Source: an uncultured Candidatus Berkelbacteria bacterium (lineage in GTDB: Bacteria; Patescibacteriota; UBA1384; UBA12157; JAENIV01). Taken from it: a stretch of DNA of 64,000 bases. This document shows positions 1 to 64,000 of this stretch, in pieces. Numbering within the stretch: position 1 is the first letter of the stretch; every line of letters starts with the position of its first letter. The notes beneath the pieces are model-generated. The model did no database searches, was not told where the DNA came from, and worked only from the letters and a program-made list of their open reading frames with translations. Position numbers and translations under genes: made by a program. The stretch lies in NCBI GenBank assembly GCA_963698075.1, contig OY969116.1, forward strand, positions 313,010 through 377,009, read 5' to 3'.

Positions 1-1382
1 AGAAAACCTAACTTTTGGATAACGCTTGAAATAATTTCTTTAGCAATGGTTTTTTCACTCTGTGAGAGTCCTCCAGATTGGGGTAAATTTTTAAAATAAT
101 TCTGGAGGCTGCCAATGTCCATCTCCGTTATCCCGACGATATTTTTGTTAGCCTGCGACGCACCAATGGTAATATTCAAAACTTCTGGCCGAAGACGTTT
201 ACCTTTACATGTCGGACAGATTCTTTCAACCATATATTTTTCAATTTCTGTCTTCAAATAATCTGAATCTGTTTCTTTATAACGTCTCTCTAAATTGGGA
301 ATTACTCCTTCAAATGTGCCGTCGCCGTAAAGAACAATCTGACGAACTTTCCGCGAAAGTTCTCCCACGGGCATATCTAGAGAAAATTTATGCCGATCCG
401 CCAAATCTTTAAGAGTTTTGTTATACCAGCTCGCATGGGAAGTAATTCTGGACCAAGGCCTAATTGCTCCTTCAGCTAAAGTTAATCGGGGATTTGGCAA
501 AACGAGACTCGGTTCAATCTCATATTTTCGTCCCAATCCTTGACAGGTCGGGCAGGCACCTTGCGGAGAATTGAAAGAAAACAATCTGGGATGCAATTCG
601 TCTAAAGTCGTTTGGCATTTAGGACAATTAAACATTTCCGAATATTTTTTCTCTTTGTTACTGACAGGATCGAGCACAATCAAGTTACCTTGCCCCATTC
701 TTAAAGTTTTTTCAACTGCCTTAATGACTTCCGCTTCTTCGAGATTATCATTCTCCAAAACAACGGCCTCGATTGAGTGTGGTTTGTTTTTATCCAGCGT
801 CAATAATTGAGCTTCGACCATATCCATCAAAACATCATCAATTCTAACTTTGGAAATTTTGAGGGCCTTCAGTTTCGCCAAAAGATATTTGTGTTCGCCC
901 CGCTGCAGTCTCACTTGTGGCGCCAAAAAGGCAATTTTTTTGGTCGACTTAAATTCAGCCATGATATTGGCGGCAATATCTTTGGCTTCCTGTTTGGTCA
1001 AAATACTCTTACAATTGGGACAATGTGGCCGGCCAATACGGGCAAAAAGAACTCTTAAATAGTCATAAATTTCGGTAACGGTTCCGACAGTTGAACGTGG
1101 GTTTTGTGAGGCGCTACGTTGATCAATCGAAATTGCTGGCGAAAGATTTTCAATCCAATCAACGTCAGGTTTTTCTAAATTACCAAAAAATTGTCTGGCA
1201 TACGTTGAAAGTGATTCCACATAGCGACGTTGACCCTCGGCATAAATCGTGTCAAAAGCCAATGATGATTTGCCCGACCCGGAAATACCGGTGATTACGA
1301 CGATCTTGTCACGGGGGATTTCTAAATTGATATTTTTGAGGTTGTGTTCGCGAGCGCCATGAACAATAATTTTGTCTCTCAT
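1..1382 (-). CDS. uvrA: Excinuclease ABC subunit A (UvrA), N-terminal ~460 aa; gene continues beyond window start
   Basis: Minus-strand translation from ATG at 1382-1380 gives [65 protein letters not shown] plus zinc-finger CxxC pairs, the classic UvrA N-terminus. Not in the ORF track because the ORF runs off the window. Confidence 0.85.
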
Positions 1383-1521
1383 TTTTTTCTTTCTGATTAA
1401 CTTTAGCTATTGTAACATAAATTAAAGTCTTTGACAATATCTAGAGACTATTTGACAATCTCTCAAATTTTCCTTAATTTTAAAATGAATAATATTTATC
1501 TTAATTAGAAATGGAGGTTAA

Positions 1522-1941
1522 ATGCTAGGAGGAAAAACTACCGGTCCCTCTGGTCCAGGGACGGTTGTTGGTGCCAACGTCAAACTCGTTGGCACCTTGC
1601 AAGATGCCAGTGACATTACCATTCATGGTCGGATTGAAGGGGAGGTCATTTCCTCCCAGGGAATTTCTGTCACTGAAACCGCCTACATCAAAGGGCCAGT
1701 TTCTGGCGAAATCATCACCATCGCCGGAAAAGTCAGGGGATCAATTACTTGTACCGGAAGAATGGAAATTTTGCCAACGGGAAAAGTGTTCGGATCGATT
1801 ACCAGTAAAGATCTTTCGATCAAATCTGGGGCCATCTTTGTCGGCAAATGCACCATGCCAGAAGGCGAGAAAGAAGAAGAGGAAGAAAAATTGCCCGAAA
1901 AGGAAATCTCAAAGGAGACAGCCGCCTACGAAGTCGAATAG
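1522..1941 (+). CDS. Bactofilin-like polymer-forming protein with acidic C-terminal tail
   Basis: Repeated beta-helix-like motifs (IHGRIEGEVIS, ITIAGKVRGSI, GKVFGSITS) typical of the bactofilin/DUF583 family; E-rich tail. Confidence 0.55.
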   Translation: MLGGKTTGPSGPGTVVGANVKLVGTLQDASDITIHGRIEGEVISSQGISVTETAYIKGPVSGEIITIAGKVRGSITCTGRMEILPTGKVFGSITSKDLSIKSGAIFVGKCTMPEGEKEEEEEKLPEKEISKETAAYEVE

Positions 1942-1946
1942 CATAA

Positions 1947-2696
1947 ATGTACTATTACATAATGGAGTCTCCGAAGGCAAAAATTGTCTCCCGACAGGAA
2001 AAAATTAAAGATATCTTGGGCGACTTGGGCATCGCTGGTGAGACAGTCTCACCTTCGGCGGCTCGCACAATTGAAGAACTGACCCATTTAGGAATCATTA
2101 AGGGATATTCCACTATCGTTGCTGTTGGTCCAGAAAGTCTGGCTAATAAAGTTATCACGGTGCTGGCGACTCAAAAAGAAGTTAAAGATGTTGTTTTGGG
2201 GATAATCCCTGATGATTTCACCTCCCAGATTGCTCGAAAAATCGGCACCAAAGATTTATACACTGCCTGTGAGGCTTTGAAAAACCGCAAACTAGAAACT
2301 ATTGATCTCTGTTTGCTGGAACCCAACAAATATTTCTTAACCGACGGCACAATCGAAACTTTCTTTAACCAGGAAATTTACTTCTCGATTGAAAATCTTA
2401 AAGGTAAAGCCATCGCTAATAAAGTTGTCATTAAACCAGGCTTAGAAGTTTTCTTTTATGATAAATCACTCCAGGGAACCCCTTTGTCTTCTTTTTGGCG
2501 ATGGCTTTTTGGGAAAAAACAAGATGATATTTATTCTAGCTACTTTCAAAGCAAACGCTTAAGAATTGAGTCACAAAATAGTCTTTCTTTAAAAGTCTCC
2601 GGTCAAACAATCGCTAAAACTCCTCTAACCTTACATAATCGTTCTCGGATCTTGAAAATTATTGTCGCCCGTGATAGAATCAAAAAAGAAAAGTAA
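1947..2696 (+). CDS. Diacylglycerol/lipid kinase catalytic-domain-like protein, degenerate (GGDGT motif replaced by GPESL)
   Basis: VLGIIPDDFTSQIARKIG resembles the DAGK_cat LGIIPxGTxNDFAR motif. The upstream VAVGPESLANKVITVL aligns to the (V)AxGGDGT(V)NEV region but lacks the GGDGT glycines. Confidence 0.35.
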   Translation: MYYYIMESPKAKIVSRQEKIKDILGDLGIAGETVSPSAARTIEELTHLGIIKGYSTIVAVGPESLANKVITVLATQKEVKDVVLGIIPDDFTSQIARKIGTKDLYTACEALKNRKLETIDLCLLEPNKYFLTDGTIETFFNQEIYFSIENLKGKAIANKVVIKPGLEVFFYDKSLQGTPLSSFWRWLFGKKQDDIYSSYFQSKRLRIESQNSLSLKVSGQTIAKTPLTLHNRSRILKIIVARDRIKKEK

Positions 2697-2706
2697 AAAT
2701 GACACT

Positions 2707-2790
2707 CCGTCGACGTAGTCGACGGTATCTTATCCTCCATTCCGGCGGAGTGGAAATCCGCCGAAGCCCCGCTTAGCGGGGCGAAGGAGG
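2707..2790 (+). promoter_or_regulatory. infC leader: three consecutive hairpins then SD GAAGGAGG
   Basis: Perfect inverted repeats ccgtcgac-gta-gtcgacgg (2707-2725), ggcgga-gtggaaa-tccgcc (2744-2762) and gccccgc-tta-gcggggc (2766-2782), then gaaggagg (2783-2790) and ATT. Confidence 0.4.
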
Positions 2791-3327
2791 ATTATCAAAG
2801 GGTTAACGATTAAAGAATTAAAAACAAACCAAGAAATTATTTCATCCGAGGTCGTTCTCATTGATGAGAACGGCAAATCCCAAGGAGTCACCAGTCTCGA
2901 CCAAGCGTTACTTCTTGCCTATGAAGCTGGTTTGGATCTGGTTGAAGTCAATATCCATTCCCGTCCACCGGTCGTAAAAATCATGGATTACGGCAAATAT
3001 CGTTACGCCCAAGAAAAGCAAGAATCCAAACAAAAATCGAAATCGAAGGGACCTGAGATAAAGGAAGTTCGCCTTAGTCTTAAGATATCTTCTCATGACT
3101 TGGAATTTAAAACCCGTCAAGCACAAAGGTTTTTAAATGAAGGAGATAAAGTTAAGGTAGCTGTCAAACTTATTGGCCGAGAAATGATGTTTCGTGAGAA
3201 AGCTCGAGAGATGATCGAAAATTTTCGTCGAAATACCAATACCGAATACGAAAGTCCGGTGGAAAGACTGGGTAACCAATTTTCTGCCGTCTTGATAGGA
3301 AAAAAATATGAAGCAAAAGACCGTTAA
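2791..3327 (+). CDS. infC: Translation initiation factor IF-3, ATT start codon
   Basis: In-frame translation from ATT 2791 gives IIKGLTIKELKTNQEIISSEVVLIDENGKSQGVTSLDQALLLAYEAGLDLVEVNIHSRPPVVKIMDYGKYRYAQEK..., a full IF-3. A non-AUG (AUU) start is characteristic of infC. SD is 7 nt upstream. The ORF track shows only the internal Met at 2932. Confidence 0.85.
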   Translation: MIKGLTIKELKTNQEIISSEVVLIDENGKSQGVTSLDQALLLAYEAGLDLVEVNIHSRPPVVKIMDYGKYRYAQEKQESKQKSKSKGPEIKEVRLSLKISSHDLEFKTRQAQRFLNEGDKVKVAVKLIGREMMFREKAREMIENFRRNTNTEYESPVERLGNQFSAVLIGKKYEAKDR

Positions 3328-3502
3328 ATCAGCCAAAAAAAGATTAATGACCACGGGAAGTGGGAAAATATTGCGCCGGAGACTCTCGGCGCAACATTTG
3401 GCTATGGGGAAATCAAAAAGGGTCCGTCGAGCGGCCGGCAAAAAGGTTTTAATTTCCTCGGTTGATTCGCGTAAGATTAAAAAATTAGTCCCCAATAGGT
3501 AA
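3308..3502 (+). CDS. rpmI: 50S ribosomal protein L35
   Basis: 64 aa, basic, MKQKTVKSAKKRLMTTGSGKILRRR; position in the infC-rpmI-rplT operon. Confidence 0.85.
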   Translation: MKQKTVKSAKKRLMTTGSGKILRRRLSAQHLAMGKSKRVRRAAGKKVLISSVDSRKIKKLVPNR

Positions 3503-3508
3503 TAAAAC

Positions 3509-3856
3509 ATGGCCAGAGTAAAACGTGGAGTTACAACCAAAGCAAAACATAAAAGATTATTGGCTAAGACTAAGGGTTTTCGTCATGGCCGCAAAAATTT
3601 AGTGCGGATGGCAAGACAGGCGGATTTGAAAGCTGGTCAATACGCTTATCGCGACCGCCGAGCCAAAAAGCGCGATTTCCGCCGCCTTTGGATTATTCAA
3701 ATCAACGCCGCCTGCCGGCAAAATGATATGAAATATTCGGCCTTTATTAAAGCGCTCAAAGAAAAAAAAATCGACCTTGACCGAAAAGTTCTCGCTGACA
3801 TTGCCGAGAACAATCCTGAAGAATTTACGAATTTAGTCGAAAAAGTCAAATCTTAA
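3509..3856 (+). CDS. rplT: 50S ribosomal protein L20
   Basis: MARVKRGVTTKAKHKRLLAKTKGFRHGRKNLVRMA... is the canonical L20 N-terminus. Confidence 0.9.
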   Translation: MARVKRGVTTKAKHKRLLAKTKGFRHGRKNLVRMARQADLKAGQYAYRDRRAKKRDFRRLWIIQINAACRQNDMKYSAFIKALKEKKIDLDRKVLADIAENNPEEFTNLVEKVKS

Positions 3857-3911
3857 TTAAAAGAAAGATGCCCCGGGGTTCCCAGGGCACCGATGAACTC
3901 GTTATAGTCTC

Positions 3912-5144
3912 TTAGGATGTGGCGATGCTAGCGTGCTCTTCGATACTAGCGTAAGGAAGGAAGGGCTCGACCCACTCCTCGACAGGTCTGGCGTCGAAGA
4001 TATTCCGGCGCAATAGCCGGTTGCCAACGGTTCCGATTGCCTGCTCCATCATCCAGACGGACTGGCGAGTGGCTTCCTCGATCTGCTGGTCAGTCACATA
4101 CTGGTTGATGTAATGGAGCCAGTCGTCCCCGTGGTCTCGCATTGCTGATTCCTTGGCCGCGTAGATCCCCTGTGCCCGGAAGACCGCGCGCTGGATCTCT
4201 TTATTCGCGGGAATCAGGTAATTGATATCACCTCGAGCGTAGGGAACTGCCAGGCGATTTTCATCGACCGTACAGGCGAAATCGCCGAAGCGTCCAGCGG
4301 CTTCCTCGACTTTGCCATCAATGTTGTCGATGCCCGCAGCCCGACAGAACGCGCGTTGATGATGGGCATTGCGCACTAACGTGGCCTGCCAGGCGGTGAA
4401 GGACAGATCGTCGAGATGCATGAAGCGCTGAGCTTCCTCGGGGGTGATGTCCTTATCGCCGGCCGGATCGTACTTTGCGTTGAAACTGATCGCCGGTTCA
4501 TCCATGAGGAATCCAGGGTTCGGAATCCGGTCGAGGTTGGCGTCGGCGAATACCTGCCGCATCTTGGGATCTTCCATGATTCCAGGAATCGCCCGAATCT
4601 CGTCGAGCCCGACGACCGTCTCGTCATAGGTCGCCAACTGCTCATAGCGATTCCCCATGCCCGCGGCGTTGAAGATCCGTTTGAATGTTGAGCTGCCGAG
4701 CGGGAAGCCGAACCGGAAGATGCATTCGGCGTCCGAGACGAAGGTCGTTATATGGCCGGCTGCGATGAGGCGGTGGTAGATGGCGCGGCTCTCGACAGTG
4801 AGAACGTCGCTGAGGATGTATGGGGTGGCCGCCAACCGCATAACCACCTTGTTGCTCTTCTCTCCTCGGTCAAGGAGAGTCCCGACGGTAACGACCTGGT
4901 CGCCATGATCCAGCATGCCGACGTAGGTGCTCCGGAACCCGGCCTTAGCCGCTTCTTCCCAGTAGTATGCCGCGGTCATCGCGAGGACATATCTCTTGCC
5001 ACGTATCTCCTGTGATGGAATCTTCTTCTTGAGATCGGCGACCGAGAAGCGCCCGCTGACGATCCACGGTCCGATGCCCAGGTACCAAAGCCCGGGCGCC
5101 ACGAATTGCGGCCAGGTTGGATCCAAGTCCTTGACGCTACCCAT
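3912..5144 (-). CDS. ATP-dependent purine-pathway-type ligase (PurP/FAICAR-synthetase-like or PurC-like); GC-rich, assignment uncertain
   Basis: 410 aa; segments YVLAMTAAYYWEEAAKAGFRSTYV and GMGNRYEQLATYDE resemble archaeal PurP (TIATLGSH..KGAKxEGFxTV; GARGGRGYFIA). Partial resemblance to SAICAR synthetase also noted. GC about 58% against the low-GC background. Confidence 0.3.
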   Translation of the reverse strand: MGSVKDLDPTWPQFVAPGLWYLGIGPWIVSGRFSVADLKKKIPSQEIRGKRYVLAMTAAYYWEEAAKAGFRSTYVGMLDHGDQVVTVGTLLDRGEKSNKVVMRLAATPYILSDVLTVESRAIYHRLIAAGHITTFVSDAECIFRFGFPLGSSTFKRIFNAAGMGNRYEQLATYDETVVGLDEIRAIPGIMEDPKMRQVFADANLDRIPNPGFLMDEPAISFNAKYDPAGDKDITPEEAQRFMHLDDLSFTAWQATLVRNAHHQRAFCRAAGIDNIDGKVEEAAGRFGDFACTVDENRLAVPYARGDINYLIPANKEIQRAVFRAQGIYAAKESAMRDHGDDWLHYINQYVTDQQIEEATRQSVWMMEQAIGTVGNRLLRRNIFDARPVEEWVEPFLPYASIEEHASIATS

Positions 5145-5163
5145 CGTTTCCTCCTTGCCTTTC

Positions 5164-5736
5164 CTAGCGTTGACCGGCTACCGCATTACCGGCCAAAACG
5201 ATGGCCTCATCCAAGAGTAGTACTTCGACCGGACGCGGCTTGGGAAGCTTGACCTCGGGGAGTTGTCCCTTGATGGCAAACCTGCAGGCACGCAAGAAAC
5301 CCTCGGATCCGACGAACGTGCGGATACCATCACCACTAACCACCTGGGTTCCTGGGACTTCCGTTATAGACAGCTTCGCTGCCAAGGTATGCTTGTTGTT
5401 GCTTGGATCTTCGAACGCTACTCCTACCACGATAATATGAGTGTCATTAAGAGAGTAGCGCAGATATGAATCGCATATCCCCGTGAGGTGATTTGCCCAT
5501 CCCGCCGCCGTTAACAGAACGTCGATTGGCGGCTTCATTTTGCTCAGAGACTCCAGATGAGCAAGCGTCTCCCGCGTTACACGATGGATGCTACTAGCCC
5601 GGATATCGATGAGCTCGATTTCCCCGTGCTTCTTGGCCGTTGCGAGCAACTGAAGGCCATCAAGGCACTGCTTGAGATCGGACTTTGAACCAACTATTAC
5701 AGCGATTCTTCTCATGCCGTGTTTTCCCTCCATCAC
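5164..5736 (-). CDS. PurE-like (AIR carboxylase / N5-CAIR mutase fold) protein, GC-rich
   Basis: IAVIVGSKSDL (GSxSD motif) and LLTAAGWANHLTG (AGxAAHLPG-like) match PurE-family signatures. Confidence 0.5.
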   Translation of the reverse strand: MMEGKHGMRRIAVIVGSKSDLKQCLDGLQLLATAKKHGEIELIDIRASSIHRVTRETLAHLESLSKMKPPIDVLLTAAGWANHLTGICDSYLRYSLNDTHIIVVGVAFEDPSNNKHTLAAKLSITEVPGTQVVSGDGIRTFVGSEGFLRACRFAIKGQLPEVKLPKPRPVEVLLLDEAIVLAGNAVAGQR

Positions 5737-5845
5737 GAAGGTTCATCCCGCCTTTGGCAGGAGCATTTTAAGAGTACAAATTCACCCTGATTTTGTCAAT
5801 CCATTCGACTTCGCTCAGGATTGATACTGAGTTAAAATCGAAGTG

Positions 5846-6514
5846 TCAAACTTTGATTTCTAAAGTATCGTAGGCCAAATTAAAACGCTTATCGCCTAAT
5901 TTTTGAACAATTGCCGTCATTTCTTTGTGGGTTTTTCGCGTATGGCCGTTATGGGTAAAATAGATCTTTTTTAAATTTTTATAGGGCTTGATTGTCGCGA
6001 TGATCTCGTTGATTGACAGATGTCCCCCAAAAGTTCTACCGAGCATCGAACCGTCAAGGATAGCAATTTTGACTTCTTGTAGATATTTCTCCGCTAAATT
6101 GAGTGATAAACTATCAGGAATATAGGCAACGTCGTTAACTATTAAACCGACGGTGGGGGCCATTTTAGAATGTTCAACTTTGAAAGCAAAAAAATCAATT
6201 CCCAGAAGTTTAAAATGTTGACCGGGCTTTGCCCGGATTAACCTGATATCGCGGTTAATTCTTAAGATAAATTTGAGACCACCGATATGATCCTCGTGCT
6301 CGTGAGTGACAATTAAAGTATCAATATTTCTTATTTGGGGAGTCCTCAACTGCTTTAAAATATCAGGGGAGGCATCGATTAAAATTTTTTTGTTAATCAA
6401 AATTGATGACCGTAATCTTTGGTCTTTTTTATCTTTTGATTGACATTGGGGACAATCGCAGCTTTCTCGCGGGATGGCTTTTTCACTTGAGGTACCCAAA
6501 AATTTTATCGTCAT
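5846..6514 (-). CDS. MBL-fold metallo-hydrolase (PhnP/ElaC-like)
   Basis: THEHEDHIGG metal-binding motif; additional His/Asp further downstream. Confidence 0.6.
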   Translation of the reverse strand: MTIKFLGTSSEKAIPRESCDCPQCQSKDKKDQRLRSSILINKKILIDASPDILKQLRTPQIRNIDTLIVTHEHEDHIGGLKFILRINRDIRLIRAKPGQHFKLLGIDFFAFKVEHSKMAPTVGLIVNDVAYIPDSLSLNLAEKYLQEVKIAILDGSMLGRTFGGHLSINEIIATIKPYKNLKKIYFTHNGHTRKTHKEMTAIVQKLGDKRFNLAYDTLEIKV

Positions 6515-6519
6515 AGTTT

Positions 6520-6879
6520 TTATCTTTGAAGCTTCCGCTGAAACTTCTTATTTGCACAAGTGACACAAAGGTCAGCTCCGGGATACGCTTTAAGTCTTCC
6601 TTGCTCTATTGACCCCTTGCACTGTTCGCAGAAACCATAACTGCCTTTTTCAATTTTGGTTAGGGCTTTCTTGGTATCTTGGATTAGATTGCGGATATTT
6701 TTCTGCAGACTTAAATTCTCCTGAAATTTCTCTAATTCTTGAACATTTTCATCTTCAGAAGTGCCATATTCAGGAAACTTTCGAGTTAACTTATACTGCT
6801 CTTCAAGATGGGCTAATTCCCTCTGAAGCAATTTTTTCTGTTTCCTCACAAAAAGGGTGTTGGAAATTTGTTCAAGCAT
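6520..6879 (-). CDS. DksA/TraR family C4-type zinc-finger protein with coiled-coil N-terminus
   Basis: C-terminal CEQCKGSIEQGRLKAYPGADLCVTC four-Cys finger; coiled-coil-rich N-terminal half. Confidence 0.6.
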   Translation of the reverse strand: MLEQISNTLFVRKQKKLLQRELAHLEEQYKLTRKFPEYGTSEDENVQELEKFQENLSLQKNIRNLIQDTKKALTKIEKGSYGFCEQCKGSIEQGRLKAYPGADLCVTCANKKFQRKLQR

Positions 6880-6983
6880 TGGGCTCCTTTCTCAAATCTA
6901 TCCCAACTTGATATTAAACCATAATTTAAGATTGTCAAATCATCATTGAAAATCAACCCATTTTCGAATAAAATAATCTAAGA

Positions 6984-7056
6984 GGGCGTTTAGCTCAGCA
7001 GTTAGAGCGCTACGTTCACATCGTAGAAGTCAGAGGTGCGAATCCTCTAACGCCCA
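6984..7056 (+). tRNA. tRNA-Val (anticodon CAC), no encoded CCA
   Basis: Cloverleaf built by hand: acceptor gggcgtt/aacgccc, D-arm gctc..gagc, anticodon arm ctacg-ttcacat-cgtag, T-arm agagg-tgcgaat-cctct. Confidence 0.9.
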
Positions 7057-7069
7057 CTATCAATATTTT

Positions 7070-7855
7070 TTGTATAAAAAAATGTTTTATTTAATCGTTG
7101 CTCTCATCAATGCAGTCTATGGAATAATGCTTTTAGTGAGCATCACCCGCGATACCCCGGGATTTTTGCTAATTTTATTTATTGGGCTTGTTTTATCAAT
7201 CTTGGGGTTGGTTGGCCTGGGACTTTGGCTATGGCAAATGATTGTCAATATTAAGGGAGGGTCGAAAAAGGCCGAGCTCGCTTTAAAGAATTGGTGGCAA
7301 ATTGCCAAGGGAATTGATGTTCTTTTAATTGTGGGATTACTTTTTAGATTTCTCGTTCTCGAGCCATTTGTCGTCGAGGGAAATTCTATGGAACCTAACT
7401 TTCATGACCATGAATATCTTTTAGTTAATCAACTGACCTATCGAATTCGTGCTCCCGAAAGAGGTGAGACTATCATTTTTCAATATCCGAAAGATCCCAA
7501 GGAAGATTTTATTAAAAGGATTATCGGTTTGCCGGGAGAAAAAGTGGAGATCAAAAATGGTCAAGTTTTTATCAACGATCACTTGTTAGAAGAAAAATAT
7601 CTTAATTTAGCTGAAGGTAGCGTGAGTTCCACTTCGGGTGAAAGTTTTCTAGTCCTTGGAAATGATGAATATTTTGTCATGGGCGATAATCGCAATCACT
7701 CTTCAGACTCGCGTGACTGGGGATCGCTCCCTCGTAAAAATATTATTGGCCGCGCCTGGCTTGACGTTTATCCATTTCGATATTGGGGCTTGGTTAAAAA
7801 TTACGAAAGTAGTTTTTTGACCTCATCATCACTTATTTGGGGAAATTCTTCATAA
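7070..7855 (+). CDS. lepB: Signal peptidase I with two N-terminal TM helices
   Basis: GNSMEPN (Ser box), KRIIGLPGE, GDNRNHSSDSR motifs. Confidence 0.8.
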   Translation: MYKKMFYLIVALINAVYGIMLLVSITRDTPGFLLILFIGLVLSILGLVGLGLWLWQMIVNIKGGSKKAELALKNWWQIAKGIDVLLIVGLLFRFLVLEPFVVEGNSMEPNFHDHEYLLVNQLTYRIRAPERGETIIFQYPKDPKEDFIKRIIGLPGEKVEIKNGQVFINDHLLEEKYLNLAEGSVSSTSGESFLVLGNDEYFVMGDNRNHSSDSRDWGSLPRKNIIGRAWLDVYPFRYWGLVKNYESSFLTSSSLIWGNSS

Positions 7856-8412
7856 AATTGACCGACGGCGAAAAACATTGGCTCAATATTGAGAACTATT
7901 ATTTCGTCAACTTTTGGCTTTAGATTTTCAACAGTTTCTGGTGGCGCCACCGGCACGGCAATAATAATTTTAGCCGGATTTTGTAATTTCACTTCCTTTA
8001 TTGCCACTTCCATCGTTAAACCGGTAGCCAATCCGTCATCAACAAGAATCGCCATTTTGTTTTTTAAATCAATCTCTGGTTTTGAGCCGCGATATTCTTT
8101 AAGACGTCTTTGGATTTCTTGGCGCTCTTTTCGTGCCTCGTCCTGGAGATATTCTGGATTAGGGTTTTCTCGCGGGCTGATGATCATTTCGTGGGCAGAA
8201 ACCGCCGCCACCGCGTATTCCGGATTCATGGGCGCGCCGATTTTGCGGGTGACAATAATATCTAATGGCGAGTTTAGAGTTTTGGCAACTTCAGCGCCGA
8301 TGATAATCCCACCGCGGGGCAAAGCTAAAATAATCCCCTTTTTAATCTCGGGAAATTTACTTCTTAATTTTTGAGAAAGCATCTGACCAGCCTCAACTCG
8401 ATTTCTAAACAT
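7801..8412 (-). CDS. Type I phosphoribosyltransferase-domain protein
   Basis: ILVDDGLATGLT PRPP-binding motif; about 200 aa. Confidence 0.55.
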   Translation of the reverse strand: MFRNRVEAGQMLSQKLRSKFPEIKKGIILALPRGGIIIGAEVAKTLNSPLDIIVTRKIGAPMNPEYAVAAVSAHEMIISPRENPNPEYLQDEARKERQEIQRRLKEYRGSKPEIDLKNKMAILVDDGLATGLTMEVAIKEVKLQNPAKIIIAVPVAPPETVENLKPKVDEIIVLNIEPMFFAVGQFYEEFPQISDDEVKKLLS

Positions 8413-8964
8413 TTAATCCCCCAAAGGCAAAGTCTTTATTAAAGTATGTTTCGGCCCATCGCTTAAGAGTTCAGATTCGAATAGGATAATTTCTTTTACC
8501 GGAAAACAAGGAAAATCTTTTTTGGATATCTTATTGACAATATTTTCAAGATTTCTGGATTTTTTTATTCTGGCAAAAGTGACATGTGGCTTGAATTTGC
8601 GTGAATCATCAAACTGGATATCAGCCGCCTTCAAAATTTTACTGATTTTTTCTTGAAAATGAATAATTTCTTCATTTTCCTTAAAGCCCACCCAAAGATT
8701 ATGAGGTTTTTCTAAATTCGGAAACCCGCCTAAATTCAAACAAGTTAGCTTTAGTTTTTCAGATCTAATTTTTCCCAAAGACTCCACAATTTTTGGAATC
8801 AAAGTATAGTCTGTATCACCTAAAAAAACCAAAGTCAAATGGATATTTTCCGGTTTAACCCATTTGGCGTCAACACCAGCTGATTTCAATTCTTCCTGAA
8901 TCACCCTGATTTTTTGTTGAATTTCGTCGGGGATTTCAATCGCCACGAACAATCTCTTTTTCAT
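8413..8964 (-). CDS. thpR: RNA 2',3'-cyclic phosphodiesterase (2H phosphoesterase, LigT/ThpR)
   Basis: Two HxT/S motifs: HLTLVFLG and HVTFAR. Confidence 0.7.
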   Translation of the reverse strand: MKKRLFVAIEIPDEIQQKIRVIQEELKSAGVDAKWVKPENIHLTLVFLGDTDYTLIPKIVESLGKIRSEKLKLTCLNLGGFPNLEKPHNLWVGFKENEEIIHFQEKISKILKAADIQFDDSRKFKPHVTFARIKKSRNLENIVNKISKKDFPCFPVKEIILFESELLSDGPKHTLIKTLPLGD

Positions 8965-9017
8965 GGCTTCATTTTACCATATCTGTTATAATGAATAAAG
9001 AAATCACAAATAAATTG

Positions 9018-9168
9018 GGAGCGAAGCCAAGTATCCTCAAAAGTGGCTATCGCAGGCCAAAAAGCATGGTTCCGAGGTAATCCGAGGATTTTTGGCCGAG
9101 ATCGCAGGCACCGATTGCGCGCTGGAGCAATCGTAGTGCCGGCATCTTTTGACGGATACTGGCGAGCG
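9018..9168. mobile_element. MITE-like element copy 1 (intergenic), imperfect terminal inverted repeats
   Basis: Ends GAGCGAAGCCAAGTATCCTCAAAAGT ... ACTTTTGACGGATACTGGCGAGCGA are shared with the copy at 16621-16749. Core is GC-rich with internal direct repeats (atcgcaggc x2, tccgagg x2). Confidence 0.5.
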
Positions 9169-9173
9169 ATATT

Positions 9174-10058
9174 ATGAAAGAATGCTACCTCTATCAAAAA
9201 TCAGGCGATTACACCGTTTGTGCTACTTGCAACCACCGCTGTCGGATTGCGCCTTATAAACGCGGTATTTGTGGAGTAAGAGAGAATCAGCAAGGAAAAT
9301 TACATCTTTTAGTCTATGGTCGAATTATTGCTGAAAATATTGACCCAATCGAAAAAAAGCCCTTGTATCATTTTATGCCCGGAACTTCCTCTCTTTCTAT
9401 CGCCACTGTTGGCTGTAATTTTCGTTGTCTTTGGTGCCAAAACTGGGATATCGCCCAATGCACTAAAGACAATGCCGACCGCACCGAAATTACCAGTAAA
9501 ATGGGCATTGAAATGGAACCGGAACAAATAGTTGAAGACGCCAAAAAATACGGCTGTCCCTCAATTTCTTATACTTATACTGAACCGACAATTTTTCTCG
9601 AATTTGCCTTAGATACCATGAAACTGGCAAAAAAAGCGGGTCTAAAAAATGTTTGGGTCTCCAACGGCTATATGACAACGGAGACACTTGATTTAATCAC
9701 GCCATATCTGGATGCGATTAATGTAGATTTAAAGGGATTTAGCGAAGAAAATTATTTAAAATATTCCGGGGCCAAGTTACAGCCGGTCCTAGATAATATC
9801 CGCGAGATCTATAAACGCAAGATCCATCTTGAAGTCACGACTTTGATCGTCCCAGGGGTTAATGATGACGAAAAACAACTAAATGATATCGCCCAATTTC
9901 TCGCCTCGATATCAAAAAACATTCCCTGGCATATTTCCCGGTTTTTCCCAGCCTACAAAATGCCCGATACACCGGTAACGCCCATTGAGACCTTAGAACT
10001 GGCCGAAAAACTTGGCAAAAAAGCTGGTTTAAAGTATATTCATTTAGGAAATATTTAA
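9174..10058 (+). CDS. AmmeMemoRadiSam system radical SAM enzyme
   Basis: CNFRCLWC CxxxCxxC motif; PFL-activase-like architecture; immediately followed by Memo-like and AMMECR1 genes. Confidence 0.7.
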   Translation: MKECYLYQKSGDYTVCATCNHRCRIAPYKRGICGVRENQQGKLHLLVYGRIIAENIDPIEKKPLYHFMPGTSSLSIATVGCNFRCLWCQNWDIAQCTKDNADRTEITSKMGIEMEPEQIVEDAKKYGCPSISYTYTEPTIFLEFALDTMKLAKKAGLKNVWVSNGYMTTETLDLITPYLDAINVDLKGFSEENYLKYSGAKLQPVLDNIREIYKRKIHLEVTTLIVPGVNDDEKQLNDIAQFLASISKNIPWHISRFFPAYKMPDTPVTPIETLELAEKLGKKAGLKYIHLGNI

Positions 10059-10066
10059 GGAATAAA

Positions 10067-10885
10067 ATGTCTCTTAATTTTGCTGCCATCACCCCTCATC
10101 CCCCAATAATTATCCCCGGAATCGGTTCTCCGAAAGATTTAGAAAAAGTTGCCTTAACCGTCCAGGCGATGCGTAAATTAGCCAATTCCTTCCGCGAAGC
10201 CGAAATTGAAACATTACTGGTTATATCCCCCCATACTTTAGTCTATCCCGACCGTTTCAATATCGGCGGCATGAAAAAACTTTTTGGCACTTTTGCCCCT
10301 TTCGGGGCACCCGATGTAATGCTGGAATTTCCGAACGACATTGACCTTGCCCGAGAAATTGACGCTCAGGCTAATCAACAAGACATTAAAACCCTACTCT
10401 ATGACAATAGCGGCGAATTTTTTGAACTTGACCATGGAATTATGGTGCCTTTGTATTATCTGACTATGCAACAGGAATCCGCTCTGAAGGTCATCCCTCT
10501 CGCCTATTCCAATTTAGACCGCGCCAAACATTTTGCTTTTGGCCAGATTATTGGCGAGGTTATCAAGAAAAACCCGACGAGGATTGGCATCGTTGCCTCC
10601 GGCGATCTTTCCCATCGTCTAATCCAAGGCGCACCAGGTGGATACTCCGAGGCCGGTAAAAAATTCGATCAGAAATTGGTCGACGATTTAAAAGCTGGCA
10701 ATATTCAAGAAGTCATGTTCTATGACGAAGAATTTGTTGATGATGCTGGCGAATGCGGCTACCGCTCAATCTTGATTTTGTTGGGTATTTTAGATGGACT
10801 TTCTCTTAAGCCCGAGATAGTATCTTATGAAGGTCCTTTTGGCGTCGGTTATTTAGTCGCCAATTACCCACTCAAAAATGACTAA
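10067..10885 (+). CDS. AmmeMemoRadiSam system protein B (Memo-like / class III extradiol dioxygenase fold)
   Basis: TPHPPIIIPG, ISPHT, DHGIMVPL, IVASGDLSHRL parallel Memo-family APHAGY..GPSHH..EHSIEM..SSDFCH positions. Confidence 0.6.
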   Translation: MSLNFAAITPHPPIIIPGIGSPKDLEKVALTVQAMRKLANSFREAEIETLLVISPHTLVYPDRFNIGGMKKLFGTFAPFGAPDVMLEFPNDIDLAREIDAQANQQDIKTLLYDNSGEFFELDHGIMVPLYYLTMQQESALKVIPLAYSNLDRAKHFAFGQIIGEVIKKNPTRIGIVASGDLSHRLIQGAPGGYSEAGKKFDQKLVDDLKAGNIQEVMFYDEEFVDDAGECGYRSILILLGILDGLSLKPEIVSYEGPFGVGYLVANYPLKND

Positions 10886-11408
10886 AATGAACGCTTGTGT
10901 TGATTTGGCTCAAAAAACAATCAAAGACTATTTAATAGATGGTCGAATTTTTGACGCCGATTTGGCCCCAGAGACTTTAAGAAAAAATCGCGCTGGTTGT
11001 TTCGTCTCTTTGCACTTAAAAGATAATAAGGAATTACGCGGATGTATTGGCACGATTTTGCCAACCTGCAAAAATCTCGCTGGTGAAATTATTAACAATG
11101 CTATTTCTGCCTGTCGGGATCCGAGATTTACGCCGGTAACTAAAGAAGAATTGGATAACTTGGATATTTCGGTCGATGTTTTAAGCGATCCAGAACCGAT
11201 TTCTTCGGTTAAATCCCTTGAACCAAAAAAATATGGCGTGATTGTCAAAGCCAAAGACGGCCGTACCGGATTGCTCCTTCCTGATTTAGAAGGAATAGAT
11301 GACGCCGCCTATCAAGTGGCCATTGCTAAACAGAAGGCTGGGATATTACCAGACGAATCGGTATATCTTTACCGTTTTACTGTCGAGAGACATAAGGAAA
11401 TAACTTAA
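10878..11408 (+). CDS. AmmeMemoRadiSam system protein A (AMMECR1 domain)
   Basis: AGCFVSLH...LRGCIGT hallmark of AMMECR1. Confidence 0.75.
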   Translation: MTKMNACVDLAQKTIKDYLIDGRIFDADLAPETLRKNRAGCFVSLHLKDNKELRGCIGTILPTCKNLAGEIINNAISACRDPRFTPVTKEELDNLDISVDVLSDPEPISSVKSLEPKKYGVIVKAKDGRTGLLLPDLEGIDDAAYQVAIAKQKAGILPDESVYLYRFTVERHKEIT

Positions 11409-11423
11409 TTCGAAAGGAGTCCT

Positions 11424-12389
11424 GTGGGAGAAAAACCTTCGTTTAGCCCTGAAGAAAATTATGCTCAATTTAAAGAAACTCAAAGAAAAAAACAAGAACT
11501 AGCTTTGAAAAAAGGTCAATTCGATGCTAGTAATTGGCTGGTTAAACTTTTTCACAAAAGATCATTTGCTAAAGAGTACCAACAAATAGCATCTAAGTCG
11601 GCTCAATTAGAAAAAGAAAGTGAAAGGATGATTGCGGATGCAAAATTTCATATGAGGCAAATACAACAAGAAGCACAGATCGAAGAAATTAAAAGAAATC
11701 CCCAAGTATTAAAAACTTTGGAAGATGATTATTCACGCCTAGACGACAGTGAAAGAGACCGTTTTTTTAATCAAAGAATTCCTATTGCGGTAGCCTTTGC
11801 TCGAGGATATGTTTTGCGAGGAAAAGATTTTTCCAGCGCAGGACTCTTACCAAGTGAGAAGACTAATGGTCATATTGAATTCACTAAGCCATGGAGACCG
11901 GAAGATTTTGAATTAGGTAGATATTCCGGTCCAGAAAGACAACCTGACCAGAACGTCGTCAAGTTGGACGAAAGTGGTAAACTTAGTACGTCAGCATTAA
12001 GAAATGCTCTACTCACATTATTTGAGCCAACGCAAGAACTAATTGCAAAAGACGAAGCTGCAGCCTCAATTAGTCCAACACTATGGAACAGAGAGCTTTT
12101 AAAAATTGTAAATTCTTTGTCTGAATTAAATCGATTTTTAACCTATCTTTCACCTCATTTAGTTGAGACTAGTATAAATTTAGAAGAAGTTTACGAAGGC
12201 AGTAGGCATCTACCAAAGGCGGATCTAGGGAGAATGAATGTTTTACCTTCTAGGTCTTATCAGAACGCAGCGCTTGGTGAATTCTATTATGTTAACACAG
12301 TTTCGGGTATATATACGCTTTATCCGCTTCTAATCGAAAAAATTAAAGAATCCCAAGAATCTAATCCTGACGTATTCTCAAACTCTTAG
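11424..12389 (+). CDS. Hypothetical protein (GTG start), coiled-coil N-terminus
   Basis: 321-aa ORF with no motif I can recognise; starts gtgggagaaaaacc. Confidence 0.3.
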   Translation: MGEKPSFSPEENYAQFKETQRKKQELALKKGQFDASNWLVKLFHKRSFAKEYQQIASKSAQLEKESERMIADAKFHMRQIQQEAQIEEIKRNPQVLKTLEDDYSRLDDSERDRFFNQRIPIAVAFARGYVLRGKDFSSAGLLPSEKTNGHIEFTKPWRPEDFELGRYSGPERQPDQNVVKLDESGKLSTSALRNALLTLFEPTQELIAKDEAAASISPTLWNRELLKIVNSLSELNRFLTYLSPHLVETSINLEEVYEGSRHLPKADLGRMNVLPSRSYQNAALGEFYYVNTVSGIYTLYPLLIEKIKESQESNPDVFSNS

Positions 12390-12398
12390 TATGTAACT

Positions 12399-12755
12399 AT
12401 GCAAATAGCTCAAATTGTTCCCAAAGTGAGAACTCAAGATGAGGGTGTTTTTGATTATGCGATACCACCGGCATTATTGCCAATGATAAAAGTTGGTCTC
12501 CTAACCGAAATCCCCTTTCACGGTCGAAAAATTGAAGGGATAATAGTTAAATTAAAATCCAAATCGCATGCGGTACAAATTTCAAATCTCAAATCTATTT
12601 CAAATATTATCGATCCAGTCCCTGCTGTTGATGATACCCATATCAAACTTGCCCAATGGATGACGAATTATTATTTGGAGCCGTTAGGAAAAACTCTCTT
12701 TGAATTTATCGTCCCGCCGGCCAAAAGAACCATTAAAAAACTGGCCCATGAATAA
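12399..12755 (+). CDS. priA: Primosomal protein N' N-terminal (3'-DNA-binding) domain, as a separate ORF
   Basis: 118 aa; stop TAA overlaps ATG of the next ORF (ATGAATAA at 12748-12755); PriA-type N-terminus. Confidence 0.55.
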   Translation: MQIAQIVPKVRTQDEGVFDYAIPPALLPMIKVGLLTEIPFHGRKIEGIIVKLKSKSHAVQISNLKSISNIIDPVPAVDDTHIKLAQWMTNYYLEPLGKTLFEFIVPPAKRTIKKLAHE

Positions 12756-14190
12756 AAAATATTTAATTATTGGCGACTTTCAAACGAGATTAAAGTTCTA
12801 TTTGGCGGCTATCCAAAAAACGCTGACTAAAAATCATTCAATAATTATTTTAGTCCCTGATTTATCGCTGATTTCATATTTTACTCGGTATTTCAAAAAT
12901 CCTTATTCAATTCTGCACGCCGGCCTAAAAAAAACCGAGCGTTGGCTCGAATGGAACCGTATTCGCGAAGGAAAAGTAAAAATTATCATTGGTTCACAAT
13001 CAGCTCTTTTTGCGCCGGTAAAAAATTTGGGCTTAATTATCATTGATCAAGAAGAAAATGAAACCTATAAAAACGACCGATCACCAAGATTCCACGCTGT
13101 CCGGGTGGCCGAAGAATTATCTCGCCTCGCCAGGACCAATTTAGTTCTGGGAAGCATCTTGCCGCGTGTCGAAACCTATCATCAAGCGATTAAAGGCAAA
13201 TATCAAATCCTCAAAAAATCGGCCTTAGCTTCCAAGAATATTACCATTGTCGATATGAATTCGGAAAAATATGTTATTTCAAATACCTTGGAAAAAGAAA
13301 TTGAAAATACATTAATTCAAAAACAAAAAATATTATTAGTTCTCAATCGCAAAGGCGAAGGGACAAAATTTTCTTGTACCGATTGCGGTTGGATTGCTCT
13401 TTGTGAAAAATGCGGCCTGCCCTTGATTCCTCAAAGAGCGGAAAATGTTTGTTATCGCTGTGAGAAATCATCTCCCCCGCCTTTATCCTGTCCAAAATGC
13501 CGCGGCGTTCATCTGAAACCAATGGGTTTGGGCACGGCCCGCTTAAAAAAATTTGTAACCGATTTATTCCCGAAGGCAAAAATCATCCAGGTCGAAAAGG
13601 AAAGCGACGGCCGTCTTGTTAGATACAACTGGGATATTGCCATCACGACAATTTACGGGCTCAAATTCAGCTGGCCGAAAATTGGTTTGGTTGGCATAAT
13701 CGACGCTGACCAAGGTTTGAATTTTCCTGATTTTTCGAGCCCTCAAAAAACTTTCCAAAATTTATATAAATTTTTACGAATAGGCGAGAGGGGAATAGTC
13801 CAAACTCATTTGCCAGAAAACTATTGTTTACGGGCTCTGGCAGGCTTAAACTATGAAAGATTTTTCTTAGATGAAATCACCCAAAGACGAAAATTTGCCT
13901 TTCCGCCGTTTAATCGCCTTGTTCGCCTTTTATTCAAAAATGCTGATGAAGAAAAAGCCAAAAAAGAAACAGTGAGAATATACCAATCACTAATCACCAA
14001 TCACTTTCCACTAACCACTATCTCCAGACCACATCCCGCTTTCATTTCCAAAGAACGCGGGAAATATCGCTATCAGATTGTAATAAAAATCTCAAGCCTA
14101 AGATCTAAGTTCTCAAATCAGTTAAAAGATACTTTACGAACTCTTCCCAAGGGCTGGATTATTGACGTCGATCCCGTGAATTTGCTATGA
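12748..14190 (+). CDS. priA: PriA helicase-core-like protein with degenerate motifs plus Cys4 zinc module
   Basis: LIIIDQEENETYKNDRSPRFHAVRVA aligns to E. coli PriA motif II region (IVIDEEHDSSYKQ..RYHARD) with DEEH changed to DQEE. No Walker A GKT near the start. CTDCGW..CEKCG..CYRCE..CPKCRG zinc-binding region retained. Confidence 0.65.
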   Translation: MNKKYLIIGDFQTRLKFYLAAIQKTLTKNHSIIILVPDLSLISYFTRYFKNPYSILHAGLKKTERWLEWNRIREGKVKIIIGSQSALFAPVKNLGLIIIDQEENETYKNDRSPRFHAVRVAEELSRLARTNLVLGSILPRVETYHQAIKGKYQILKKSALASKNITIVDMNSEKYVISNTLEKEIENTLIQKQKILLVLNRKGEGTKFSCTDCGWIALCEKCGLPLIPQRAENVCYRCEKSSPPPLSCPKCRGVHLKPMGLGTARLKKFVTDLFPKAKIIQVEKESDGRLVRYNWDIAITTIYGLKFSWPKIGLVGIIDADQGLNFPDFSSPQKTFQNLYKFLRIGERGIVQTHLPENYCLRALAGLNYERFFLDEITQRRKFAFPPFNRLVRLLFKNADEEKAKKETVRIYQSLITNHFPLTTISRPHPAFISKERGKYRYQIVIKISSLRSKFSNQLKDTLRTLPKGWIIDVDPVNLL

Positions 14191-14232
14191 TAGTGGCGAC
14201 GATACCCCGCCGAAAGGACGCCAACCACGACC

Positions 14233-14667
14233 ATGAGCAAAGAGTTAATGGTTTTTCTGGCCGGGCTTATTTTCTTACTCATAATCGCGGTTCTATCACT
14301 CCTTCATGGCTATCTGCATTATCGACGCCGAGAGCTTGAACGTCGAGAGTCACAACCAGTCGTCCAAGATGTAATTTCCAGGCTCGTCAACGCCTTATCC
14401 TTTTGGGCCAAGATCCAATTACTCCAACAAACGAAAAGCACCGTCTTCCTTGCCAAAGGTTCAAGTGTTATCTTTCGCTGCCCAAAATCAAGCTGTGATC
14501 ATTGGTGTGAGGGTTTCTACTCCTGTCCTGAGTGCCACCATTATCCTTCCTTTACTTCAAAGGAACGAGACCTTATTACGTTAATCCCCCACAAAACCGC
14601 CGAACTCTCTGCTTTGAAAGAAGCTGTCCACAGAATCAACGCACCCTCCTTAGACATCGGCCTTTAA
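14233..14667 (+). CDS. Hypothetical membrane-anchored Cys/His-rich protein
   Basis: N-terminal TM helix; CPKSSCDHWCEGFYSCPECHH cluster. Confidence 0.3.
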   Translation: MSKELMVFLAGLIFLLIIAVLSLLHGYLHYRRRELERRESQPVVQDVISRLVNALSFWAKIQLLQQTKSTVFLAKGSSVIFRCPKSSCDHWCEGFYSCPECHHYPSFTSKERDLITLIPHKTAELSALKEAVHRINAPSLDIGL

Positions 14668-14756
14668 AGCCATTTGTCGGATCATTCTACCGTAGCAAAA
14701 CGCTACGGTTTTCTGTTATCTTAGGATATGGTAGAATGAACTTAAAGGATGGGAAA

Positions 14757-15926
14757 ATGAGAAAATTAAAGATCGGCATTTTTACCGAATGTTATCATCC
14801 GGTACTCAATGGCGTGGTGGTTTCGATTGAAACTTTTCGTCAAGCCCTTGAAAAACGTGGGTTTGAGTTTTTCATTTTCACCACTCAATGTCCGGGTTAT
14901 CACGAAAAAAATGCCCGCGTCAGGCGATTTAACTCAATGATCCCCTTCCCGTCCAAAGGCGGACGTTATCCGATTGCCTGGCCGCAAATCGCCAGATTGC
15001 AAGCCCCACGCATCGCGCCATCAAATCTTGACCTCATTCACAGCCAGCATCTTTTGGGTATTGGTCATTTAGGTCTAAAAGTTGGCAGAATCCTAAAAAT
15101 TCCGACCATCCTCACTTACCACACCCTCTTGGCTGAATACACCCATTACGCGCCCGGAATAGGGGCAATTTTAAAATGGTATCTAATCCATGCCAGCCGA
15201 GAAATTTCCAACCAATACGATCGAATTGTCACCCCTTCACCATCGATGAAAAGGGTTTTACGTTCCTATGGCGTCAGACGTCCAATTGAACCCATCCCTA
15301 CCGGCGTTAATATTGCTGATTTTCAAAATCATTATTCAAAAGAGGAAATCAGAAAAAAATGGCAAATACCCGAGCACCAAAAAATCCTTCTTTACGTCAG
15401 CCGAATCGCCAAAGAAAAAAATCTTGACTTTCTCTTTGAATCTATTGAACGAATAGCTACCAAGCGTGATGATTTTCATCTTTTGATGGTTGGTGGCGGA
15501 CCAGAGCTTAAATACTATCAAGCAAAAATCCACGAGTGGCATCTGAAACCATTCGTCACTTTTACTGGAATGCAACCCAAAAAAGAAGCTAACCGTTTTT
15601 ATGGCGCGGCGGATATCTTTGTCTTCCCCTCAATCACCGAAACCCAAGGAATTGTGGTCACCGAAGCCATGGCTGCCGGTGTGCCGGCAGTGGCTGTCAA
15701 TCAAATGGGACCAAGCGATATTATCCAAGATGGGATTGACGGCTTTCTTGTGCCCTTGAAAACGGATGAATTTACTGCTAAAATAGAACTTCTGCTTGAC
15801 GATGATAACTTAAGAACCAGGATGGGCCGCGAAGCTCGCCAGAACGCTCGTAAGTTCTCAGTCGAAGCTTGCGCCCAGAAAATGGAAAAAATATATGAAA
15901 GAACCATCGATCATCACCGTTCCTAA
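14757..15926 (+). CDS. GT4 family glycosyltransferase
   Basis: ETQGIVVTEAMAAGVPAVAVN (EX7E-type motif) and GT-B layout; SD aaggatggg 5 nt before ATG 14757. Confidence 0.7.
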   Translation: MRKLKIGIFTECYHPVLNGVVVSIETFRQALEKRGFEFFIFTTQCPGYHEKNARVRRFNSMIPFPSKGGRYPIAWPQIARLQAPRIAPSNLDLIHSQHLLGIGHLGLKVGRILKIPTILTYHTLLAEYTHYAPGIGAILKWYLIHASREISNQYDRIVTPSPSMKRVLRSYGVRRPIEPIPTGVNIADFQNHYSKEEIRKKWQIPEHQKILLYVSRIAKEKNLDFLFESIERIATKRDDFHLLMVGGGPELKYYQAKIHEWHLKPFVTFTGMQPKKEANRFYGAADIFVFPSITETQGIVVTEAMAAGVPAVAVNQMGPSDIIQDGIDGFLVPLKTDEFTAKIELLLDDDNLRTRMGREARQNARKFSVEACAQKMEKIYERTIDHHRS

Positions 15927-17433
15927 TGAGAAACTTTCCGAGGCGACAAGTAAAGTCACCTCTTTTGTGCAAGATTCTAATGAGCTTAAAAAACAAATCC
16001 GAAATATGGTGGCAATCCTGCGCCAAGAAGGCGGTATTGGTCTGGCTGCTAACCAATTGGGTTATGATAATCAAGTCCTAGCTATTGAATTTAAGGAATC
16101 TGATCAAAAGTCTTCTAAAAAGTCCTCGAAAAAAAATGCGGAAAAGACGGAAATCCCTTTGACAATTTTTGTAAATCCCGAAATTGTCGAATACGGGAAA
16201 ACAATTGAATGCTTTGAAGAGGGATGTCTTTCGGTGCCTAAAATCGAACTTGAAGTTGAGCGGCCGACCCAAATTAAAATTAAATATCAAAACGAAAAAG
16301 GGAAAAAAATCAAAGCCGCCCCCAAAGGTTTGCTCGCCCGCATCCTTCAGCATGAAATTGATCATCTGGGTGGCATCATCTTTACCGAACGTGTCAGAGA
16401 GCAGTTTTTTCAAAAATACCCAGAGTTGAAAAAACTAAAAATCGCATTTTTCGGTAGCGGAGAGTTTGGGGCTATCATTTTAGAAGGTTTAATCTTACTT
16501 GGGCTGAATCTCGATATCTATACGGAAAAATCAAAACCGGCCGGCCGCAGCCAAGTAACTCGCGCGACGCCCGTGGCAGAAGTGGCTAAAAAGTTTGGAA
16601 AAGATTATTTTGAAGTAGAAGCGAGCCAAGTATCCTCAAAAGTAAATCGCGGAGGCGAGCCGCACGGACAAGGGCGAGCCGAGCGTTTAGACCCGATTTC
16701 CTCGCAGGGGAAATCGAGGTCGGTACTTTTGACGGATGCTGGCGAGCGACCATTTGATTCTCTCGTCTGTGTTGATTTTGGTCAAAAAATCCCCGAATCG
16801 ATATTAAAACAAGCCAAAATTGCCGCCCTCAATATTCATCCCTCGCTTTTACCAAAATATATCGGCCCGACACCAATTCAAACGGCGATACTTAATGGCG
16901 ATAAGAAAACTGGCGTGTCAATTATTCAAATGACCGATAAAATTGATCAAGGCCCGCTTTATTCCCAAATTGAAACGGAAATTCTCGAAAACGATACCAC
17001 ACCCCTTCTCCACGACCGCCTCGCCACTTTGGGTCTAAAATTATTAATCAAAACCTTACCCAAAATCGTCCGTGGCGAAATCGAAACTGTCAGTCAGGAT
17101 TTATCCAAAACGATAAGGACGCGCAAATTCACTAAAGCCAATGGTGAAATTGACTGGCGAAAATCCCCCAAAAAAATTGATGCCAAAATCCGCGCCTTTT
17201 CCCCTTGGCCGGGTTCGTATACCCGCCTGCCAGCGCCTGAAGCCGCAGGCAATGGCGGGCAGGCTTTCGTCGATAATAAACGCCTAATTATCCACAAAGC
17301 TCATATTAAAAAAGACAAATTAGTTCTCGACATAGTTCAGAGTGAGGGCAAAAAACCAATGAAATTTTCTGAATTTTTACGCGGCTTTCACGGTCCAAAA
17401 CCGGAGTGGTTTAGGAAAGTATTATTGACATAA
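15895..17433 (+). CDS. fmt: Peptide deformylase - methionyl-tRNA formyltransferase fusion (single 512-aa ORF)
   Basis: N-terminal GIGLAANQLG, EGCLSVP, QHEIDHLGG (PDF motifs). C-terminal IAFFGSGEFG ... NIHPSLLPKYIGPTPIQ ... WRK..FSPWPG (Fmt). No stop or start between the two parts. Overlaps the upstream GT4 gene by 32 nt. Confidence 0.75.
   Translation: MKEPSIITVPNEKLSEATSKVTSFVQDSNELKKQIRNMVAILRQEGGIGLAANQLGYDNQVLAIEFKESDQKSSKKSSKKNAEKTEIPLTIFVNPEIVEYGKTIECFEEGCLSVPKIELEVERPTQIKIKYQNEKGKKIKAAPKGLLARILQHEIDHLGGIIFTERVREQFFQKYPELKKLKIAFFGSGEFGAIILEGLILLGLNLDIYTEKSKPAGRSQVTRATPVAEVAKKFGKDYFEVEASQVSSKVNRGGEPHGQGRAERLDPISSQGKSRSVLLTDAGERPFDSLVCVDFGQKIPESILKQAKIAALNIHPSLLPKYIGPTPIQTAILNGDKKTGVSIIQMTDKIDQGPLYSQIETEILENDTTPLLHDRLATLGLKLLIKTLPKIVRGEIETVSQDLSKTIRTRKFTKANGEIDWRKSPKKIDAKIRAFSPWPGSYTRLPAPEAAGNGGQAFVDNKRLIIHKAHIKKDKLVLDIVQSEGKKPMKFSEFLRGFHGPKPEWFRKVLLT
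16621..16749. mobile_element. MITE-like element copy 2, 129 bp inserted in-frame within fmt
   Basis: GCGAGCCAAGTATCCTCAAAAGT ... ACTTTTGACGGATGCTGGCGAGCGA. Adds 43 codons (ASQVSSKVNRGGEPHGQGRAERLDPISSQGKSRSVLLTDAGER) between DYFEVE and PFDSLVCVDFG, the position where E. coli Fmt has a short linker. Confidence 0.5.
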
Positions 17434-17461
17434 GATAAAAAGTCCTGTAAAATTTAAATAT

Positions 17462-18019
17462 ATGTTAGCTATCAGACTTCGCCGGCAAGGCAAAAAGGGA
17501 CAACCAAGTTATCGCATTGTCGTGGCCGACCAAAAGGCCCCGATTTTGGGTAAATATATTGAAATGCTCGGCCATTACAATCCTTTCACCAAGGCCATCG
17601 TTTTGGATAACCAAAAAGCCCTGGGCTGGCTCAAAAAAGGTGCCAAACCCTCAAATACAGTGGCGAAATTAATGCAAAAGCAGGGGCTTAAACACAATTC
17701 AATTGTGATCAAAAAATTCCGCGCGGTTTCTAAAGCCGAACTGGAAAAACAAAAAGCCGCGGAAGAAACCAAAAGAGCCGAAGAAGCGGCCAAAAAAGAA
17801 GCTGCCAAGGCGGCCTTCGAAGAACAAGTTGAGAAAGAAAAAGCGGCTGAACCCAAGGAAGATAAACTCCAGGCAATGGCCGAAGAATCAATTAAAGAAG
17901 TGAAAGAAGAAGTCAAACCAGCTGAGAAAAGAAAAAGAAGCGAGCGAAGCGAAGTCCGTCGAAGCCGAAGGCGAAGTGCGGAAAAAGCCGAAAGAAGAAA
18001 AAGGATCTTGATTTATTGA
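17462..18019 (+). CDS. rpsP: 30S ribosomal protein S16 with ~100-aa K/A/E-rich C-terminal extension
   Basis: MLAIRLRRQGKKGQPSYRIVVAD..GHYNP is the S16 core; low-complexity tail. Confidence 0.8.
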   Translation: MLAIRLRRQGKKGQPSYRIVVADQKAPILGKYIEMLGHYNPFTKAIVLDNQKALGWLKKGAKPSNTVAKLMQKQGLKHNSIVIKKFRAVSKAELEKQKAAEETKRAEEAAKKEAAKAAFEEQVEKEKAAEPKEDKLQAMAEESIKEVKEEVKPAEKRKRSERSEVRRSRRRSAEKAERRKRILIY

Positions 18020-18109
18020 AAGATTTGTGATATATTGATACACTTAAATTGGTAAGTGATAGCAGTCACGGTCGAGCTGCTTAAAAGATACGATCCATCG
18101 GAGCAAATC

Positions 18110-18445
18110 ATGGCAGAACCAGACAAAGAGTTTGTGGAAAATGTTGTTAAAGCGATTGTTGATCATCCGGACGATGTCAAAACCAAAAGATCAGTTGATG
18201 AAATGGGAGTCTTGATTGAACTCACCGTTCATCCTGAAGACATGGGCAAAATCATCGGTAAGGAAGGTCGCACCGCTAAAAGTATCCGCACACTTCTTCG
18301 AGTTTTGGGGGCTAAGAACAATGCTCGCGTTAACCTCAAGATTGTTGAACCCGAGGGTGGACGCGAAGTCAAAGTCCCGGCTGAGGAAAAAAGCGAGAAA
18401 GCGGAAAAACCACTTGAGGAAGGCAAAGCGACCGAAGTGGTTTAA
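18110..18445 (+). CDS. KH-domain RNA-binding protein (YlqC/UPF0109-like)
   Basis: GKIIGKEGRTAKSIRTLLR KH GxxG loop; located between rpsP and trmD as in many bacteria. Confidence 0.6.
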   Translation: MAEPDKEFVENVVKAIVDHPDDVKTKRSVDEMGVLIELTVHPEDMGKIIGKEGRTAKSIRTLLRVLGAKNNARVNLKIVEPEGGREVKVPAEEKSEKAEKPLEEGKATEVV

Positions 18446-18532
18446 AACACCCGACTAAATTAAAAAGAAAAATATCGAAAGATCGCCACAATCTTTATAT
18501 TGCTAAATGGCGGTCTTTTGATAAATAATCGT

Positions 18533-19213
18533 ATGAATCGCATGATTTTCCATATAATCACAACCCAACCTTCAATTTATGACTCGTTTCTAAAAACGGG
18601 TCTGGTTGCGCGTGGAATTGATAAAAAGATTATCGATATCAAGATTCAAAATTTATATAAATTTGGTCTTGGTGTTCACAAATCGATTGATGACACCCCT
18701 TACGGCGGTGGCGCCGGGATGATCATTCGCGTCGACGTTATGGATAAGGTCCTGTCGACGCTCAAACGAAAAACGAAAAACGAAAAACGAAAAACTATAT
18801 TATTGACTCCACAGGGAAAGAAGCTCAATCAAAAAATAGCCAAAAGATTAGCTAAAGAAAAAGAGTTAATTTTAATTTCCGGCCGGTTTGAGGGTTATGA
18901 TGAACGAATCCGCCGGCTGGCGGATGAGGAAATTTCTATTGGTGATTATATCTTAACTTCCGGCGATCTACCGGCCATGGTTTTAATTGAGGCGATCTCT
19001 CGCCATGTTTCCGGTTTTATCGAAAAAAAAGAATCGCTCAAATCCGAATCTTTCGAAATGAATCTTTTAGAATATCCCCAATACACGAGACCATTGGAAT
19101 TTAAAGATAAAAGAGTCCCGGAAATTCTTCTTTCCGGTGATCATGCCAAGATTAATAGGTGGCGCGAGATCGAATCTTTGAAACGTACTCATAAAAGACG
19201 ACCTGATTTATAA
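18533..19213 (+). CDS. trmD: tRNA (guanine37-N1)-methyltransferase
   Basis: DDTPYGGGAGM, ISGRFEGYDERI, SIGDYILTSGDLPAM (SPOUT knot) motifs. Confidence 0.8.
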   Translation: MNRMIFHIITTQPSIYDSFLKTGLVARGIDKKIIDIKIQNLYKFGLGVHKSIDDTPYGGGAGMIIRVDVMDKVLSTLKRKTKNEKRKTILLTPQGKKLNQKIAKRLAKEKELILISGRFEGYDERIRRLADEEISIGDYILTSGDLPAMVLIEAISRHVSGFIEKKESLKSESFEMNLLEYPQYTRPLEFKDKRVPEILLSGDHAKINRWREIESLKRTHKRRPDL

Positions 19214-19283
19214 CTATTTGACAAAAATGGAAATCTGGCGTAAAATATTCATAAGGGACGCTATGCGTTCTTAAAGGAGAAAA

Positions 19284-19568
19284 ATGCCCAATTTGCACGA
19301 GATTATTGCCCAGATTCAAAAAGAGCTTTATTGTCCGGTCTGTGGCAAAAACTACGAAATTGGTGAGATTCACGTCAGGGGTCTCTTCGATCAAACCCTC
19401 ATCATTCAGACCGTCTGCGCCAACGGCCATATGACCCTCTTTATGACCACTCTTCGCGGCAAATCTCAGGCAAAAAATTCAATTTCTTCAGATGATATCC
19501 TTGACATCCATAATACCCTGAAGCAATTTGATGGAGATTTTCAAAGCTTATGGAACAACCAACCTTAA
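19284..19568 (+). CDS. Hypothetical small zinc-ribbon protein
   Basis: CPVCG ... CANGH; preceded by TTGACA-17-TAAAAT and aaaggag SD. Confidence 0.3.
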   Translation: MPNLHEIIAQIQKELYCPVCGKNYEIGEIHVRGLFDQTLIIQTVCANGHMTLFMTTLRGKSQAKNSISSDDILDIHNTLKQFDGDFQSLWNNQP

Positions 19569-20287
19569 AAGCAGAGCCCCGCGAGATCTTGGGTAAAAGA
19601 GTTAAAATTTTACGTGGGAAAGATCAAGTTCCCGCTATTTTATATGGTCGCAATTTCAAAAGCGTACCCCTTGTTCTTTCAATTGGTGAGGTCAGCAGGA
19701 TCACCCAAGAAGCAGGTGAGGCCACTTTAATTAATCTTGAAGTCCCGGGCCAGAAACCGATGAAAGTTCTCATCCGCCACCTGCAAAAAGATCCTGTAAG
19801 AGACAACCTAATTCATCTTGATCTTTATAAAGTTGACATGAGCAAAACTATCCAGACGGAAATACCCTTGGAATTTGTGGGTACTTCGGCAGCAGTTAAA
19901 GAACTCGAAGGCAATTTGATTACTAATAAAAATAGCGTCAAAGTCGAGTGTTTACCTGATAAACTCGTTCCTAAAATCGAAGTTGATATTAGCTCGCTTA
20001 AAACTTTCGACGACATTTTACTTGTCAAGGACTTGAAAATTTCCGAAGGTATTAAGGTCATCGATGAAGCGGAAGATGTTGTCGCTCAAGTTACTCCTCC
20101 TCGCTCTGAAGAAGAATTGGCCGCAATGGAAGAGGAGGCCAAAACCGCCGCCACCACCGAAAAAGAACAAATTGAGACGATGGAACAGGCGGCCCAAGCC
20201 GAGACCGCCGCCGAAAAGCCCGAGGAAGCAGCTACTGAAGAAATTGAAGAAAAGCCACCAGTGCCTGAAAAAGGTAAAGAAGAATAA
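19550..20287 (+). CDS. rplY: 50S ribosomal protein L25/general stress protein Ctc, acidic C-terminal tail
   Basis: PAILYGR, LINLEV, HLDLYKV typical of L25/Ctc. Confidence 0.75.
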   Translation: MEQPTLKAEPREILGKRVKILRGKDQVPAILYGRNFKSVPLVLSIGEVSRITQEAGEATLINLEVPGQKPMKVLIRHLQKDPVRDNLIHLDLYKVDMSKTIQTEIPLEFVGTSAAVKELEGNLITNKNSVKVECLPDKLVPKIEVDISSLKTFDDILLVKDLKISEGIKVIDEAEDVVAQVTPPRSEEELAAMEEEAKTAATTEKEQIETMEQAAQAETAAEKPEEAATEEIEEKPPVPEKGKEE

Positions 20288-20339
20288 AGAAACAAGAAGG
20301 GGCCCCGGAGGGGCTTCTTCTTTAAGATAATCAAGGGAG

Positions 20340-20636
20340 GTGAAGCCGACTATGGGCGCAGCCATGCGGACGAGGCGGCAAGAAACAACCATCCAAGAGT
20401 TCTGCGAGTCCGTTTATCGGGCCATTGTCTCACAGCTCGAAAACGCTGGCAGAACTAGCCAAGCACACGATCCCAACATAAGGAACGAAGTGCTTTGGCA
20501 CGCCTCGAAGCTTTGGGATGGAACTCATCCCCAGTATCGAGGCACGACCCGTAGGAGCAGGAAGCGGGTAACCGAGTTGGTCTACAAACTAGTAACCTCG
20601 GGCGAGGAAACCAATGCAGCAAAACAGGCGACATAA
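20340..20636 (+). CDS. Hypothetical GC-rich small ORF (could alternatively be a structured RNA)
   Basis: 98-aa ORF in a roughly 350-bp stretch of clearly elevated GC. No motif I can recognise. Confidence 0.2.
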   Translation: MKPTMGAAMRTRRQETTIQEFCESVYRAIVSQLENAGRTSQAHDPNIRNEVLWHASKLWDGTHPQYRGTTRRSRKRVTELVYKLVTSGEETNAAKQAT

Positions 20637-20650
20637 CCACCCCGCAGTTC

Positions 20651-20689
20651 GGCCCTGAGTTTTACCATCAAGCTCAGGGCCACCCTTTT
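20651..20689 (+). terminator. Hairpin ggccctgag-N13-ctcagggcc followed by accctttt
   Basis: Perfect 9-bp stem then T-run. Confidence 0.4.
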
Positions 20690-20697
20690 AAAAAACG

Positions 20698-21780
20698 ATG
20701 AAATATTTTATCTTTACACTCGGCTGCCAAATGAATGTGAGCGATTCAGAACGGATCGCCACCATTTTAGAAAAGCGGGGATACTCTCCGAACGCTGAGA
20801 AAGTGGCCGATTTAATTATCGTCAACGCTTGTTCGGTCCGCCAAAAGGCGGTTGACCGAATTTGGGGCAAAGTCAAAATTTGGCAACTGCACCATAAAAA
20901 AATTTTATTAACTGGCTGTGTTTTGCCTGCCGACCGCAAAAAATTTGCCGAAAAGGGGATTGGTTACTTAAACTTTTATGATGATAATTTTTTTGATATT
21001 GTCCCTAAAAACCTATCCCCTATAACCTATATACCGATCATGACTGGCTGTGATAATTTTTGCTCTTATTGTGCCGTCCCCTACACTCGCGGCCGCGAAA
21101 AATCCCGACCGGTAAAAGATATCTTGGACGATGTCAAACGTGCTCTCAAAGACAAATCTAAGGAAATATTATTGTTGGGCCAAAATGTCAATTCTTATGG
21201 AAAACTAAAAAGTAAAAACTCAAAAGTTAAAACTTCAACTAAAAAGTTAAAAGATAATAAAGAATTTATAAAACTATTAAAATCCATTGATAATCTGCCT
21301 GGAAATTTTAAGTTCAACTTTATTTCATCTAATCCCCATGATATGGACGATGAACTGATTAAAACTTTTGCTAAATTAAAAAAATGGCCCCGAGAACTTC
21401 ATCTGCCGCTCCAATCCGGTGATGACGAAATTCTACACAAAATGAATCGCAAATATACTAGCGCTCAATATCTTAAACTAATTGAAAATTTAAAATTTTC
21501 GCCGAAGGCAGGCATGCAAATTGAAAATTTATCTTTAACCACCGATATCATCGTCGGTTTTCCTGGTGAGACCAAAAAACAATTCGAAAATACTCTAAAA
21601 CTTTGTAAAAAAGTCAAGTTCGATAAAGCCTACATTGCCCAGTATTCCCCTCGCCCCGGCACCGCGGCAGCCGAATTTAGAGATGATGTTTTATCAACCG
21701 AGAAAAAAAGAAGATGGGAATTACTCGATAGCTTAATCAACAAAAAAACGACGGCTTGCCCCGTTAATGACGCACTGTGA
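20698..21780 (+). CDS. MiaB/RimO-family radical SAM methylthiotransferase (short form)
   Basis: N-terminal MTTase domain FTLGCQMN; radical SAM CDNFCSYCAVP. Confidence 0.7.
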   Translation: MKYFIFTLGCQMNVSDSERIATILEKRGYSPNAEKVADLIIVNACSVRQKAVDRIWGKVKIWQLHHKKILLTGCVLPADRKKFAEKGIGYLNFYDDNFFDIVPKNLSPITYIPIMTGCDNFCSYCAVPYTRGREKSRPVKDILDDVKRALKDKSKEILLLGQNVNSYGKLKSKNSKVKTSTKKLKDNKEFIKLLKSIDNLPGNFKFNFISSNPHDMDDELIKTFAKLKKWPRELHLPLQSGDDEILHKMNRKYTSAQYLKLIENLKFSPKAGMQIENLSLTTDIIVGFPGETKKQFENTLKLCKKVKFDKAYIAQYSPRPGTAAAEFRDDVLSTEKKRRWELLDSLINKKTTACPVNDAL

Positions 21781-21823
21781 TAACACTATGTAATAGGTTT
21801 CGCAGTAAGGAATTTTACGGGGT
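21759..21823. repeat. 65-bp repeat copy 1 (CCCCG...CGGGGT closed) overlapping the last 7 codons of the MiaB-like gene
   Basis: About 83% identical to 57850-57914: ccccgttaat..cgcact..ataa.actatg.aatag.ttt...agtaaggaatttt.cggggt. Confidence 0.4.
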
Positions 21824-21858
21824 GGCAGGTCTTAGAGAACTTGATTAATAAATAATAA

Positions 21859-22434
21859 TTAGTACTCTTCATATTTAACTTTTTTGGGAAAAAGCAAAAT
21901 GTACGGATAACCGTTGTAGTTTCGTATGATTTTACCAACTCCCAATTTTTTTAAAAATTGAATCATCTCGTTGGTAATTTCTACCGGCCTTTTAGTAGTT
22001 TTTCCCGCGAATTCGACCTCCACAAACTCACCCAATTTTTTTACTTGGGCGACTGAAATGATATAGGACTTGAATCTATAATCCAGACGTTTTTTATCGA
22101 CAACAACGATTGGTTTAAAATTGAGCGCTTTTAAAATCAATTTGAGTTGCTCCATATCATCTACAGCACTTTCATACTCATCCGAATAATGGCTTCTGTC
22201 ATCTTCGTCTACATGCCAATATTTATAATTAATTGAATTTCCTTTATCAGTCTGTCTTAATCGAAGCCATTCGACAGCCGGATATTTCTTGAGAAAATCC
22301 CGGTGAGTCGGTGTGTAATAATAATCAATTTGCCGGCTTTTACGCAACAATTTTGCCTTTTTGTTTAAAAAAGCTTTCAGGGGTCGAATATTTTCTAGCT
22401 GCACTTGGATTTCAATTTCAATAATTTTAGCCAT
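21859..22434 (-). CDS. CYTH-domain protein (class IV adenylate cyclase/thiamine triphosphatase-like)
   Basis: N-terminal IEIEIQV (ExExK-like) signature; about 190 aa. Confidence 0.55.
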   Translation of the reverse strand: MAKIIEIEIQVQLENIRPLKAFLNKKAKLLRKSRQIDYYYTPTHRDFLKKYPAVEWLRLRQTDKGNSINYKYWHVDEDDRSHYSDEYESAVDDMEQLKLILKALNFKPIVVVDKKRLDYRFKSYIISVAQVKKLGEFVEVEFAGKTTKRPVEITNEMIQFLKKLGVGKIIRNYNGYPYILLFPKKVKYEEY

Positions 22435-22499
22435 AGACAATTTTAAATTCATCATCAAAATATATCAAATTATGATTTTTGACAACTTAAGAGCAGGTC

Positions 22500-23642
22500 T
22501 TAGATTAGTTCATCTTGATCCGGACCTTGAATCCCCTTCTTCTTTCGATACCAGTTCCAAATAAGATAGGCAATGATGGTAATTAAAATTCCGGCCCCAA
22601 GAATGATTAAGGCTATTTTAGTCGACTGATTCAAGCCGGCAACTTGAACTTCGGGGCTGGCCGAAGGTATCGGTGAGCCAAATTCTTCTGGAGAGGTAAG
22701 GCCGGCTGACTCGGCGGCTGAAGGCGTGATTTGATTTGGTGTAGGCTCAACTTGGCCAATTATCGGTGGAGTTTCCGGTGATTGACTAACTGAAGTAGGA
22801 GTGGAAGTTGGCGTTGGTGTTGGTTGGGCCGCGGTTGGTGTATTTCCCTCTGGAGGAGGTGTCGACTGACACTCAGTGTTTTCAGAACATTGATTGGTTC
22901 CTTCACCCTCAATTGTATCGCAGGTTTGGCTATTGGAATTGCACACTCTATGGGTTTTTGGTTGGCAATCGGCATTAATCGCACATTCGTTGGTTCCAGC
23001 GCCGCTAATGGTTTCACAGACACGATTGGTAGTATTGCAAACCGTGTGGGTAGATTCTTCGGGGCCGGTGACATCATAAGTGCCGTTGACAACATTGGCC
23101 AAGATGCAGGTACCGTCGACCATCGAAATTATATTCGTATCATTTGTCGCCCCAGGAGTGAAATCAAAATATACCTGTGAAGCCGTTATCGGCTTTAAAG
23201 CTTTGAAGGTTGCGGTCGCAAAAATGCCGCTGCCAGTCCAGCCGGGAGAATTTTGTTCGGTTTTGACCATCCCCGAAAGGGCAATTTTTCCCGGATGGGA
23301 GTCAACTCGTTCGCCCATATAAATATCAAAAATAGTACCATTTTGAATTTGGACCCCGTCCTGATTTGGATCAGCGTCCTGAACTTCTAAAACTCCCGGA
23401 TCATAATTGAGATAAAAAAGATCTACCCCGACCACTGGCTGATTATCGGTATTAACTCTGATATTAACATTAAAAGTTTGGCCTTGAGCTACAATCAGCG
23501 AATTTGGTTGCAGCTCTAACGATGGGCCAGCCGCGGCCTCGGGTTTAATCTTACCTGTTTTCAATAGGTAGATTAAAGCTCCGATCAAAGCGATAACTAA
23601 AATAATGGCTAACCCAATAAAGATAAATTTCTTTTTGGCCAT
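22500..23642 (-). CDS. Membrane-anchored surface protein: cohesin-like domain, two Cys-rich repeats, P/T linker, C-terminal TM
   Basis: N-terminal TM then NVNIRVNTD...QVYFDFTPGATNDTN, a cohesin-like beta-sandwich paralogous to the next gene. VCNTTNRVCETISGAGTNECAINADCQ and VCNSNSQTCDTIEGEGTNQCSENTECQ repeats. Confidence 0.5.
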   Translation of the reverse strand: MAKKKFIFIGLAIILVIALIGALIYLLKTGKIKPEAAAGPSLELQPNSLIVAQGQTFNVNIRVNTDNQPVVGVDLFYLNYDPGVLEVQDADPNQDGVQIQNGTIFDIYMGERVDSHPGKIALSGMVKTEQNSPGWTGSGIFATATFKALKPITASQVYFDFTPGATNDTNIISMVDGTCILANVVNGTYDVTGPEESTHTVCNTTNRVCETISGAGTNECAINADCQPKTHRVCNSNSQTCDTIEGEGTNQCSENTECQSTPPPEGNTPTAAQPTPTPTSTPTSVSQSPETPPIIGQVEPTPNQITPSAAESAGLTSPEEFGSPIPSASPEVQVAGLNQSTKIALIILGAGILITIIAYLIWNWYRKKKGIQGPDQDELI

Positions 23643-23662
23643 CTATGCTCCTTTAATGATAT

Positions 23663-24700
23663 TTATTGATCTTGTAATAACCAGTTTAAACTTAACCAGG
23701 CAAAATCACTAGTGTTGACGATCCCATCCTTATTAATATCAGCCGAAGCCGTATTCTTAAACCAATTAACTAATAAAACTTGATAGTCGGCGGTGTTGAT
23801 AATATTATCGCCGTTGAGTTCTCCAGCTCTTAACTCGCCAAAATCAAGCGTTAAAGGATTGGTTAAAGGTTTATTAATCAGCGCATTGATTAGGTACATT
23901 CCCACTTTAATTCTAAAATCGTAGTTGCCGGCCGGTACACCGGTTAAAGTGAGACTGCCAACACCACTAGCATTGGTCGTCACATCTGTTTTTTCAAAAA
24001 TTTTAGTCGTCGTGCCGGTATTGTAGACTCTAAAGACCGTGCCACTAGTTGAAAAATCACTTCTCCCCTGAAGTTTTAAATTTATGGTGGTTGGTACGTC
24101 AGCGGGGACAAGGCTATAGCTTCCGTTAGTGACTGATAAAAGAATTTCCGCTGGCGGCACGTACGGCGACAAGGTTCCGGCTGACATCACGTTAGTATCG
24201 TTGGTCGCTCCTAAAGTAAAGTTAAAAGTCACCGGACTTGTTGCTGTCCGCAGAACTTTAAAGGTAATCGTGGCCAAAATCGCCGTCCCCGCACCGGTTG
24301 AATAACCTGTTGTACCGGGGTCAATCATGGCCGAATAATATATTTTTCCCAGTGTACTATCAACCGAATTGATCGCCACATTTTTATAAACCGTGGGGGT
24401 GTTGGCTTTAATCTGGACTCCGGCCGCGACGCTATCAGCGTCCTGAACTTCTAAATCTTGGGGATTATAATTTAACATTACATCCGTGCCTGAAGTTAAA
24501 CGCGAATTAGTATTGAGCAAAATATCGACATTGAAATTAGTGCCGATTATTTTGGTCCCGGAGTTTGGCGATAAAGCTAAAGTCGCCACTTCTCCCGCCG
24601 CAAAAGGTTTAATCTTACCGGTCCTGGCCATATAAATAATAAATCCGACTACAATAATCATCAGGACGATCAAAATCGCTAAAATAAATTTTTTCCTCAT
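23663..24700 (-). CDS. Cohesin-like + Ig-like + dockerin-domain surface protein
   Basis: C-terminal GELNGDNIINTADYQVLLVNWFK...ADINKDGIVNTSDFAWLSLNW are two dockerin-type Ca-binding repeats. N-terminal region paralogous to the upstream gene. Confidence 0.6.
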   Translation of the reverse strand: MRKKFILAILIVLMIIVVGFIIYMARTGKIKPFAAGEVATLALSPNSGTKIIGTNFNVDILLNTNSRLTSGTDVMLNYNPQDLEVQDADSVAAGVQIKANTPTVYKNVAINSVDSTLGKIYYSAMIDPGTTGYSTGAGTAILATITFKVLRTATSPVTFNFTLGATNDTNVMSAGTLSPYVPPAEILLSVTNGSYSLVPADVPTTINLKLQGRSDFSTSGTVFRVYNTGTTTKIFEKTDVTTNASGVGSLTLTGVPAGNYDFRIKVGMYLINALINKPLTNPLTLDFGELRAGELNGDNIINTADYQVLLVNWFKNTASADINKDGIVNTSDFAWLSLNWLLQDQ

Positions 24701-24717
24701 TTTTTACCTCCAATTAA

Positions 24718-25402
24718 TTATTGATCTTGTTGTAACCAATTTTGTGACAACCAAGCAAAATCGGCGGTATTAACGATTCCATCTTTATTAATATCGGCGG
24801 TTGCGTTGCTTGTAAACCAATTGACTAAAAGTATTTGATAATCAGCCGTATTAATAATATTGTCATTATTTAAAGCTCCGCCTCTTAATTCGCCGAAAGA
24901 AAAGCGTCATCGGATTCGAAAACGTTTTATTTGTTAAAGCGGTCACGAGATACATATTAACTTTTATTTTAAAATCGTAATTGCTGCCCACATTGAGTCC
25001 GGTGGGCACAACTGTCGCATTGCCTGAAGCATCAGTGGCGACGTTGTTTTGTTCGAAAACGAGCGTTGTTGTCCCAGGGATAAAAACTTTCAAATCGGTG
25101 TTGGTGGTCGAAAAATCAGTTCTTCCTTGAAGTTTAAGATTCAAATTTATAGTCGTGCCTGTCGGGCTGGGTGAAGGTGGGGGGGTCGTAACGGTCGTCG
25201 TCACCGTATTGCTTTGAGCTGATTTGTCCACGCCTCCTTCTTGATAATATATGGTCGCGGTGTTGGTAATATCATTTCCGGCGGCAAAAATGTTGAAAAA
25301 TTTATTCGCAATTAAAATTCCCGCAACAATAATAATTACTAATAGAATTATCCCAAGTTGGATTTTTCTTTTTCGAGGGATTTTTTTAAAAAAACGAATC
25401 AA
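24718..25402 (-). pseudogene. Dockerin-bearing paralog interrupted by a +1 frameshift near 24893-24905
   Basis: ORF 24866-25402 ends ...NPMTLFFRRIKRRSFK*. The -1 frame continues FGELRGGALNNDNIINTADYQILLVNWFTSNATADINKDGIVNTADFAWLSQNWLQQDQ* (dockerin), about 85% DNA identity to the 3' end of 23663-24700. Confidence 0.5.
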
Positions 25403-25478
25403 TACTCTAATATCCCCTCCTATTACTAGGGGATTTATCTAACATTATTGTCTAACTATCAGAAGAATATGTCAAGGT

Positions 25479-26975
25479 TTAATTTATTCTCACCTGAAAT
25501 GTTACCGTTCCCGAACCCCCGGCAGCCAAAGTTCCTAAGTTCCAGATGACTTTGGTACCATCAAAAGTCCCACCACTACTAGCCGAACCAGTAACGTAAG
25601 TCGTGCCATTGGGGATAAAATCTTCAAATCTAACATTGGTGTAAGGATTAGTTGACCCATTAGAATAATTTAACGTATAGGTTAATATTCCCCCTGTTTG
25701 CGCGGTAATCTTATCGACAGACTTGGTAACAACCAATGGCCCTACACAGGGATTGGGATAAGAATTAGGAGATATGGCGTTATTAATCTTGCCTCCGCCT
25801 GCCAAGGCATTCCATAAAGCCGTTTGTTCATCAGTGTCCCAGGTCCAAAAAAGCGCACCCTTAAAACCGAAGTTGCAAATGGCCGCTAAATGACTTCGGA
25901 GCATCGCCGCCGCTTGATCAAGATTAGGGTAGGAATATTTCAAAGCGCCAAACTCACCCACAAGACGGGGCTTATCTTTACCCAGTAGTCCAATCTCGGC
26001 TGAATTTAAATCAAGAGTAAGATCGTAACTCGTTCCAAGTGGATATTGGTGAATATCAATAAGATCGAGGTTCGAATCATACAGCGCTGTTGGCCTAAAA
26101 GGTGATCTAGGATCGGGATGTTCCGAATTAGTCGGTGCCACTCCGTCAAAGCCATCGCGTCCGACAGCTTTAGGAGTAAAAACACTGGTCTCTACTAAAA
26201 CATTTGGGTCCATACTTTTGATACCTTCTGTCATTTGGTTAACCCAATATTTAGCACTATTATCGGCGGCTAGCTGACGGCTAGTCGTGCTTGCCATATC
26301 ATAAGTACCTCCTTCTGCTGGTGTGACAAGTCCACTTGTCATCGAAAATGGCTCGACATTCGACTCAAAACGTCCCTCATTCCAAGGATCCCAAGAAAAT
26401 ATTGTCGAAAGTAAACTTGAATCAGTATTTTTTATATATTCAACCAGGTCAATCATCATCTCTTTATAGGCGACAACATATCTCTGACTCATAAAGATAG
26501 TATTTACCCCTCCGCCCTCGGCGTGAGGAGTCGGCGGTAAAGACCAGACAAAATAATAGTAATTCGAAGGTAACCATTCAGTTGTAATAATCACATAGAT
26601 TCCATGGGCGCGGGCACGCCTCATAAAATCAAGAAGATTGGTCATATAAGCTGGGTCAACTCCTGGCACTGTCAAGGCGCCGCCAAGGACTCTGGTATCG
26701 AGGAAAACACGCGTGATGTTATAGCCATTGTTTTGCATTTGTCCTAATGCCAGCTCTGATCTGGCTGCATCATAGCTTCCCGGATTAAACAAATTATGAT
26801 AGCCGTCGATCGCATCAAGCCGAATATAATTGTTGCCCCTTGGAGTAAAAGTGTTACCGGTCACGGTATCATAAAACTCTCCGTAATGATCAGCACCAAC
26901 TCTCGTGCCGATACGATGAGAAACTAAATCTTCGGCCAAAACTGCCTTAATATGGTATTTGGCCGGAAATATCAA
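25479..26975 (-). CDS. Glycoside hydrolase family 5-like enzyme with C-terminal Ig-like (DUF11-type) domain; apparent TTG start
   Basis: (beta/alpha)8-type motifs NEGR, GEFG. C-terminal TYTLNYSNGS...GSGTVTFQVRI domain shared with 27041-29287. No in-frame ATG between the upstream stop and TTG 26975. Confidence 0.6.
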   Translation of the reverse strand: MIFPAKYHIKAVLAEDLVSHRIGTRVGADHYGEFYDTVTGNTFTPRGNNYIRLDAIDGYHNLFNPGSYDAARSELALGQMQNNGYNITRVFLDTRVLGGALTVPGVDPAYMTNLLDFMRRARAHGIYVIITTEWLPSNYYYFVWSLPPTPHAEGGGVNTIFMSQRYVVAYKEMMIDLVEYIKNTDSSLLSTIFSWDPWNEGRFESNVEPFSMTSGLVTPAEGGTYDMASTTSRQLAADNSAKYWVNQMTEGIKSMDPNVLVETSVFTPKAVGRDGFDGVAPTNSEHPDPRSPFRPTALYDSNLDLIDIHQYPLGTSYDLTLDLNSAEIGLLGKDKPRLVGEFGALKYSYPNLDQAAAMLRSHLAAICNFGFKGALFWTWDTDEQTALWNALAGGGKINNAISPNSYPNPCVGPLVVTKSVDKITAQTGGILTYTLNYSNGSTNPYTNVRFEDFIPNGTTYVTGSASSGGTFDGTKVIWNLGTLAAGGSGTVTFQVRIN

Positions 26976-27040
26976 AAGAGTACCAATTAAATATATTGTC
27001 AGTAAAGATGTAGTAAATTGTTTTGTTTGAATAATTTTAC

Positions 27041-29287
27041 TTATTGTACTCTCACTTGAAATGTCATGTTTCCACTAGCGCCAGCAGCCAGATTTCCCAG
27101 ATTCCAAATCACTTTATTATTGGGCTGATCATAAGTGCCATTGTTGGTGGCCGAACCAATCACATAGGTGGTCCCCGTGGGAATTGGGTCTTCGATGCGC
27201 GTGTTGGTGACTGCTTGACTACCATTAGTATAGGATAAAGTGTAGGTTAAAGTATCGCCTGAAGCCGCTTGGGTTTTGTCAACGGATTTAGAGAGAGTTA
27301 TTGTTGGAGTTGTGCCACCAGGCAGAATAAAAATATGATCCGCGCCACCAGATTCTCCACTTGAATCTTTGGAAAAGACTCGGAAATGGTAGAGTGGAGC
27401 AACCAGCCCAGTCAACTGTAATGAATGATTGGTGGTGGAGGTTGCGTCAGTCTTTGTTTGACCATAATTAGTGGTTTCACCATAATCAACTTTCGAATCT
27501 GAAGCTTTATCAGTTTGCCAGATAATAGTGGCAGTTTTGGCGGCTGAATCAACCGCTGCGATTACATTGGAGATAATTGGCGCTTGATTGGTTGCGCCTA
27601 AAACTATGGTCATCTCTTTGGAATTTGTCATGTTAAGACTTGGTAATGTAAATGTTGGCAGACTCGATTTCGAAACCGTAATGTCGTGAGGTGTATAGCT
27701 GGTTTTGGTTGGCGTTGTACCGCCCAAAACATTGCCTTGTTGAAAATACTCGGTTAGCTCTAATCTCGCCCGGCCACTCGAATCTGTCGTTGCCGTGGGA
27801 CTTTCCGTGCCTCCTCCTTTGGCCACGGCCGAAACAGTTGCTCCGGAGACAGCGTTACCTGCATTATCTTTAACTAAAGTATCCAAATACCACTTAAAAT
27901 ATAAGCTGTATGTTCCACCGCCACTTTGTGAAGTTTGAACAATATCATGAACATCGGCTCCATTGAGAACTTTAGTATCAATAAAAATCTCATTTTTAGC
28001 AGCATAATTCGAGAAACCTTCGCCAATGGTGTGATAATTAATTGGACTATCGCCTTTAATTAGGGTATTGGAGCTAAAGACAAGGCCATCAGCTCCTTGA
28101 CCATCGTAGGTGCTGAATTGAATATTAATGTTGTTGCTGGTAATAGTATTATTATAGATTTTCGAACCGGTATTGGCAGCAACATAGCCGGCAACCGCTA
28201 TCCCATAGGCATATTTGGGTTTGGTTGAAGGAGTGATTATCGCTTTAATATTGTTGTTATAAAATTCATTATTGAGGTTTGATGGGCCATCATAAATCCC
28301 TATACCAGCTGCCTGATCGACTAAACCATCACCAGTTTGCGTCGTAATGTCATTGTCATGAACTTTTAAATTATAAGAATTTGTCCCCGGTGGAATTCGA
28401 CATTTAATTCCCCAGGCAAAATAGCCAGAGCCATATTCTGATTTTGGACCCATCTGAACATTAATTGTATTGGAATAAACCTCAACATCTTGGACTTCAT
28501 TATCAACCAAAATTCCCAAACCATCAGTCGTGTGAATATAATTTTCATAAACTTTGGTACTATGTGGCTTATATAAGGCAACACCGAAACCATTGCTGTC
28601 AACCGCTTTATGGTTAATGTCATTGCGGTAGACGCGGCTGTTAGGAGCAGTGGTATTAAAAGCAATGCCGCCATGGCCACCAATAATTTTATTATCATGA
28701 ATATCATAATTCTGACCTTGTTGGACTTGGAGGGCATAACCATCATAGGCCATCCGGTTGCCGATAGCGGCGACGCTGCTTCGAAAAATATTATCATGAA
28801 TGCTCAGATTGATTGTTCCTCTTTCGTTAACCGAGGTTGAAGAATTACCCCGGACTGAAACATCCAGACCACTGAGTTCAACATTCCTTGGATTAGTGTT
28901 GTAAATATAGATCGCATAGCTGTAAGTTGAAGTGCCTTGTTGAACAATTTTACCGTTTTTAAGCTTAAAGCCGTTATCATCCAAATTGACCCAGTGGCTG
29001 GCATCACCAATGGTCACTCCTGAAAGACCATTTGTGCCTGATGAGGCCGTATCAAAATTAATTGTCTTGCCATTCAAATCCAAAACAATCCCTGTGGCTG
29101 TAATCGTAAAACAGGTCCCGGTCGCTGAAACATCTTGATCTAAAATATAGGTCGTATTGGCTTGGGAAAGCAGTCCGCAAGCGGAAATGTGGACTTCGGC
29201 CGCTTGGGCTTTGGGAATCTTAAAACCCAAAGAAACAGCCAAAAGAACCATAAGCGCGATGATAAAAGTGAAAACATATTTCTTCAT
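27041..29287 (-). CDS. Secreted right-handed parallel beta-helix protein with the same C-terminal Ig-like domain
   Basis: Signal peptide, repeated PbH1-like HDN/NNTI turns, C-terminal TYTLSYTNGS...GNMTFQVRV. Confidence 0.55.
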   Translation of the reverse strand: MKKYVFTFIIALMVLLAVSLGFKIPKAQAAEVHISACGLLSQANTTYILDQDVSATGTCFTITATGIVLDLNGKTINFDTASSGTNGLSGVTIGDASHWVNLDDNGFKLKNGKIVQQGTSTYSYAIYIYNTNPRNVELSGLDVSVRGNSSTSVNERGTINLSIHDNIFRSSVAAIGNRMAYDGYALQVQQGQNYDIHDNKIIGGHGGIAFNTTAPNSRVYRNDINHKAVDSNGFGVALYKPHSTKVYENYIHTTDGLGILVDNEVQDVEVYSNTINVQMGPKSEYGSGYFAWGIKCRIPPGTNSYNLKVHDNDITTQTGDGLVDQAAGIGIYDGPSNLNNEFYNNNIKAIITPSTKPKYAYGIAVAGYVAANTGSKIYNNTITSNNINIQFSTYDGQGADGLVFSSNTLIKGDSPINYHTIGEGFSNYAAKNEIFIDTKVLNGADVHDIVQTSQSGGGTYSLYFKWYLDTLVKDNAGNAVSGATVSAVAKGGGTESPTATTDSSGRARLELTEYFQQGNVLGGTTPTKTSYTPHDITVSKSSLPTFTLPSLNMTNSKEMTIVLGATNQAPIISNVIAAVDSAAKTATIIWQTDKASDSKVDYGETTNYGQTKTDATSTTNHSLQLTGLVAPLYHFRVFSKDSSGESGGADHIFILPGGTTPTITLSKSVDKTQAASGDTLTYTLSYTNGSQAVTNTRIEDPIPTGTTYVIGSATNNGTYDQPNNKVIWNLGNLAAGASGNMTFQVRVQ

Positions 29288-29301
29288 TTTTCTCCTTTCA
29301 A

Positions 29302-29919
29302 TTATTTATTAACATAAAAAGAATAAGTACCGGTTGGTGGCGTTCTTAAGACATAACCAGTAGTGATTGCATAGTAAGTATGATCTCCTGCTCGCATTTT
29401 TTTGGTATAAACGCAAGAAGAAGCAGTACAAGTCTTGACTACCCTATTATCAAGGTAAATCTTGATTGTTTTCACCCAATGATTGGGATCATTAGCTACT
29501 TGGGCAGTCAGGCTAACATAAGTAAACCGGTTGGGATTAGTCGGCGACTCTGAAACAGAAAGTTGTGGCGGGGCTGTTGGCGAAACACTGGGCGAAGGCG
29601 TGGGAGTTGATGGACTTGGTGATTCGATTGGCTTGGAAGAGGACGTCGGACTGGTTATTGGCGACGGTGATGGGGATGGAGTAAAAATAGTCGTCAGAAT
29701 CGTATTGGAAGAAATTGAATGACTATTGCCAGATGAATCTTGATAACTCAATAGGGCCGTGTTGGAGATAGAATTAGTCAGAGCCAAAGGATTTATCCTA
29801 CCAATTACCGCTGCCAAAATAATTCCGGCACAAATTAAAATTATAAAGATAAGAAATAATTCATAAATTAATTTTTGTCTTTTTGGAAGAGTCCGAAGTT
29901 TTCTAAAAAAATTATTCAT
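29302..29919 (-). CDS. Membrane-anchored P/S-rich surface protein
   Basis: N-terminal TM; SPSPSP linker paralogous to the N-terminus of 24866-25402. Confidence 0.35.
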   Translation of the reverse strand: MNNFFRKLRTLPKRQKLIYELFLIFIILICAGIILAAVIGRINPLALTNSISNTALLSYQDSSGNSHSISSNTILTTIFTPSPSPSPITSPTSSSKPIESPSPSTPTPSPSVSPTAPPQLSVSESPTNPNRFTYVSLTAQVANDPNHWVKTIKIYLDNRVVKTCTASSCVYTKKMRAGDHTYYAITTGYVLRTPPTGTYSFYVNK

Positions 29920-29964
29920 CGCCCTCCTTGAGAGCTTAGATAATTTCTTGGTTCAAATTTAATA

Positions 29965-31164
29965 CTATTTCAGTTCATTGTCAAGATTTTTAATCCATGC
30001 TGAAATTTTTTGAGTTTTTAATTCCTTTGAACCGCGAATTCTTGCGGTGATATTTTCCGCTTTTTCCTCTTTATCACCAACAACAATAATATAGGGTATC
30101 TTTTGTAATTCGGCGTCGCGGATTTTTTTGTTGATCGATTCGTTGCGGTCATCAATTTCCAATCTTACCTCGCCCATTTCTTTGGCGACTTTTTTAGCAT
30201 AGTCAAGGTGCTTTTCCGATACCGGCAAAATTACCGTCTGTACTGGTGAAAGCCACGCCGGCAATGCACCGGCAGTATGTTCCAATAAAACCGCGATAAA
30301 CCGTTCCACTGATCCCAAAATCGCCCGATGGATAATTACAGGATGTTTTTTGGCGCCACTTTTGTCAATATAATTGGCATCCAATCTTTCAGCCGTGGCA
30401 AAATCAAGCTGGATCGTCCCCATCTGCCACGAACGACCAATTGAATCTTTGACATGGAAATCAATTTTCGGACCGTAAAAAGCCCCCTCGCCTTTATTTT
30501 CTTTATATTCAATTTTCGCATCTTTAAGAGCTTTAATTAAACCGGCTTCAGCCTTCCGCCACTGTTCGTCTGTGCCAATTGATTTTTCTGGCCGAGTGGA
30601 AAGCTCAATTTTCACATCTTCAAAGCCGTATCTTTTGTAAGTTTCATAGACAAAATCAATCATCCCCAAAATTTCCTCTTCCATTTTATCCTCGGTGCAA
30701 TAAACATGGGCATCATCGATCGTCAATGCCCGCGCCCGCAATAGTCCATTAACTTCCCCCGGTTGTTCATAACGATAAACTGTACCAATCTCAGAAAATT
30801 TCATTGGCAGATCTTTATAAGAACGCATTTCTTCATTGAAAATAATAATTGAACCAGGACAATTCATTGGCTTAAGACACCAGTTGACTTTTTTCCCGGC
30901 CATCTCCTTTTCATTGCCAACAAAAAAGAGCTTCTCACGATAATTATCGTAGTGACCGCTGGCTTTGAGAGTTTCTAAACTAATAATTGTCGGGGTAATG
31001 AGATCCCGGTATCCTTGCTCGGCCAATTTCTTCTTGAGATCATTCACAATTAAGTTAAAAAGTATCGTCCCTTTAGGCCACCAATAACAAGTCCCGGGCA
31101 CAGTTCGGGAAAAACTAAATAATCCTAATTTTCGGCCAATTTCTTTGTGATCGACTGCTGGCAT
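29965..31164 (-). CDS. thrS: Threonyl-tRNA synthetase, catalytic + anticodon-binding domains only
   Basis: Starts at the DHKEIGRKLGLF region (E. coli RDHRKIGKQLDLY, about residue 240). Class II motifs present. The approximately 240 N-terminal residues (N1/N2 editing domains) are absent. Confidence 0.8.
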   Translation of the reverse strand: MPAVDHKEIGRKLGLFSFSRTVPGTCYWWPKGTILFNLIVNDLKKKLAEQGYRDLITPTIISLETLKASGHYDNYREKLFFVGNEKEMAGKKVNWCLKPMNCPGSIIIFNEEMRSYKDLPMKFSEIGTVYRYEQPGEVNGLLRARALTIDDAHVYCTEDKMEEEILGMIDFVYETYKRYGFEDVKIELSTRPEKSIGTDEQWRKAEAGLIKALKDAKIEYKENKGEGAFYGPKIDFHVKDSIGRSWQMGTIQLDFATAERLDANYIDKSGAKKHPVIIHRAILGSVERFIAVLLEHTAGALPAWLSPVQTVILPVSEKHLDYAKKVAKEMGEVRLEIDDRNESINKKIRDAELQKIPYIIVVGDKEEKAENITARIRGSKELKTQKISAWIKNLDNELK

Positions 31165-31226
31165 AACTTCTCCTATAAATATTCTACTACAATAATTCTC
31201 TGGATACAAGGAGAAGTTAAGATAGT

Positions 31227-31886
31227 TCAGTCAAATTTGGGGTTGAGAACTTGCCAAATTTTTTCAGCGATCTCTCGACGCGAAAGAATCTGATTATTTT
31301 TGACGCAATTTATTCGGTGCCAAGTTTTTTTGGCTTGTGAAAGATGAAGGTATTCTAAGCGGGTTTTTTTTAAATAATCTAAATTTTCTTCATGAATATC
31401 TTTCTTTATGCCTCTGCCATCCACCAATTCGCGGCTAATCTCCACCGGCACATCTAAATAAATTACTTGATCAGCGCGTGGGATGGCAAAAACTTTAAAT
31501 TCCATCTCGTTAAGCCACTGAAGAAATTTTTTCCGCTCTGATGGCGATTTTATTTTGGCGCCCTGATGAGCCATATTCGATTCGGTATAACGATTGGCAA
31601 TAACGATATAGCCATCATTGAGATATTTTTCGATTTTCTCTTTGGCTCGCCAACGGTCAGCGGCATAAAGAATCGAGGCCAAATAGCCGCTGACTTCATC
31701 AACTCCCCCAAATTCGCCATCCAAATATCGCCGGATAACTTTGCCAAAAAAATCATTATATTGAGGAAAATTTATGAGTACTACTTTTTTCTTTAGTTTT
31801 TTAAGGCGTTTGATTAACATTTCGGCTTGCGTTTTTTTCCCCGAACCATCAACCCCATCAATTACGATAAGTTTTCCTTTATTCAA
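31227..31886 (-). CDS. tmk: Thymidylate kinase
   Basis: IVIDGVDGSGKKTQ P-loop; DRY-like motif. Confidence 0.85.
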   Translation of the reverse strand: MNKGKLIVIDGVDGSGKKTQAEMLIKRLKKLKKKVVLINFPQYNDFFGKVIRRYLDGEFGGVDEVSGYLASILYAADRWRAKEKIEKYLNDGYIVIANRYTESNMAHQGAKIKSPSERKKFLQWLNEMEFKVFAIPRADQVIYLDVPVEISRELVDGRGIKKDIHEENLDYLKKTRLEYLHLSQAKKTWHRINCVKNNQILSRREIAEKIWQVLNPKFD

Positions 31887-32537
31887 TTAATTCTCCTTTA
31901 TTTCTTTGTCCAATTCTTTGTAAAATTTCAACATAAAATTAGCGCGTTTCTTTGATATTTTTCTAGAAATAGAAAAGTTTAAATTTTCCCATTTTTTGAT
32001 ACCATCTCTGCGAAGCTGATCGAGCAAACTATGGTCAAGCCAGACTTCTTTTGTGTTAGGAACAGATGCCGGATTAAATATTGGAAAACCCATTTCGCCA
32101 AACCAATATGAGAATCTAGCCACGCCAATAGCGCCAATAGCCTCAATCCGATCTGCGTCCTGTATTATTTTTGTTTCAACATGGTCTGTTGGTTCATGAT
32201 CATGGCCCCAAGAAAAATTATCGTGCAAGCGAATAGTTTCGAGAACCTCAGCAATTTTATCTTTTGGAAAACCAACTTCATTAAGCCACTTTTTTGCCAA
32301 TTTCATTCCATAAACTGGGTGGTTCTTAGCATCCTGTTCGTGATTTTTATATCCAACATCATGCAAAAGTGCGCCCGCATAAACAACATCTTTATCGCAT
32401 TTAATATTTTTTGCTATTTTTAATGCGTTTTTTTGCGTGCGTAGATGGTGGTAAAAATCATGACAGGCGGTATATTCATTAAGATAGTTTTTCAGTTTTA
32501 ATGAGAGTTCTTTTTTCCAATGTTTGCTATTTGACAT
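31887..32537 (-). CDS. HD-domain phosphohydrolase
   Basis: H..GALLHDVG ... DAD metal ligands. Confidence 0.6.
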   Translation of the reverse strand: MSNSKHWKKELSLKLKNYLNEYTACHDFYHHLRTQKNALKIAKNIKCDKDVVYAGALLHDVGYKNHEQDAKNHPVYGMKLAKKWLNEVGFPKDKIAEVLETIRLHDNFSWGHDHEPTDHVETKIIQDADRIEAIGAIGVARFSYWFGEMGFPIFNPASVPNTKEVWLDHSLLDQLRRDGIKKWENLNFSISRKISKKRANFMLKFYKELDKEIKEN

Positions 32538-33225
32538 GAGACATTAATTTGATTGATTTATCTTTTTTAGGCAAGCCGCAATTTTTTTCGTCTTCCCAAC
32601 AAATTCCTTCGGTTTTGCAAGTTGGACCGGCATATTTGAAAATTGTCGGAGCAACTTTCATCAATTCTTTATGCATCAAATAAGCCATGCTGCGAATTTC
32701 CCACTGCGCTCGATTACACATTCTTCTTGCCAAAAAATTAAACAATGAACGGGCGTTCATAGTGATAACAATTTTGACATCTGTCGCATTTGGTAAAATA
32801 AAACGAGCGTCTTCTTTTGGAATACCTAAATTAATTAATCTTTCGTAAACCATTCCCAAATTGTAAATCGTATAGTCAAAAAGTTTAAAAGCTTCTTCGT
32901 TGGAACGAATGGTTGGAGGAATAACAAACCCGAAATTTTTTCCGTTGATGTAACGCTGTGATTGTTGCGAATAACTTGCAATTCTATGACGAACTAATTC
33001 ATGAGTTAATACGCGCGATACCTCTTCAACAGCAAAAGTAAAAGAAACGTGTTCAATGGTTGAAGTGTGACCGCCGGCAATAACCATTTTAATTAATTTG
33101 GTTCTTTCTGCTTCAGTTAATTTTTCTTTTATTTGTTCGGCTGAGTTAGGCGAATAACATTGACGAATCGCTGCGGCCACCACTTTTTCGGGATCTTTAG
33201 TGTAGGAAATTAATTTTACTTTCAT
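32527..33225 (-). CDS. thyX: Flavin-dependent thymidylate synthase
   Basis: HELVRHRIASYSQQSQRY (RHR...S.SxR ThyX motif). Confidence 0.85.
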   Translation of the reverse strand: MKVKLISYTKDPEKVVAAAIRQCYSPNSAEQIKEKLTEAERTKLIKMVIAGGHTSTIEHVSFTFAVEEVSRVLTHELVRHRIASYSQQSQRYINGKNFGFVIPPTIRSNEEAFKLFDYTIYNLGMVYERLINLGIPKEDARFILPNATDVKIVITMNARSLFNFLARRMCNRAQWEIRSMAYLMHKELMKVAPTIFKYAGPTCKTEGICWEDEKNCGLPKKDKSIKLMSHVK

Positions 33226-33227
33226 AA

Positions 33228-34466
33228 TTATTTTTTAATCGGAAATTTCTGACAAAGTCTCGAAACTTCTTTTTTGATTTTTTCTTTCGGCATTTCTTGC
33301 TTCAAAGTTACATAAATTAATTCTGCCACTTTTGCCATTTCTTTTTCTTTCATCCCCCGGGTGGTTAAAGTCGGCGTGCCAACTCGAATACCGGAACCAA
33401 TAAACGGCTTTTCCGGGTCGTTGGGAATGGTATTTTTATTAACGACAATCCCTACTTCTTCTAACATATTTTGGGCTTCTTTGCCCTTGATTTTAATGGA
33501 CCGTAGGTCTACGAGCATCAAATGATTATCCGTTCCGCCACTTACTATACGTAGCCCCAGTTTTTGCAAGGCTTTGGCCAACGCTTTGGCATTTTTAACA
33601 ATTTGTCTTGTATAAACTTTAAAATCCGGATCCATGGCTTCGGCGAAACATACCGCCTTTGACGCGATTTGATGTTCATGCGGACCGCCTTGAGAGCCGG
33701 GGAACACCGCCCGATCAACTTGCTCAGCGAATTCCTTGCGAGTAATGATAATGCCCCCACGTGGCCCTCGCAGGGTTTTATGAGTAGTTGTAGTGACAAC
33801 GTCAGCATACGGGAAACACGAAGGATGGACTCCGCCCACAATCAAACCGGCAATGTGAGCGATATCAGCGAATAGAAGCGCGCCAACTGATTTCGCAATT
33901 TCGCCGAACTTTTTAAAATCAATAATTCGCGAATAAGCGGTTGCTCCGCAAACAATCATTTTTGGTTTTTCCCGCTTCGCAATTTTTGCTATCTCATCAT
34001 AGTCCAGTGTTTCTGACTCGGGATCAACACCATAGGCAACAAAATTGTACGCTTTGCCAACTAAACTAATTGGCAGACCGTGTGAAATATGCCCACCTTG
34101 GTCAAGTCGCATTCCCATTATTTTATCGCCGAATTCTAAAAAAGCAAAATAAACCGCAATATTGGCAGGTGTGCCGGAATAGGGCTGAACATTGGCATGC
34201 CATTTTGCGGGCGTTAGTTTAAAAATTTTTAAAACACGTTCTATTGCCAAATCCTCGATTTTGTCAATAATTTTGTTACCGCCATAATATCGGGCGTGTG
34301 GTTTACCTTCGGCATATTTATCGTTAAAAACCGAACCCAGCGCTTCTCGGACTTCGGCGCTGGTAATATTTTCAGAAGGAATTAATTCCAAAACATTTTC
34401 TTGGCGATCCTCTTCGGCCGCAATCAGCTTGGCCACCTTTGGGTCATTTGATTTTAAGCTCATCAT
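33228..34466 (-). CDS. glyA: Serine hydroxymethyltransferase
   Basis: TTTTHKTLRGPRGG PLP-lysine motif; full-length SHMT. Confidence 0.9.
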   Translation of the reverse strand: MMSLKSNDPKVAKLIAAEEDRQENVLELIPSENITSAEVREALGSVFNDKYAEGKPHARYYGGNKIIDKIEDLAIERVLKIFKLTPAKWHANVQPYSGTPANIAVYFAFLEFGDKIMGMRLDQGGHISHGLPISLVGKAYNFVAYGVDPESETLDYDEIAKIAKREKPKMIVCGATAYSRIIDFKKFGEIAKSVGALLFADIAHIAGLIVGGVHPSCFPYADVVTTTTHKTLRGPRGGIIITRKEFAEQVDRAVFPGSQGGPHEHQIASKAVCFAEAMDPDFKVYTRQIVKNAKALAKALQKLGLRIVSGGTDNHLMLVDLRSIKIKGKEAQNMLEEVGIVVNKNTIPNDPEKPFIGSGIRVGTPTLTTRGMKEKEMAKVAELIYVTLKQEMPKEKIKKEVSRLCQKFPIKK

Positions 34467-34990
34467 TGCCTTTCATACTTTTCGATCTTGTCTTCTAAAA
34501 CTCTTAATTTAACTTTGGCCTTTTTAAAAATTCTTCTGGTTTCTTGTCCCGCGTGATACTTTCTTAATGCCACAACTTCTTTAATACCACTATTGACAAT
34601 CATTTTAGCACAGGTTGAACATGGCTCCATCTTAATATAAATTGTTGCGCCCTCTATTGAAGTACCAAATTTAGCCGCTTGACAAATGGCATTTTGTTCG
34701 GCATGAATTGTCCGAACGCAATGTTCGGAAATTTTTCCCTCTTCATCAATGACTTTCCTCATGTCATGACCAACGTCGTCGCAATGGGGTTGACCAATTG
34801 CTGAGCCAACGTAACCGGTTGATAAAATGCGTCGGTCTTTGACAATCACCGCCGCCGATCTACCTCTGTCACAAGTTGACCGGTTGGCAACTGTCTGCAT
34901 CACCGAAATAAAATATTCATCCCAACTCGGCCGTTTGTATTTGACCTTTTTGTCTATTTTCCTTTTTGTCTTTTTATCTCTATTTGGCAT
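34463..34990 (-). CDS. comEB: dCMP deaminase
   Basis: HAEQNAI and PCSTCAK zinc-binding motifs. Confidence 0.8.
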   Translation of the reverse strand: MPNRDKKTKRKIDKKVKYKRPSWDEYFISVMQTVANRSTCDRGRSAAVIVKDRRILSTGYVGSAIGQPHCDDVGHDMRKVIDEEGKISEHCVRTIHAEQNAICQAAKFGTSIEGATIYIKMEPCSTCAKMIVNSGIKEVVALRKYHAGQETRRIFKKAKVKLRVLEDKIEKYERQ

Positions 34991-35561
34991 TGATTTTTCT
35001 CCAAAGTTTTTCCAAATTATCGGCTAATTCTTTTTTTGTTTCTTCATTCACAATCGTATAATCAGCCATGGCGATCGGACCGCCTTTGTTCAAATTTTCC
35101 AGTTCGGCTCGGTCGCGCGCTCTTGCCTCATCTAAACTAAATGAACGATATTTCATCAAAGGATCAGCCCCGTGTTTTCGCGAACGTCCACCAAGTCTTT
35201 TATAGCGCGTTTCCGGGCTCGAGTAAACTGCCAGGCAAATAAAATTTTTGTAGCGTTTTTTAAAGGCTAAATATTCTTCCCACGAATAAAGACCATCAAC
35301 AATAATATCTCCTTTAAGTTTATCAATTTTCGGAAAATTTAAAGTGGCAAACGCAGCCATTCCATATTTTTTTCGGAAACCTTCGCGGATTGGCCGTTCA
35401 TTTTTTTCCGTCGGTTCCAGTCCCCGTCGCTTAACTTCATCTAAAGTGATTTGCCCAAGCCGAATATAACCAAAACCCTTGCGGACAAAAAAATCCGCCA
35501 CTTCACTTTTACCTGCCCCCGGCATGCCGACAATCGCAATAATTTTTCGCATGCTGTTCAT
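34980..35561 (-). CDS. P-loop nucleotide kinase (dephospho-CoA-kinase/adenylate-kinase-like)
   Basis: IVGMPGAGKS Walker A; about 190 aa; embedded in the dNMP metabolism cluster. Confidence 0.4.
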   Translation of the reverse strand: MNSMRKIIAIVGMPGAGKSEVADFFVRKGFGYIRLGQITLDEVKRRGLEPTEKNERPIREGFRKKYGMAAFATLNFPKIDKLKGDIIVDGLYSWEEYLAFKKRYKNFICLAVYSSPETRYKRLGGRSRKHGADPLMKYRSFSLDEARARDRAELENLNKGGPIAMADYTIVNEETKKELADNLEKLWRKINAK

Positions 35562-35983
35562 CTTCTCCCCGTGCTTCCAAAACCTCTTTGCCCTCGCCTA
35601 GAATCGGACAAACTTTTAACTTCTTTTATTTTTGCTCGGATGATTGGTTGGATTAATAATTGAGCAATGCGTTCGCCCTTGCTAATTTTAACTCTTTTTT
35701 TGGATAAATTCCAAAGAGCAATTCCAATCTCTCCACGATAGCCAGCATCAATGACGCCGCCCAAGGAAATTAAACCCTCTTTTGTTGCTAAACCACTTCG
35801 TTCCCAAATTAAGCCGGCGAATTTTTTTGGAATTTCTACAGCTAATCCAGAGCTAAATGTATACCGTTCCCCGGGCTTGAGAATTTTATCTTCGATACTA
35901 TATATATCCATGCCGGCGTCGCCGGCGTGAGAATATTTCGGTAAAATCGCTTTAGATAATAATTTCTTGAATTTGATTAACAC
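35558..35983 (-). CDS. dut: dUTP diphosphatase
   Basis: AGMDIY, GLIWERSGLA, GVIDAGYRGEI, FGSTG dUTPase motifs. Confidence 0.85.
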   Translation of the reverse strand: MLIKFKKLLSKAILPKYSHAGDAGMDIYSIEDKILKPGERYTFSSGLAVEIPKKFAGLIWERSGLATKEGLISLGGVIDAGYRGEIGIALWNLSKKRVKISKGERIAQLLIQPIIRAKIKEVKSLSDSRRGQRGFGSTGRR

Positions 35984-36043
35984 AACTGCCTTTATAGTAT
36001 TTAGGGACTAAAATTTTGTCAAATAATCAGGTATAATAGATTT

Positions 36044-36463
36044 ATGAGACCCATTGCTTTTAATCGTCGCGCCTTGCACGACTATCATATTTTGGAAAAA
36101 TTTGAAGCAGGAATCGTTCTCACTGGTGAGGAAATTAAAGCCATCCGCGCCCATCGTGCCAATTTAGCCGGCGCCTTTTGTCGAATCCAACAAAATGAAG
36201 CCTGGATATTAAATCTGCATATTGCCAATACCAAAGAACCAGAACGAACACGAAAACTTTTATTACATAAAAACGAAATCCAATCTCTAATCGGCAAAAC
36301 CCAACAAAAAGGCTTATCGCTAATAGCGCTCTCGCTCTATATCAAAAAAAATCATGCCAAATTAGAACTCGCTCTTGCTCGCGGCAAAAAACTCCACGAC
36401 CGCCGCGAAGAACTCAAAAAACGTGATATCTCGCGCCAGACGGAAAGAGAATTAAAAGAATAG
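36044..36463 (+). CDS. smpB: SsrA-binding protein
   Basis: NRRALHDYHILEKFEAGIVLTGEEIK...HKNEI typical SmpB. Confidence 0.85.
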   Translation: MRPIAFNRRALHDYHILEKFEAGIVLTGEEIKAIRAHRANLAGAFCRIQQNEAWILNLHIANTKEPERTRKLLLHKNEIQSLIGKTQQKGLSLIALSLYIKKNHAKLELALARGKKLHDRREELKKRDISRQTERELKE

Positions 36464-36537
36464 CGTTGTTATCTGACTATTTTTCGTTTAAGAAAACACT
36501 CCGATATTCTGCAGAATATCGGAATATCTGTTATGAA

Positions 36538-37053
36538 CTATAACTTGTAAATGAATACTTTTCTGCTATTTATATGGTATTCAGTGCCATTTTGCAGAGC
36601 TTTAATCGGGAATCCTACCGAAATCAGACGGCTTCCGGCTTTGAGCTCGCTTTTGAATTTCGGGGCCAATTTCGAAAGCATTTCTGGCATTAAATAGCAG
36701 TAAACCACATCAGCCTTGGAAAAATCTAACTTGAAGATATTTTGATAGCGAATCTCAATGTTTTGGAATTTGGCCGTACGGATTTTAGTTAATATATAAT
36801 AGTAGGGGGAAATTTCTATTCCCCGTCCTTTTGCTCCCATTTTCGCCGCCTCAATTAACACATCGCCATTACCGCAACCGAGATCATAGAAAATTTCACC
36901 TTTTGCGAGGCCGGCTAATTTAAGCGCCTGGCGAATAACAATTTTATTTGCCATCACATAGGGACTGCCAAAAATCACTGAAATAAGATTAGACGCTTGC
37001 CAAAACAATAAACCGAACGATACTATCGCTAAAATTATTAAGAGAACTATCAT
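36538..37053 (-). CDS. Class I SAM-dependent methyltransferase with N-terminal TM
   Basis: DLGCGNGDVL motif I. Confidence 0.55.
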   Translation of the reverse strand: MIVLLIILAIVSFGLLFWQASNLISVIFGSPYVMANKIVIRQALKLAGLAKGEIFYDLGCGNGDVLIEAAKMGAKGRGIEISPYYYILTKIRTAKFQNIEIRYQNIFKLDFSKADVVYCYLMPEMLSKLAPKFKSELKAGSRLISVGFPIKALQNGTEYHINSRKVFIYKL

Positions 37054-37093
37054 ATCTCTATTGTAGTTTAGAAATTAGAAATTAGAAATTTCT

Positions 37094-37699
37094 TTAGTAG
37101 ATGTATCCCTTAATCGCGCCGTATGAGTATGAGATGGAAATCGTTCTTGAGGTAATTTTGGCAAAACCGCTATAATTCATTTCCGAAATCGTAATTGTCC
37201 CATCGTTATTAACCGCTTCGACAATCCCAACATGTCCAAAACGGCTTTCCGAGGTGACAATAATGGCGCCAACTTGGGGAACATTGCCGGTCGCAAAACC
37301 GGCGGCTCTTGCCCCAGAAAGCCATGTGCCGGCATTGCCAAACCACGGAATGTTGCGGCGCGAGGCAACATAATAAGTACAATAGCCGTAGGCGAAATGA
37401 TTGCGACCATCATTGGCTAATTTTACCGTGGGTTTAACCGTTTTGGCTGAGACCGAAGATTTTGGTAAGAGTTTGGCTGGAGTCACTTTTTCAGTAATTT
37501 GAGTCTCGGCGACCAATGGTTTTGAGAGAAAGCCATCGGGTGATAAAACTACCGGCTCTTCGCCAGCATCGGTCTTATTTAGTGACCCTGGAGTGACATT
37601 TTTAATCGCCTCTTTGGCCAAACCAAGATTGGCATCCAAAGGGCTGGCTGCGTGGGCGCGAGGAATTTCAAATGAACCAACTAGAATTCCCAGAATCAT
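37094..37699 (-). CDS. Secreted CHAP-domain peptidoglycan hydrolase-like protein
   Basis: GYCTYYVA (Cys) ... FGHVGIV (His) CHAP arrangement. An open frame continues upstream with a signal-peptide-like YLRLLGVGALMILGILVGSFEIPRAHA but no ATG/GTG/TTG (possible ATT start). Confidence 0.55.
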   Translation of the reverse strand: MILGILVGSFEIPRAHAASPLDANLGLAKEAIKNVTPGSLNKTDAGEEPVVLSPDGFLSKPLVAETQITEKVTPAKLLPKSSVSAKTVKPTVKLANDGRNHFAYGYCTYYVASRRNIPWFGNAGTWLSGARAAGFATGNVPQVGAIIVTSESRFGHVGIVEAVNNDGTITISEMNYSGFAKITSRTISISYSYGAIKGYIY

Positions 37700-38023
37700 T
37701 AAAGCCCCTACCCCAAGTAATCTGAGGTAAATTTGAGAACGATTTAATTGTGATATTGGTAAATTGTAATTTTCTTTTTGTTTGAGGCTAATTTTGGCTG
37801 ACTGCTTTTCCCCTTTAACCGCGCTGGCGGATATACAAATAATATACCTCCCAAAATCGAAGAAATAACTGGTTTCCCGTCCTTGTGAAGGTGCTCTGAA
37901 ACAACTATTCTCTCCGATATGTGCCTTTACGACAACACGTTTTCCATTCTATCAAAGGAGTCAATTTTGTCAAGGGTCAAGATCCCTCCTGTTAAAAAAG
38001 GCAACCAGTAGACTGTGGATAAC

Positions 38024-38052
38024 TTGACTAGCTATCAAAAAAGTGCTATAAT
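38024..38052 (+). promoter_or_regulatory. Consensus sigma70-like promoter TTGACT-17 bp-TATAAT for ssrA
   Basis: TTGACT 38024-38029, 17-bp spacer, TATAAT 38047-38052, 10 nt upstream of tmRNA 5' end. Confidence 0.5.
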
Positions 38053-38062
38053 TTTAAGCGAT

Positions 38063-38365
38063 GGGGCTATCAAGCTTCGACGGGAAACAATTTGACAATT
38101 TCAAGTCGAGAAGGCTACGAACCTCGCAAAATCCGTGGCAAACACTAAACGCTAACAAGCAATTAGTACCTGCCTTAGCCTAATAGGCTAATGCACGTCG
38201 TTCCATTTGTTGGTTGACCGAATGGAAACGGCGCCAACCGTCAACCTCTGGGGATGGAAGATCGTCCTGGTACTATCCTTGAAACAAACGAGGGCAAATG
38301 CTAAGCTTGTCAACGATTATCAAAGAGTTTTTCGGACGGGAGTGCGATTCTCCCTAGCTCCACCA
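38063..38365 (+). ncRNA. ssrA: tmRNA (ssrA), short form with encoded CCA
   Basis: 5' GGGGCUAUCAAGCUUCGACGGG and 3' GGACGGGAGUGCGAUUCUCCCUAGCUCCACCA match tmRNA tRNA-like-domain consensus. Internal frame gct aac aag caa tta gta cct gcc tta gcc TAA TAG (tag ANKQLVPALA). Confidence 0.8.
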
Positions 38366-38374
38366 TCAAAAAAT

Positions 38375-38398
38375 CACCCTTAAAACGGGTGGTTTTTT
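38375..38398 (+). terminator. Rho-independent terminator after ssrA
   Basis: caccc-ttaaaac-gggtg then gttttttg. Confidence 0.5.
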
Positions 38399-38432
38399 GT
38401 TAAGAAAGAAGGCCCGCCAACATCAGCGAGCC

Positions 38433-38720
38433 CTACTCGATTAGGTCAGCCCTTTTGAGAGCTTCAATCACCTCATCTTTGAGTGACTCGCCCCGGGGAA
38501 GCCCGAAGCTCTTGACTCTGATTGGGCCGTTAGCCCCTTCCTCGTGGAGGATGACTACCTCAAAACCATCGCACAAGACAATGATACTGCCAGGAGTTGG
38601 GGAATGATATTTGCGGCCCCAACAACGACCGACGAAACCGGTGAGATTGCACTTATTCCAGATGCCGTCTAAGGCCTTTCTTGCCTCAACGAGTCGTTCG
38701 CCATCGCGTTGTCTGGCCAC
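38433..38720 (-). CDS. Hypothetical small protein, moderately GC-rich
   Basis: 95-aa ORF directly downstream of ssrA; no recognised motif. Confidence 0.2.
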   Translation of the reverse strand: MARQRDGERLVEARKALDGIWNKCNLTGFVGRCWGRKYHSPTPGSIIVLCDGFEVVILHEEGANGPIRVKSFGLPRGESLKDEVIEALKRADLIE

Positions 38721-38826
38721 CTTTGACCTCCAAGAGAAGGTTTGCTATATCATAGTAATATAAAGCTTGAGTGTCAACCCTTGACAAAATGTAAAGTTGA
38801 CTTTACAATGTAGGTGGAGAGGAAAT

Positions 38827-39492
38827 ATGAAAATTTACATTCAACGTATCTCCCGTAGGTTAAGAAGTCTAAGGGAAGAGAAAGATCTCACTCAAGAAGA
38901 GCTTGCCGATCGACTGGGAATATCGAGACAATCGATAATCTCGGTTGAAAAAGGCAAATGTTTACCTTCTCTTCCCTTAGCCCTACGTATTTCGGAAATT
39001 TTTGAAAAATCTTTAGAAGACTTGTTTTTTGGTAATCAAAAAGAGAAAGGAGGTGATAATATGCCACGTTTCCTTATGCCCTGGTCGCCTTTCCGCAGAT
39101 TGGATAATTTTTTCGAGGATGAGGATTCATCGGCTTCCCCGCGATGGCGAGGATTCCAGTTCCCGATGGTTAACGTCAAACAATCTGACAAAGATATCGT
39201 TGTAACGGCTGACATTCCGGGGATCAAAGAAGAGGATGTCAATATTGAGGTTGGCGATACTTTTGTTGATATCTCTGGTGAGCGAAAAGAGGAAACCAAG
39301 AAAGAAGACGAAGGTTATTTCCACCAGGAAGTACGCTACGGTTCCTTTGCCCGACGCATTCCACTCCCGACTGAAGTCAAAGCAGATAAAGCCGACGCCA
39401 CAATCAAAGATGGACAACTGCGAATCACAATTCCCAAGCTCGAACCCGAAAAACCCAAAGTGACCAAAATCAAGGTCAAAAAAGCAAGCTAA
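38827..39492 (+). CDS. XRE-family HTH domain fused in-frame to an Hsp20/alpha-crystallin domain; internal RBS+ATG at 39061
   Basis: LTQEELADRLGISRQSIISVEKG (HTH_XRE) then MPRFLMPWSPFRRLD...VNVKQSDKDIVVTADIPGIKEEDVNIEV...GQLRITIPK (sHSP). AAGGAGGTGA 4 nt before the internal ATG. Upstream TTGACA-17-TACAAT. Confidence 0.6.
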   Translation: MKIYIQRISRRLRSLREEKDLTQEELADRLGISRQSIISVEKGKCLPSLPLALRISEIFEKSLEDLFFGNQKEKGGDNMPRFLMPWSPFRRLDNFFEDEDSSASPRWRGFQFPMVNVKQSDKDIVVTADIPGIKEEDVNIEVGDTFVDISGERKEETKKEDEGYFHQEVRYGSFARRIPLPTEVKADKADATIKDGQLRITIPKLEPEKPKVTKIKVKKAS

Positions 39493-39559
39493 AAATTTTG
39501 TTTGAAAGTCATTTTACCCTTGTTTTAAGATTTAATCTTTGATAATATACAAGATAGAT

Positions 39560-40204
39560 ATGACACCCCAAAAAGAAAGTAAAAAACCCTACATTATCGG
39601 CATTACCGGTGGTACAGCATCAGGAAAAACTTTCGTCATTGAGGCCTTAAAAGATGCTTTCAACGGCAAGATTTTAGTCATTTCCCAAGATCAATATTAC
39701 AAAGGCGAAAGAGTCAAAAGATTTGATCGTTGGGAAAGGGCTAATTTAGACCAACCAAGCGCTTTTGATAATGAGTTGTTAGAAAAGCATCTCCATGATT
39801 TGATTGCCGGAAAAACAGTCCTCGCACCGGTTTATAATTATCAACTTCATCAACAAACCAAAGCCAAAGTGCCGCTTGAGCCCAAACCAGTGATAATCCT
39901 CGAGGGAATCATGATTTTCAATGACGAAAGATTAAGAAATCTCATGGATTGGAAGGTTTATCTTGAAGCCGCCCCGGACATTCGTCTGGCCCGCCGTTTA
40001 CTGCGCGATATTGAAGAGCGGGGCGTTACCATTCAAAACATCCGTTCAACCATTGAATGGTACGTCCAAAACGTCAAACCGATGCATGATAAATATATCC
40101 ATCCGATGAAACAATATGCTGACGCCCGCCTTAACACTGACAAAGGCTCGCTCGAGGCCGCCAACACGGTCAAAGAAAAGGTTAAGGAAATTTTGCGCGC
40201 TTAG
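39560..40204 (+). CDS. udk: Uridine kinase
   Basis: IIGITGGTASGKT P-loop, Udk-like length. Stop TAG 40202-40204 lies inside the tRNA-Val 5' acceptor stem. Confidence 0.8.
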   Translation: MTPQKESKKPYIIGITGGTASGKTFVIEALKDAFNGKILVISQDQYYKGERVKRFDRWERANLDQPSAFDNELLEKHLHDLIAGKTVLAPVYNYQLHQQTKAKVPLEPKPVIILEGIMIFNDERLRNLMDWKVYLEAAPDIRLARRLLRDIEERGVTIQNIRSTIEWYVQNVKPMHDKYIHPMKQYADARLNTDKGSLEAANTVKEKVKEILRA

Positions 40205-40269
40205 CTCAGTGGCAGAGCGTCTCTTTGACGTAGAGAAGGTCACTGGTTCAAGTCCAGTAGCGCGCACCA
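40195..40269 (+). tRNA. tRNA-Val (anticodon GAC) with encoded CCA
   Basis: Hand-folded cloverleaf: acceptor gcgcgct/agcgcgc, anticodon arm tctct-ttgacgt-agaga, T-arm actgg-ttcaagt-ccagt. Confidence 0.9.
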
Positions 40270-40296
40270 TTGGTAAGGGGGCTTTTTTATGAAGAA

Positions 40297-40317
40297 GCGG
40301 TCGCCTATGGCGACCGC
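40297..40317. terminator. Perfect palindrome gcggtcgcc-tat-ggcgaccgc between convergent tRNA-Val and GC-rich gene
   Basis: 9-bp perfect inverted repeat, preceded by gggggctttttt. Confidence 0.4.
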
Positions 40318-40335
40318 CTTGAACTCGACTTTGAT

Positions 40336-41403
40336 CTATTCTTCGAACTCGATTTCGCGGACCGCCTTTCCCGAGGCCTTGACGATACCAAGACCATGCG
40401 TTTCCCCATAGCCACCTTTCTTGACGACGACGGTGTGGATGCTTGAACCAGCAATGAGCTTAGCGCAACTCAGACAGGGTATGGAGTTGACGTAAATGGT
40501 GGTGCCGGCGACCGGGATCCCGACATTGGCCGCCGTCAGAAACGCCATTTCTTCAGCATGAATCGCTCGACAAACCTCAAGCATTTGTCCCGACGGGATG
40601 CCTCTTTCATCCCTTTCGCAGCCCACGTCGGCACAAAGTTCCGAACCGGGATATTGGCCATTGAAACCTGTCGCAATCACCCTCAGCTCCTCGGGGATGG
40701 CAATCACGCAGCCGTATCGCCGGGTCTGACCCACGAGATATCCCTGTTCGTCTCGAGGGAAACTACCATCAGCAGCACGCTGACAACCCCTAACGCAATT
40801 AGAAAGCCGAGAGGTGGCCACGACAATCCCCATGAAGTAGCGATCCCGGCGAGCAATCTCTCTTTGGTATTCTTCAGTACCGAGACCAACGCCTGTCAAA
40901 CCCGTCGAACCAAATCCACCTATCCCCCTCATTGTTGGTGGTAACTCCTCTGCTGTCGCCACCTCAAGCAGATCAGGAATTTCCACCTGTGAAAAGATAA
41001 GCTGAGCAACACGCATCTCAGGCTCGATGGTAAACGGCTGACGGCCACGGTTAACCAAGAGACACCCCGCCTCGCCGCGGAAGTCCGGATCAATCGTTCC
41101 AGGACTGTTTCCCAGTTCAATTCGGTGCTTGGTTGCCAAACCGCTTCGCGGTCGCACTTCAACCTGGTGACCCCAGGGAAGAGCCATCGCAAAGCCAACA
41201 CCAATCAAAATGGCATCGTCAGGAAGAATTGTTACTGGTAGTTCCTCTCTCACTTCTCGTGTGTTTGGATCAAGAACTCGAGAGGCAAAGACATCATAGC
41301 CGATAGCCCCGGGGCTTGCCCTCACTGGCAACCGAGCATCAGGACGAACCTTCCAAACTCGAATACTTCCCAGCACTTCCGGCATCTTCCTTCCTCCACT
41401 CAA
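40336..41403 (-). CDS. Bifunctional dUTPase - dCMP deaminase fusion, GC-rich
   Basis: N-terminal GAIGYDV ... RSGLA ... GTIDPDFRGE ... GFGSTG (dUTPase). C-terminal HAEEMAF ... PCLSCAKL (cytidine/dCMP deaminase zinc motifs). GC far above background. Confidence 0.7.
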   Translation of the reverse strand: MSGGRKMPEVLGSIRVWKVRPDARLPVRASPGAIGYDVFASRVLDPNTREVREELPVTILPDDAILIGVGFAMALPWGHQVEVRPRSGLATKHRIELGNSPGTIDPDFRGEAGCLLVNRGRQPFTIEPEMRVAQLIFSQVEIPDLLEVATAEELPPTMRGIGGFGSTGLTGVGLGTEEYQREIARRDRYFMGIVVATSRLSNCVRGCQRAADGSFPRDEQGYLVGQTRRYGCVIAIPEELRVIATGFNGQYPGSELCADVGCERDERGIPSGQMLEVCRAIHAEEMAFLTAANVGIPVAGTTIYVNSIPCLSCAKLIAGSSIHTVVVKKGGYGETHGLGIVKASGKAVREIEFEE

Positions 41404-41472
41404 AGGTGCTCTCCAACCGCCTTTAATATAGCAAAGACAAATTTTAAAGCAACAGAAAAATATTGAGTTCTT

Positions 41473-42222
41473 TTAATTAGAGCTTTTTTCAATTACAATC
41501 GTCATTTTCCCGGAGCTGCTACCAAGATGGGCAATTCGTTGGCGCCAATCATAGTCACGATGATATTTCTTGATTTTAATATTATTGCTGCAAATATTTT
41601 TTATCATCGACTCTAACTTTTTTGGCGTCAAAAAAAACACTATTGAATTAGGTGTGACTTCCAATGACTTTATTCTTAATCCAATTCTAGCGTTAATTTT
41701 AGATAAATAATAAATTAATTTCGATCCCAGGGACGATTCATCAACTAACTCTTCGATAAAAATTGCTCCGTCCGGTTTCAAAGGCCGCCAAAGCTCTTTA
41801 AGAGCTTTTTCTTGATTATTGAGTGTTTCTTGATAATTTTTACCGATAAGATGATGGAGAATATCACGAATAATTAAACAATCGAAAGATTTATCAGCCA
41901 ATTTCGAATCCAGGATCGATCCATGAACAAAATTAATTTTTTTTAAAATTTGGCGGTTTCGATAGCTGGCGATTAGTTCGATATTCGTTAACTCACTTTG
42001 AGGAAAAGAATGATGAATTTGGGCCAATAATTGACCCGCGGCCCCTCCAAACTCAGCTATCTTAATTTTTTTTCCGCCAGAGGCGGATCGGCCTTTGGCC
42101 GACTTTTTTCTCGCCCAAGCTAAAAAAAGCGGAATAATTGGCGAGGTTGCCGCCGATTGATCTTTCTTCGCATAGTAATCAAGCTGTTCTTCAAAGAGCT
42201 TTGCCACCGAGGGATCTTGCAT
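41473..42222 (-). CDS. Class I SAM-dependent methyltransferase
   Basis: IAEFGGAAGQL motif I-like; DILHH. Confidence 0.5.
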   Translation of the reverse strand: MQDPSVAKLFEEQLDYYAKKDQSAATSPIIPLFLAWARKKSAKGRSASGGKKIKIAEFGGAAGQLLAQIHHSFPQSELTNIELIASYRNRQILKKINFVHGSILDSKLADKSFDCLIIRDILHHLIGKNYQETLNNQEKALKELWRPLKPDGAIFIEELVDESSLGSKLIYYLSKINARIGLRIKSLEVTPNSIVFFLTPKKLESMIKNICSNNIKIKKYHRDYDWRQRIAHLGSSSGKMTIVIEKSSN

Positions 42223-42223
42223 T

Positions 42224-43243
42224 CTAACTTCTCAATTTCCTAATTTCCGGCCACTCTTGAATTAAAACCGATATTGCCGCCGCAATTGGCACGGCAATCA
42301 AAACGCCCAAGATGCCCATAAGTTTAGCGCCCACCAGTAAAGCTAAAATAATGATCACTGGCGAAAGTCCCACCGCCTTACCCATTACTTTCGGGGCTAA
42401 AAACTGAGCTTCCAATTGTTGAATGACCAAATAAGCAATAAAAATCAATAAAGCTTTTAGGGGCGAAACCGTTAAGGCAACCAAAAAAGCCGGTATCAAC
42501 CCTAACCAAGGTCCAATATAAGGGATGACCTCAGTAATCGCTCCCCAAACAGCTAGAACTAAAGCATAAGGAATTCCCAAAGCGAGTAAGGCAACTGCAT
42601 CTAAAACTCCGATGATGACCATCAGTATGGCTTGACCTCTGAGCCATCCTCCCATTTTGCCGCCGATTTTTCTTAAAATTTCAAAAATTTTTTCTTTTTG
42701 GGTAAAAGGAAGAGTCTGCTCTAAAAATTTCTTTAAAGATTCTTGTTCCAAAAGCATATAAAAAGCCAAGACTAAAATTGTCAAAAAAGCCACGACCCCG
42801 GTAATAAAACCGACGGTCGTCGAATAAATTCCTGAGCCCAAACGACCCAATTGCGAGGAAATATTAAATAATCCTTCTTGGTAATTGCTGATCGAATTTT
42901 GAATCGTCTGATAAAAGGGTCCCAATTTAGATAAAATCGTCGGTAAATTGATGGCCAATAATTGAAGCTGGTGGACAATCGGCGGGATGATTAAATAACC
43001 TATGCCCCCCAAAACGCTCAAGAAAACCAAAGAAAATATAATCACTGCCAAGACCCGAGGCATTAATTTGGCCAGCCAATCAACAATTGGACCAAAAGCG
43101 GCGACAATGACCAAGACAATAAAGAAGAGGACGACAATATCACGGATGGCATATATAAACCAAACGGCAAAAACCGCCAAAATTAGCTTGATAATTGTTG
43201 ACGTCGAAATTTCAAATTTTATCCGGTCAGCATGCTTTTCCAT
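42224..43243 (-). CDS. AI-2E family transporter (PerM/YdiK-like)
   Basis: About 8 TM helices with the characteristic conserved loop ...LRGQAILMVIIGVLDAV... of the UPF0118/AI-2E family. Confidence 0.7.
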   Translation of the reverse strand: MEKHADRIKFEISTSTIIKLILAVFAVWFIYAIRDIVVLFFIVLVIVAAFGPIVDWLAKLMPRVLAVIIFSLVFLSVLGGIGYLIIPPIVHQLQLLAINLPTILSKLGPFYQTIQNSISNYQEGLFNISSQLGRLGSGIYSTTVGFITGVVAFLTILVLAFYMLLEQESLKKFLEQTLPFTQKEKIFEILRKIGGKMGGWLRGQAILMVIIGVLDAVALLALGIPYALVLAVWGAITEVIPYIGPWLGLIPAFLVALTVSPLKALLIFIAYLVIQQLEAQFLAPKVMGKAVGLSPVIIILALLVGAKLMGILGVLIAVPIAAAISVLIQEWPEIRKLRS

Positions 43244-43304
43244 CTTTAGTTCTACTTTATTCTAACAGGTAAAAGGTGAAAAAACAAGATTTTTAAGCTC
43301 GAGG

Positions 43305-43333
43305 TTGACTTTTGGGTCATTTTATGGTATAAT
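43305..43333 (+). promoter_or_regulatory. Consensus TTGACT-17 bp-TATAAT promoter upstream of the GC-rich beta-propeller gene
   Basis: TTGACT 43305-43310, TATAAT 43328-43333, then an 80-nt GC-rich hairpin-containing leader and ggaaagg SD. Confidence 0.45.
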
Positions 43334-43415
43334 CTCTAGGTTGTACCTGAAAAACCGGGTGTATCCCGGATAAAGCCTTGCGCCCCGAGGGGACAAGGCG
43401 GAAAGGCATTGAGCG

Positions 43416-44411
43416 ATGAAGCACAGCTCGGTCGTACTGATGGTTCTGGCGTTGGTCTTGTTGTGTATGATGGCCTGCAGCGCGGTGATGGCGTACGTTC
43501 CAGACTACCCCCCTATCTCTGAATCGCTGGCAGGAAGAACCCTCGCCCTCGCGGCGGTGCCCGCGGGCTCGATCGCACCCGTGCCGCAGGTCTTCGTCTG
43601 GCAGTATGGACGCCAGCCGGTCCAGATCACCAACTCCCGATGGGCCGTTACCCATCCGCGCTGGTCACCCAACGGCCACCTCCTTGCCGTCAACGACGGC
43701 AACCAGGTGGCGACGATCAACCTCGCCAACGGCAGAGAGACCATCGTCGTACCCGGTCCCCGCAAGTTCCTGGGAGACTGGTCATCGGATGGCCGTTTCC
43801 TCTGCTACACGGCGTTGACGTGGGTCCCGGAGTGGGACGACTTCTTCTTCCCGCGCGTCTGGTACGTGGACGTTCACACCAAGAAGAACTTCCAGATCCC
43901 GGACCATGGTGTGGACCAGCGCAATCCCACCTGGGGGGCCGACGGCACCATCGCCTACGAAGAGTGGGAGGGGGTCCCGCCGGTGATCAAGGGCTACAAC
44001 CCTTACACCGGCGAAGAGAAGCCCCTGGTGCCGATCGATGAGAAGTTTCATGGAGCGGAGAATCCGGTCTGGACCCCCGAGGGCGATCTTTACTACAACA
44101 ACTGGCCGCCCTACACCGACACCAACAAGATCTTCTTGGTTACAAACGAGGAGATCCCGGGCCGCGGCGACCCCGTCACCCACAACCTATGGGAATGGGG
44201 TGAGGACACGCCGGAACTGGCGACTGCCGAGGGTGACCTGTTCTACTACTCCCTGGGTCAGAACCAGTACACCACCTACCACTTCTTCCGCGACCGTTTC
44301 GGCACGCTGTGGGGCCTTGATCACATCATCGGCCTCGACTACTGGTGCGGATCAATCACCATCACCCAGAGCCAACCGATCCACCGCCGTTACTGGCGAT
44401 GGCGCCGATAA
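43416..44411 (+). CDS. Secreted (possible lipoprotein) TolB-like beta-propeller protein, GC-rich
   Basis: Signal peptide with LLCMMAC. Repeated PD40/WD40-like blades (PRWSPNGHLLA, DWSSDGRFLCY, PTWGADGTIAYEE, PVWTPEGDLYY). GC about 60%. Confidence 0.5.
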   Translation: MKHSSVVLMVLALVLLCMMACSAVMAYVPDYPPISESLAGRTLALAAVPAGSIAPVPQVFVWQYGRQPVQITNSRWAVTHPRWSPNGHLLAVNDGNQVATINLANGRETIVVPGPRKFLGDWSSDGRFLCYTALTWVPEWDDFFFPRVWYVDVHTKKNFQIPDHGVDQRNPTWGADGTIAYEEWEGVPPVIKGYNPYTGEEKPLVPIDEKFHGAENPVWTPEGDLYYNNWPPYTDTNKIFLVTNEEIPGRGDPVTHNLWEWGEDTPELATAEGDLFYYSLGQNQYTTYHFFRDRFGTLWGLDHIIGLDYWCGSITITQSQPIHRRYWRWRR

Positions 44412-44435
44412 CTATCACCGCACACTCAGACATGA

Positions 44436-44466
44436 ACGGCGGTCCACCCGGACCGCCGTTTCTTTA
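44436..44466 (+). terminator. Rho-independent terminator
   Basis: acggcggtcc-accc-ggaccgccgt then ttctttat. Confidence 0.5.
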
Positions 44467-44486
44467 TATCTAAAAAGAGATCCTTT

Positions 44487-45569
44487 TTATTCATCCGCCA
44501 AACGAAATCTTAAGACCGAAATCACTAACGTCACCACAATCCATACGAGTACTATTATTATATTAACTGGATTAGTAAAAGGTGATGAATTTTCTAAGCC
44601 GACCTGACGAATCATACGAAGTAAGGGTGCTAAGGGTAAATATTGGACAATACTGAAAAGCCATTTTGGTAATTGATCAATCGGAAAAAATACGCCGGCC
44701 AAAAACATCATCGGAATACTAATCGCTACTGACATTCCTTGAGCGGCGTCAACGGTTTTGGAAGCCGACGCCACGGCAAAACCAATTGATTGAAAAAGCA
44801 AACCGCCAAGCAAGGAGATTAGAACAATTAGCCAGAGGCTGCCCACAATGTGAGCATTAAAACCCCAAATACCGATGGCCAGAATCAGTGATATTTGGAT
44901 AATATTAACCACTAATCTCGACATCACCTCAGCGAAGACAAACTTCCATGGCTTGAGAGGCGTTGTTGTAATTCTTTTTAGGATTTTATCTTGACGATAG
45001 CGAGCCATGGTAATGGCGATTCCCTGAATCGAACCATTCATCAGCGCCAAACCAATAATCCCAATAAGAACAAAATCAAAATAAGTCAAATTTTTATCAG
45101 TCAGGGTTTCATTTTTTACCGAATAAATTGGTCGGGCATTTTGGATTTGAAAATTAACATTATTTAAAAATTTATCCAAAAATCCGGCAACCGCTAAATT
45201 AGCTTGAGCGTTAGAGGGATCGTTGATAAAAATTATTTGGGTGGGTGCACCAGGTTTAGGATTACCAAAATCTCGAGGAATTTCCACCACTGCTGTCACT
45301 TTATTTTTCTTTAAGAGATCTTTGCCAGCATTAACATCTTGTTCTTTTTGAATCTTAAAAATACCCGAATCAGTCATTGTTTTTTCGATTGTCGCCGCCA
45401 GCTCACTGTTGGAATTATTAATTAAGGCGACGGTCCCCACATTAGTATTATTGCCGCCGAAAAAAAGCCCAAAAATAATCGTGAACATCAAGGGGAAAAA
45501 CAAGCTCCAAAAAAGCGCCTGTCGGCCGCGAACTAACATTTTTAGGTTGGCGATAAATAGTCGAAACAT
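44487..45569 (-). CDS. ABC-2 type transporter permease
   Basis: N-terminal TM, large extracytoplasmic loop, then 5 TM helices. Confidence 0.6.
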   Translation of the reverse strand: MFRLFIANLKMLVRGRQALFWSLFFPLMFTIIFGLFFGGNNTNVGTVALINNSNSELAATIEKTMTDSGIFKIQKEQDVNAGKDLLKKNKVTAVVEIPRDFGNPKPGAPTQIIFINDPSNAQANLAVAGFLDKFLNNVNFQIQNARPIYSVKNETLTDKNLTYFDFVLIGIIGLALMNGSIQGIAITMARYRQDKILKRITTTPLKPWKFVFAEVMSRLVVNIIQISLILAIGIWGFNAHIVGSLWLIVLISLLGGLLFQSIGFAVASASKTVDAAQGMSVAISIPMMFLAGVFFPIDQLPKWLFSIVQYLPLAPLLRMIRQVGLENSSPFTNPVNIIIVLVWIVVTLVISVLRFRLADE

Positions 45570-45582
45570 TTTAATTTAAAAA

Positions 45583-46548
45583 TTATTTATTACTATTTTC
45601 TTCGTCAGTAATTGTTTTACCGGTCAATTCGATAAATACATCTTCGAGGGTCGCCGAGCCAACATTGATGCTTTCTGGTCTTTCTTTTTGGACTAAGTCT
45701 AAAGCATCATTCAAAGCAGTCTGGGATTTTAATTTAATTTCGTAATGGGCCGTTTTTCCGGGAAAAGTCTTAATGTCACAGTCTTCAACATGACAATTAG
45801 CCCTTAATTTATCAATTAATTGGGGATTCTCATAAGACAAAATAAACTCAATTTTATAAGGACTATCTGTTTTCTCAATCAACCGGTGGGGTTTATCCAA
45901 AACAATAATTTTGCCTTTATCCATAATCGCCACTCGGTCGCAGAGAATTTCCGCTTCCTCCATGTAGTGAGTTGTCAAAACGATCGTTTTCCCCTGCTTT
46001 TTTATCTCGGAAATTATTTCCCACAAATTACGACGACCGATCGGATCAAGACCGGTCGTGGGTTCGTCCAAAAAGACAATTTGAGGATCATTAATCAATG
46101 AAGCGATAATCGAAAAACGCTGTTTTTGCCCGCCAGAAAGATCTCTAATATATTGATTAGCTTTGCTCTCCAGGCCAACCATTTTCAAAAGCCGTGCTGG
46201 ATAAAGATGCATTTTATAAAAACCGCCGAATAATTCAAGAATTTCTTTGAGCTTCAGATCGTCAAAATAGGCGCTTGATTGCAGTTGGACGCCAATTTTT
46301 TCCTTGATAGTTCCGAGTTCTTTTTTGACATCTTTGCCCAAAACTAAAATCTCGCCGTGGGTTGGCTTTCTCAAACCTTCAATCATTTCTAAAGTCGTGG
46401 TTTTACCGGCACCATTTTCGCCCAAAAGACCAAAAATCTCGCCCTTTTGAACTTCAAAAGAGATATCGTTAACCGCTAAGAGTCCATTATCCCCCGCATG
46501 ATATCTTTTGGATAAATTCTTAACTTCAATGACTTTTCCGTTCATCAT
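45583..46548 (-). CDS. ABC transporter ATP-binding protein
   Basis: GLLGENGAGKTTT, LSGGQKQR, VFLDEPTTGLD. Confidence 0.8.
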   Translation of the reverse strand: MMNGKVIEVKNLSKRYHAGDNGLLAVNDISFEVQKGEIFGLLGENGAGKTTTLEMIEGLRKPTHGEILVLGKDVKKELGTIKEKIGVQLQSSAYFDDLKLKEILELFGGFYKMHLYPARLLKMVGLESKANQYIRDLSGGQKQRFSIIASLINDPQIVFLDEPTTGLDPIGRRNLWEIISEIKKQGKTIVLTTHYMEEAEILCDRVAIMDKGKIIVLDKPHRLIEKTDSPYKIEFILSYENPQLIDKLRANCHVEDCDIKTFPGKTAHYEIKLKSQTALNDALDLVQKERPESINVGSATLEDVFIELTGKTITDEENSNK

Positions 46549-47747
46549 CTTGTAATCACCCGTTTAAAAACTGGCACCGAGATTGCTAAAGTGACCACTC
46601 CGAAGATTAAAAGAATCAAAAATTCGGTTCTCACGGCCGTAAAACCTGCACCCAAAACCATCACTTTTCGTATCGCATTAATGGCGTACGTCAGAGGAAT
46701 GACATGGGCAATTTTCTGCATGAAGTTGGGCATCAAGGCGATGGGGAAGAAAACACCAGATAAAAATAGCATTGGGAATTGGAACATAAAGAGAAGCTGA
46801 GTGGCGGTTTCCTGCTCCGTGGCAATCGCTGAAACCAAAATGCCCAAACCAACAAAGGAAAAAATTCCTAAAACTAAAAGCAGCGCTACCAATAAAATAT
46901 TGCCATGAACAGTGACGCCAAAAAGCAGAAATGCGAGCAATAAAACAATCGCTCCTTGAACCAAGCCTCGAATTGATTGTGATAAAGCCTTGCCAAGAAC
47001 TATTGCCAAGCGGTTAATCGGTGAAATTAAAATTCCGTCTAAAGTGCCTTGTTCCTTTTCTCTTGATATCGAGGCCGCCAATCCCGTCAATACGGCGGTC
47101 ATCACAATCATCGCCATAATACCCGGGGCGACAAATTCAAAATAGTTCGGATTGCCGGGAATAATCCCTTCGATTTTTGCTTGGATTGGCGCGATAATGG
47201 ATTGAACCGAAATACTGGAAACCGGATTAGTGGCGGGGACGGCGGTTAGAAGTTGATTGATTTTTTGGGCGCCCACTTGGGTACTGAAACCCGAGACGAC
47301 TTGCGCCAAAATTTGGTCAACCATCTGCGAAATCTGCGGGTTGGATTGGTCTTGGACGATGGTCACTTGCGCTTGTTCGTTAGAAGTGATTTTTTGATCA
47401 AAATCGGCTGGGATATCAATTCCGCCACTAATTTGCTGCGATTTAATTGCGTTCTTAATTGCATCGATACTATCGTAAGTTTTGACTTCAAAAGCTAAAT
47501 CGGGTTTGTCGGGTGATAATTTTAAGTTGGTAATAGTGGTTACCAATTGCTGACTGATCGTTTCGCCATCTTGATTGGCGATGCCGATCGGGACATTTTT
47601 TAAAGTATTTTGGTTGGGAAAAATAAACCCGACCATAATCATCATAAACATCGGCATAATAAAGAATGTCACTAAACGCAATCGGTCGCGCGTAAATTCC
47701 AATAAATCTTTTTTAGCAATTTGCCATAAATCTAAAAGTGTTCCCAT
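46545..47747 (-). CDS. ABC-2 type transporter permease (second)
   Basis: Same topology as 44487-45569; 4-nt overlap with the upstream ATPase gene. Confidence 0.6.
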   Translation of the reverse strand: MGTLLDLWQIAKKDLLEFTRDRLRLVTFFIMPMFMMIMVGFIFPNQNTLKNVPIGIANQDGETISQQLVTTITNLKLSPDKPDLAFEVKTYDSIDAIKNAIKSQQISGGIDIPADFDQKITSNEQAQVTIVQDQSNPQISQMVDQILAQVVSGFSTQVGAQKINQLLTAVPATNPVSSISVQSIIAPIQAKIEGIIPGNPNYFEFVAPGIMAMIVMTAVLTGLAASISREKEQGTLDGILISPINRLAIVLGKALSQSIRGLVQGAIVLLLAFLLFGVTVHGNILLVALLLVLGIFSFVGLGILVSAIATEQETATQLLFMFQFPMLFLSGVFFPIALMPNFMQKIAHVIPLTYAINAIRKVMVLGAGFTAVRTEFLILLIFGVVTLAISVPVFKRVITR

Positions 47748-47749
47748 TT

Positions 47750-48571
47750 TTACCTCACCCTGCTAGTTGGCTGACCGCCGAAACGATGACCGTGACCGAC
47801 TGTGCTTTTGATTTTTTCCGTGGCCGCATCGCGAATTTCTTTGCCAGTGATGGCCAAAAAGACATCTTCCATCGTTGGATTAACTTTTCCGGGAACTTGT
47901 TTTTTTAGATTTTGCACCGTATCTAAGGCCACAATTTTACCATGATCAATAATCGCAATTCGGTCCGAAAGCTCCTCGGCTTCGAGCATATCGTGGGTGG
48001 TCAGTAAGACCGTGACACCTTGGTCATTTAATTCTTGAATAAATGTGCGAATTAAATGGGTCGTTTGCGGATCAAGCCCCAAAGTCGGCTCATCCAAAAA
48101 CAAAACGTCTGGCTCGGTCAAAAGCGCTCGGACGATATTAATTCTCTGTTTCATGCCGGTCGAAAAAGTCTCGACTCGAGAATCCATCCATTCGGTCATA
48201 TGCAACCGCTCAACCCATTTTTCTGAGCGTTCCTTGATTTGTTCCTTGGTCAAATGGAAAAGTCGGCCGAAGAAATTTAAATTTTCTCGCGCCGTCAAGT
48301 GCGGATACAGGATGATTTTTTCCGCCACAAGACCGATGTGTTTTCTGACCTCGTCCTGGTCGCGTTCGATATCGTAGCCGGCCAACTTTGCCTCGCCGAA
48401 AGTGGGTCGAAGCAGGGTGGTCAACATTCGGATAGTTGTCGATTTACCGGCACCATTTGGACCCAAAAAACCAAAAATTTCCCCCTTGTGAATTTCAAAA
48501 TTAATGTTATCGACTGCCACAAAATCACGAAATTTTTTGGTGAGGTCTTTTACCTCGATAATATTTTCCAT
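47750..48571 (-). CDS. ABC transporter ATP-binding protein (second)
   Basis: GFLGPNGAGKSTT, FSTGMKQR, LFLDEPTLGLD. Confidence 0.8.
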   Translation of the reverse strand: MENIIEVKDLTKKFRDFVAVDNINFEIHKGEIFGFLGPNGAGKSTTIRMLTTLLRPTFGEAKLAGYDIERDQDEVRKHIGLVAEKIILYPHLTARENLNFFGRLFHLTKEQIKERSEKWVERLHMTEWMDSRVETFSTGMKQRINIVRALLTEPDVLFLDEPTLGLDPQTTHLIRTFIQELNDQGVTVLLTTHDMLEAEELSDRIAIIDHGKIVALDTVQNLKKQVPGKVNPTMEDVFLAITGKEIRDAATEKIKSTVGHGHRFGGQPTSRVR

Positions 48572-48843
48572 TACTCTCGCTCTCCTTCTATTTTTGAGAG
48601 AATTCTTTTCAAAAATCCAGACATTTCGTCGATCTTGATTAAACCGATAAATCGATCGTGTCTGGCAAAGACAAACAATTTTTCTCCTTTTTTTAATTTG
48701 AGATCTTTGCGAATTTCAGCGGGAATAACAATTTGACCCCGTTCCCCCACCGAAGTCACACCCGTAAGTTTATTTTCAACAAAGTGTTCAAAGATATGTT
48801 TTTTCATACATTTCATATTACTATTGTATTTATCATTTGTCAA
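48571..48843 (-). CDS. AbrB/MazE/SpoVT-type swapped-hairpin DNA-binding protein
   Basis: GERGQIVIPAEIRKDLKLKKGEKLFV resembles the AbrB-N/MazE looped-hinge helix fold. Stop overlaps the start of the downstream ABC ATPase. Confidence 0.5.
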   Translation of the reverse strand: MTNDKYNSNMKCMKKHIFEHFVENKLTGVTSVGERGQIVIPAEIRKDLKLKKGEKLFVFARHDRFIGLIKIDEMSGFLKRILSKIEGERE

Positions 48844-48853
48844 GCCCCGCCTG

Positions 48854-49906
48854 TCAATATTTATCTAAAACCATCTGCCAAATTGCAGCAGCGACATTAC
48901 GCGGCTTTCCTTGACAGGGATAATGGTGCATATCAATAAAAGGCAAGGAATTAATTTCAATAACATAAACAGAATTCTTCCGACTAGGACTTTTTGCAAT
49001 GTCTGGCACTAGAATGTCTAAACCCAGAATCCTCGCATCGAAGATTTGAGTAACCCTAAGACAAAGCTCTGCAATTTTAGGATTAATTTTTTCTGTCACA
49101 TCAATGATATCTGCCCCTGAACCAAGGTTGATTTTTTGATTTAAAACTACCACTCGATTTTTGGCTGGTATAGTCTCGGTATTCAAATTCTGCTCTCTTA
49201 ATAATCCTAAATCGATTTTTATTGGACAAATGGTAGGAGCAACGCGCCGGGGATCTCGATTTTTGATTTTAACCAACTGAGAAATCTTATGGGCCCCATC
49301 ACCAATAACTTCTGGTGGTTTTCGTAAACAGACAGCAACAATATGATTATTGACAATTGTCACTCGGTAATTTTGACCAATTAAAAATTCTTCGATTAAA
49401 AATTTTCTGCCGTATTCTCTAACATCTTTAACTGCCTGAATAAGCTCTTTTTTATTTCTAATATTAATTGTCACTCCCAAACAACGTGATTCATTGATCG
49501 GCTTAATAACAACTGGATAATTCTTGGTCGCAATGTAGCGCAAGGCTTCCTCGACGCTAGAAACTAATTGACCATCAGCGGTAGGGATTCTTTTCTGCCA
49601 CAAAATTTTTTTGACAAACCATTTATTATCGACTGACTCTTGATAAAAACGGTTGTAGGCGTTGCCTAAAGGCATGGTTTCATAAAAATAGTACTTGCAG
49701 TTTTTATGAACTTGGTAAAAACGAGTCGGCTTGCCTTTTAGTGAAAGATTTTCAATTTTTAGGCAGCGCTTTTTTGCCTCTTCAATTAAAACTAAATCAC
49801 GGCCGTTTATTTTATGATTTATTTCTTGGGTCCATTTAGCGATGCCAAAGATTTCTAAAGTTTTAATTAAAGTTTTTAGGAAACATTCAAAAATCTTATT
49901 TTTCAT
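48854..49906 (-). CDS. ATP-grasp ligase (cyanophycin-synthetase/RimK-like N-domain type)
   Basis: YPVVIKPINESRCLGV, EEFLIGQNYRVTIV, VIGDGAHKISQLV, VIEINSLP ATP-grasp elements. The track ORF's first 38 residues read through two tRNA genes and are artifactual. Confidence 0.6.
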   Translation of the reverse strand: MKNKIFECFLKTLIKTLEIFGIAKWTQEINHKINGRDLVLIEEAKKRCLKIENLSLKGKPTRFYQVHKNCKYYFYETMPLGNAYNRFYQESVDNKWFVKKILWQKRIPTADGQLVSSVEEALRYIATKNYPVVIKPINESRCLGVTINIRNKKELIQAVKDVREYGRKFLIEEFLIGQNYRVTIVNNHIVAVCLRKPPEVIGDGAHKISQLVKIKNRDPRRVAPTICPIKIDLGLLREQNLNTETIPAKNRVVVLNQKINLGSGADIIDVTEKINPKIAELCLRVTQIFDARILGLDILVPDIAKSPSRKNSVYVIEINSLPFIDMHHYPCQGKPRNVAAAIWQMVLDKY

Positions 49907-49913
49907 AATTTTC

Positions 49914-49989
49914 TGGTGCCCTCGGCAGGATTTGAACCCGCGACCTCTGGCACCGGAGGCCAGCGTTCTGTCCACTGAACTACGAGGGC
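49914..49989 (-). tRNA. tRNA-Arg (anticodon CCG) with CCA
   Basis: rc gccctcgtagttcagtggacagaacg-ctggc-ctccggt-gccag-aggtc-gcggg-ttcaaat-cctgc-cgagggc-a-cca. Confidence 0.85.
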
Positions 49990-49990
49990 C

Positions 49991-50066
49991 TGGCGCCCTC
50001 GGGCCGAGTCGAACGGCCAACCTCTCCCTTAGGACGGGATCGCTCTATCCATTGAGCTACGAGGGC
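49991..50066 (-). tRNA. tRNA-Arg (anticodon CCT) with CCA
   Basis: rc gccctcgtagctcaatggatagagcg-atccc-gtcctaa-gggag-...-ggccg-ttcgact-cggcc-cgagggc-g-cca; 1-nt spacer to the previous tRNA. Confidence 0.8.
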
Positions 50067-50171
50067 TTTAGATAGATTTTATCATTTTTGTAAGATATAA
50101 TAAACTTGTTTAAAGAATCACTCCTTAGGGAGAAGTTTTTTTCAAAGAGTAAATTTGAAAATAAAGTTACT

Positions 50172-50246
50172 CGGGGACTGGCCTAATGGTAAGGCGCAGC
50201 GTTCGGGACGCTGAGATTCCGGGTTCGACTCCCGGGTCCCCGACCA
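50172..50246 (+). tRNA. tRNA-Pro (anticodon CGG) with CCA
   Basis: cggggac-tg-gcct-aatggta-aggc-g-cagcg-ttcggga-cgctg-agat-tccgg-gttcgac-cccgg-gtccccg-a-cca. Confidence 0.85.
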
Positions 50247-50369
50247 ATCTACTCTTCTCTTGACCTAATAAACCTATGATGTTAAGATGTTTATCGGCAG
50301 CAATATGGAAGTTATGCTTTCAGCTTGCTGCCTGTAAGCAGTGCATCAACGCCAGGAGGTAGCGAGACA

Positions 50370-50795
50370 ATGGCTGTCGCGTCCATCGAACTCCGAGATC
50401 TTGAATGTCCCAAATGCCAACAGGTCTTCCTTGAAAGCGATTTCATCTATTGTCCGTATTGCGAAGACGATGAAGTCCTCCATAATGCCGTTCTTGTCCC
50501 CAAAGGACCCGATCCAGCTGAACTCGCGGTCTTCGACGAAACCCAGATTTGGCTAATTGCCTCCCAACTCGGTGACGCCATTCTCCAAGAGATCCAGAAA
50601 CCGATTGATCGCCCCTCAGGCAATTGCTTTCACGAATATGGCTACTACCGAGGGTTAGCTATGCTTATTGCCAGCACCTTTGATCTTCCAGAAATCCCTC
50701 CTTACCACCTTGAATATCGCGTTGACGACTTCAGGCAACTTTGTTGCTACATTCTCTGGGCTAAAGACCACAAGGAGCATCTGCAAATTGACTAA
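50370..50795 (+). CDS. Hypothetical zinc-ribbon protein (moderate GC)
   Basis: CPKCQQ ... CPYCED motifs. A possible small Cys4 ORF (CPWC...CPKCG) follows at about 50785-50955 in another frame. Confidence 0.25.
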   Translation: MAVASIELRDLECPKCQQVFLESDFIYCPYCEDDEVLHNAVLVPKGPDPAELAVFDETQIWLIASQLGDAILQEIQKPIDRPSGNCFHEYGYYRGLAMLIASTFDLPEIPPYHLEYRVDDFRQLCCYILWAKDHKEHLQID

Positions 50796-51124
50796 AGTTG
50801 CCCTACTCAAAGGATTGAAATTATCGTATCGCAACGCCTGTCCTTGGTGCCACCGACCGGTGCAGGGTAAGAAACCAGTTGACCGGTGTCCAAAATGCGG
50901 CCAAACCTTCTATCGAGTCCGCAAGACCAAACCTGTCTTATCACCTCCCGCCTAACGGCGGGAGCTTCGTATCTTGACTTTTATTAATAAATATGCTATG
51001 CTATATTTAGAAGTTTGAAAGTACTCGTGTGTATTGAACGTAAGTGAAATACCCCGAGAAACGCAAACGGGGTCCCGCTAAACGGGATCGGGGTCGATAA
51101 AAATTAAGTTTTCGAAAGTGAAAA

Positions 51125-51394
51125 ATGGAAGAACAAAAGAATAAGCTCTACGTGGGCAATTTGCCCTATTCTGTCAATGATGATAGCTTAAAGGAAACCT
51201 TCGCCGCTTCCGGGGAAGTAACCGAAGCCAAAGTAATCCTCGATAAATTTTCTGGACGATCAAAAGGTTTTGGCTTTGTAACGATGAAAGATGACAAAGC
51301 CGCCGAAAAAGCCATTGCTGATTTAGACGGTAAAGAAGTTGAAGGCCGTCCAATCAAGGTCAATGTCGCTCGTCCAATGAGACCCAGAGAATAA
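51125..51394 (+). CDS. RRM-type RNA-binding protein
   Basis: RNP-2 LYVGNL and RNP-1 KGFGFVTM. Confidence 0.8.
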   Translation: MEEQKNKLYVGNLPYSVNDDSLKETFAASGEVTEAKVILDKFSGRSKGFGFVTMKDDKAAEKAIADLDGKEVEGRPIKVNVARPMRPRE

Positions 51395-51511
51395 ATAGAG
51401 CAAAATACCTGCCCCCGCAGGCAGGCAAAAATCCGCCGATGAGCAATCTGAGGCGGATTTTTGTTTCTTGAAAATGTTATTTATGTTAAAATAATACTAT
51501 AGAAGAAAAAA

Positions 51512-52099
51512 ATGAAAAAAACTTATTGGATTATTATTCTAATCGTTTTGGCCTTAATTGCGGGTGTCTTTGGCTATCTCTTTTTTACCAAACCCAGCCG
51601 ACCAACACCTTCAGCCAGTCCATCCAATCAGCCTAGCTCCACTTTAACTAATACGCCTTCAGCCACAACTTCAACTGCCACCCCTATCGGCACCACTAAA
51701 ATCAAAATCTTTATGATTGCCGTGGATGACAATGGCGCCTCCGGTAAACTAATTGGTTGCGGCGACAGCGCCGTTGCCGTTGAGCGCGAAGTCCCCCAAA
51801 CCCAAGCAGTACTCAAGGCAGCAATGGAGCAGTTGATTTCTGTAAAAGACTCGACCTACGGCGGGTCTGGACTGACTAATCCACTCTCTCAATCCAGCCT
51901 CAATTTTGTCAGCGCCACAATCGACAATGGCAAAGCCACGGTTAAATTTACCGGCAATCTGAGTTTGCCTGGTGAATGCGGCGATGCCCGCATCCAAGCT
52001 CAATTCGAACAAACCGCCTTGCAATTTCCGAACGTCGAAAGCGTTGACATTTTTATTAATGATCAAAACTTGCGTGATTTAATATCTCAAGAAGGATGA
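51512..52099 (+). CDS. Membrane-anchored GerMN-domain-like protein
   Basis: TM, S/T/P linker, then GerM-N-like motifs (KIFMIAVDDNG...LIGCGDS). Confidence 0.45.
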   Translation: MKKTYWIIILIVLALIAGVFGYLFFTKPSRPTPSASPSNQPSSTLTNTPSATTSTATPIGTTKIKIFMIAVDDNGASGKLIGCGDSAVAVEREVPQTQAVLKAAMEQLISVKDSTYGGSGLTNPLSQSSLNFVSATIDNGKATVKFTGNLSLPGECGDARIQAQFEQTALQFPNVESVDIFINDQNLRDLISQEG

Positions 52100-52368
52100 A
52101 AAGAGTTCATGTTTTTTACTCCGGCAATATTCAAGGAATCGGATTTCGCTTCGCCACCCTGGATTTTGCCCAAAAACTTAGCATTAATGGTTGGGTAAAA
52201 AATTTAGCCGATGGTCGAGTGGAAATAGTCGTTGAAGGTCAAGAAAAAATCCTCCAAGTTTTTTTGGATAAAGTCGGAAAACAGTTTCAAAACTATATCA
52301 AAGATGTTAAGCTCGAATGGCAAAAGCCAATTGAAGAATTTAAAAATTTTGAAATAAAATTTGATTAG
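52096..52368 (+). CDS. acyP: Acylphosphatase
   Basis: VQGIGFR-like (NIQGIGFR) and GWVKNLADGRVE motifs; 90 aa. Confidence 0.75.
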   Translation: MKRVHVFYSGNIQGIGFRFATLDFAQKLSINGWVKNLADGRVEIVVEGQEKILQVFLDKVGKQFQNYIKDVKLEWQKPIEEFKNFEIKFD

Positions 52369-52376
52369 GAGGTTAG

Positions 52377-52820
52377 ATGAGAATTTTAAGTTCTGCATTC
52401 CAAAACAATCAAAAGATTCCAGCCAAATACACCTGTGATGGCCAAAATATCAATCCACCGCTGGAGTTTGTCGAGGTTCCTGGCAATGCCCAAAGTTTGG
52501 CTCTTATTTGTGATGACCCTGATGCCGTCGTCGGCACCTGGACCCATTGGTTAGTCTGGAATATTGATCCCAAAACTGCCCAAATCGCCGAAAACAATGT
52601 CCCGACTGGAGCCATTCAAGGTAAGACCAGTTCTGGGGGAAATATCTATCATGGCCCTTGTCCACCCTCTGGTACTCATCGTTATTTCTTTAAAGTCTAC
52701 GCCCTTGATCTAAAACTAGATCCGGCACCAGACGCCGATAAAACTAGTCTTGAGGAAGCTTTGAAAGGTCACATTATTGAAGAAGCGGAATTAATAGGTC
52801 TCTATATGCGAGAACCATGA
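52377..52820 (+). CDS. YbhB/YbcL (PEBP) family protein
   Basis: DPDAVVGTWTHWLVWNI ... GPCPPSGTHRYFFKVYALD. Confidence 0.7.
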   Translation: MRILSSAFQNNQKIPAKYTCDGQNINPPLEFVEVPGNAQSLALICDDPDAVVGTWTHWLVWNIDPKTAQIAENNVPTGAIQGKTSSGGNIYHGPCPPSGTHRYFFKVYALDLKLDPAPDADKTSLEEALKGHIIEEAELIGLYMREP

Positions 52821-52842
52821 AGGATTATCTGGCGATAGAGTC

Positions 52843-53106
52843 CTATTTTTTTAATCCCATTTTTGCTTTAAAAAAAGGTAAAAATTTAGCTGGGATATTA
52901 TGAATTTGTTTTGTCCGAGGGTTAATAAATTCCCGTGCCTTTCTTTGGGCTAAGGAAAAAGTTCCAAAACCAGAAATGGTCACTTTTTCACCACGGCTTA
53001 AGCCTTCTTTAATAGTGCTGACGAAACAATCCAGAATTTTTGTCGCCTCCTCCTCTGATATCCCAGACTCTTGAGAAACAACCTTAATCAATTCACTTTT
53101 TTCCAT
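52843..53106 (-). CDS. hup: HU family DNA-binding protein
   Basis: GFGTFSLAQRKAREFINPRT arm motif. Confidence 0.8.
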   Translation of the reverse strand: MEKSELIKVVSQESGISEEEATKILDCFVSTIKEGLSRGEKVTISGFGTFSLAQRKAREFINPRTKQIHNIPAKFLPFFKAKMGLKK

Positions 53107-53235
53107 AAGCCCTCCGCTCCTGAATTCCGCTCCCGCGAAAGCGGGAAGGAAGTTCAGGAAGCCCCGCAGATGACGCTCCTGTGTGATTGAACGTAGTTCA
53201 ATAAACAGGAAGGAATTGTGCGGGGCATATTTTTA

Positions 53236-54726
53236 CTATTTAGCAAACTCTATCGCCCTGGTCTCACGAATGACATTAACTTTAATTGTCCCCGGATACT
53301 GCAGATCTTCTTCAATTTTTTTGGCAATATTTTTCGATAGTTTGATCGCTTCCAAATCACCAATTTCCTCAGGCTTGACAATAATCCTTACTTCGCGGCC
53401 AGCTTGAATGGCGTATGATTTTTCTACTCCGGGAAAAGAATTAGCAATATTTTCAAGTTCCTCTAAACGTTTGACATAGTTTTCCAGGGTTTCCCGTCTG
53501 GCACCGGGTCTCGAGCCAGAAATGGCATCAGCCGCTTTGACAATAATTGCCTCAACTGTTTTGGCTTCAACGTCATCATGGTGAGCGACGATGGCGTGAG
53601 TGATATCCTCGGAAAGACCGTATTTTTTAGCAATGTCGACACTAATGTGATGATGGGGCCCGGGAATATCGTGGTCAACGGCTTTGCCGATGTCGTGCAA
53701 CAGGGCCGCCTTTTTGGCTAAGTTAACGTCAGCCCCAAGTTCCGAGGCCAACATTCCCGCAATGTGGGCCGCCTCGATTGAATGGGCTAAAACATTTTGA
53801 CCGTAGGATGTTCGAAATTTAAGTCTCCCTAAAATTTTTAATAAATCAGGGTGAAGACCAGCGACGCCCACCTCATAAGCCGCCTGCTCGCCCGCCTCGC
53901 GAATCTCTTGACCGATTTCTTCGCGTGCTTTTTTAACTTGTTCTTCGATCCTTGTCGGATGAATCCGACCATCAGCGATTAATTTCTCTAAGGCAACTTT
54001 GGCTATTTGCCGACGGATGGGATCAAACGCAGAAATCACGACCGTGTCTGGGGTATCATCAATAATTAAATCCGTTCCGGTCTCTTTCTCAAAAATTTGA
54101 ATGTTGCGGCCCTCGCGACCAATAATTCTTCCCTTCATTTCATCAGAAGGTAAACTGACAGCCGTAGTTGTTGTTTCGGCAGTATGTTCTGAAGCCAAGC
54201 GTTGAATCACGGTTGACAAAATTTCTCGAGCAATATTTTGGGCCTCTTCTCGAGCAATTTCTTTTTGTTCCTTAATTTTTTTAATTAAGTCGTCTTTGTA
54301 TTCTTTTTCAACTGAAGCCAAGAGTAATTCACGAGCTTCCTCTTTTTTAATGTTGGCAATTTTTTCCAGAGTCTCTACCTGCTTAACTTTTACTTGAGCG
54401 ATTTCATTCTTGATTGAATTAATCTCTTTTTCTCTCTCAACAACCTTTTCTTTTTCGGTATCAACTGATTCGAGTCGACGATCAATCATTTCTTCGCGAC
54501 GACGAAGATTTTTCTCAAGCTCTTGGAGATCGCGCCTGAGTCTTTCTTCTTCTTTTTTAGCTTCCTCTTTAATTTTTAGAGCTTCATCTTTGGCCTGAAG
54601 TAAAAGTTCTTTTTGTTTTTGTGATGACTGATCCTTTTCCCTTTTGGCGAGGTAAATTCTTCCAAAATAGCCCGCGGCCCCACCGCCCACAACCGCGGCA
54701 ATTAAATACCATATTAAATTGTTCAT
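53236..54726 (-). CDS. rny: Ribonuclease Y
   Basis: N-terminal TM, long coiled coil, KH ([12 protein letters not shown]), HD (LLHDIGKA ... HH). Confidence 0.85.
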
Positions 54727-54796
54727 TTGAAACTCCGTATAAAAAGTCTTTCATCTTAAATTCTCAAATATATTGTACAATATTTTCGCGGAAAAG

Positions 54797-55555
54797 TCAA
54801 AGTAAAATCAGCATTGCCTTACCGCCTTGTTCGATGGAATCCGGAGAGTCGTTCCAATCATGAATGGCATTAAAGAGGACCTTTTGATTGTATTGATAGT
54901 GTTCACCCCGTTTAGTGCCAATGTCCTGAACAATAATATTATTTCCCGAATAACCAATGACGACTAACATGTGGTAGATCGGTCCGGGTTGGCGAAAATA
55001 AGGATTGCCCAACAAACGACCAGCGGTCGGCACGATCACCGGATGGTCTTGTGAGACTTCTTTTTTGATATTATCAATCGTGATATCATATTTCGCCGTT
55101 AAAGTTAGATTATAAAAACCTTTTGCCATTTCAGCCGTCTCTTTAACCGTCAGGTCCTTATGCGAACCCCAATTTTTAATCTCCCAATCCACCATCTTTA
55201 AAATTTCATCATCCATAGTTTGGGCCGAAATTGAGCTTTTTCCTTCTTGCCACCACTGAACCAAAATCACCGCTGCCTCTTCGCAGGCCTCATCGTGCAA
55301 TTGATCCCAATTAGCGAACGGCGCTTGGGGTTGGAAAGGGAAGTTTTTGATTAAATAAGAGTTGGGTAAGCTTTGAGCTGTTGGTGCTGGCGACTCTTTT
55401 GGAGTTGGAGAGGGGGTTGATAGGATCGCCGATGGAGATATCTCTGGCGAAGAAGCTGTATGAGAAGTTGAATAATATTTTTTATTAATAAAATAACCAA
55501 CCGCGATAACGATTATTAAAGTCCCAATTAATATATATAAATTTCTTTTTTTCAT
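54797..55555 (-). CDS. Membrane-anchored C39-like (papain-fold) peptidase domain protein
   Basis: DEACEEAAVIL (Cys) ... YHMLVVIGY (His) in peptidase_C39_2-like spacing; P/S-rich linker. Confidence 0.4.
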   Translation of the reverse strand: MKKRNLYILIGTLIIVIAVGYFINKKYYSTSHTASSPEISPSAILSTPSPTPKESPAPTAQSLPNSYLIKNFPFQPQAPFANWDQLHDEACEEAAVILVQWWQEGKSSISAQTMDDEILKMVDWEIKNWGSHKDLTVKETAEMAKGFYNLTLTAKYDITIDNIKKEVSQDHPVIVPTAGRLLGNPYFRQPGPIYHMLVVIGYSGNNIIVQDIGTKRGEHYQYNQKVLFNAIHDWNDSPDSIEQGGKAMLILL

Positions 55556-55655
55556 TTGGTAGTCAATCGTGGACGACGTTAGAACTATCATAACAAGTTC
55601 AGAGAGTAATATCTATATACCAAAGTTAGTTTGATAGTGTTCTTAATTTCCAATG

Positions 55656-56066
55656 CTACCTATTAACTAAATCTTGCCAATGCTCTTCCAAAAATTGTTT
55701 TTCCTGTGTGAAACCCAAGTCTCTCATTGCTTCTTCGTAGGTAAACCAGTCGTAGTCTTCGTCTGCAGCTTGGTGTTTATAATCATCAGTTTCCAACAAA
55801 AAGAGGTGTATTACTTTTTCTACAACTTCGCCAGTGTCTTCCTTAGATTGCCTTGTTATAGTTCCTAATTTCTTTATCGCTCTCAATCCTTCTAAACCAG
55901 TTTCTTCTTTAACTTCTCTAAGAGCGGTCTGTTCTTCCGTCTCGGCTTTTTGTATATGACCTTTCGGAAACACAAGAAACCCATCCTTGTGTCTAACGAG
56001 AAGCAAGAGTGCGTTTTTGCCATCTCTTTTTAAGACTAAACCGCCAGAAGAATAAGTTTTTTTCAT
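55656..56066 (-). CDS. NUDIX hydrolase
   Basis: GHIQKAETEEQTALREVKEETG Nudix box. Confidence 0.7.
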   Translation of the reverse strand: MKKTYSSGGLVLKRDGKNALLLLVRHKDGFLVFPKGHIQKAETEEQTALREVKEETGLEGLRAIKKLGTITRQSKEDTGEVVEKVIHLFLLETDDYKHQAADEDYDWFTYEEAMRDLGFTQEKQFLEEHWQDLVNR

Positions 56067-56184
56067 CCTATTTCTAACTTAGCAGATAAGCACTTGTCAA
56101 ACAATAAAAAATAGGTCATCACCCCAACGGGATTAGAACCTATTTTCTCCTGTTACTATAATTTCTTAATTTTGTTAACAGGTT

Positions 56185-56225
56185 TGGTAGCGCCGACGGG
56201 ATTCGAAGGTCGGTGTCCAACCGAC
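56185..56225 (-). repeat. Duplicated 3' end (23 nt) of tRNA-Glu fused to shared hairpin motif GGTCGGTGTCCAACCGAC
   Basis: tggtagcgccgacgggattcgaa is identical to tRNA-Glu 56364-56386, but the T-stem partner is absent so it is not a tRNA. Same 18-nt motif follows the tRNA-Lys fragment at 57523-57540. Confidence 0.5.
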
Positions 56226-56363
56226 ATTCCTATCGCGCTCGTATTGATTATCTGATATTTTTTCTGATACTGCAATAAAAATCATTCTAAAAGGTCACGT
56301 CCATCATTCCGGGTTCTACCGCGACATTACCAAACACAAAAAGACCACCAGGGTCTTTGTGTT

Positions 56364-56441
56364 TGGTAGCGCCGACGGGATTCGAACCCGTGATCTCCAG
56401 GATGAAAACCTGGTATCCTAAACCAACTAGACGACGGCGCC
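56364..56441 (-). tRNA. tRNA-Glu (anticodon TTC) with CCA
   Basis: rc ggcgccg...ccagg-ttttcat-cctgg...acggg-ttcgaat-cccgt-cggcgct-a-cca. Its 5' 25 nt are duplicated at 56516-56540. Confidence 0.85.
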
Positions 56442-56861
56442 ATAATGCTTATTTGTCAACTAACGATATATTTCTGGAGCTTTGTTCCAGTGGATGAAAA
56501 CCGCCGTGTACGGCCCTAAACCAACTAGACGACGGCGCCATATTACCATTTTATATGACAATAAGCCTGAAGTAAAGGAGAAACGGTTTTGCTGCAACAA
56601 AAATAACCCCTCGCATAAAGCTGTGGGTTACACCCTTACTTCCTTGTCGCTTCTGGCTTGCCACCCGAAGCTCCAAAGGAACGAAAGGTGGAGAGACATT
56701 CGGGTCTAGAACCTTTTGGCTCTTTTTTATTAATGAAGCAATTTCCTTTTTTCATAAAGGGGTTTAATTTCTTCAGTTAATTGGTTAGTCACTGCATTCC
56801 CTTCATTCTTTTCTCTGTGGTCTCGATCTACAGCCGTGTATGAGATTTGCCACTGTATTCG

Positions 56862-57422
56862 TTATTTAGTCTGATTTAGCGCATCTTTAATATTGCCCCA
56901 GTATTCTTTGGTCGTATCGAAGAACGGTACATTCAGCTTCTTGCAAACCTCCTCTAAACGTTTACTTTCTGATATCAAAAACTCGAACTCCTCAAGTAAT
57001 TCCTCGTTGCTCATTTCATTAGTCCAGTTGGTTACGTCAAATTCGCGGCATTTTGCCAGTCGTTCTTGTGGTGTTGTATTTGGATAACCAAATACAAAAT
57101 ATTGTAAGTGAGGATACTTCGCATACAAATCCTCAAGCGGCAGAAGGAAGCCTTCAATCACAAAGCCATCTACATCCATTCCGTCGATCATTCGGAAGAC
57201 AAAAGGTCTAAACTTTTGACACACCTCGATGTGTTCTTTGAGGTTGGGCGCTCTATGTGTAATACCTAGCTGCGGAAACACATCCTCAAATCCCTCGATA
57301 ATCGGGTCAATACAAATATGCTGAACAAAATATTTCTTCACCAATTCGTGAGAAAAAGTAGACTTACCGGCAGTGGGTACGCCAGTGACTATAAATTGAT
57401 GAAATTTCTGTTCTTGTCCCAT
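56862..57422 (-). CDS. P-loop NTPase/kinase-like protein
   Basis: IVTGVPTAGKST Walker A; 186 aa; sits between the two tRNA-fragment scars. Confidence 0.4.
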   Translation of the reverse strand: MGQEQKFHQFIVTGVPTAGKSTFSHELVKKYFVQHICIDPIIEGFEDVFPQLGITHRAPNLKEHIEVCQKFRPFVFRMIDGMDVDGFVIEGFLLPLEDLYAKYPHLQYFVFGYPNTTPQERLAKCREFDVTNWTNEMSNEELLEEFEFLISESKRLEEVCKKLNVPFFDTTKEYWGNIKDALNQTK

Positions 57423-57498
57423 AACTTGAATCCCTTTGTTCTTGTATCTTAGAGTCTTTTTTGCTTCTCCTACCTTTTACGCGGTCCCAAGCTTCTAA

Positions 57499-57540
57499 TT
57501 GGAGGGCTCGGTGGGATTCGAAGGTCGGTGTCCAACCGAC
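57499..57540 (-). repeat. Duplicated 3' end (24 nt) of tRNA-Lys fused to GGTCGGTGTCCAACCGAC motif
   Basis: ttggagggctcggtgggattcgaa is identical to 57685-57708 of tRNA-Lys, followed by the 18-nt hairpin motif instead of the T-stem. Confidence 0.5.
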
Positions 57541-57685
57541 GTCTCGATTCGTGCTTGTATTGGTTTATCTTAATTTAATGGCTCAATCCATCTGAGCCGT
57601 TCAATTTCTATCTCGTCGGCTATCATTGTGGGTTCTCACCCAACCGACCCAAGCCAGAAACCCCGATAAACCAGGGGTTCTGGCT

Positions 57686-57760
57686 TGGAGGGCTCGGTGG
57701 GATTCGAACCCACGACAAGTTGCTTAAGAGGCAACTGCTCTGCCACTGAGCTACGAGCCC
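57686..57760 (-). tRNA. tRNA-Lys (anticodon CTT) with CCA
   Basis: rc gggctcg-ta-gctc-agtggca-gagc-a-gttgc-ctcttaa-gcaac-ttgtc-gtggg-ttcgaat-cccac-cgagccc-t-cca. Confidence 0.85.
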
Positions 57761-57761
57761 A

Positions 57762-57834
57762 CGCCCTCGGCGTGATTCGAACACGCAACCTAAGGGTTAG
57801 AAACCCTTCGCTCTATCCATTAAGCTACGAGGGC
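57762..57834 (-). tRNA. tRNA-Arg (anticodon TCT), no CCA
   Basis: rc gccctcg-ta-gctt-aatggata-gagc-g-aaggg-tttctaa-ccctt-aggtt-gcgtg-ttcgaat-cacgc-cgagggc-g. Confidence 0.8.
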
Positions 57835-57849
57835 AAAATGCTCTACTCA

Positions 57850-57914
57850 CCCCGTTAATTCCGCACTATCATAATACTATGGAATAGATTTGATAGTAAG
57901 GAATTTTGCGGGGT
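57850..57914. repeat. 65-bp repeat copy 2, adjacent to a tRNA 5'-fragment-like sequence
   Basis: About 83% identical to 21759-21823. Followed by ccactgagctacaggggc (rc gcccctgtagctcagtgg, a tRNA acceptor+D-arm-like 5' fragment). Confidence 0.4.
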
Positions 57915-58024
57915 CCACTGAGCTACAGGGGCATCAAGTAAATTATACCAGATAACCATTTGATGAAAAAGAGACCCAGCCCCCCCCAAGTGGGGGCTGG
58001 GTCTTCGGCAGGCCGCGATTGAAA

Positions 58025-58756
58025 CTACCACCAGTCGACGGCCTGGGATACTTCGACCTCCTCCCCCTCATCGATACTAAAATGGACCGGCAGGGTAAGG
58101 GCTGCGTAGGGCCCCCATCCCAGCGACACCGTATAGCTGCCGGCAAAGAGCTCGGGCCAAACGGCCTGGCCCGAGGAGTTGGTGTAATGATACTCCTCCA
58201 CATGGAGGAGTCCCCCTAGTGTCAATCCATCCAACCAAACCAGGACGCCCGGCGCGGGAGCGCCAGACTCATCGGTCACTGTTGCGGTCACCCTCGAGTA
58301 CTCGCACACATCGAGGGCAACGACGTGGATTTCGCCGGGGGTGCCGGCGAAGTCGATGGTCGCCGTATCTCCATCCTGGCGAAGTCCATCGACCTGCATA
58401 AAGGTCCACCAGTCAGAGGGAAGCTGGAAGATAACCCTCCATTTCCCTCTCGACGCCCTTACCTCAACCGGCGTCGAATACCTCTTGGTCTTTCCGTCGG
58501 GGTTGATGACCCACACCCGCCAGGCGAGCCATTGCTCGCCTAGATCTAGATCCAGGACGAAGTCCAGGTCCTTGTCATCCAAGACTCGGACCTGAAGCTG
58601 AGGCCAAGACGGTCCTCCCTTCTTGAGGGGAACCGCCGGCCCTGCCATCGCACTTGAGGCGATGGCGCAGAGCAACATCGACACTACCAGGAACTGCAAT
58701 ACAGCACCAACCCTTCGTCTCGACATCTTCGGACCCCTCCGTGCCAGTATCCCCAA
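58025..58756 (-). CDS. Secreted GC-rich protein with Ig/prealbumin-like (CarboxypepD_reg-like) C-terminal domain
   Basis: Signal peptide (AVLQFLVVSMLLCAIASSAMA). SGAPAPGVLVWLDG...TNSSGQAVWPELFAGSYTVSL. GC about 65%. Confidence 0.4.
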   Translation of the reverse strand: MGILARRGPKMSRRRVGAVLQFLVVSMLLCAIASSAMAGPAVPLKKGGPSWPQLQVRVLDDKDLDFVLDLDLGEQWLAWRVWVINPDGKTKRYSTPVEVRASRGKWRVIFQLPSDWWTFMQVDGLRQDGDTATIDFAGTPGEIHVVALDVCEYSRVTATVTDESGAPAPGVLVWLDGLTLGGLLHVEEYHYTNSSGQAVWPELFAGSYTVSLGWGPYAALTLPVHFSIDEGEEVEVSQAVDWW

Positions 58757-58892
58757 AACTTCTCTCGGGGGTGGAACTCAGCCTAAATGCCCCTCATCTC
58801 TCCTTTCTCCCTCCTCACCAAATTGTAAAAATCCCAAACCTGGCCACATTATATCGAGAATTTATATAAAAGTCAAGAGTAAGATACCTTAT

Positions 58893-59696
58893 CTACGTCG
58901 CGATATCTCTTTTGGCAAAAATTACGAGTCCTAAAATAAATAAAACCAAAGCCGTCCCCAAAAATACTATATAAGACCAGTGATCAATTTCATTGTAAAC
59001 CAAGGCTTTTTGCGGATTAAAATAATAGAAAAAAGAGGCATATTTAAGATTCATTAGACTTTCTTTAAGACTCGATAAAATATTGAGAACATACATAATG
59101 ACTAAAACAACCCCAGAGATAAAAAAGACCTTGCCCTTATCAGAAAAAATACTTGAAAGAAAATAAGCGATACTAAAAATACTCAAGGCAAACATAAAAG
59201 CTAATATCACTAACGTCGTAAAATTCGGGGCTTTAAAACTAATATTATAAGCCGCGCTCAATGGCGTGGCGGCATAAACCGAGAAAAAGGTAAAGATAAC
59301 CAGCATGAAAATTCCTGCTAAATAACGACTGACAAAAAGTTTGGCCCGCGAAATCGGTTGAGAAAGTAAGACTTCGATTGTCCCCCTCTCAATTTCACCC
59401 GCCAAAGCCGCCCCGGCGTACCCGATCATCATAAAAATCGTAATTATTGGCCAGACAAAAGAAAATTGTTCAGTCGCCAGGTACCCTTCCACCGTGGTAA
59501 AACTTTTAATGTCAAAATTAAAAGCTTTCATAAAACTCTGAGGATAACCTTTGATTAACTGCTCTAAATTGGCCGACTGATCCTTAAATGAAGGAAATAA
59601 AGCAATATACATCCATAAAAGAAGAATCGCGGCCAGACAATAAATCAGGATTAAATTTCTTCGATCTTTAATTGTCCGCCAAAAAATTGTCCACAT
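58893..59696 (-). CDS. ABC-2 type transporter permease
   Basis: 6 predicted TM helices; immediately downstream of the ATPase gene. Confidence 0.55.
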   Translation of the reverse strand: MWTIFWRTIKDRRNLILIYCLAAILLLWMYIALFPSFKDQSANLEQLIKGYPQSFMKAFNFDIKSFTTVEGYLATEQFSFVWPIITIFMMIGYAGAALAGEIERGTIEVLLSQPISRAKLFVSRYLAGIFMLVIFTFFSVYAATPLSAAYNISFKAPNFTTLVILAFMFALSIFSIAYFLSSIFSDKGKVFFISGVVLVIMYVLNILSSLKESLMNLKYASFFYYFNPQKALVYNEIDHWSYIVFLGTALVLFILGLVIFAKRDIAT

Positions 59697-59699
59697 TCT

Positions 59700-60632
59700 T
59701 TAAAGTTTAGGAATTTCATTTAAATCGCTAGAAACATCAGAAGGCATTGTCAAATGATCTGATCTTCCATAAAACTCCAAAAAAATCTCTTCCAAAGACG
59801 CATGAGAAATTTCTAACTCTTTCAAATTGTAATTGGCCAGCATTCTAATTAGAGGATTAATATCGCCTTTAACACCCAAAACCAACCCTTCAGGCAATTC
59901 CTGCTGGATTTCAACCCCGGAAAGGTTAAAAATATTTCTGTCATATGATCCGTTAAAACTAACAGTCACCACGTGCATTCTTTTCTCTTTGAGCTCTCTA
60001 ATGCCCTCAACATCAACAATTTTGCCTTCTTTGATAATTGCCACTCGACTACAAATCCGATCAACTTCGGCTAAATTATGAGACGACATAAAAATTGTTG
60101 TCCCGCGTTTTTGAAGATCTTTTAAAATTCCGTAAATGGTGTTTTGTAGCAGAGGATCTAAGCCCAAAGTTGGTTCGTCCATAATCAATAACTCCGGTTC
60201 AAACATTAAGGCAAGAATCAAACCCAACTTTTGTTTGTTGCCAGATGAAAGCGTTTTAAATTTAATATTTGGATTTAAGTTGAGTTTTTCGATCAAATCC
60301 CGGGCAATTGATTTCCGATGTCTTAGATTTTCTAAAAATAAAATGTGGTCCTTGCCGGTCCAACCGTCATACAGACGAACGTCGCCAGAAAGATAACCGA
60401 TTTTATTTTTGATTGCGGTGGAGTCTTTTAGAGAATCGTATCCTAAAATATTAATGGCGCCACCATCGGGTCGCAAAAAATCTAAGAGACATCGGATGGT
60501 GGTAGTTTTACCGGCGCCGTTGGGCCCCAAAAATCCAAAAACTTCACCCTTTTCAACACTAAAAGAAATATCGTCAACCGCTCGCGTTTTCCCAAAATAT
60601 TTTTTTAAATTTTGAACTTGAATAGCGCTCAT
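59700..60632 (-). CDS. ABC transporter ATP-binding protein
   Basis: GFLGPNGAGKTTT, LSSGNKQKL, LIMDEPTLGLD. Confidence 0.8.
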   Translation of the reverse strand: MSAIQVQNLKKYFGKTRAVDDISFSVEKGEVFGFLGPNGAGKTTTIRCLLDFLRPDGGAINILGYDSLKDSTAIKNKIGYLSGDVRLYDGWTGKDHILFLENLRHRKSIARDLIEKLNLNPNIKFKTLSSGNKQKLGLILALMFEPELLIMDEPTLGLDPLLQNTIYGILKDLQKRGTTIFMSSHNLAEVDRICSRVAIIKEGKIVDVEGIRELKEKRMHVVTVSFNGSYDRNIFNLSGVEIQQELPEGLVLGVKGDINPLIRMLANYNLKELEISHASLEEIFLEFYGRSDHLTMPSDVSSDLNEIPKL

Positions 60633-60743
60633 ATAATTATCCTTAGTCAGATTATATCAAGATTTCACTGATTAGACCATCTTATAAAAAGACAAAGCAC
60701 CGCAAGGTTTTGCGGTGCTTAAGTATGCGCCAGACGCCGGTTC

Positions 60744-61820
60744 TTATCCGACGCTTCCCAGATCGGCGTTGCGCAAGTCTTCGGCGGCATGCTCAGGTGT
60801 GCGGGGATTGATGTAGGCGCCCGAGCCCTTCTCGAGGGCCGCCAGAATTGCTTCGGTGATTGGTTCGATCTGACAATGCCAATGATAGGTCTCTAGCTCA
60901 GTGTCGGTGGGAGGGGCAGTGTGGAAGTAGAGGTTGTAGTCAGGGTCGTTGAGTGTTACCCGAATCCTCTTCAGCGTCTCCTGTAGCAACAAGGCGAATT
61001 CCGTCAGAAGGTCGGCTCCTTGAGGATGGGTCGAGATGTTGGCAAAGTAGCTCTGGTGATACCGCGGTCCCACAATAACCTGATAAGGCGTCCTTGAGGT
61101 GAAGGGACACCAAGCCATGAAGTTTTCGGTGACATTGATCAACCGTTCCTTGGCAAGCAGTTCCCAATCTCTCTCCTCACAGTAGAAACAGGAGCGATTC
61201 AGGTCATAATAGTGCCGGGCGCCTGCCAACTCATGGTAGATCCGCGCTGGCAATGTCGGTAGCGCCACCAACTGGCTGTGGGGATGGGGTTGGCTGGCGC
61301 CAGCGAGCGGTCCATAATTCTTGAAGAGAAAGATGCAGTGGATGTTCCGTTTACTTCCGATTGCCAAGGTCATCTCCCGCCACATGTGCAAGACTTCGCG
61401 GAAGTAGAAGGGGTCGAGAGTCTCAAGAGCAACATCGTGTCGAGGTGATTCGATGATGACATAGTGGAAGCCGAAAGCCGGCAATACCGTAAACGGTCCA
61501 CGCTTCTCCACCACCAGAATCTCTGAAGGAATCGAGGCGTTCACTGCCGGCGCTAGGTTCGGTACGACTCTCACCCACCAGCCAGGATTGTCTGCCTTCG
61601 TCTCTTTAGCACGATAGGAACTTACTTCCTTCGGGGTCTGGCTCTCCCGACCCTCTTCGAAAGAACACTCTTCGCCGCTGACGAGGCGCGGGTTGAACCT
61701 GGACCAATCGCGCTCTTTCTGCCGCCGTAACTTCTCCAACGGCTTCTCCCGGTCTGAACCGATGATCACCAGCGTCCCCGAAATCGGGTTCCTTCTTAGC
61801 TCTTCCACACGACCTGGCAT
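60744..61820 (-). CDS. galT: Galactose-1-phosphate uridylyltransferase-like (GalT/HIT superfamily) protein, GC-rich
   Basis: SQPHPHSQL matches the GalT HPH active-site motif. CFYCE..C/H zinc-site-like residues. ATG 61820 with aggagg SD. The track ORF's upstream 71 residues read through tRNA-His and are artifactual. Confidence 0.55.
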   Translation of the reverse strand: MPGRVEELRRNPISGTLVIIGSDREKPLEKLRRQKERDWSRFNPRLVSGEECSFEEGRESQTPKEVSSYRAKETKADNPGWWVRVVPNLAPAVNASIPSEILVVEKRGPFTVLPAFGFHYVIIESPRHDVALETLDPFYFREVLHMWREMTLAIGSKRNIHCIFLFKNYGPLAGASQPHPHSQLVALPTLPARIYHELAGARHYYDLNRSCFYCEERDWELLAKERLINVTENFMAWCPFTSRTPYQVIVGPRYHQSYFANISTHPQGADLLTEFALLLQETLKRIRVTLNDPDYNLYFHTAPPTDTELETYHWHCQIEPITEAILAALEKGSGAYINPRTPEHAAEDLRNADLGSVG

Positions 61821-61924
61821 CACAGGCCTCCTTGTACCAAAAAGAACCAGTCCTTCTGGTCCTCGTGGTTTTGTCAAAGGTCTACGATAACCACAATAGA
61901 CCTTATACTTTAGTTTGTCAAGAT

Positions 61925-62000
61925 TGGGGTGGCTGACGCGATTCGAACGCGCGACCGCTCGGGCCACATCCGAGTGCTCTACCACTGAGCTACAGCCACC
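61925..62000 (-). tRNA. tRNA-His (anticodon GTG) with encoded G-1 and CCA
   Basis: rc g-gtggctg-ta-gctc-agtggta-gagc-a-ctcgg-atgtggc-ccgag-cggtc-gcgcg-ttcgaat-cgcgt-cagccac-c-cca. Confidence 0.85.
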
Positions 62001-62186
62001 ATATATAAAATGAATCTGCCTTTTGAAGGCCAAATCTCAAATTCTTGCTGATAAATCAATAAATCCCTAAACTACTACTTTTTACGGGACGCCAACCACC
62101 AAATCAGGGCAACGACGACGACGGCAATGACTACCCACCAATACCAAACCATTAAAATCTCCTTTCATTATCATTATACCATTAAT

Positions 62187-62261
62187 TGGTGCCCCCGGGT
62201 GGATTCGAACCACCAACTCTAGGTCCGAAGCCTAGTGTTTTATCCGTTATACTACGGGGGC
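62187..62261 (-). tRNA. tRNA-Arg (anticodon TCG) with CCA
   Basis: rc gcccccg-ta-gtat-aacggata-aaac-a-ctagg-cttcgga-cctag-agtt-ggtgg-ttcgaat-ccacc-cgggggc-a-cca. Confidence 0.8.
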
Positions 62262-62518
62262 AGATTGAACTTTAAACTATTTTTTAATTGCTCTTTCAAT
62301 CTTACTCGACCTGGTCCACTTTTTAAATATCTTTCTCTTCCCTTGGCATCATCTCGATTTAGGTAAGCTTCAAAATAGAGTAACTTATATGGTCTATGTT
62401 GATTGGTATATCTTGAAAATCCTTTATTATGGTCGGAGAATCTCCTCTTTATGTCAGATGTTTCACCGATATACCAACTTTTGTCTTTTAAACTTATTAA
62501 AAGATAAACGTAATGCAT
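62252..62518 (-). CDS. GIY-YIG nuclease-domain protein (YhbQ/UPF0213-like)
   Basis: YVYLLISLKDKSWYIGETSDIKRRFSDHN. Last 3 codons and stop overlap the tRNA-Arg(TCG) 5' end. Confidence 0.55.
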   Translation of the reverse strand: MHYVYLLISLKDKSWYIGETSDIKRRFSDHNKGFSRYTNQHRPYKLLYFEAYLNRDDAKGRERYLKSGPGRVRLKEQLKNSLKFNLPP

Positions 62519-62601
62519 TATTGGCCTCGTATATCCTCTTTGCTTCGCAAATTAGGAAACGCGGCTCATCCCGTTTCCTGTCATAGACAGGATATACGGG
62601 A

Positions 62602-62675
62602 TGGAGCGGGTAGCGGGAGTCGAACCCGCATCTTCACCTTGGAAGGGTGACATAATGCCGCTATACGATACCCGC
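62602..62675 (-). tRNA. tRNA-Gly (anticodon TCC) with CCA
   Basis: rc gcgggtatcgtatagcggcattatg-tcacc-cttccaa-ggtga-agat-gcggg-ttcgact-cccgc-tacccgc-t-cca, near-identical in layout to E. coli tRNA-Gly(UCC). Confidence 0.85.
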
Positions 62676-62707
62676 AAAATTATAAATTTACTCTCCAAGA
62701 ATTCCCA

Positions 62708-63238
62708 TTAATTTCTACTATATAATATGTTCCTTTCCTGAATATAATTCTTATCTAAATCTTTCCATCGGCCAGTAATGTATCCAATGGCTCCCATTAT
62801 CGGATCTCCATGCGACACAACCACGGCATTTTCATTCTTTTTTGCAATTTTTTTTAAAAAATCAAAAACTCTTTTGCCTGAATCTTTTCTTCCCTCCATG
62901 TCTGAAGTTATAAAGGGATTTTTCATATATTCTGAATTTTTCTTAAAATCATCTTTCTTTCTGCCTTGCCAGTATGAACTTTCTACTTCAATAATCTGAT
63001 TGTTGATTTCGATATTCTTTGGATCAATATCTAAGATTTTCGCAGTTATTTCAGCAGTCTCAAGTGTCCTTTCCAATGGCGATGTATATATTCTTTGAAT
63101 ATTTTCCTTTTTTAAATTTCCTGCCGACTCAACTACCTTTCGCCGGCCTTCATTACTTAAATGATAACCCGGTAACCGACCAGGAAAAACATCTTTGGGA
63201 TTATTAATTTGTCCATGACGAAACAAAAATATCTTCAT
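62708..63238 (-). CDS. Histidine phosphatase family protein (phosphoglycerate-mutase-like)
   Basis: LFRHGQ catalytic RHG motif; second His in VVSHGD. Confidence 0.65.
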   Translation of the reverse strand: MKIFLFRHGQINNPKDVFPGRLPGYHLSNEGRRKVVESAGNLKKENIQRIYTSPLERTLETAEITAKILDIDPKNIEINNQIIEVESSYWQGRKKDDFKKNSEYMKNPFITSDMEGRKDSGKRVFDFLKKIAKKNENAVVVSHGDPIMGAIGYITGRWKDLDKNYIQERNILYSRN

Positions 63239-63242
63239 TTAT

Positions 63243-63318
63243 TGGTCGGGGACCCGAGGCTCGAACTCGGAACCTCCGCCTCCCAAAGGCGGCGCTCTAC
63301 CAATTGAGCCAGTCCCCG
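63243..63318 (-). tRNA. tRNA-Pro (anticodon TGG) with CCA
   Basis: rc cggggac-tg-gctc-aattggta-gagc-g-ccgcc-tttggga-ggcgg-aggtt-ccgag-ttcgagc-ctcgg-gtccccg-a-cca. Confidence 0.85.
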
Positions 63319-63371
63319 AGACTATCTATAGTATAGCATTCTACCTGATTTTTCACCAAAAATCAATCCGT

Positions 63372-64000
63372 CTATCTAAGATCGAAAATGAATACACCCG
63401 GCGTAATTTGCTCACGAGGGAAATCTTCAAGCCATTTGAGTTCGGCTAATTGAAAATAGGTAGCTGAAACGATAACATATCCTTTAATGGTTCTATCTTC
63501 CCAAGGGAAGGGTTTAAGATTAATTCCATAATACCGCAAGGCCTCATTACCATCCCAAGGATAGAGAATATAACCATCATTAATTTGATGTTCGTCAAGA
63601 TATTTTTTAATTCGGAAAATGTCTTGTCCCCAGTCTAAATTCGAATCGCCTAAAATTTTATAGCCACCCCTTGGTCCACCGGAAGATTCATTAAAGTAAG
63701 CTAGATAGTTGGGATAGCTTGAAATTGATGACAATAAATACCACAAGATCAACAATATAAATAACAACGCTGGAATAAGTTTTTTAACATCAGCTCTAAT
63801 AATTTTCGTTGCTCTAAAATCAACTAAATTTATCGATTTCGACGCATAAACCGCTAAAAATGGAAAAATTGGCAGAATGTGACGGACGCCTAAATCGGCT
63901 TTCGAAAACATGCTGATGGCTAAAAAGATTATTGGTGCGGTCAACAACACCAACTCATCGAAAGATTCCTTTGCTTTCAATTTCTTCCAGAAAATTATTC
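63372..64000 (-). CDS. C-terminal part of a large polytopic membrane protein (possibly GT39/ArnT-like glycosyltransferase); continues past window end
   Basis: TM helices plus C-terminal soluble region. Open frame runs to position 64000 without a start. Confidence 0.3.
   Translation of the reverse strand, partial: IIFWKKLKAKESFDELVLLTAPIIFLAISMFSKADLGVRHILPIFPFLAVYASKSINLVDFRATKIIRADVKKLIPALLFILLILWYLLSSISSYPNYLAYFNESSGGPRGGYKILGDSNLDWGQDIFRIKKYLDEHQINDGYILYPWDGNEALRYYGINLKPFPWEDRTIKGYVIVSATYFQLAELKWLEDFPREQITPGVFIFDLR

Follow-up and report, generated by a model that had tools for sequence, protein, structure and literature searches.

A peptide deformylase and Met-tRNA formyltransferase encoded as one polypeptide in Candidatus Berkelbacteria, with GC-rich palindromic inserts in its reading frame

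We report a gene of an uncultured Candidatus Berkelbacteria bacterium in which a complete peptide deformylase (PDF) domain is joined to a complete Met-tRNA formyltransferase (Fmt), and confirm that the fusion is real. We propose, with a probability of about 0.8, that the product is a genuine bifunctional enzyme, with an N-terminal PDF and a C-terminal Fmt, both activities being predicted from the sequence. The gene lies in a stretch of 64 kb (hereafter the window), to which all coordinates refer; all features described here are on the plus strand. The sequence-only reading had claimed a single 512-aa open reading frame with three PDF motifs and a complete Fmt, and the list of reading frames, the Pfam matches and the positions of the motifs all bear this out. 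The def-fmt frame occupies 15895..17433, from an ATG start to a TAA stop, with no stop between the PDF and Fmt parts, the translation continuing through KYPELKKLKIAFFGSGEFG. No earlier start codon follows the last in-frame stop before position 15895, and in the alignment the N-terminus (MKEPSIITVPN) coincides with the N-termini of the homologues. An identical protein (P0001) is already present in NCBI/ENA on a contig of 929,420 bp. Three Pfam domains, all exceeding their gathering scores, cover the product: PF01327 (aa 6-169, E = 1.2e-43), PF00551 (aa 182-387, 3e-29) and PF02911 (aa 412-498, 3.5e-12). An AlphaFold2 model of the entire protein (mean pLDDT 83.8, pTM 0.84) matched PDF structures and the Fmt structure 2FMT, each one domain at a time; a structure search recovered no solved structure spanning the PDF and Fmt domains together.

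The PDF domain (15895..16428, aa 1-178; PF01327, TIGR00079) is of a type-1B-like form and keeps its C-terminal helix. Its profile scores surpass the curated cut-offs for PF01327 (148.9 vs 22.8 bits), TIGR00079 (127.7 vs 103.95) and NF001159 (139 vs 125). Residue invariance was assessed in an alignment of 22 family members (A1). Motif 1, GIGLAANQLG (16033..16062, aa 47-56), has G47, G49 and Q54 invariant; motif 2, EGCLSVP (16219..16239, aa 109-115), which holds the metal ligand C111, has E109, G110, C111 and S113 invariant; and in motif 3, QHEIDHLGG (16348..16374, aa 152-160), with H153, E154 and H157, the stretch QHEIDH (aa 152-157) is invariant throughout. Residues 6-166 of the 169 of Escherichia coli PDF (type 1B; 1BS4) align with this half and all three motifs are present, the C-terminal helix of the fusion being about four residues shorter and running on into Fmt. 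In E. coli PDF the C-terminal helix serves as the ribosome anchor.

The Fmt half comprises an N-terminal formyltransferase domain (16438..17055, aa 182-387; PF00551, TIGR00460), which we aligned with 1FMT/2FMT, and a C-terminal tRNA-binding domain (17128..17388, aa 412-498; PF02911, 46.8 vs 21.1 bits). The catalytic Asn, His and Asp and the tRNA-recognition loop of the E. coli enzyme (N108, H110, D146 and the R42 loop) are common to both proteins: N313 and H315, in the catalytic motif NIHPSLLPKYIG (16831..16866), are the equivalents of N108 and H110; D351 (16945-16947) corresponds to D146 in the 1FMT alignment; and R218 corresponds to the tRNA-recognition residue R42, with TEKSKPAGRSQ aligned to TQPDRPAGRGK and with G217 and R218 invariant. 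Among the 22 aligned members H315, the S317-Y322 segment (in HPSLLPKY), D351 and R218 are invariant and N313 nearly so. At the level of sequence all catalytic residues of both enzymes are intact in the 512-aa protein. We considered that one half of a real fusion might be a non-catalytic remnant, the work falling to a PDF or Fmt encoded by a separate gene at another place in the genome. The Fmt half scores 181 bits against TIGR00460, or 182.6 with its inserts removed, which is below the equivalog cut-off of 201.5, even as TIGR00460 is its best NCBIfam family by more than 50 bits; Exiguobacterium genomes with a def-fmt fusion also carry a second PDF (PMC12690207); and the 64 kb inspected belong to a contig of about 929 kb. 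Against this, in both halves the residues for metal binding and catalysis are invariant (N313 nearly) down to 35% identity, other members of the same fusion family do exceed the TIGR00460 cut-off (P0043 at 208.4 bits, P0119 at 255.5 bits), and the window holds no second def or fmt gene. We accordingly regard a dead half as improbable and favor two working domains.

The junction (16375..16455), as defined from the alignment, the structural model and the comparison with E. coli PDF, consists of the PDF C-terminal helix, IIFTERVREQFFQKYPELKK, followed by strand beta-1 of Fmt (LKIAFFGSG). The AlphaFold2 model places helix 163-180 directly against strand 182-187 without a linker, and the junction peptide, FTER..QFF.K.PE.KNLKI.FFGSG, is conserved among homologues at the amino-acid level. 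Because def and fmt are as a rule two genes with, in many cases, just a few bases between them, one sequencing or assembly error, such as a missed stop or a frameshift around 16430, could merge two ordinary genes. Such a hidden stop or frameshift had been named beforehand as what would refute the fusion, and comparison with relatives had been proposed as the check. That comparison recovers the same continuous Def-Fmt frame and conserved junction in over 100 independently assembled homologues of 35-75% identity, coming from different samples and pipelines. With the amino-acid conservation of the junction and a direct reading of the DNA of five relatives, this leaves an artefact a negligible chance. 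Another alternative is that the single chain gives rise to separate enzymes, through proteolytic cleavage or through internal initiation of Fmt. Internal initiation is formally possible at a TTG codon (Leu178) just 5' of the Fmt start; nevertheless, no Shine-Dalgarno-like sequence precedes this TTG, and none of the members in alignment A1 has a conserved internal Met or other start at the junction, the candidate position being occupied by L, I, F, Y, T, A, N or M across the family. The absence of a linker in a model with a pTM of 0.84 also speaks against this alternative, and we hold separate products to be unlikely. Our preferred reading remains a single bifunctional chain.

Sequence searches recovered over 100 clusters (at 90% identity) with the same three-domain architecture, extending down to 35% identity and coming mostly from Berkelbacteria and other Patescibacteria; about 50 of the best 150 representatives (at 50% identity) are at least 400 aa long with both halves. 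For comparison we used a background sample of 80 def/fmt loci from other species, drawn from the matches listed by a profile search with alignment A1, which are only 27-39% identical and include no Berkelbacteria among the matches listed. In about 52 of these 80 loci def is a gene of its own immediately 5' of fmt; the two are fused in a single locus, from a Firmicute, again among the matches listed; hence, the earlier statement that def and fmt are usually adjacent but separate genes holds. Separate, adjacent genes are also usual in other CPR groups. Judging from these sequences, the fusion is the norm in the Berkelbacteria lineage. As a kind, the def-fmt fusion is already known, both from databases and from the published Exiguobacterium case: CPR proteins of this type have been public since 2015 under the name "Multifunctional fusion protein", as in Berkelbacteria GW2011_GWA1_36_9 (KKQ17519.1/UniRef100_A0A0G0HZR4), and others are found in Ca. 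Nealsonbacteria (PIP21713.1) and Ca. Fermentithermobacillaceae (MBP8613512.1). The Berkelbacteria database fusions are 45-75% identical to the window protein and share its junction and the same GT4-def-fmt synteny. Members of the family typically measure about 452 aa; three inserts bring the window protein to 512 aa, more than any other member. The Ca. Fermentithermobacillaceae fusion (Firmicute locus L005) has a different, longer acidic linker and therefore implies an independent fusion event; comparison of these sequences shows that def-fmt fusions arose more than once.

The gene neighborhood is likewise conserved. Upstream lies a GT4 glycosyltransferase gene (14757..15926), whose frame is open from 14532 and whose probable start (MRKLK at 14757) yields a protein of 389 aa, as in relatives. 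The 32-nt overlap of this gene with def-fmt (15895..15926), noted in the sequence-only reading, was recovered from the list of reading frames, with GT4 ending at 15926, and an overlap recurs in the relatives L001 (32 nt), L003 (32), L112 (35), L113 (4) and L114 (38). This recurrent arrangement is compatible with translational coupling of GT4 and def-fmt, which we infer for the pair. Downstream, rpsP, coding for ribosomal protein S16 (17462..18019), begins after 28 nt, and the order def-fmt-rpsP-KH-trmD is kept in relatives. A promoter and terminator scan around def-fmt showed no enrichment over shuffled sequences.

We posit that the N-terminal metallo-peptide deformylase would remove the N-formyl group from nascent chains, and that the C-terminal Met-tRNA(fMet) formyltransferase would add the formyl group to the initiator tRNA. 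Most likely, the fusion originated from an ordinary def-fmt operon through loss of the def stop codon, as the C-terminal helix of PDF passes straight into strand beta-1 of Fmt. The two active sites probably work independently, because the product of Fmt, fMet-tRNA, is not a substrate of PDF; therefore, the benefit of the fusion would be regulatory and genetic rather than one of substrate channelling. It would fix the stoichiometry of PDF and Fmt at 1:1 and oblige the cell to express Fmt together with PDF, its essential partner. As PDF comes first, its loss by mutation or translational failure would also remove Fmt, thereby avoiding a lethal 'formylation without deformylation'. We offer this 'fail-safe' as an argument for why the fusion might have been selected.

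Three inserts interrupt the two halves. The first is a Lys/Ser-rich low-complexity segment in the PDF domain, ESDQKSSKKSSKKNAEKTE (16096..16152), delineated in alignment A1, where it is common only to the closest relatives, P0002 and P0003; it is predicted to be disordered, with pLDDT below 50 at aa 70-83 in the AlphaFold2 model. The second, element A, is an in-frame, GC-rich palindromic repeat of 138 nt (46 codons; 16618..16755) that lies in the N-domain of Fmt, in a surface loop with pLDDT below 50 in the same model. It shares 95% identity with its counterpart in L001, the genes themselves being 72% identical; its closing stem pairs GCCAAGTATCCTCAAAAGT with CTTTTGACGGATRCTGGC (fold z = -4.8), and compensatory changes are seen in 15 of 44 pairs. 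A second, intergenic copy in the window (9019..9172) has identical termini and a different interior, and ends 2 nt 5' of the start codon of a radical-SAM gene. Beyond these two, copies occur in L103 (two) and in L001, L086, L090 and L106. A metagenome scan with an 18-mer of element A hit 28 loci, most of them chance matches; true copies were those of L086, L090, L103 and L106 only, with a partial match in L092. The third, element B, is a 42-nt (14-codon) in-frame GC-rich hairpin, RLPAPEAAGNGGQA (17224..17265; z = -3.9), in the Fmt C-domain, which is 100% identical in L003 and has an empty site in L001; the def-fmt genes of the window and of L003 were the only places where it was seen.

An Rfam search matched the inserts to no known RNA family, ribozymes and riboswitches included, and comparison of filled with empty sites revealed no clear target-site duplication. 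We rejected two candidate explanations: a RAYT/Y1 transposase as mobilizer, since the hairpins flanking the only one seen, in L112, are unrelated and the window encodes no homologue of it; and a role of element A as a 5'-UTR regulator, since its intergenic copies lie in either orientation to the neighboring genes. With its dispersed copies and conserved structure, element A represents a repeat family that recalls the Rickettsia palindromic elements (RPEs). The RPEs and intragenic MITEs (reviewed in PMC10969869) resemble the Fmt inserts in being about 40-150 nt long with inverted-repeat termini and, as element A does, in being multi-copy and in occurring both in intergenic regions and in frame in housekeeping genes, whose products carry them as surface loops. 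The RPEs differ from the inserts in sequence and host lineage; moreover, the compensatory changes in the internal hairpins of the inserts also fit a function as structured RNA or DNA. The inserts in Berkelbacteria def-fmt would be translated in frame as disordered surface loops and constitute an RPE-like case of 'selfish DNA inside proteins', for which we found no description in the literature on CPR bacteria. Alternatively, these conserved, covarying hairpins could act at the RNA or DNA level inside the coding sequence. Tentatively, and at somewhat less than even odds, we suggest that def-fmt is a recurrent landing site for palindromic repeats or else houses hairpins acting at the RNA or DNA level and, as a separate matter, that the cell has no Def or Fmt besides the fusion.

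As a 'Rosetta-stone' case, the fusion cleanly confirms that adding the formyl group to the initiator methionine and taking it off again form a single functional unit, a link that would have been made obligatory in an entire CPR lineage. The cell may have no deformylase or formyltransferase besides it, in which case Fmt would be brought to the ribosomal exit site via the anchor helix of PDF. If the fusion is indeed the sole PDF and Fmt in these small genomes, the questions arise of how a PDF bearing a 330-residue domain on its anchor helix reaches the exit tunnel and of whether Fmt is tethered to the ribosome. The in-frame palindromic inserts, in turn, offer a tractable case of repeat elements colonizing essential genes in ultra-small genomes. 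Neither the fusion nor the inserts overturn current understanding.

One of the closest known systems is the canonical def-fmt operon of E. coli (Meinnel and Blanquet 1993 and Mazel et al. 1994, both as cited in PMC12690207), in which def is reportedly (again Mazel et al. in 1994) dispensable only when fmt is inactive. It has the same two enzymes in the same order, def then fmt, with the same interdependence as in the fusion; however, it yields two polypeptides, each with a start and a stop codon of its own, whereas the def stop is gone in the window gene. The wider priA...def-fmt neighborhood is retained here, with GT4 placed between priA and def-fmt. The published Exiguobacterium fusion is, like the window protein, a single coding sequence in which an N-terminal PDF is followed by a C-terminal Fmt, and with it E. 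coli Δdef-fmt cells grew normally again (PMC12690207; Mol Biol Evol 2025). Exiguobacterium, a member of the Bacillales, is of another phylum than the CPR/Berkelbacteria, and the two fusions presumably arose independently. They also differ in scale: the former is documented from four reference genomes of a single genus (PMC12690207), whereas the latter spans a whole lineage with over 100 sequence clusters.

The def-fmt ORF (15895-17433, + strand) starts with ATG, ends with TAA and encodes a 512 aa chain, in which Pfam recovers Pep_deformylase (aa 6-169; E 1.2e-43), Formyl_trans_N (aa 182-387; E 3e-29) and Formyl_trans_C (aa 412-498; E 3.5e-12). The three peptide deformylase (PDF) motifs reported in the sequence-only reading were confirmed at aa 47-56, 109-115 and 152-160, as was the passage of PDF into the Met-tRNA formyltransferase (Fmt) half without a stop, the chain running through ...KYPELKKLKIAFFGSGEFG... 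No earlier start codon than 15895 is possible for this reading frame, and homologues have N-termini that align with that of the window protein. The protein exceeds the NCBIfam peptide deformylase equivalog cut-off (127.7 versus 103.95 bits), and fmt (TIGR00460; 181 bits) is the NCBIfam family that best matches its second half. With the inserts discussed below taken out, the Fmt half scores 182.6 bits, just below the TIGR00460 cut-off of 201.5, which two members of the same fusion family surpass (208.4 and 255.5 bits); the formyltransferase family ranked next scores over 50 bits lower. In a 22-sequence alignment, G47, G49, Q54, E109, G110, C111, S113, Q152, H153, E154, D156 and H157 of the PDF half are invariant, as are R218, H315, S317-Y322 and D351 of the Fmt half. 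Alignment to E. coli Fmt (1FMT) equates N313, H315 and D351 with the catalytic N108, H110 and D146, and R218 with the tRNA-recognition residue R42 of loop 1. No second def or fmt was found within the 64-kb window. Judged from its sequence, the window protein is most likely a bifunctional enzyme combining PDF and Fmt activities.

A search of 5.8 billion proteins recovered an identical protein (P0001; NCBI/ENA, 929,420-bp contig) and more than 100 additional 90%-identity clusters of ~435-496 aa, all three Pfam domains being present in each and identity ranging from 75% down to 35%. Those bearing names belong to Candidatus Berkelbacteria or 'Patescibacteria group bacterium', and UniRef labels them 'Multifunctional fusion protein' (e.g. 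KKQ17519.1 of Berkelbacteria GW2011_GWA1_36_9). The same continuous gene is present in the DNA of all five relatives read directly (L001, L003, L112, L113 and L114). Relatives, in which the sequence-only reading suggested looking for separate def and fmt genes, are fused likewise; these clusters and loci, together with the conserved junction, rule out an artefactual merging of two genes. When 1.84 billion 50%-identity representatives were searched exhaustively, the best 150 included ~50 clusters of at least 400 aa with the Fmt part beginning near residue 230-250, named examples being Candidatus Nealsonbacteria and the Firmicute Candidatus Fermentithermobacillaceae. As background we took 80 distant loci of many phyla, one genome per species, among the matches listed. 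Def lies directly upstream of a separate fmt in ~52 of these, bearing out the earlier statement that the two are usually adjacent but separate, and the loci listed with this arrangement include the CPR lineages Saccharibacteria, Paceibacterota, Doudnabacteria and Daviesbacteria. The sole fusion among the 80 listed, in Fermentithermobacillaceae (L005), differs from that of Berkelbacteria in its longer, acidic linker. Given this sample, the L005 linker and the homologue clusters, the claim that the fusion is unusual holds for bacteria at large, where it is rare (1 of the 80 loci listed), but not for the Berkelbacteria lineage, where it is standard; on these sequence comparisons it has originated more than once.

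BLASTP against the E. coli PDF sequence matched def-fmt residues 6-182 with 6-166 of 169, an extent indicating that the type-1B C-terminal helix is kept, about four residues shorter; its final residues (KLK) are already the beginning of Fmt strand beta-1. In E. coli PDF, the C-terminal helix anchors the enzyme to the ribosome. The AlphaFold2 model (mean pLDDT 83.8, pTM 0.84) predicts helices 163-174 and 176-180 at the junction, followed directly by strand 182-187, with low confidence limited to aa 70-83, 247-283 (segments 247-271, 274-278 and 280-283) and 447-453. It matches Fmt (4IQF, 2FMT) and PDF structures, each separately, and we found no solved structure covering both domains. The junction is conserved across the 22 sequences (…HEIDHL.GI.FTER…QF..K.PE.KN-LKI.FFGSG…), with no conserved start codon at any position.

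Three inserts, which coincide with loops of low pLDDT in the model, make the window protein exceed the usual length of aligned family members by ~60 aa. The first (ESDQKSSKKSSKKNAEKTE; 16096-16152), Lys/Ser-rich, of low complexity and predicted to be disordered, lies between PDF motifs 1 and 2 and is shared only with P0002, the closest relative (75% identity), and P0003. Element A (16618-16755; 138 nt, 46 codons; 57% GC versus 42% for the window) is 95% identical to a same-site insert in L001 (8715-8849), against 72% for the host genes, and is missing in closer relatives. A second, intergenic copy with identical termini (9019-9172) ends 2 nt ahead of the radical-SAM start codon; further intergenic copies, in both orientations, occur on metagenome contigs (L086 2434-2569, - strand; L090 1616-1750; L103 5854-5990 and 9686-9840; L106). 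The family comprises GC-rich palindromes of ~135-155 nt whose inverted-repeat termini are conserved; seven aligned copies fold into a long closing stem with two internal hairpins, compensatory double changes affecting 15 of 44 pairs. A function at the RNA or DNA level would fit these paired changes as well. At the same site P0002 has a different palindromic insert (L112 6712-6831; 120 nt, 64% GC), and the homologues P0010 and P0053 have long unrelated inserts in the same Fmt loop, which looks like an insertion hot spot. Element B, a 42-nt, 71% GC hairpin (RLPAPEAAGNGGQA; 17224-17265) inserted in frame into the C-terminal domain of Fmt, recurs with 100% identity in L003 (2043-2084) despite differing flanking codons; L001 has a clean empty site, and no further copies were found in the sequences examined. 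Neither a target-site duplication nor a partner transposase was found for the inserts on comparing filled and empty sites and the L112 Y1 transposase, and Rfam returned no match. Elements A and B resemble Rickettsia palindromic elements and other intragenic MITEs (PMC10969869). An unrelated GC-rich palindrome of similar architecture to element A (2732-2793; closing stem ATCCTCC...GGAGGAT, two internal hairpins; no second copy in the window) begins 36 nt past ORF 1947-2696.

The gene order, namely radical SAM, Memo, AMMECR1, priA, a small ORF, the glycosyltransferase gene GT4, def-fmt, rpsP, KH and trmD, is kept in relatives, and L004 shows the widespread priA-def-fmt order. The 32-nt GT4 overlap noted previously is real, since the GT4 ORF ends at 15926; it measures 32 nt in L001 and L003, 35 in L112, 4 in L113 and 38 in L114, and a distant fusion clade (L115) has no GT4 and an 83-nt gap. 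The def-fmt ATG is preceded, at 8-11 nt, by no more than a weak GGA, and translational coupling to GT4 is plausible. Promoter-like sites occur at 17425-17453 (TTGACA-17-TAAAAT, near-consensus with 11/12 matches), where the site overlaps the stop codon of def-fmt shortly before rpsP (17462), and, weaker, within GT4 at 15756-15784 (TTGAAA-17-TAAAAT with TG), ~110 nt ahead of the start of def-fmt. The AmmeMemoRadiSam-type trio (9174-11408: radical SAM 9174-10058, Memo/LigB 10067-10885, AMMECR1 10878-11408) is kept upstream of priA in Berkelbacteria relatives. PriA is split into overlapping ORFs in different frames, 12399-12755 (118 aa, 3'-DNA-binding) and 12700-14190 (496 aa, helicase/C-terminal); in the helicase part neither Walker A (LIIGDFQTRLKFY) nor Walker B (IIIDQEENETYK) appears to be canonical. 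L112 has priA divided in the same way (2497-2862 and 2855-4327), and L113 (605 aa) and L114 (556 aa) have an unsplit ORF. In L112 an IS200/IS605-type Y1 transposase gene (385-1047, - strand), absent from the window, adjoins the Memo gene, with the same hairpin (TCTAACCATTTTCAGCCCACTTCGTAAGTGGGT...), unrelated to elements A and B, on either side. Elsewhere, the window has a tmRNA gene (38063-38365; 114.5 bits), 12 tRNA genes (6984, 40195, 49917-50243, 56367-57834 and 61928-63318), several of them grouped around 49.9-50.2 kb and 56-63 kb, and long ~63-66% GC stretches against its 42% (43507-44408, 58080-58684 and 60748-61727), possibly genes of foreign origin or unusual composition.

We propose that the bifunctional enzyme most likely arose when a def-fmt operon lost the stop codon of def. 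Substrate channelling is not expected, because the two enzymes do not act in succession on one substrate; the likely advantage would be enforced co-expression and co-inheritance of PDF and Fmt. According to Mazel et al. in 1994, PDF is reportedly essential solely while Fmt is active, and, with PDF first in the chain, any truncation removing it would take Fmt away too. Our literature search found no paper treating the CPR/Berkelbacteria fusion; CPR def-fmt proteins, automatically named as fusion proteins, have been in databases since 2015. The def-fmt fusion is already a known kind, published in 2025 for Exiguobacterium, whose fusion complemented an E. coli Δdef-fmt strain, showing that one such protein can bear both activities (PMC12690207).

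Follow-up and report, generated by a model that had tools for sequence, protein, structure and literature searches.

The GC-rich 129-nt segment inside the formyltransferase part of a def-fmt fusion gene in this Berkelbacteria genome is probably a resident copy of a non-autonomous, structure-dependent, RPE/REP-like element, here termed R1. R1 is apparently an undescribed family of folded GC-rich repeats in Berkelbacteria, a group of CPR bacteria; no palindromic elements or MITEs were found in the literature for CPR or Patescibacteria. This reading is favored by a covarying fold common to 22 copies, by their dispersal, by the existence of occupied and empty sites, by the lack of target-site duplication, and by a top-strand polarity of the fold, whereas against it no mobilizing enzyme, autonomous partner, or target motif was found.

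Def-Fmt fusions are common among Berkelbacteria. In the window (the whole 64-kb stretch of DNA that was analyzed), the 129 nt at 16621-16749 encode ASQVSS...TDAGER, residues 243-285 of Def-Fmt, between DYFEVE and PFDSLVCVDFG, and both sequence and open reading frame read as first described. The proposal of the first-pass annotation that a small non-coding palindromic element lies in frame within an essential gene (fmt, ORF 15895-17433) thus holds. The insert is not an assembly artifact, because it was recovered at the identical fmt site in independent NCBI, ENA, JGI, and Logan assemblies. The copy folds with a minimum free energy of -64.1 kcal/mol (z = -6.0) and has a near-identical orthologous copy in L001 and compensated copies in L003, L084, L058, and L104. 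The tryptic peptides expected from the insert are LDPISSQGK and SVLLTDAGERPFDSLVCVDFGQK, the latter crossing the junction.

Table 1. Coordinates of R1 copies, their substructures, and associated features in the window
Feature	Position	Strand	Description
Extended -10-like box TGTTATAAT	8984..8992	+	Read from sequence, 5' of copy 9021-9169
R1 element, subtype B (long P2)	9021..9169	+	Intergenic, sense; CM 147.4 bits
Host gene, Def-Fmt fusion	15895..17433	+	512 aa; PF01327 + PF00551 + PF02911
R1 element, subtype A (short P2)	16620..16749	+	CM 131.3 bits; in frame, Def-Fmt formyltransferase N-domain
P1, 5' strand	16621..16644	+	GC, tandem GA, GCCA, bulged A (16629), GUAUCCUCAAAAGUA; fold
P2 hairpin, short form	16648..16685	+	Fold, alignment
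P3 hairpin (GACCCGAUUUCC...GGAAAUCGAGGUC)	16690..16721	+	Loop CGCAGG; family consensus CGCUGG
P1, 3' strand	16724..16747	+	UACUUUUGA, bulged C (16733), GGAUGCUGGC, GA, GC; fold

Every collected R1 copy shares one three-way-junction fold on a single strand. What had been described as shared termini around unrelated cores is one conserved, heavily covarying fold with homologous cores, in which the "termini" form a closing helix of about 24 bp (P1) enclosing two hairpins, P2, of variable length, and P3, with its CGCUGG loop. The base of P1 is an invariant GCGAGC/GCGAGC module with tandem G.A, and one base is bulged on each strand. The GAGCGA/AGCGA at the outer ends was rejected as a target duplication; it is internal and forms the base of P1, the two GCGAGC hexamers pairing antiparallel (G-C, C-G, G.A, A.G, G-C, C-G). 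A second GCGAGC/GCGAGC tandem-GA module is found in P2 of the fmt copy, together with an apical GCACGG (consensus GCAUGG). Across the alignment of 22 copies, 96.3% of cells are paired and compensatory changes occur at 30 of 39 pairs, as compared with 3-8 in slid (shifted) controls; P1 alone shows both-side changes at 13 of 19 pairs with 98.6% of cells paired, and the P3 helix also covaries, with G-C replaced by A-U in 9 of the 22 copies and comparable changes at further pairs. The asymmetric tandem G.A and the bulges persist in even the most diverged copies, and the pattern of substitution indicates that paired mutations have held the fold across long evolutionary time. P1 and the base of P2 contain eight G.U and no A.C pairs, a top-strand polarity, and the fold is maintained regardless of the orientation of the host gene.

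Functional RNAs typically combine covarying helices with loops and junctions that stay conserved, a pattern that counts against a mobile element. It favors the possible, although rather doubtful, alternative that R1 is a host-functional structured module (RNA or single-stranded DNA) present at about 15-30 sites per genome, which would be bound by a trans-acting factor or serve as an element of mRNA stability, processing, or translation rate, and whose core would be under purifying selection and able to overlap coding sequence, as in dual-coding fmt and tsaD. On the other hand, such a module has no Rfam counterpart: Rfam 15 gave no match on any R1 copy (gathering thresholds, whole window), and permissive searches gave none at E <= 10 for both window copies or at E <= 5 for seven further loci.

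The window holds two R1 copies and no others, that in fmt and that at 9021-9169. A search of the window with the termini, of the kind suggested at the outset for the whole assembly, found both copies with each terminus, far above chance: the left terminus, GCCAAGTATCCTCAAAAGT, has exactly two matches (9026 and 16625; about 0.04 expected even allowing three mismatches), as does the right terminus, CTTTTGACGGATRCTGGCGAGCGA (9146 and 16726; 0 expected). When an R1 covariance model (CM) was run on the window with filters off, the two copies scored as in Table 1 and the next match, at 61209-61310, reached 15.5 bits; lying within a GalT-like ORF on the other strand, it was taken as chance. The second copy, first placed at 9018-9168, is best placed at 9021-9169, and the two cores, earlier called unrelated, align at 77% column identity and both have P3, the junction motifs GCCGAG, UAG/CAG, and CGG(U/C)A, and the loop of consensus CGCUGG. 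Their termini differ at one position only (G at 16738, A at 9158), where pairing is preserved as U.G in the first case and U-A in the second. The intergenic copy (-66 kcal/mol, z = -4.5) stops 4 nt ahead of the ATG of a radical-SAM gene (9174-10058) and lies 56 nt from the start of a divergent LigT gene (8413-8964, minus strand). In L003 and L057, the LigT-radical-SAM spacer is just 31-38 nt long and element-free, with a TATAAT 9-10 nt before the ATG, and in L059, without an adjacent LigT gene, the radical-SAM site is also element-free, with a TATAAT about 27 nt upstream. The box TGTTATAAT is homologous to the TATAAT of these three genomes and may act as a promoter, in which case the radical-SAM mRNA would carry the copy at 9021-9169 as its 5' UTR. 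Neither an outward plus-strand promoter nor a terminator was found in this copy, and -10-like boxes read by hand in the AT-rich flanks were not counted as evidence.

Beyond the window, R1 comprises 22 distinct copies of 128-175 nt at 12-13 distinct sites on Berkelbacteria/Patescibacteria contigs, with up to two copies per contig, which bears out the view that the element belongs to a dispersed family. Pairs of copies occur in the 64-kb window, in 12.5 kb of L085, and in 9.5 kb of L094; none was found within 21 kb of L102, and none reached significance within 19.5 kb of L057. R1 is dispersed at roughly one copy per 30-60 kb. Its sites are short intergenic spacers beside gene ends and also, in frame and in sense, the interior of fmt and tsaD; the neighbors are syntenic housekeeping genes. 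At all eight sites next to the end of an opposite-strand gene, the right end of R1 is 0-6 nt away from that gene's stop codon, and at all three sense intergenic sites it lies 4-22 nt before a start codon, in one case 7 nt before the Shine-Dalgarno sequence. Such stereotyped placement would suit a host function, but R1 is in sense to host transcription at five sites and antisense at eight, so a cis-acting RNA role would have to be orientation-independent, and no conserved partner gene was seen near the copies.

Presence/absence differences of R1 were observed between close relatives. For example, R1 is present at the L085b site but missing from the orthologous spacer of L086, which measures 26 nt, and the neighboring proteins are about 90% identical; L065 and L072 carry different R1 subtypes at one orthologous site. 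Subtype A copies at unrelated loci (fmt, recX-ppsA, and a glycosyltransferase spacer) are about 90% identical by eye. Copies that share a genome differ in subtype and fall short of near-identity, so that there is no sign of a recent burst or of homogenization by gene conversion; the lack of homogenization would also be expected of a host-functional module. R1 has no coding capacity. Nearly all of the approximately 22 true right-terminus matches have a left terminus within 260 nt, the three exceptions being L060 (cut by the contig end), L067 (an fmt relic), and L078 (composite), and exact-pattern scans of two collections found no transposase between paired R1 ends. In the GTDB representative genomes, which do not include the source genome, 2 of 52 matches to the right-terminus pattern are real; viral contigs gave no match to the right terminus and six to the left, all by chance.

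The flanks bear on how R1 may have moved. No target-site duplication was seen at 18 sites, and the sole common flank feature is an A directly 5' of R1, invariant at all 18. These two features, together with the top-strand polarity (its G.U pairs being G.T in DNA) and a fold preserved whichever way the host gene runs, would be compatible with a PATE-like derivative of an IS200/IS605-type or other HUH single-strand transposon, moving as top-strand DNA and cleaved beside the foot of the hairpin, and Y1 (HUH) transposase genes do occur in related genomes. We nevertheless consider this derivation unlikely. There is no Y1 gene in the window, and those of the related genomes have their own, different flanking hairpins; in L003 and L057 they are flanked by TAACCATTTTC.GCCCAC...GTGGGT.AAAATGGTTA, unrelated to R1. 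Because RAYT/Y1 genes have cognate hairpins of their own, they were rejected as the R1 mobilizer. Furthermore, IS200/IS605 ends are separate subterminal hairpins, whereas R1 has a single long closing helix; the R1 flanks showed no conserved tetranucleotide target, the fixed base being a lone A; and there is no guide-like pairing between flank and core, the longest match averaging 5.3 nt with a copy's own flanks and 5.0 nt with those of others. GC skew at R1 loci, as a measure of replication-strand bias, gave small values of mixed sign.

At the fmt site, comparison across Berkelbacteria indicates that the R1 copy is old. R1 occupies one and the same fmt linker in at least seven lineages scattered over the Berkelbacteria tree, and in other fmt alleles it is eroded to "SVLLTDxGER" or "GER" relics; a recent insertion was thus rejected. 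Empty orthologous sites are numerous, as had been anticipated: most Berkelbacteria Def-Fmt proteins are about 450 aa long with a 24-30-aa segment at the insert site, and R1 is absent from fmt where the ancestral helix (ETDNIKKNIEAIKKINPD) survives. The "short linker" of the first-pass annotation is indeed a linker site, but it is more than that, namely the beta3-alpha3-beta4 connection, in which this helix has eroded in the carrier clade. The orthologous fmt copies are roughly 85-95% identical (an estimate) and fully folded, whereas the host proteins are just 54-68% identical and the flanking DNA about 75%. All helices, the tandem G.A, both bulges, and the loop motifs are kept by the fmt copies of the window, L001, L084, L003, L104, and L058 and likewise by the tsaD copies of L073 and L103. 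The fmt alleles carry either an intact R1 or a near-complete deletion, and no full-length decayed copy was seen; the sole unassigned full-length insert at the site, in P0002, is unrelated to R1 and still highly structured.

Comparison of reading frames indicates that the fmt copy is translated and not spliced. The ORF is intact in every genic R1 copy, with no stop codon in the frame used, whereas between genes a copy usually has roughly one open frame out of the three, and three of these intergenic copies have no open frame at all. Between homologous ends, the window, L001, and L084 copies all measure 129 nt, whereas the L003 copy reaches 134 nt; there, 10 additional nucleotides upstream bring the gene back into frame, and the left end is read in a different one. 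Excision would shift the L003 frame, whereas read-through keeps it. Moreover, in the relic alleles P0019 and P0029 translation of the 3' end of R1 is unavoidable. These observations speak against an intron-like RNA removed from the mRNA, such that the 43 residues would never be made, although the insert is highly structured, GC-rich, and retained at one site in an essential gene, and insertions in rRNA genes are well known in CPR bacteria. The same frame arithmetic led to the rejection of splice points at the two bulges and at the base of the helix, Rfam gave no match to small ribozymes or to introns of group I or II, and 129 nt is far under the size of known self-splicing introns, making this explanation scarcely credible.

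Nearly as improbable is the idea that selection acts on the inserted peptide, which would then be an additional functional loop of Fmt. The concern that relatives might share the same 43 residues proved half justified: the 43 residues are almost identical among P0001, P0004, and P0012, yet P0010 and P0053 read parts of the homologous R1 DNA in other frames, giving unrelated peptides (in the left part, ASQVSSKV in the window, SEPNALES in P0010, and ELLVPQSNS in P0053). Because of these other frames, the conservation of the insert is at the level of nucleotide sequence and structure. Substitutions between the window and L001 fall in loops or yield wobble pairs, thus tracking base pairing and not codons, and the same element also occurs between genes and in tsaD and is missing at fmt from most lineages. 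AlphaFold2 modeled the Fmt core of Def-Fmt at a pLDDT of about 90, residues 244-272 below 50, and residues 274-277 as a strand. The insert is thus predicted to be a disordered loop on a confident core, in agreement with the tolerated surface loop proposed earlier; the modeled strand corresponds to the C-terminal VLLT, the part retained in relic alleles, which is a point in favor of a protein role.

The likeness to Rickettsia RPEs drawn in the first-pass annotation is well founded, these being palindromic repeats found between genes and in frame within unrelated housekeeping genes (PMC10969869). In both cases, non-coding palindromes about 100-150 bp long occur in a genome that is small and reduced, enter essential genes in frame, and are translated as tolerated surface segments (for R1, in fmt and tsaD, with pLDDT below 50). 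On the other hand, R1 belongs to another phylum (CPR/Berkelbacteria), its frame varies by host whereas each RPE family encodes one conserved peptide, and it forms a defined three-way junction in which 30 of 39 pairs covary, with deep orthologous retention at the same codon position. R1 also resembles MITEs such as Correia/NEMIS, ERIC, RUP, and BOX in being small, multicopy, dispersed, without a transposase, co-transcribed with its neighbors, and polymorphic for presence, with inverted ends forming a long hairpin (P1, about 24 bp long, whose mismatches and bulges are conserved). In contrast to MITEs, whose ends are conserved and cores free, the R1 core is conserved and its helices covary along with the ends; R1 also differs in its low copy number, its top-strand polarity, and the lack of target-site duplication or a known parent insertion sequence.

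R1 did not match REP/REPIN-RAYT systems, integron attC sites, self-splicing introns or small ribozymes, or any Rfam family. Like REP sequences, it is a structured extragenic palindrome just past stop codons in operons, single-strand recognition by a HUH enzyme is plausible for both, and RAYT-like genes occur in sister genomes, but these carry their own unrelated 45-nt hairpin, and R1 is 3-4 times longer, branched, and also found within genes. With attC it would share recognition of a folded single strand by structure, extrahelical bases on a long stem, and a variable, sometimes branched terminal structure of about 60-140 nt right after the stop of the preceding gene. By inspection, however, R1 lacks the RYYYAAC/GTTRRRY core sites, its ends being AGCGA(A)GCC...GGCGAGCGA; its hosts are conserved syntenic housekeeping loci and not gene cassettes, it also lies inside coding sequences, and no integrase was seen nearby.

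In the mechanism we favor, R1 would have spread, and perhaps is still spreading, via a folded single-strand intermediate of the top strand recognized in trans by some enzyme. Only insertions that spare genes would survive, in spacers beside a stop or start codon or in tolerant surface loops, the latter with frame and openness kept. In this view, one such copy long ago entered the beta3-alpha3-beta4 linker of the Fmt N-domain, where the ribosome reads through it and it contributes a largely disordered loop of 43 residues; its 3' end (SVLLTD.GER) now serves as linker in place of the eroded helix. A selfish insert sitting inside a gene is expected to decay, and that the fmt copies are better conserved than their hosts points to selection on the copy in place, which the selfish-element model on its own leaves unexplained. 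The deep conservation of the fmt and tsaD copies, in hosts whose proteins are down to 49-68% identical, and the all-or-nothing state of the fmt alleles would be accounted for by a host function, yet any one site is dispensable, since most fmt and tsaD orthologs lack R1 and L086 lacks the L085b copy, and stable hairpins within essential coding sequence would be an odd home for a regulatory RNA. With some hesitation, we also entertain the idea that R1 is either a structured nucleic-acid module of a new class, retained by purifying selection even within essential coding sequence and with a cellular role in CPR bacteria (protein-bound RNA or single-stranded DNA, dual-coding in fmt and tsaD), or the substrate of an unrecognized structure-guided mobility system that leaves no duplication.

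CPR bacteria have tiny genomes that are thought to be poor in repetitive DNA. A folded repeat family that occupies their spacers and also interrupts fmt and tsaD, both essential and related to translation, represents the RPE phenomenon of Rickettsia in an unrelated reduced lineage, and it shows that CPR proteins, notorious for varying in length, owe some of this variation to nucleic-acid elements rather than protein evolution. Given unusually clear covariation and conservation far above that of the host gene, R1 is either a tractable example of how a selfish hairpin persists in coding DNA or a new functional RNA or single-stranded DNA motif, and its covariance model makes both readings testable on existing CPR genomes, metatranscriptomes, and metaproteomes.

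The 129-nt segment that the first-pass annotation had singled out lies in frame within a Def-Fmt fusion of a Berkelbacteria (CPR/Patescibacteria) member, the group to which the named relatives of the protein belong; a contig encoding the identical protein is 929 kb long. As had also been claimed, its ends (19 nt left, 24 nt right) flank a second copy, and the window contains exactly two occurrences of each (chance expectation 0.04 and 0.00). The claim of unrelated cores, on the other hand, did not hold, because both copies share one conserved fold, a long closing helix (P1) enclosing two hairpins (P2 and P3), with folding energies of -64 and -66 kcal/mol and z-scores of -6.0 and -4.5. Further copies of this family, R1, were gathered from orthologous fmt genes and from scans of GTDB representative genomes (2 true copies among 52 matches) and metagenomes (about 22 of 36 matches). 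For 19 copies, RNAalifold predicted 39 pairs with compensatory changes in 26, and the covariance model recovered three more diverged copies, giving 22 distinct copies in which 96.3% of cells are paired. Both-sided changes occur at 30 of the 39 pairs, compared with 3-8 after shifting the partners by 1-3 columns, and no shuffle attains the observed pairing and covariation, so that support for the fold is unusually good.

P1 comprises about 24 bp, with one base bulged on each strand; at its base two GCGAGC hexamers pair as G-C, C-G, G.A, A.G, G-C, and C-G, which is why the ends resemble a direct repeat. P2 is variable in length and carries a GCAUGG motif, P3 has the loop CGCUGG, and the junctions read GAG...(U/C)AG and CGG(U/C)(A/G). 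The asymmetric features are retained even in the most diverged copies (contigs L058, L103, and L104 of relatives). Nearly all pairs are Watson-Crick, and the well-aligned P1 and P2 base holds 8 G.U and no A.C pairs in sense and antisense copies alike; therefore, the same strand folds whatever the direction of the neighboring genes. No Rfam family matches any copy, and no description of R1 was found in Rfam or the searchable literature. R1 is a fresh variant within a known element type, in a phylum from which, as far as we can tell, such elements have not been reported.

Coordinates of R1 copies and associated features
Feature	Sequence	Position	Remark
def-fmt fusion ORF	window	15895-17433	Pep_deformylase, Formyl_trans_N, Formyl_trans_C domains
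R1 in fmt, subtype A (short P2)	window	16621-16749	ASQVSS...TDAGER, between DYFEVE and PFDSLVCVDFG
R1, subtype B (long P2)	window	9021-9169	
Hairpin insert, Fmt C-terminal domain	window	17226-17270	CCGCCTGCC...GGCGGGCAGGC; residues ~445-458; peptide RLPAPEAAGNGGQA
Junction before infC	window	2741-2785	AUCCUCC closing stem, two GC hairpins
GC-rich island	window	3912-5736	two - strand genes, 410 aa and 190 aa
TATAAT 9-10 nt before radical-SAM ATG	L003	1463-1495	
TATAAT 9-10 nt before radical-SAM ATG	L057	827-866	
Y1-flanking hairpins	L003	2852-2893, 3588-3632	
Y1-flanking hairpins	L057	2330-2376, 3062-3108	
Family 2 insert, fmt of P0002	L057	8706-8830	
def-fmt as two overlapping ORFs	L104	4357-4617 / 4607-5905	break inside Def domain
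AT-rich module	L085	5795-5855	
AT-rich module	L076		- strand, left of element
AT-rich module	L078	5470-5540	
Composite element	L078	5520-5700	GCGCCGAAGTGGTGTCC...GGGATACCACGAGGCGC hairpin

With filters off, the covariance model finds only the two R1 copies in the window; 12.5 kb of L085 and 9.5 kb of L094 contain two each, 21 kb of L102 contain no copy and 19.5 kb of L057 no significant one, and a density of roughly one copy per 30-60 kb is suggested. Copies lie in frame and in sense at one shared site in fmt (window, L001, L003, L084, L058, and L104) and one in tsaD (L073 and L103, with P1 compensated). Others stand in sense 4-22 nt ahead of the start codons of the window's radical-SAM gene, of lexA (L071), and of an ArnT-like gene (L065, L072), or antisense, with the right end 0-6 nt past the preceding stop codon at all eight such sites (e.g. 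rplL-tgt, uvrC-tpiA, recX-ppsA, and glycosyltransferase operons). No target duplication was seen at 18 sites, whose sole common flank feature is an A just 5' of the element. Three copies at different loci are extended on the left by a common AT-rich stretch of about 60 nt (CTAAAYY repeats, then CCAATGTTTAAATGACT) that spans the gap up to the next gene's start and may be a longer form of R1 or a portable promoter or leader. In the L078 composite, the right end of R1 is intact and its left half is replaced by another GC-rich hairpin.

Across 117 Def-Fmt proteins, the ancestral fmt sequence at this site is a helical linker of 30 residues (ETDNIKKNIEAIKKINPDLI...). In a neighbor-joining tree built with the linker masked, full elements are spread across the tree (P0001, which is the window's own protein, P0004, P0010, P0012, P0053, and P0060), and in P0053 the element is still flanked by both linker halves. 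Relics of the R1 3' end persist in P0019 (SVLLTDVGERPFD, confirmed at the DNA level), P0029 (SVLLTDIREH), P0033 (IGERQPD; its sister P0060 has a full copy), and P0030, P0034, and P0035 (ERDFD). This pattern fits a single ancient insertion with later erosion and deletion; the same linker peptides in separate clades (P0003, P0005, and P0021) suggest that alleles were exchanged or that the tree has its limits. Compared with solved Fmt structures, insert and residual linker together take the place of about 22 residues separating beta3 from beta4. AlphaFold2 models the Fmt core confidently (pLDDT about 90), residues 244-272 below 50, and VLLT (274-277) as a strand. The separate hairpin insert in the C-terminal domain, also in frame and GC-rich, has pLDDT below 50, is common to P0005, longer in P0033, and missing in most orthologues. 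The split def-fmt of L104 stems from a frameshift or from misassembly.

An intron-like insert, removed from the fmt mRNA, is extremely improbable. The length between homologous ends is 129 nt in three lineages and 134 nt in L003, where the left end is translated in a different frame and ten additional bases upstream bring the reading back into register; genic copies are all open in the frame used, whereas intergenic copies usually have just one of three frames open and three of these copies have none; and relic alleles necessarily translate the 3' end. These observations support translation rather than excision. Selection of the insert for a protein function is also very unlikely, since its peptides vary with frame between hosts and selection is therefore not on the protein.

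Gain or loss is visible elsewhere. The site occupied in L085 (L085b) corresponds in L086, whose neighboring proteins are about 90% identical, to a 26-nt stop-to-start spacer without trace of the element. The LigT-radical-SAM spacer measures 209 nt in the window versus 31-38 nt in L003 and L057, where the position of TATAAT suggests leaderless radical-SAM mRNAs; judged from sequence, R1 plus 23 extra nt would give the window lineage's gene a leader of about 175 nt. L059, which has no adjacent LigT gene, lacks R1 there and has its TATAAT about 27 nt upstream of the start codon. Read by eye, subtype A copies from unrelated loci are about 90% identical, and one orthologous site holds different subtypes (L065 versus L072).

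Most likely, R1 behaves as an RPE/REP/MITE-type structured repeat, being non-coding, palindromic, dispersed, presence-polymorphic, co-transcribed with its neighbors, and translated after landing in tolerant loops (for RPEs, see PMC10969869). Unlike MITEs, it does not duplicate its target site, and no parent element was found. Top-strand polarity, the missing duplication, and a fold independent of host-gene orientation suggest that the folded single strand would be what is recognized. RAYT-like Y1 transposase genes (PF01797) lie between the radical-SAM and LigB/Memo genes in L003 and L057, with none at that window position; each lies between two directly repeated 45-nt hairpins, TAACCATTTTC.GCCCAC...GTGGGT.AAAATGGTTA, and having hairpins of their own, they were rejected as R1 partners. 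A serious rival, possible if rather unlikely, is that R1 is a host-functional RNA or single-stranded-DNA module. By rough estimate, orthologous copies are 85-95% identical and fully folded while host proteins fall to 49-68% identity, a retention at odds with a purely selfish model; gene conversion does not account for it, because copies inside one genome belong to different subtypes, and the rival is kept on both grounds.

The spacer before infC holds a small GC-rich three-way junction unrelated to R1 in sequence (-39.7 kcal/mol over 65 nt), and the island of 54% GC, against about 41% for the genome, may be horizontally acquired. A GC-rich structured insert that we call family 2 (peptide motif RVG..GSPNANG..RG), in which the R1 model detects nothing, occupies the R1 site in the fmt linker of P0002 and, in P0134, the TsaD that the source genome encodes outside the window, the same tsaD loop as R1. 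The aligned TsaD proteins of Berkelbacteria, 330-450 aa in length, show at least five insertion hot spots, whose inserts are lineage-variable and often GC-rich. Nucleic-acid elements may account for much of the variation in protein length among these CPR genomes.

Follow-up and report, generated by a model that had tools for sequence, protein, structure and literature searches.

Cellulosomes are characterised by dockerin-bearing enzymes that bind the cohesins of scaffoldins. Type-I-like cohesin and dockerin modules like those of cellulosomes (Clostridium thermocellum CipA, anchoring scaffoldins) also occur in an operon within the window, by which we mean the whole 64,000-nucleotide stretch of DNA analysed here, and as in cellulosomes this operon brings together a hierarchy of anchor (gene A), cohesin- and dockerin-bearing adaptor (gene B) and carbohydrate-active enzymes. 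Unlike in cellulosomes, the enzymes lack dockerins: searches of genes D and E with Pfam and a local dockerin HMM retrieved none, and dockerins were found on B and C only. The proposed link is instead a split CLIPPER domain. The anchor has a C-terminal transmembrane helix rather than SLH domains or a sortase, there is one cohesin per scaffold, and the host is CPR-related, with the operon on a 0.93-Mb contig. The original prediction of a miniature cellulosome-like assembly therefore applies to the presence of cohesin, dockerin and a GH5-like enzyme in one operon, but not to the dockerin-bearing enzymes that such an assembly implies.

For BsaA of C. perfringens (bioRxiv 10.1101/2024.11.04.621531), exchange of a donor strand has been described that is then locked between subunits by a Lys-Asn isopeptide bond, and exchange with a Lys-Asn isopeptide lock has also been described for archaeal thread filaments (PMC9715654). 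There, as in the arrangement proposed here, an N-terminal Asn donor adjoining the signal sequence enters an incomplete sheet that holds a Lys and its acid partner, and joining takes place outside the cell. BsaA and the archaeal threads form homopolymers whose subunits each combine tag and acceptor, whereas the putative halves in the window lie on enzyme and adaptor. Both moreover use other folds, BsaA being a remote TasA homolog, whereas the window fold is a CnaA-like CLIPPER whose product would be a defined heterodimer and not a fibre. Chaperone-usher pili similarly complete an Ig-like fold that is missing its C-terminal strand with the N-terminal extension of another protein, but the window operon has no chaperone or usher, two strands would be donated with a possible covalent lock, and the purpose would be to attach enzymes.

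In the engineered pairs isopeptag/pilin-C, SpyTag/SpyCatcher, SnoopTag and DogTag, a reactive strand removed from a CnaA or CnaB domain re-docks and ligates (PMC5487036, PMC8878318). As in isopeptag/pilin-C, the window tag would bear the Asn, and Lys and acid would be on the catcher; the engineered pairs are laboratory constructs with a one-strand tag, whereas the window pair would be natural and its tag spans two strands (~33 aa). The window catchers resemble the CLIPPER/DUF11 domains of fibrillar adhesins, for which the isopeptide triad of structure 9IFR has been described (PMC12617251), both in sequence membership (50-56 bits) and in the alignment of Lys and Asp. In known CLIPPER domains the fold is complete and the bond intramolecular, and the domains usually occur as tandem repeats in stalks, whereas each window catcher is a single terminal half-domain. 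The CLIPPER survey (PMC12617251) makes no mention of 'truncated', 'strand complementation' or 'Catcher', and the literature that we searched yielded nothing relevant on isopeptide bonds in Patescibacteria or on an isopeptide or CLIPPER domain that is split in nature.

Gene content of the operon

Six consecutive ORFs (genes A to F) occupy the minus strand at 22500-29919. The prediction had described six such genes in its text, which agrees, and seven in its title, where both pieces of the frameshifted gene C had been counted. Named homologues of the window proteins come from Berkelbacteria and Azambacteria. Pfam scores are read against the gathering thresholds (GA) of Cohesin (24.1 bits), Dockerin_1 (22.9), GH5 (23.5), DUF11 (24.6) and NosD (23.6). 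The features are:

22500-23642, minus strand: gene A, 380 aa, anchoring scaffold
about 23070-23522, minus strand: cohesin of A (aa 41-191), PF00963, 42.2 bits
about 22560-22616, minus strand: C-terminal transmembrane segment of A (aa 343-361, by hydropathy), followed by a basic tail
23663-24700, minus strand: gene B, 345 aa, adaptor scaffold
aa 39-198 of B, minus strand: cohesin, PF00963, 29.2 bits
aa 199-288 of B, minus strand: prealbumin-like domain
23666-23836, minus strand: dockerin of B (aa 289-345), two Ca-loop repeats
24718-25402, minus strand: gene C, 227 aa after removal of an extra T at 24900-24903, putative tag adaptor
aa 14-32 of C, minus strand: transmembrane segment, accompanied by an 'IPKRK' motif
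25184-25279, minus strand: putative split-CLIPPER tag of C (aa 42-73), reactive Asn candidate N47
24721-24894, minus strand: dockerin of C
25479-27044, minus strand: gene D, GH5-like cargo enzyme (listed ORF 25479-26975, TTG start, 498 aa)
25482-25748, minus strand: putative catcher of D, a CLIPPER domain lacking its end (aa 410-498), K418 and D451
27041-29287, minus strand: gene E, 748 aa, second cargo protein
27044-27313, minus strand: putative catcher of E (aa 659-748), K667 and D700
29302-29919, minus strand: gene F, 205 aa, P/S-rich, second putative tag carrier
aa 21-39 of F, minus strand: transmembrane segment, accompanied by an 'LPKRQK' motif
29680-29778, minus strand: putative split-CLIPPER tag of F (aa 48-80), tag HMM 55 bits, Asn candidate N53

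The cohesins of A and B both score above GA, in agreement with the two paralogs predicted to have N-terminal cohesin-like domains. The N-terminus of each protein is a hydrophobic segment, which in A comes with 'TGKIKPEAAA', and hydropathy places transmembrane segments at both ends of A. Two Cys-rich repeats and then a P/S/T-rich linker separate the cohesin of A from its C-terminal transmembrane segment. Orthologs of A with an identical layout were found at L004, L006, L086 and L088, the L086 protein scoring 37.4 bits for Cohesin in Pfam.

The dockerin repeats quoted in the prediction, ELNGDNIINTAD and DINKDGIVNTSD, were found in B as duplicated 12-residue Ca-binding loops with D or N at positions 1, 3, 5, 9 and 12 and a helix after each loop. 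B scored 21.2 bits for Dockerin_1 (PF00404; GA 22.9) and 22.8 bits for NCBIfam dockerin_GC. All 15 members of its family match Dockerin_1 at E<=1e-3 (best 8.8e-9) and 12 of the 15 match Cohesin at this cutoff; the Ca-loop positions are kept in 15 orthologs, with the consensus DLNNDNIVNSLD...DINQDGIVNTxD. Non-dockerin repeats and non-cohesin domains, which together would have overturned the prediction, were not what profile searches returned, and judged by them the cohesin and dockerin modules of the operon are genuine, with dockerin scores lying on both sides of GA.

In gene C, a P/S linker and then a prealbumin-like domain lie between the tag and the dockerin, and local HMMs recover the same domain set. 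The intact protein scores 21.7 bits for Dockerin_1, the shifted-frame dockerin fragment alone 25.8 bits (GA 22.9), and the L086 ortholog 31.2 bits, above GA. The frameshift predicted in this dockerin-bearing paralog is present in the window sequence as a run of four T at 24900-24903. An independent Logan assembly (L001) has three T there and an intact 227-aa gene, and is identical to the window at 12,159 of 12,160 aligned positions, the sole difference being this frameshift. Because the frameshift is missing from an otherwise identical independent assembly, it is most likely an assembly error (one extra homopolymer T). A programmed frameshift was rejected, homopolymer length being the only difference from the identical assembly.

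The assignment of gene D to a GH5-like hydrolase was borne out at the level of its family. D alone scored 20.9 bits for PF00150 (GA 23.5), and a single-sequence PDB search with its catalytic part gave no match. A profile built from 11 family members, D among them, matched solved GH5 mannanases and cellulases, with 2c0h the best (E 3.5e-10), and homologs at 33-38% identity have PF00150 or a cellulase-family name. N199/E200, E341-F342-G343 and Y311 are invariant in the 11 sequences and H309 nearly so; from general knowledge of GH5, we take N199/E200 to be the acid/base, E341 of the EFG motif to be the nucleophile and H309 and Y311 to be the His/Tyr motif.

The TTG at 26975 had been put forward as an odd start codon of D with no ATG option. 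The frame indeed offers no ATG, but the TTG is probably not the real start. No Shine-Dalgarno sequence lies upstream of it, and starting there would delete the signal peptide of D, which the orthologs P0199 and P0200 have. The frame upstream is open and encodes a signal-peptide-like segment with ATA or ATT as the only possible starts: ATA 27044, which overlaps the TAA of E, ATT 27035 and ATT 27032. The true start probably lies upstream of the TTG, adding a signal peptide.

Gene E encodes a signal peptide (AQA|A), a repeat region with an Asn ladder, Big_1/CarboxypepD_reg-like and fn3-like domains and the C-terminal catcher; its orthologs are at L006 and L086. The predicted right-handed beta-helix is a probable but weakly supported identity for the Asn-ladder region. 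The conserved Asn residues are ~23-33 residues apart, consistent with PbH1 repeats. The NosD score (PF05048, 18.3 bits) is below GA, Pfam gave no match to PF13229, and PDB sequences gave none with E alone or as a 3-sequence profile. In gene F, the tag is followed by a P/S-rich linker and by a 78-aa C-terminal domain that is uncharacterised, contains two Cys and shows only a weak hint of Big_7; F matched no Pfam family at E<=1.

Truncated DUF11 domains as putative catchers, and their putative tags

The Ig-like domain predicted to be shared by the C-termini of D and E is indeed present in both, at 58% identity. In both it belongs to DUF11/CLIPPER (PF01345, 55.6 bits in D and 50.9 in E; TIGR01451, 47.2 and 45.9 bits). 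The DUF11 match covers profile positions 2-84 of 114 in D and 3-84 of 114 in E, where the proteins stop, and in 10 further cargo proteins of related loci it likewise ends at position 84 of 114. These catchers keep the Lys and the catalytic Asp and are without the two last strands, which bear the Asn; neither D, E nor the 10 relatives have a complete CLIPPER with the triad in one chain. The two missing strands are carried by C and F, right after the N-terminal hydrophobic segment. The prediction had noted the paralogous N-termini of these P/S-rich proteins as an element separate from the Ig-like domain; the element is indeed shared, and it appears to be the missing half of that domain.

We joined the tags to the catchers and scored the products against DUF11. 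The D catcher rose from 62.0 to 74.4 bits with the C tag and to 68.9 with the F tag, and the E catcher from 58.1 to 68.7 and 64.1 bits, respectively; with the C tag, the match extended over the whole profile (114 of 114). The triad, too, was complete only in products with a C or F tag. Scores were 61.6-63.6 bits with four control tails, drawn from unrelated sequences of the window and from the tag in reversed or shuffled form. A Berkelbacteria catcher gained 4-7 bits with its own three tags. The gains are modest, 4-12 bits overall, which counts against our main reading.

Single-sequence AlphaFold2 predictions were compared for one catcher-tag pair as an artificial single-chain fusion. The chimera of D catcher and C tag gave a mean pLDDT of 81.7 and a pTM of 0.72, with strands formed in the tag region (pLDDT 84-91), whereas the D catcher with an unrelated 38-aa tail gave values of 46.5 and 0.42, with the first strand, which bears the Lys, left unfolded. 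Among PDB entries the chimera matched best, at E 6e-6, the crystal structure of a CLIPPER domain, 9IFR, and next the CnaA-type pilins SpaD and BcpA. In the alignment to 9IFR, the catcher Lys falls on K715 and the Asp on the catalytic Asp; the tag Asn falls three residues off N806 in the phmmer alignment, a point against the main reading. All 21 distinct CPR catchers have the Lys and the Asp, and all 9 distinct tags the Asn. Completion of the catcher in cis by the N-terminus of the same enzyme was rejected, as no tag-like segment follows the signal peptides of D and E.

On sequence and structural modelling, the fold would be incomplete in the catcher and the missing Asn strands would lie in the tag. 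We read the enzyme C-terminal domain and the N-terminal motif of C and F as what appear to be two halves of one split CLIPPER domain, because of the common truncation point, the profile and AlphaFold2 complementation with controls, the invariant triad and the conserved operon order described below. The natural precedent for exchange and locking in BsaA and archaeal threads also counts for this reading.

Occurrence across other loci

The order of catcher enzymes, then tag-(cohesin)-prealbumin-dockerin protein, then cohesin anchor was found in the window and at six other CPR loci, L004, L006, L086, L088, L090 and L097. Among 153 non-redundant loci, 31 have both an orphan N-terminal tag and an orphan C-terminal catcher, 42 a catcher only and 2 a tag only, while 78 lack both (odds ratio 28.8 and p = 4e-10 by Fisher test, for loci that are phylogenetically non-independent). 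Orphan tags are almost confined to loci with orphan catchers. At L087, L093 and L095 a catcher had no tag nearby in the 1.9-3.8 kb of downstream sequence covered. In close relatives, the adaptor and anchor occupy the same chromosomal site and the cargo differs, which fits reuse of one adaptor and anchor for interchangeable enzymes.

Searched exhaustively with HMMER, the two catchers of the window matched 28,485 proteins, and the 150 of these that were listed are all multi-repeat proteins of 1,019-7,419 aa with 8-45 matched stretches each. The catcher alignment retrieved from genome contigs only generic DUF11 of other phyla and no CPR genome, and these sequences were used as a background set. 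Searching a 5.8-billion protein set with a padded tag alignment gave 21 candidates, none of which scored.

Proposed assembly and its alternatives

The operon is best explained as a modular system by which a CPR/Patescibacteria bacterium displays polysaccharide-active enzymes on its surface, and in which the CLIPPER split is likely the link between enzymes and scaffold. Linkage of the enzymes, probably by a covalent bond, to adaptors that bear tags and in turn dock on cohesin anchors is, on sequence and modelling, a reasonably probable model. D (GH5-like) and E (probable beta-helix), presumably acting on polysaccharides, would be secreted, each ending in a catcher cut after the seventh strand. 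In vivo, the exported tag would insert into the catcher and complete the beta-sandwich, as in donor-strand complementation. By analogy, the reconstituted Lys-Asp-Asn triad would then probably form the predicted autocatalytic Lys-Asn isopeptide bond, ligating enzyme to adaptor much as in engineered isopeptag/pilin-C and SpyTag/SpyCatcher. The dockerin of C may bind the cohesin of B or of A and so tether the enzymes to the cell surface. The tags lie ~10 residues from a very hydrophobic segment, which may be cleaved; were it uncleaved, docking of the catcher would have to take place right at the membrane, and this counts against the model. So do the scores of the B dockerin and the D GH5 domain just below the Pfam thresholds.

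Cohesin-dockerin pairs are widespread outside cellulosomes, and this background counts for an ordinary non-cellulosomal cohesin-dockerin cluster, in which D and E would be enzymes that are simply secreted and whose DUF11 ends are short, complete Ig-like domains acting as spacers or in wall binding, while the motif at the N-termini of C and F would have an unrelated function in sorting or in a stalk. The three catcher loci without a nearby tag agree with it, as does the report of DUF11 folds with seven to nine strands (PMC12617251). We nevertheless consider it improbable, given that all cargo proteins are cut at one profile position, tags match precisely the absent profile segment where control tails do not, a confident AlphaFold2 fold arises only with the tag, and orphan tags co-occur with orphan catchers. 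It is very improbable indeed that the locus is gene-fission debris or an assembly artefact, the decaying pieces of a broken enzyme-CLIPPER-linker-dockerin gene. The frameshift in the window copy of C, the lack of a canonical start in D and a D to C gene order compatible with a former fusion would suit such an origin, but the frameshift is missing from the otherwise identical assembly, and the split, with a hydrophobic segment before the tag, is kept, with ORFs intact and Shine-Dalgarno sites present, across at least 7 loci whose proteins are 37-60% identical. Some tags are also out of fusion order (F upstream of E) or doubled (a 241-aa protein at L006).

It may also be that completion of the catcher by the tag involves no covalent bond, like that in TasA or chaperone-usher pili, with Lys, Asp and Asn serving structure only. 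The profile and AlphaFold2 complementation data fit this equally well, BsaA oligomers are SDS-stable even without the isopeptide Asn (bioRxiv 10.1101/2024.11.04.621531) and some DUF11 domains have no isopeptide bonds (PMC12617251). Against it, the triad is invariant in the 21 catchers and 9 tags despite overall identity of ~50-60%, while many DUF11 domains have lost those residues (PMC12617251), as would be expected if the chemistry is retained here. We regard the non-covalent alternative as unlikely and prefer the covalent split-domain model.

Two broader proposals, taken jointly, are offered tentatively, and we lean slightly away from holding both. One is that the split of CLIPPER between enzymes and adaptors or anchors is a natural heterotypic tag/catcher, by which any enzyme ending in a catcher would be clipped covalently, once exported, onto a small cohesin-dockerin scaffold at the surface of the CPR cell. 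The other concerns tag and catcher on one polypeptide, apparently a widespread and so far undescribed module for head-to-tail polymerisation in the surface fibres of sphingomonads, Deltaproteobacteria, Syntrophales and others.

If true, the operon would hold a natural counterpart of SpyTag/SpyCatcher that attaches enzymes to a scaffold, and would be a source of further orthogonal tag/catcher pairs with which to engineer proteins. The role of the CLIPPER family would widen from intramolecular stalk stabilisation to intermolecular assembly, which would account for the many DUF11 proteins of other phyla that stop abruptly in a half-domain. A dockerin protein is essential in a cultivated Saccharibacterium (PMC10633639). 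For CPR bacteria, the split domain would provide a concrete, testable model of surface biology, in which a very small genome could reuse one adaptor and anchor for interchangeable enzymes.

Composition of the gene cluster

Six consecutive genes, A to F, lie at window positions 22500-29919, all on the minus strand, and every gene except D has a strong Shine-Dalgarno sequence (AGGAG or GGAGG) 5-12 nt upstream of the start codon. Pfam searches identified cohesin, dockerin and DUF11/CLIPPER domains, confirming the gene cluster of the original prediction.

Genes of the cluster
A, 22500-23642, minus strand: 380 aa; cohesin (42.2 bits; Pfam gathering threshold, GA, 24.1), Cys-rich and P/S/T-rich regions, C-terminal transmembrane (TM) helix
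B, 23663-24700, minus strand: 345 aa; cohesin (29.2 bits), prealbumin-like domain, C-terminal dockerin
C, 24718-25402, minus strand: 227 aa if intact; frameshifted in the window
D, 25479-26975, minus strand: 498 aa; GH5-like, C-terminal DUF11/CLIPPER domain
E, 27041-29287, minus strand: 748 aa; probable beta-helix, C-terminal DUF11/CLIPPER domain
F, 29302-29919, minus strand: 205 aa; no Pfam match

Both predicted Ca-loop dockerin repeats were located in the C-terminal dockerin of B. This protein scores 21.2 bits against Dockerin_1 (GA 22.9), and within its family Dockerin_1 was matched in 15 of 15 members (best E 8.8e-9) and Cohesin in 12 of 15. The frameshift in C is a single additional T in the run at 24900-24903. 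The independent Logan assembly of this sequence, which agrees at 12,159 of 12,160 aligned positions, lacks the extra T and encodes an intact C (227 aa, with the dockerin at its end). The frameshift therefore most likely reflects either an error in sequencing or assembly or a minor variant. Taken by itself, the dockerin fragment of C scores 25.8 bits, above GA.

A very hydrophobic N-terminal segment is present in A, B, C and F, and may represent a cleaved signal peptide or a membrane anchor; for A, at least, the C-terminal TM helix argues for cleavage. The segment is followed by 'TG(K/R)I(K/R)PxAA' in A, B and the tag carriers (defined below) of two related loci, L004 and L006, and by the variants 'NIFAA' and 'GRINPLAL' in C and F. 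Between its cohesin and P/S-rich linker, A also contains a tandem pair of Cys-rich repeats, HTVCNTTNRVCETISGAGTNECAINADCQ and HRVCNSNSQTCDTIEGEGTNQCSENTECQ (aa about 195-270; window 22830-23060), for which a family match was not found. The C-terminal 78 aa of F (window 29302-29540) form a small domain with two Cys that had no significant family match (best Big_7, E 0.068); it may act as a binding module that F brings to a ligated enzyme.

D was predicted to be a GH5-like hydrolase. Its own GH5 score (20.9 bits) falls below the threshold of 23.5, but homologs sharing 33-38% identity with it either contain PF00150 or bear cellulase-family names, and a profile built from eleven family members matched solved GH5 structures, with beta-mannanases at the top (E 3.5e-10). 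Conservation within the family extends to the NE acid/base (N199, E200), the EFG nucleophile (E341) and the His/Tyr motif (H309, Y311). For E, the proposed beta-helix is probable from the spacing of conserved Asn residues, every ~23-33 residues, which fits this fold; the NosD match is weak (18.3 bits, below GA), and PDB sequence searches with the single sequence or a small-family profile returned no matches.

E has a canonical signal peptidase site (AQA|A). The listed TTG start of D (26975) lacks a Shine-Dalgarno site and would remove the signal peptide; in the D orthologs P0199 and P0200, a signal peptide of 28-33 aa precedes a conserved 'SHRIGTR' motif. Upstream, the frame of D is open as far as 27074, encoding 'SKIIQTKQFTTSLLTIYLIGTLLIFPAKYHIKAVLA|EDL', with ATA or ATT as the only possible starts. 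No canonical start codon precedes the signal-peptide-like segment in window 26975-27077, where the independent assembly is identical. The ATA at 27044 overlaps the TAA stop of E as ATAA, as would be expected if an ancestral ATGA overlap had undergone one G-to-A substitution. Non-canonical initiation, coupled initiation or a weakened gene are possible explanations for the missing start.

A CLIPPER domain apparently in two parts

The CLIPPER (DUF11) domain has a CnaA-like fold that normally forms an intramolecular isopeptide bond between a Lys in strand 1 and an Asn in a late strand, catalyzed by an Asp; in PDB 9IFR this triad is K715, D748 and N806 (PMC12617251). The C-terminal domains of D and E (58% identity; 55.6 and 50.9 bits, respectively) match only profile positions 2-84 of 114, where each protein ends; the final two strands, among them the one with the Asn, are lacking. 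We refer to this truncated domain as the catcher. Just after their hydrophobic stretches, C and F share an N-terminal segment ('GNDITNTATIYYQEGGVDKSAQSNTVTTTV' in C, 'TNSISNTALLSYQDSSGNSHSISSNTILTTI' in F) that looks like the two missing strands, which we call the tag. The original prediction had noted the C-terminal domain of D and E and the paralogous N-termini of C and F as unrelated details; both are present, but they appear to be halves of one split domain.

Appending a tag to a catcher raised the DUF11 score. The D catcher alone scored 62.0 bits (positions 2-84), rising to 74.4 with the C tag (2-114 of 114) and to 68.9 with the F tag, while control tails on the same catcher (two unrelated window sequences, a reversed tag and a shuffled tag) gave 61.6-63.6. 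The E catcher rose from 58.1 bits to 68.7 (C tag) and 64.1 (F tag), and a Berkelbacteria catcher from locus L006 from 51.6 to 55.6-58.6 with each of its own three tags. Single-sequence AlphaFold2 modeled the D catcher with the C tag at a mean pLDDT of 81.7 and pTM of 0.72, the tag region reaching 84-91 with its strands formed; with an unrelated 38-aa tail the values were 46.5 and 0.42, and the Lys-bearing first strand was unfolded. The top PDB match in a fold search with the chimera was 9IFR (E 6e-6, TM 0.61-0.63), followed by CnaA-type pilins. In a separate phmmer alignment to 9IFR, the catcher Lys corresponds to K715 and the Asp of 'EDxIP' to the catalytic Asp; alignment confidence is low around the tag Asn, which is offset from N806 by three residues.

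The Lys (xKxxDK) and Asp are invariant in 21 of 21 distinct CPR catchers, as is the Asn of 'N(T/N/M)A' in 9 of 9 distinct tags. Complete repeats in adhesins of other phyla contain a catcher-like part, a few residues, and then 'l.NtAtv...sNtv', the tag part. We consider it fairly likely that the tags complement the D and E catchers in trans, and hold the covalent step with less confidence.

Tag carriers with an N-terminal TM segment all have a short basic motif, '(I/L)PKR(K/Q)', ahead of that segment, which is absent from the cohesin proteins A and B. The motif may be a targeting or retention signal, and its cytoplasmic 'LPKR(K/Q)' form hints at retention.

Carriers of '(I/L)PKR(K/Q)'
Window 25280-25402 and 29779-29919
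L004 7361-7510; L006 6162-6300; L097 3641-3770

Related loci

This kind of arrangement is found again in related loci.

Related loci with catchers and tags
L004 (JGI metagenome): three enzymes that end in a catcher; a protein with the layout tag-cohesin-prealbumin-dockerin; an ortholog of B; a pair of cohesin proteins, of which one has a C-terminal TM
L006 (Berkelbacteria RBG_13_40_8): two enzymes with catchers; a tag-cohesin-dockerin protein as in L004; B and A orthologs; a 241-aa two-tag protein
L086 and L088 (metagenome contigs): cargo enzymes different from those of the window, then only C and A orthologs
L090 (metagenome contig): an enzyme with a catcher, followed by a tag-prealbumin-dockerin protein and a cohesin protein
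L097 (metagenome contig): one tag protein alongside three catcher enzymes; neither cohesin nor dockerin was detected

L086 (2030-11267) and L088 (2012-8577) are syntenic with the window (20698-31209) between ThrRS and MiaB/L25, with flanks of 75-78% nucleotide identity. Because these close relatives keep the C-like adaptor and A-like anchor, differ in their catcher-ending enzymes, and lack B and F, the site behaves as a cargo-swapping cassette. They define a minimal system of enzyme-catcher, tag-dockerin adaptor and cohesin-TM anchor. Another ten cargo proteins all stop at DUF11 profile position 82-84. Most of the catalytic parts have no Pfam family, the exception being a heparinase-II-like C-terminal domain in one protein. 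No tag was nearby in three catcher loci (L087, L093 and L095) with 1.9-3.8 kb of downstream sequence. The 241-aa protein (L006 3179-3904, minus strand; same gene at L092 335-1060) has a canonical signal peptide, tandem tags, an acidic low-complexity linker and a C-terminal TM, and could anchor two catcher enzymes to the membrane without cohesin or dockerin.

The threonyl-tRNA synthetase ORF itself (window 29965-31209) is short, 414 aa from a TTG without a Shine-Dalgarno site (the Logan gene call gives 399 aa). With only tRNA-synt_2b and anticodon-binding domains, it appears to lack the N-terminal editing region. Elsewhere in the window, positions 3912-5736 have a local GC of 54%, compared with about 41% in the remainder, and may be acquired DNA.

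Other features of the window
Within 3912-5736: AIR-carboxylase-like ORF, 190 aa, GTG start
Within 3912-5736: 410-aa ORF, no Pfam match
38063-38365; 49917-50243; 56367-57834; 61928-63318: tmRNA gene and several tRNA clusters (12 tRNAs in total; Rfam)

Half-domains on their own (orphans) also occur outside the CPR. Many non-CPR proteins have a terminal orphan catcher, and 17 of these carry an orphan tag just behind their own signal peptide, the architecture needed by a head-to-tail donor-strand polymer. Across 153 non-redundant loci, orphan tags and orphan catchers were strongly associated. Both halves were found in 31 loci, a catcher alone in 42, a tag alone in 2, and neither half in 78; the odds ratio of 28.8 (p = 4e-10) comes from loci that are not phylogenetically independent. 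Sphingomonads, Deltaproteobacteria and Syntrophales encode proteins of ~160-620 aa with a post-signal-peptide orphan tag, a C-terminal orphan catcher, or both. The L023 and L074 operons also encode a protein of ~1,600-1,700 aa with an N-terminal tag and an outer-membrane-like C-terminal end. Proteins of this type look like an undescribed donor-strand fibre system, possibly isopeptide-locked. Paenibacillus and Bacillota MAGs contain giant multi-repeat DUF11 adhesins (~1,800-2,300 aa) ending in an orphan catcher ('...TFQVLVLS*'); a tag HMM found no orphan tag in their 10-kb flanks.

Orphan half-domains outside the CPR
Tag/catcher proteins: L023 6747-14120; L074 9281-16977; L029; L053; L078; L014 7495-9366; L056 3082-4765
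Giant adhesins ending in a catcher: L009-L012, L017, L031, L033-L035, L037, L048

Proposed assembly and comparison with known systems

We propose that D and E are exported, and that C or F would complete their truncated CLIPPER domains through physical interaction of its two-strand tag. The rebuilt Lys-Asp-Asn triad would then probably form an isopeptide bond. The dockerin of C, together with B as a cohesin-plus-dockerin adaptor, would link the enzymes to the cohesin of membrane-anchored A through presumed cohesin-dockerin pairing, and F would offer an alternative C-terminal module.

The cellulosome-like reading of the original prediction is partly supported: like a cellulosome, the system employs cohesin, dockerin and glycoside hydrolases. 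However, D and E carry no dockerin, and because of this the locus lacks the defining feature of a cellulosome. In nature, the enzyme-adaptor link is most closely paralleled by exchange-and-lock homopolymers, namely BsaA of C. perfringens (donor-strand Asn35, acceptor Lys74, Glu56; bioRxiv 10.1101/2024.11.04.621531) and archaeal threads (PMC9715654). The closest engineered precedent is the pilin domain split as isopeptag/pilin-C, along with SpyTag/SpyCatcher. Among the papers searched, we found no description of a naturally split CLIPPER or isopeptide domain, nor of isopeptide chemistry in Patescibacteria. CPR dockerins have a precedent, since one such protein is essential for a cultivated Saccharibacterium (PMC10633639). 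The system would combine known kinds of assembly, namely cohesin-dockerin display and donor-strand exchange secured by an isopeptide lock.
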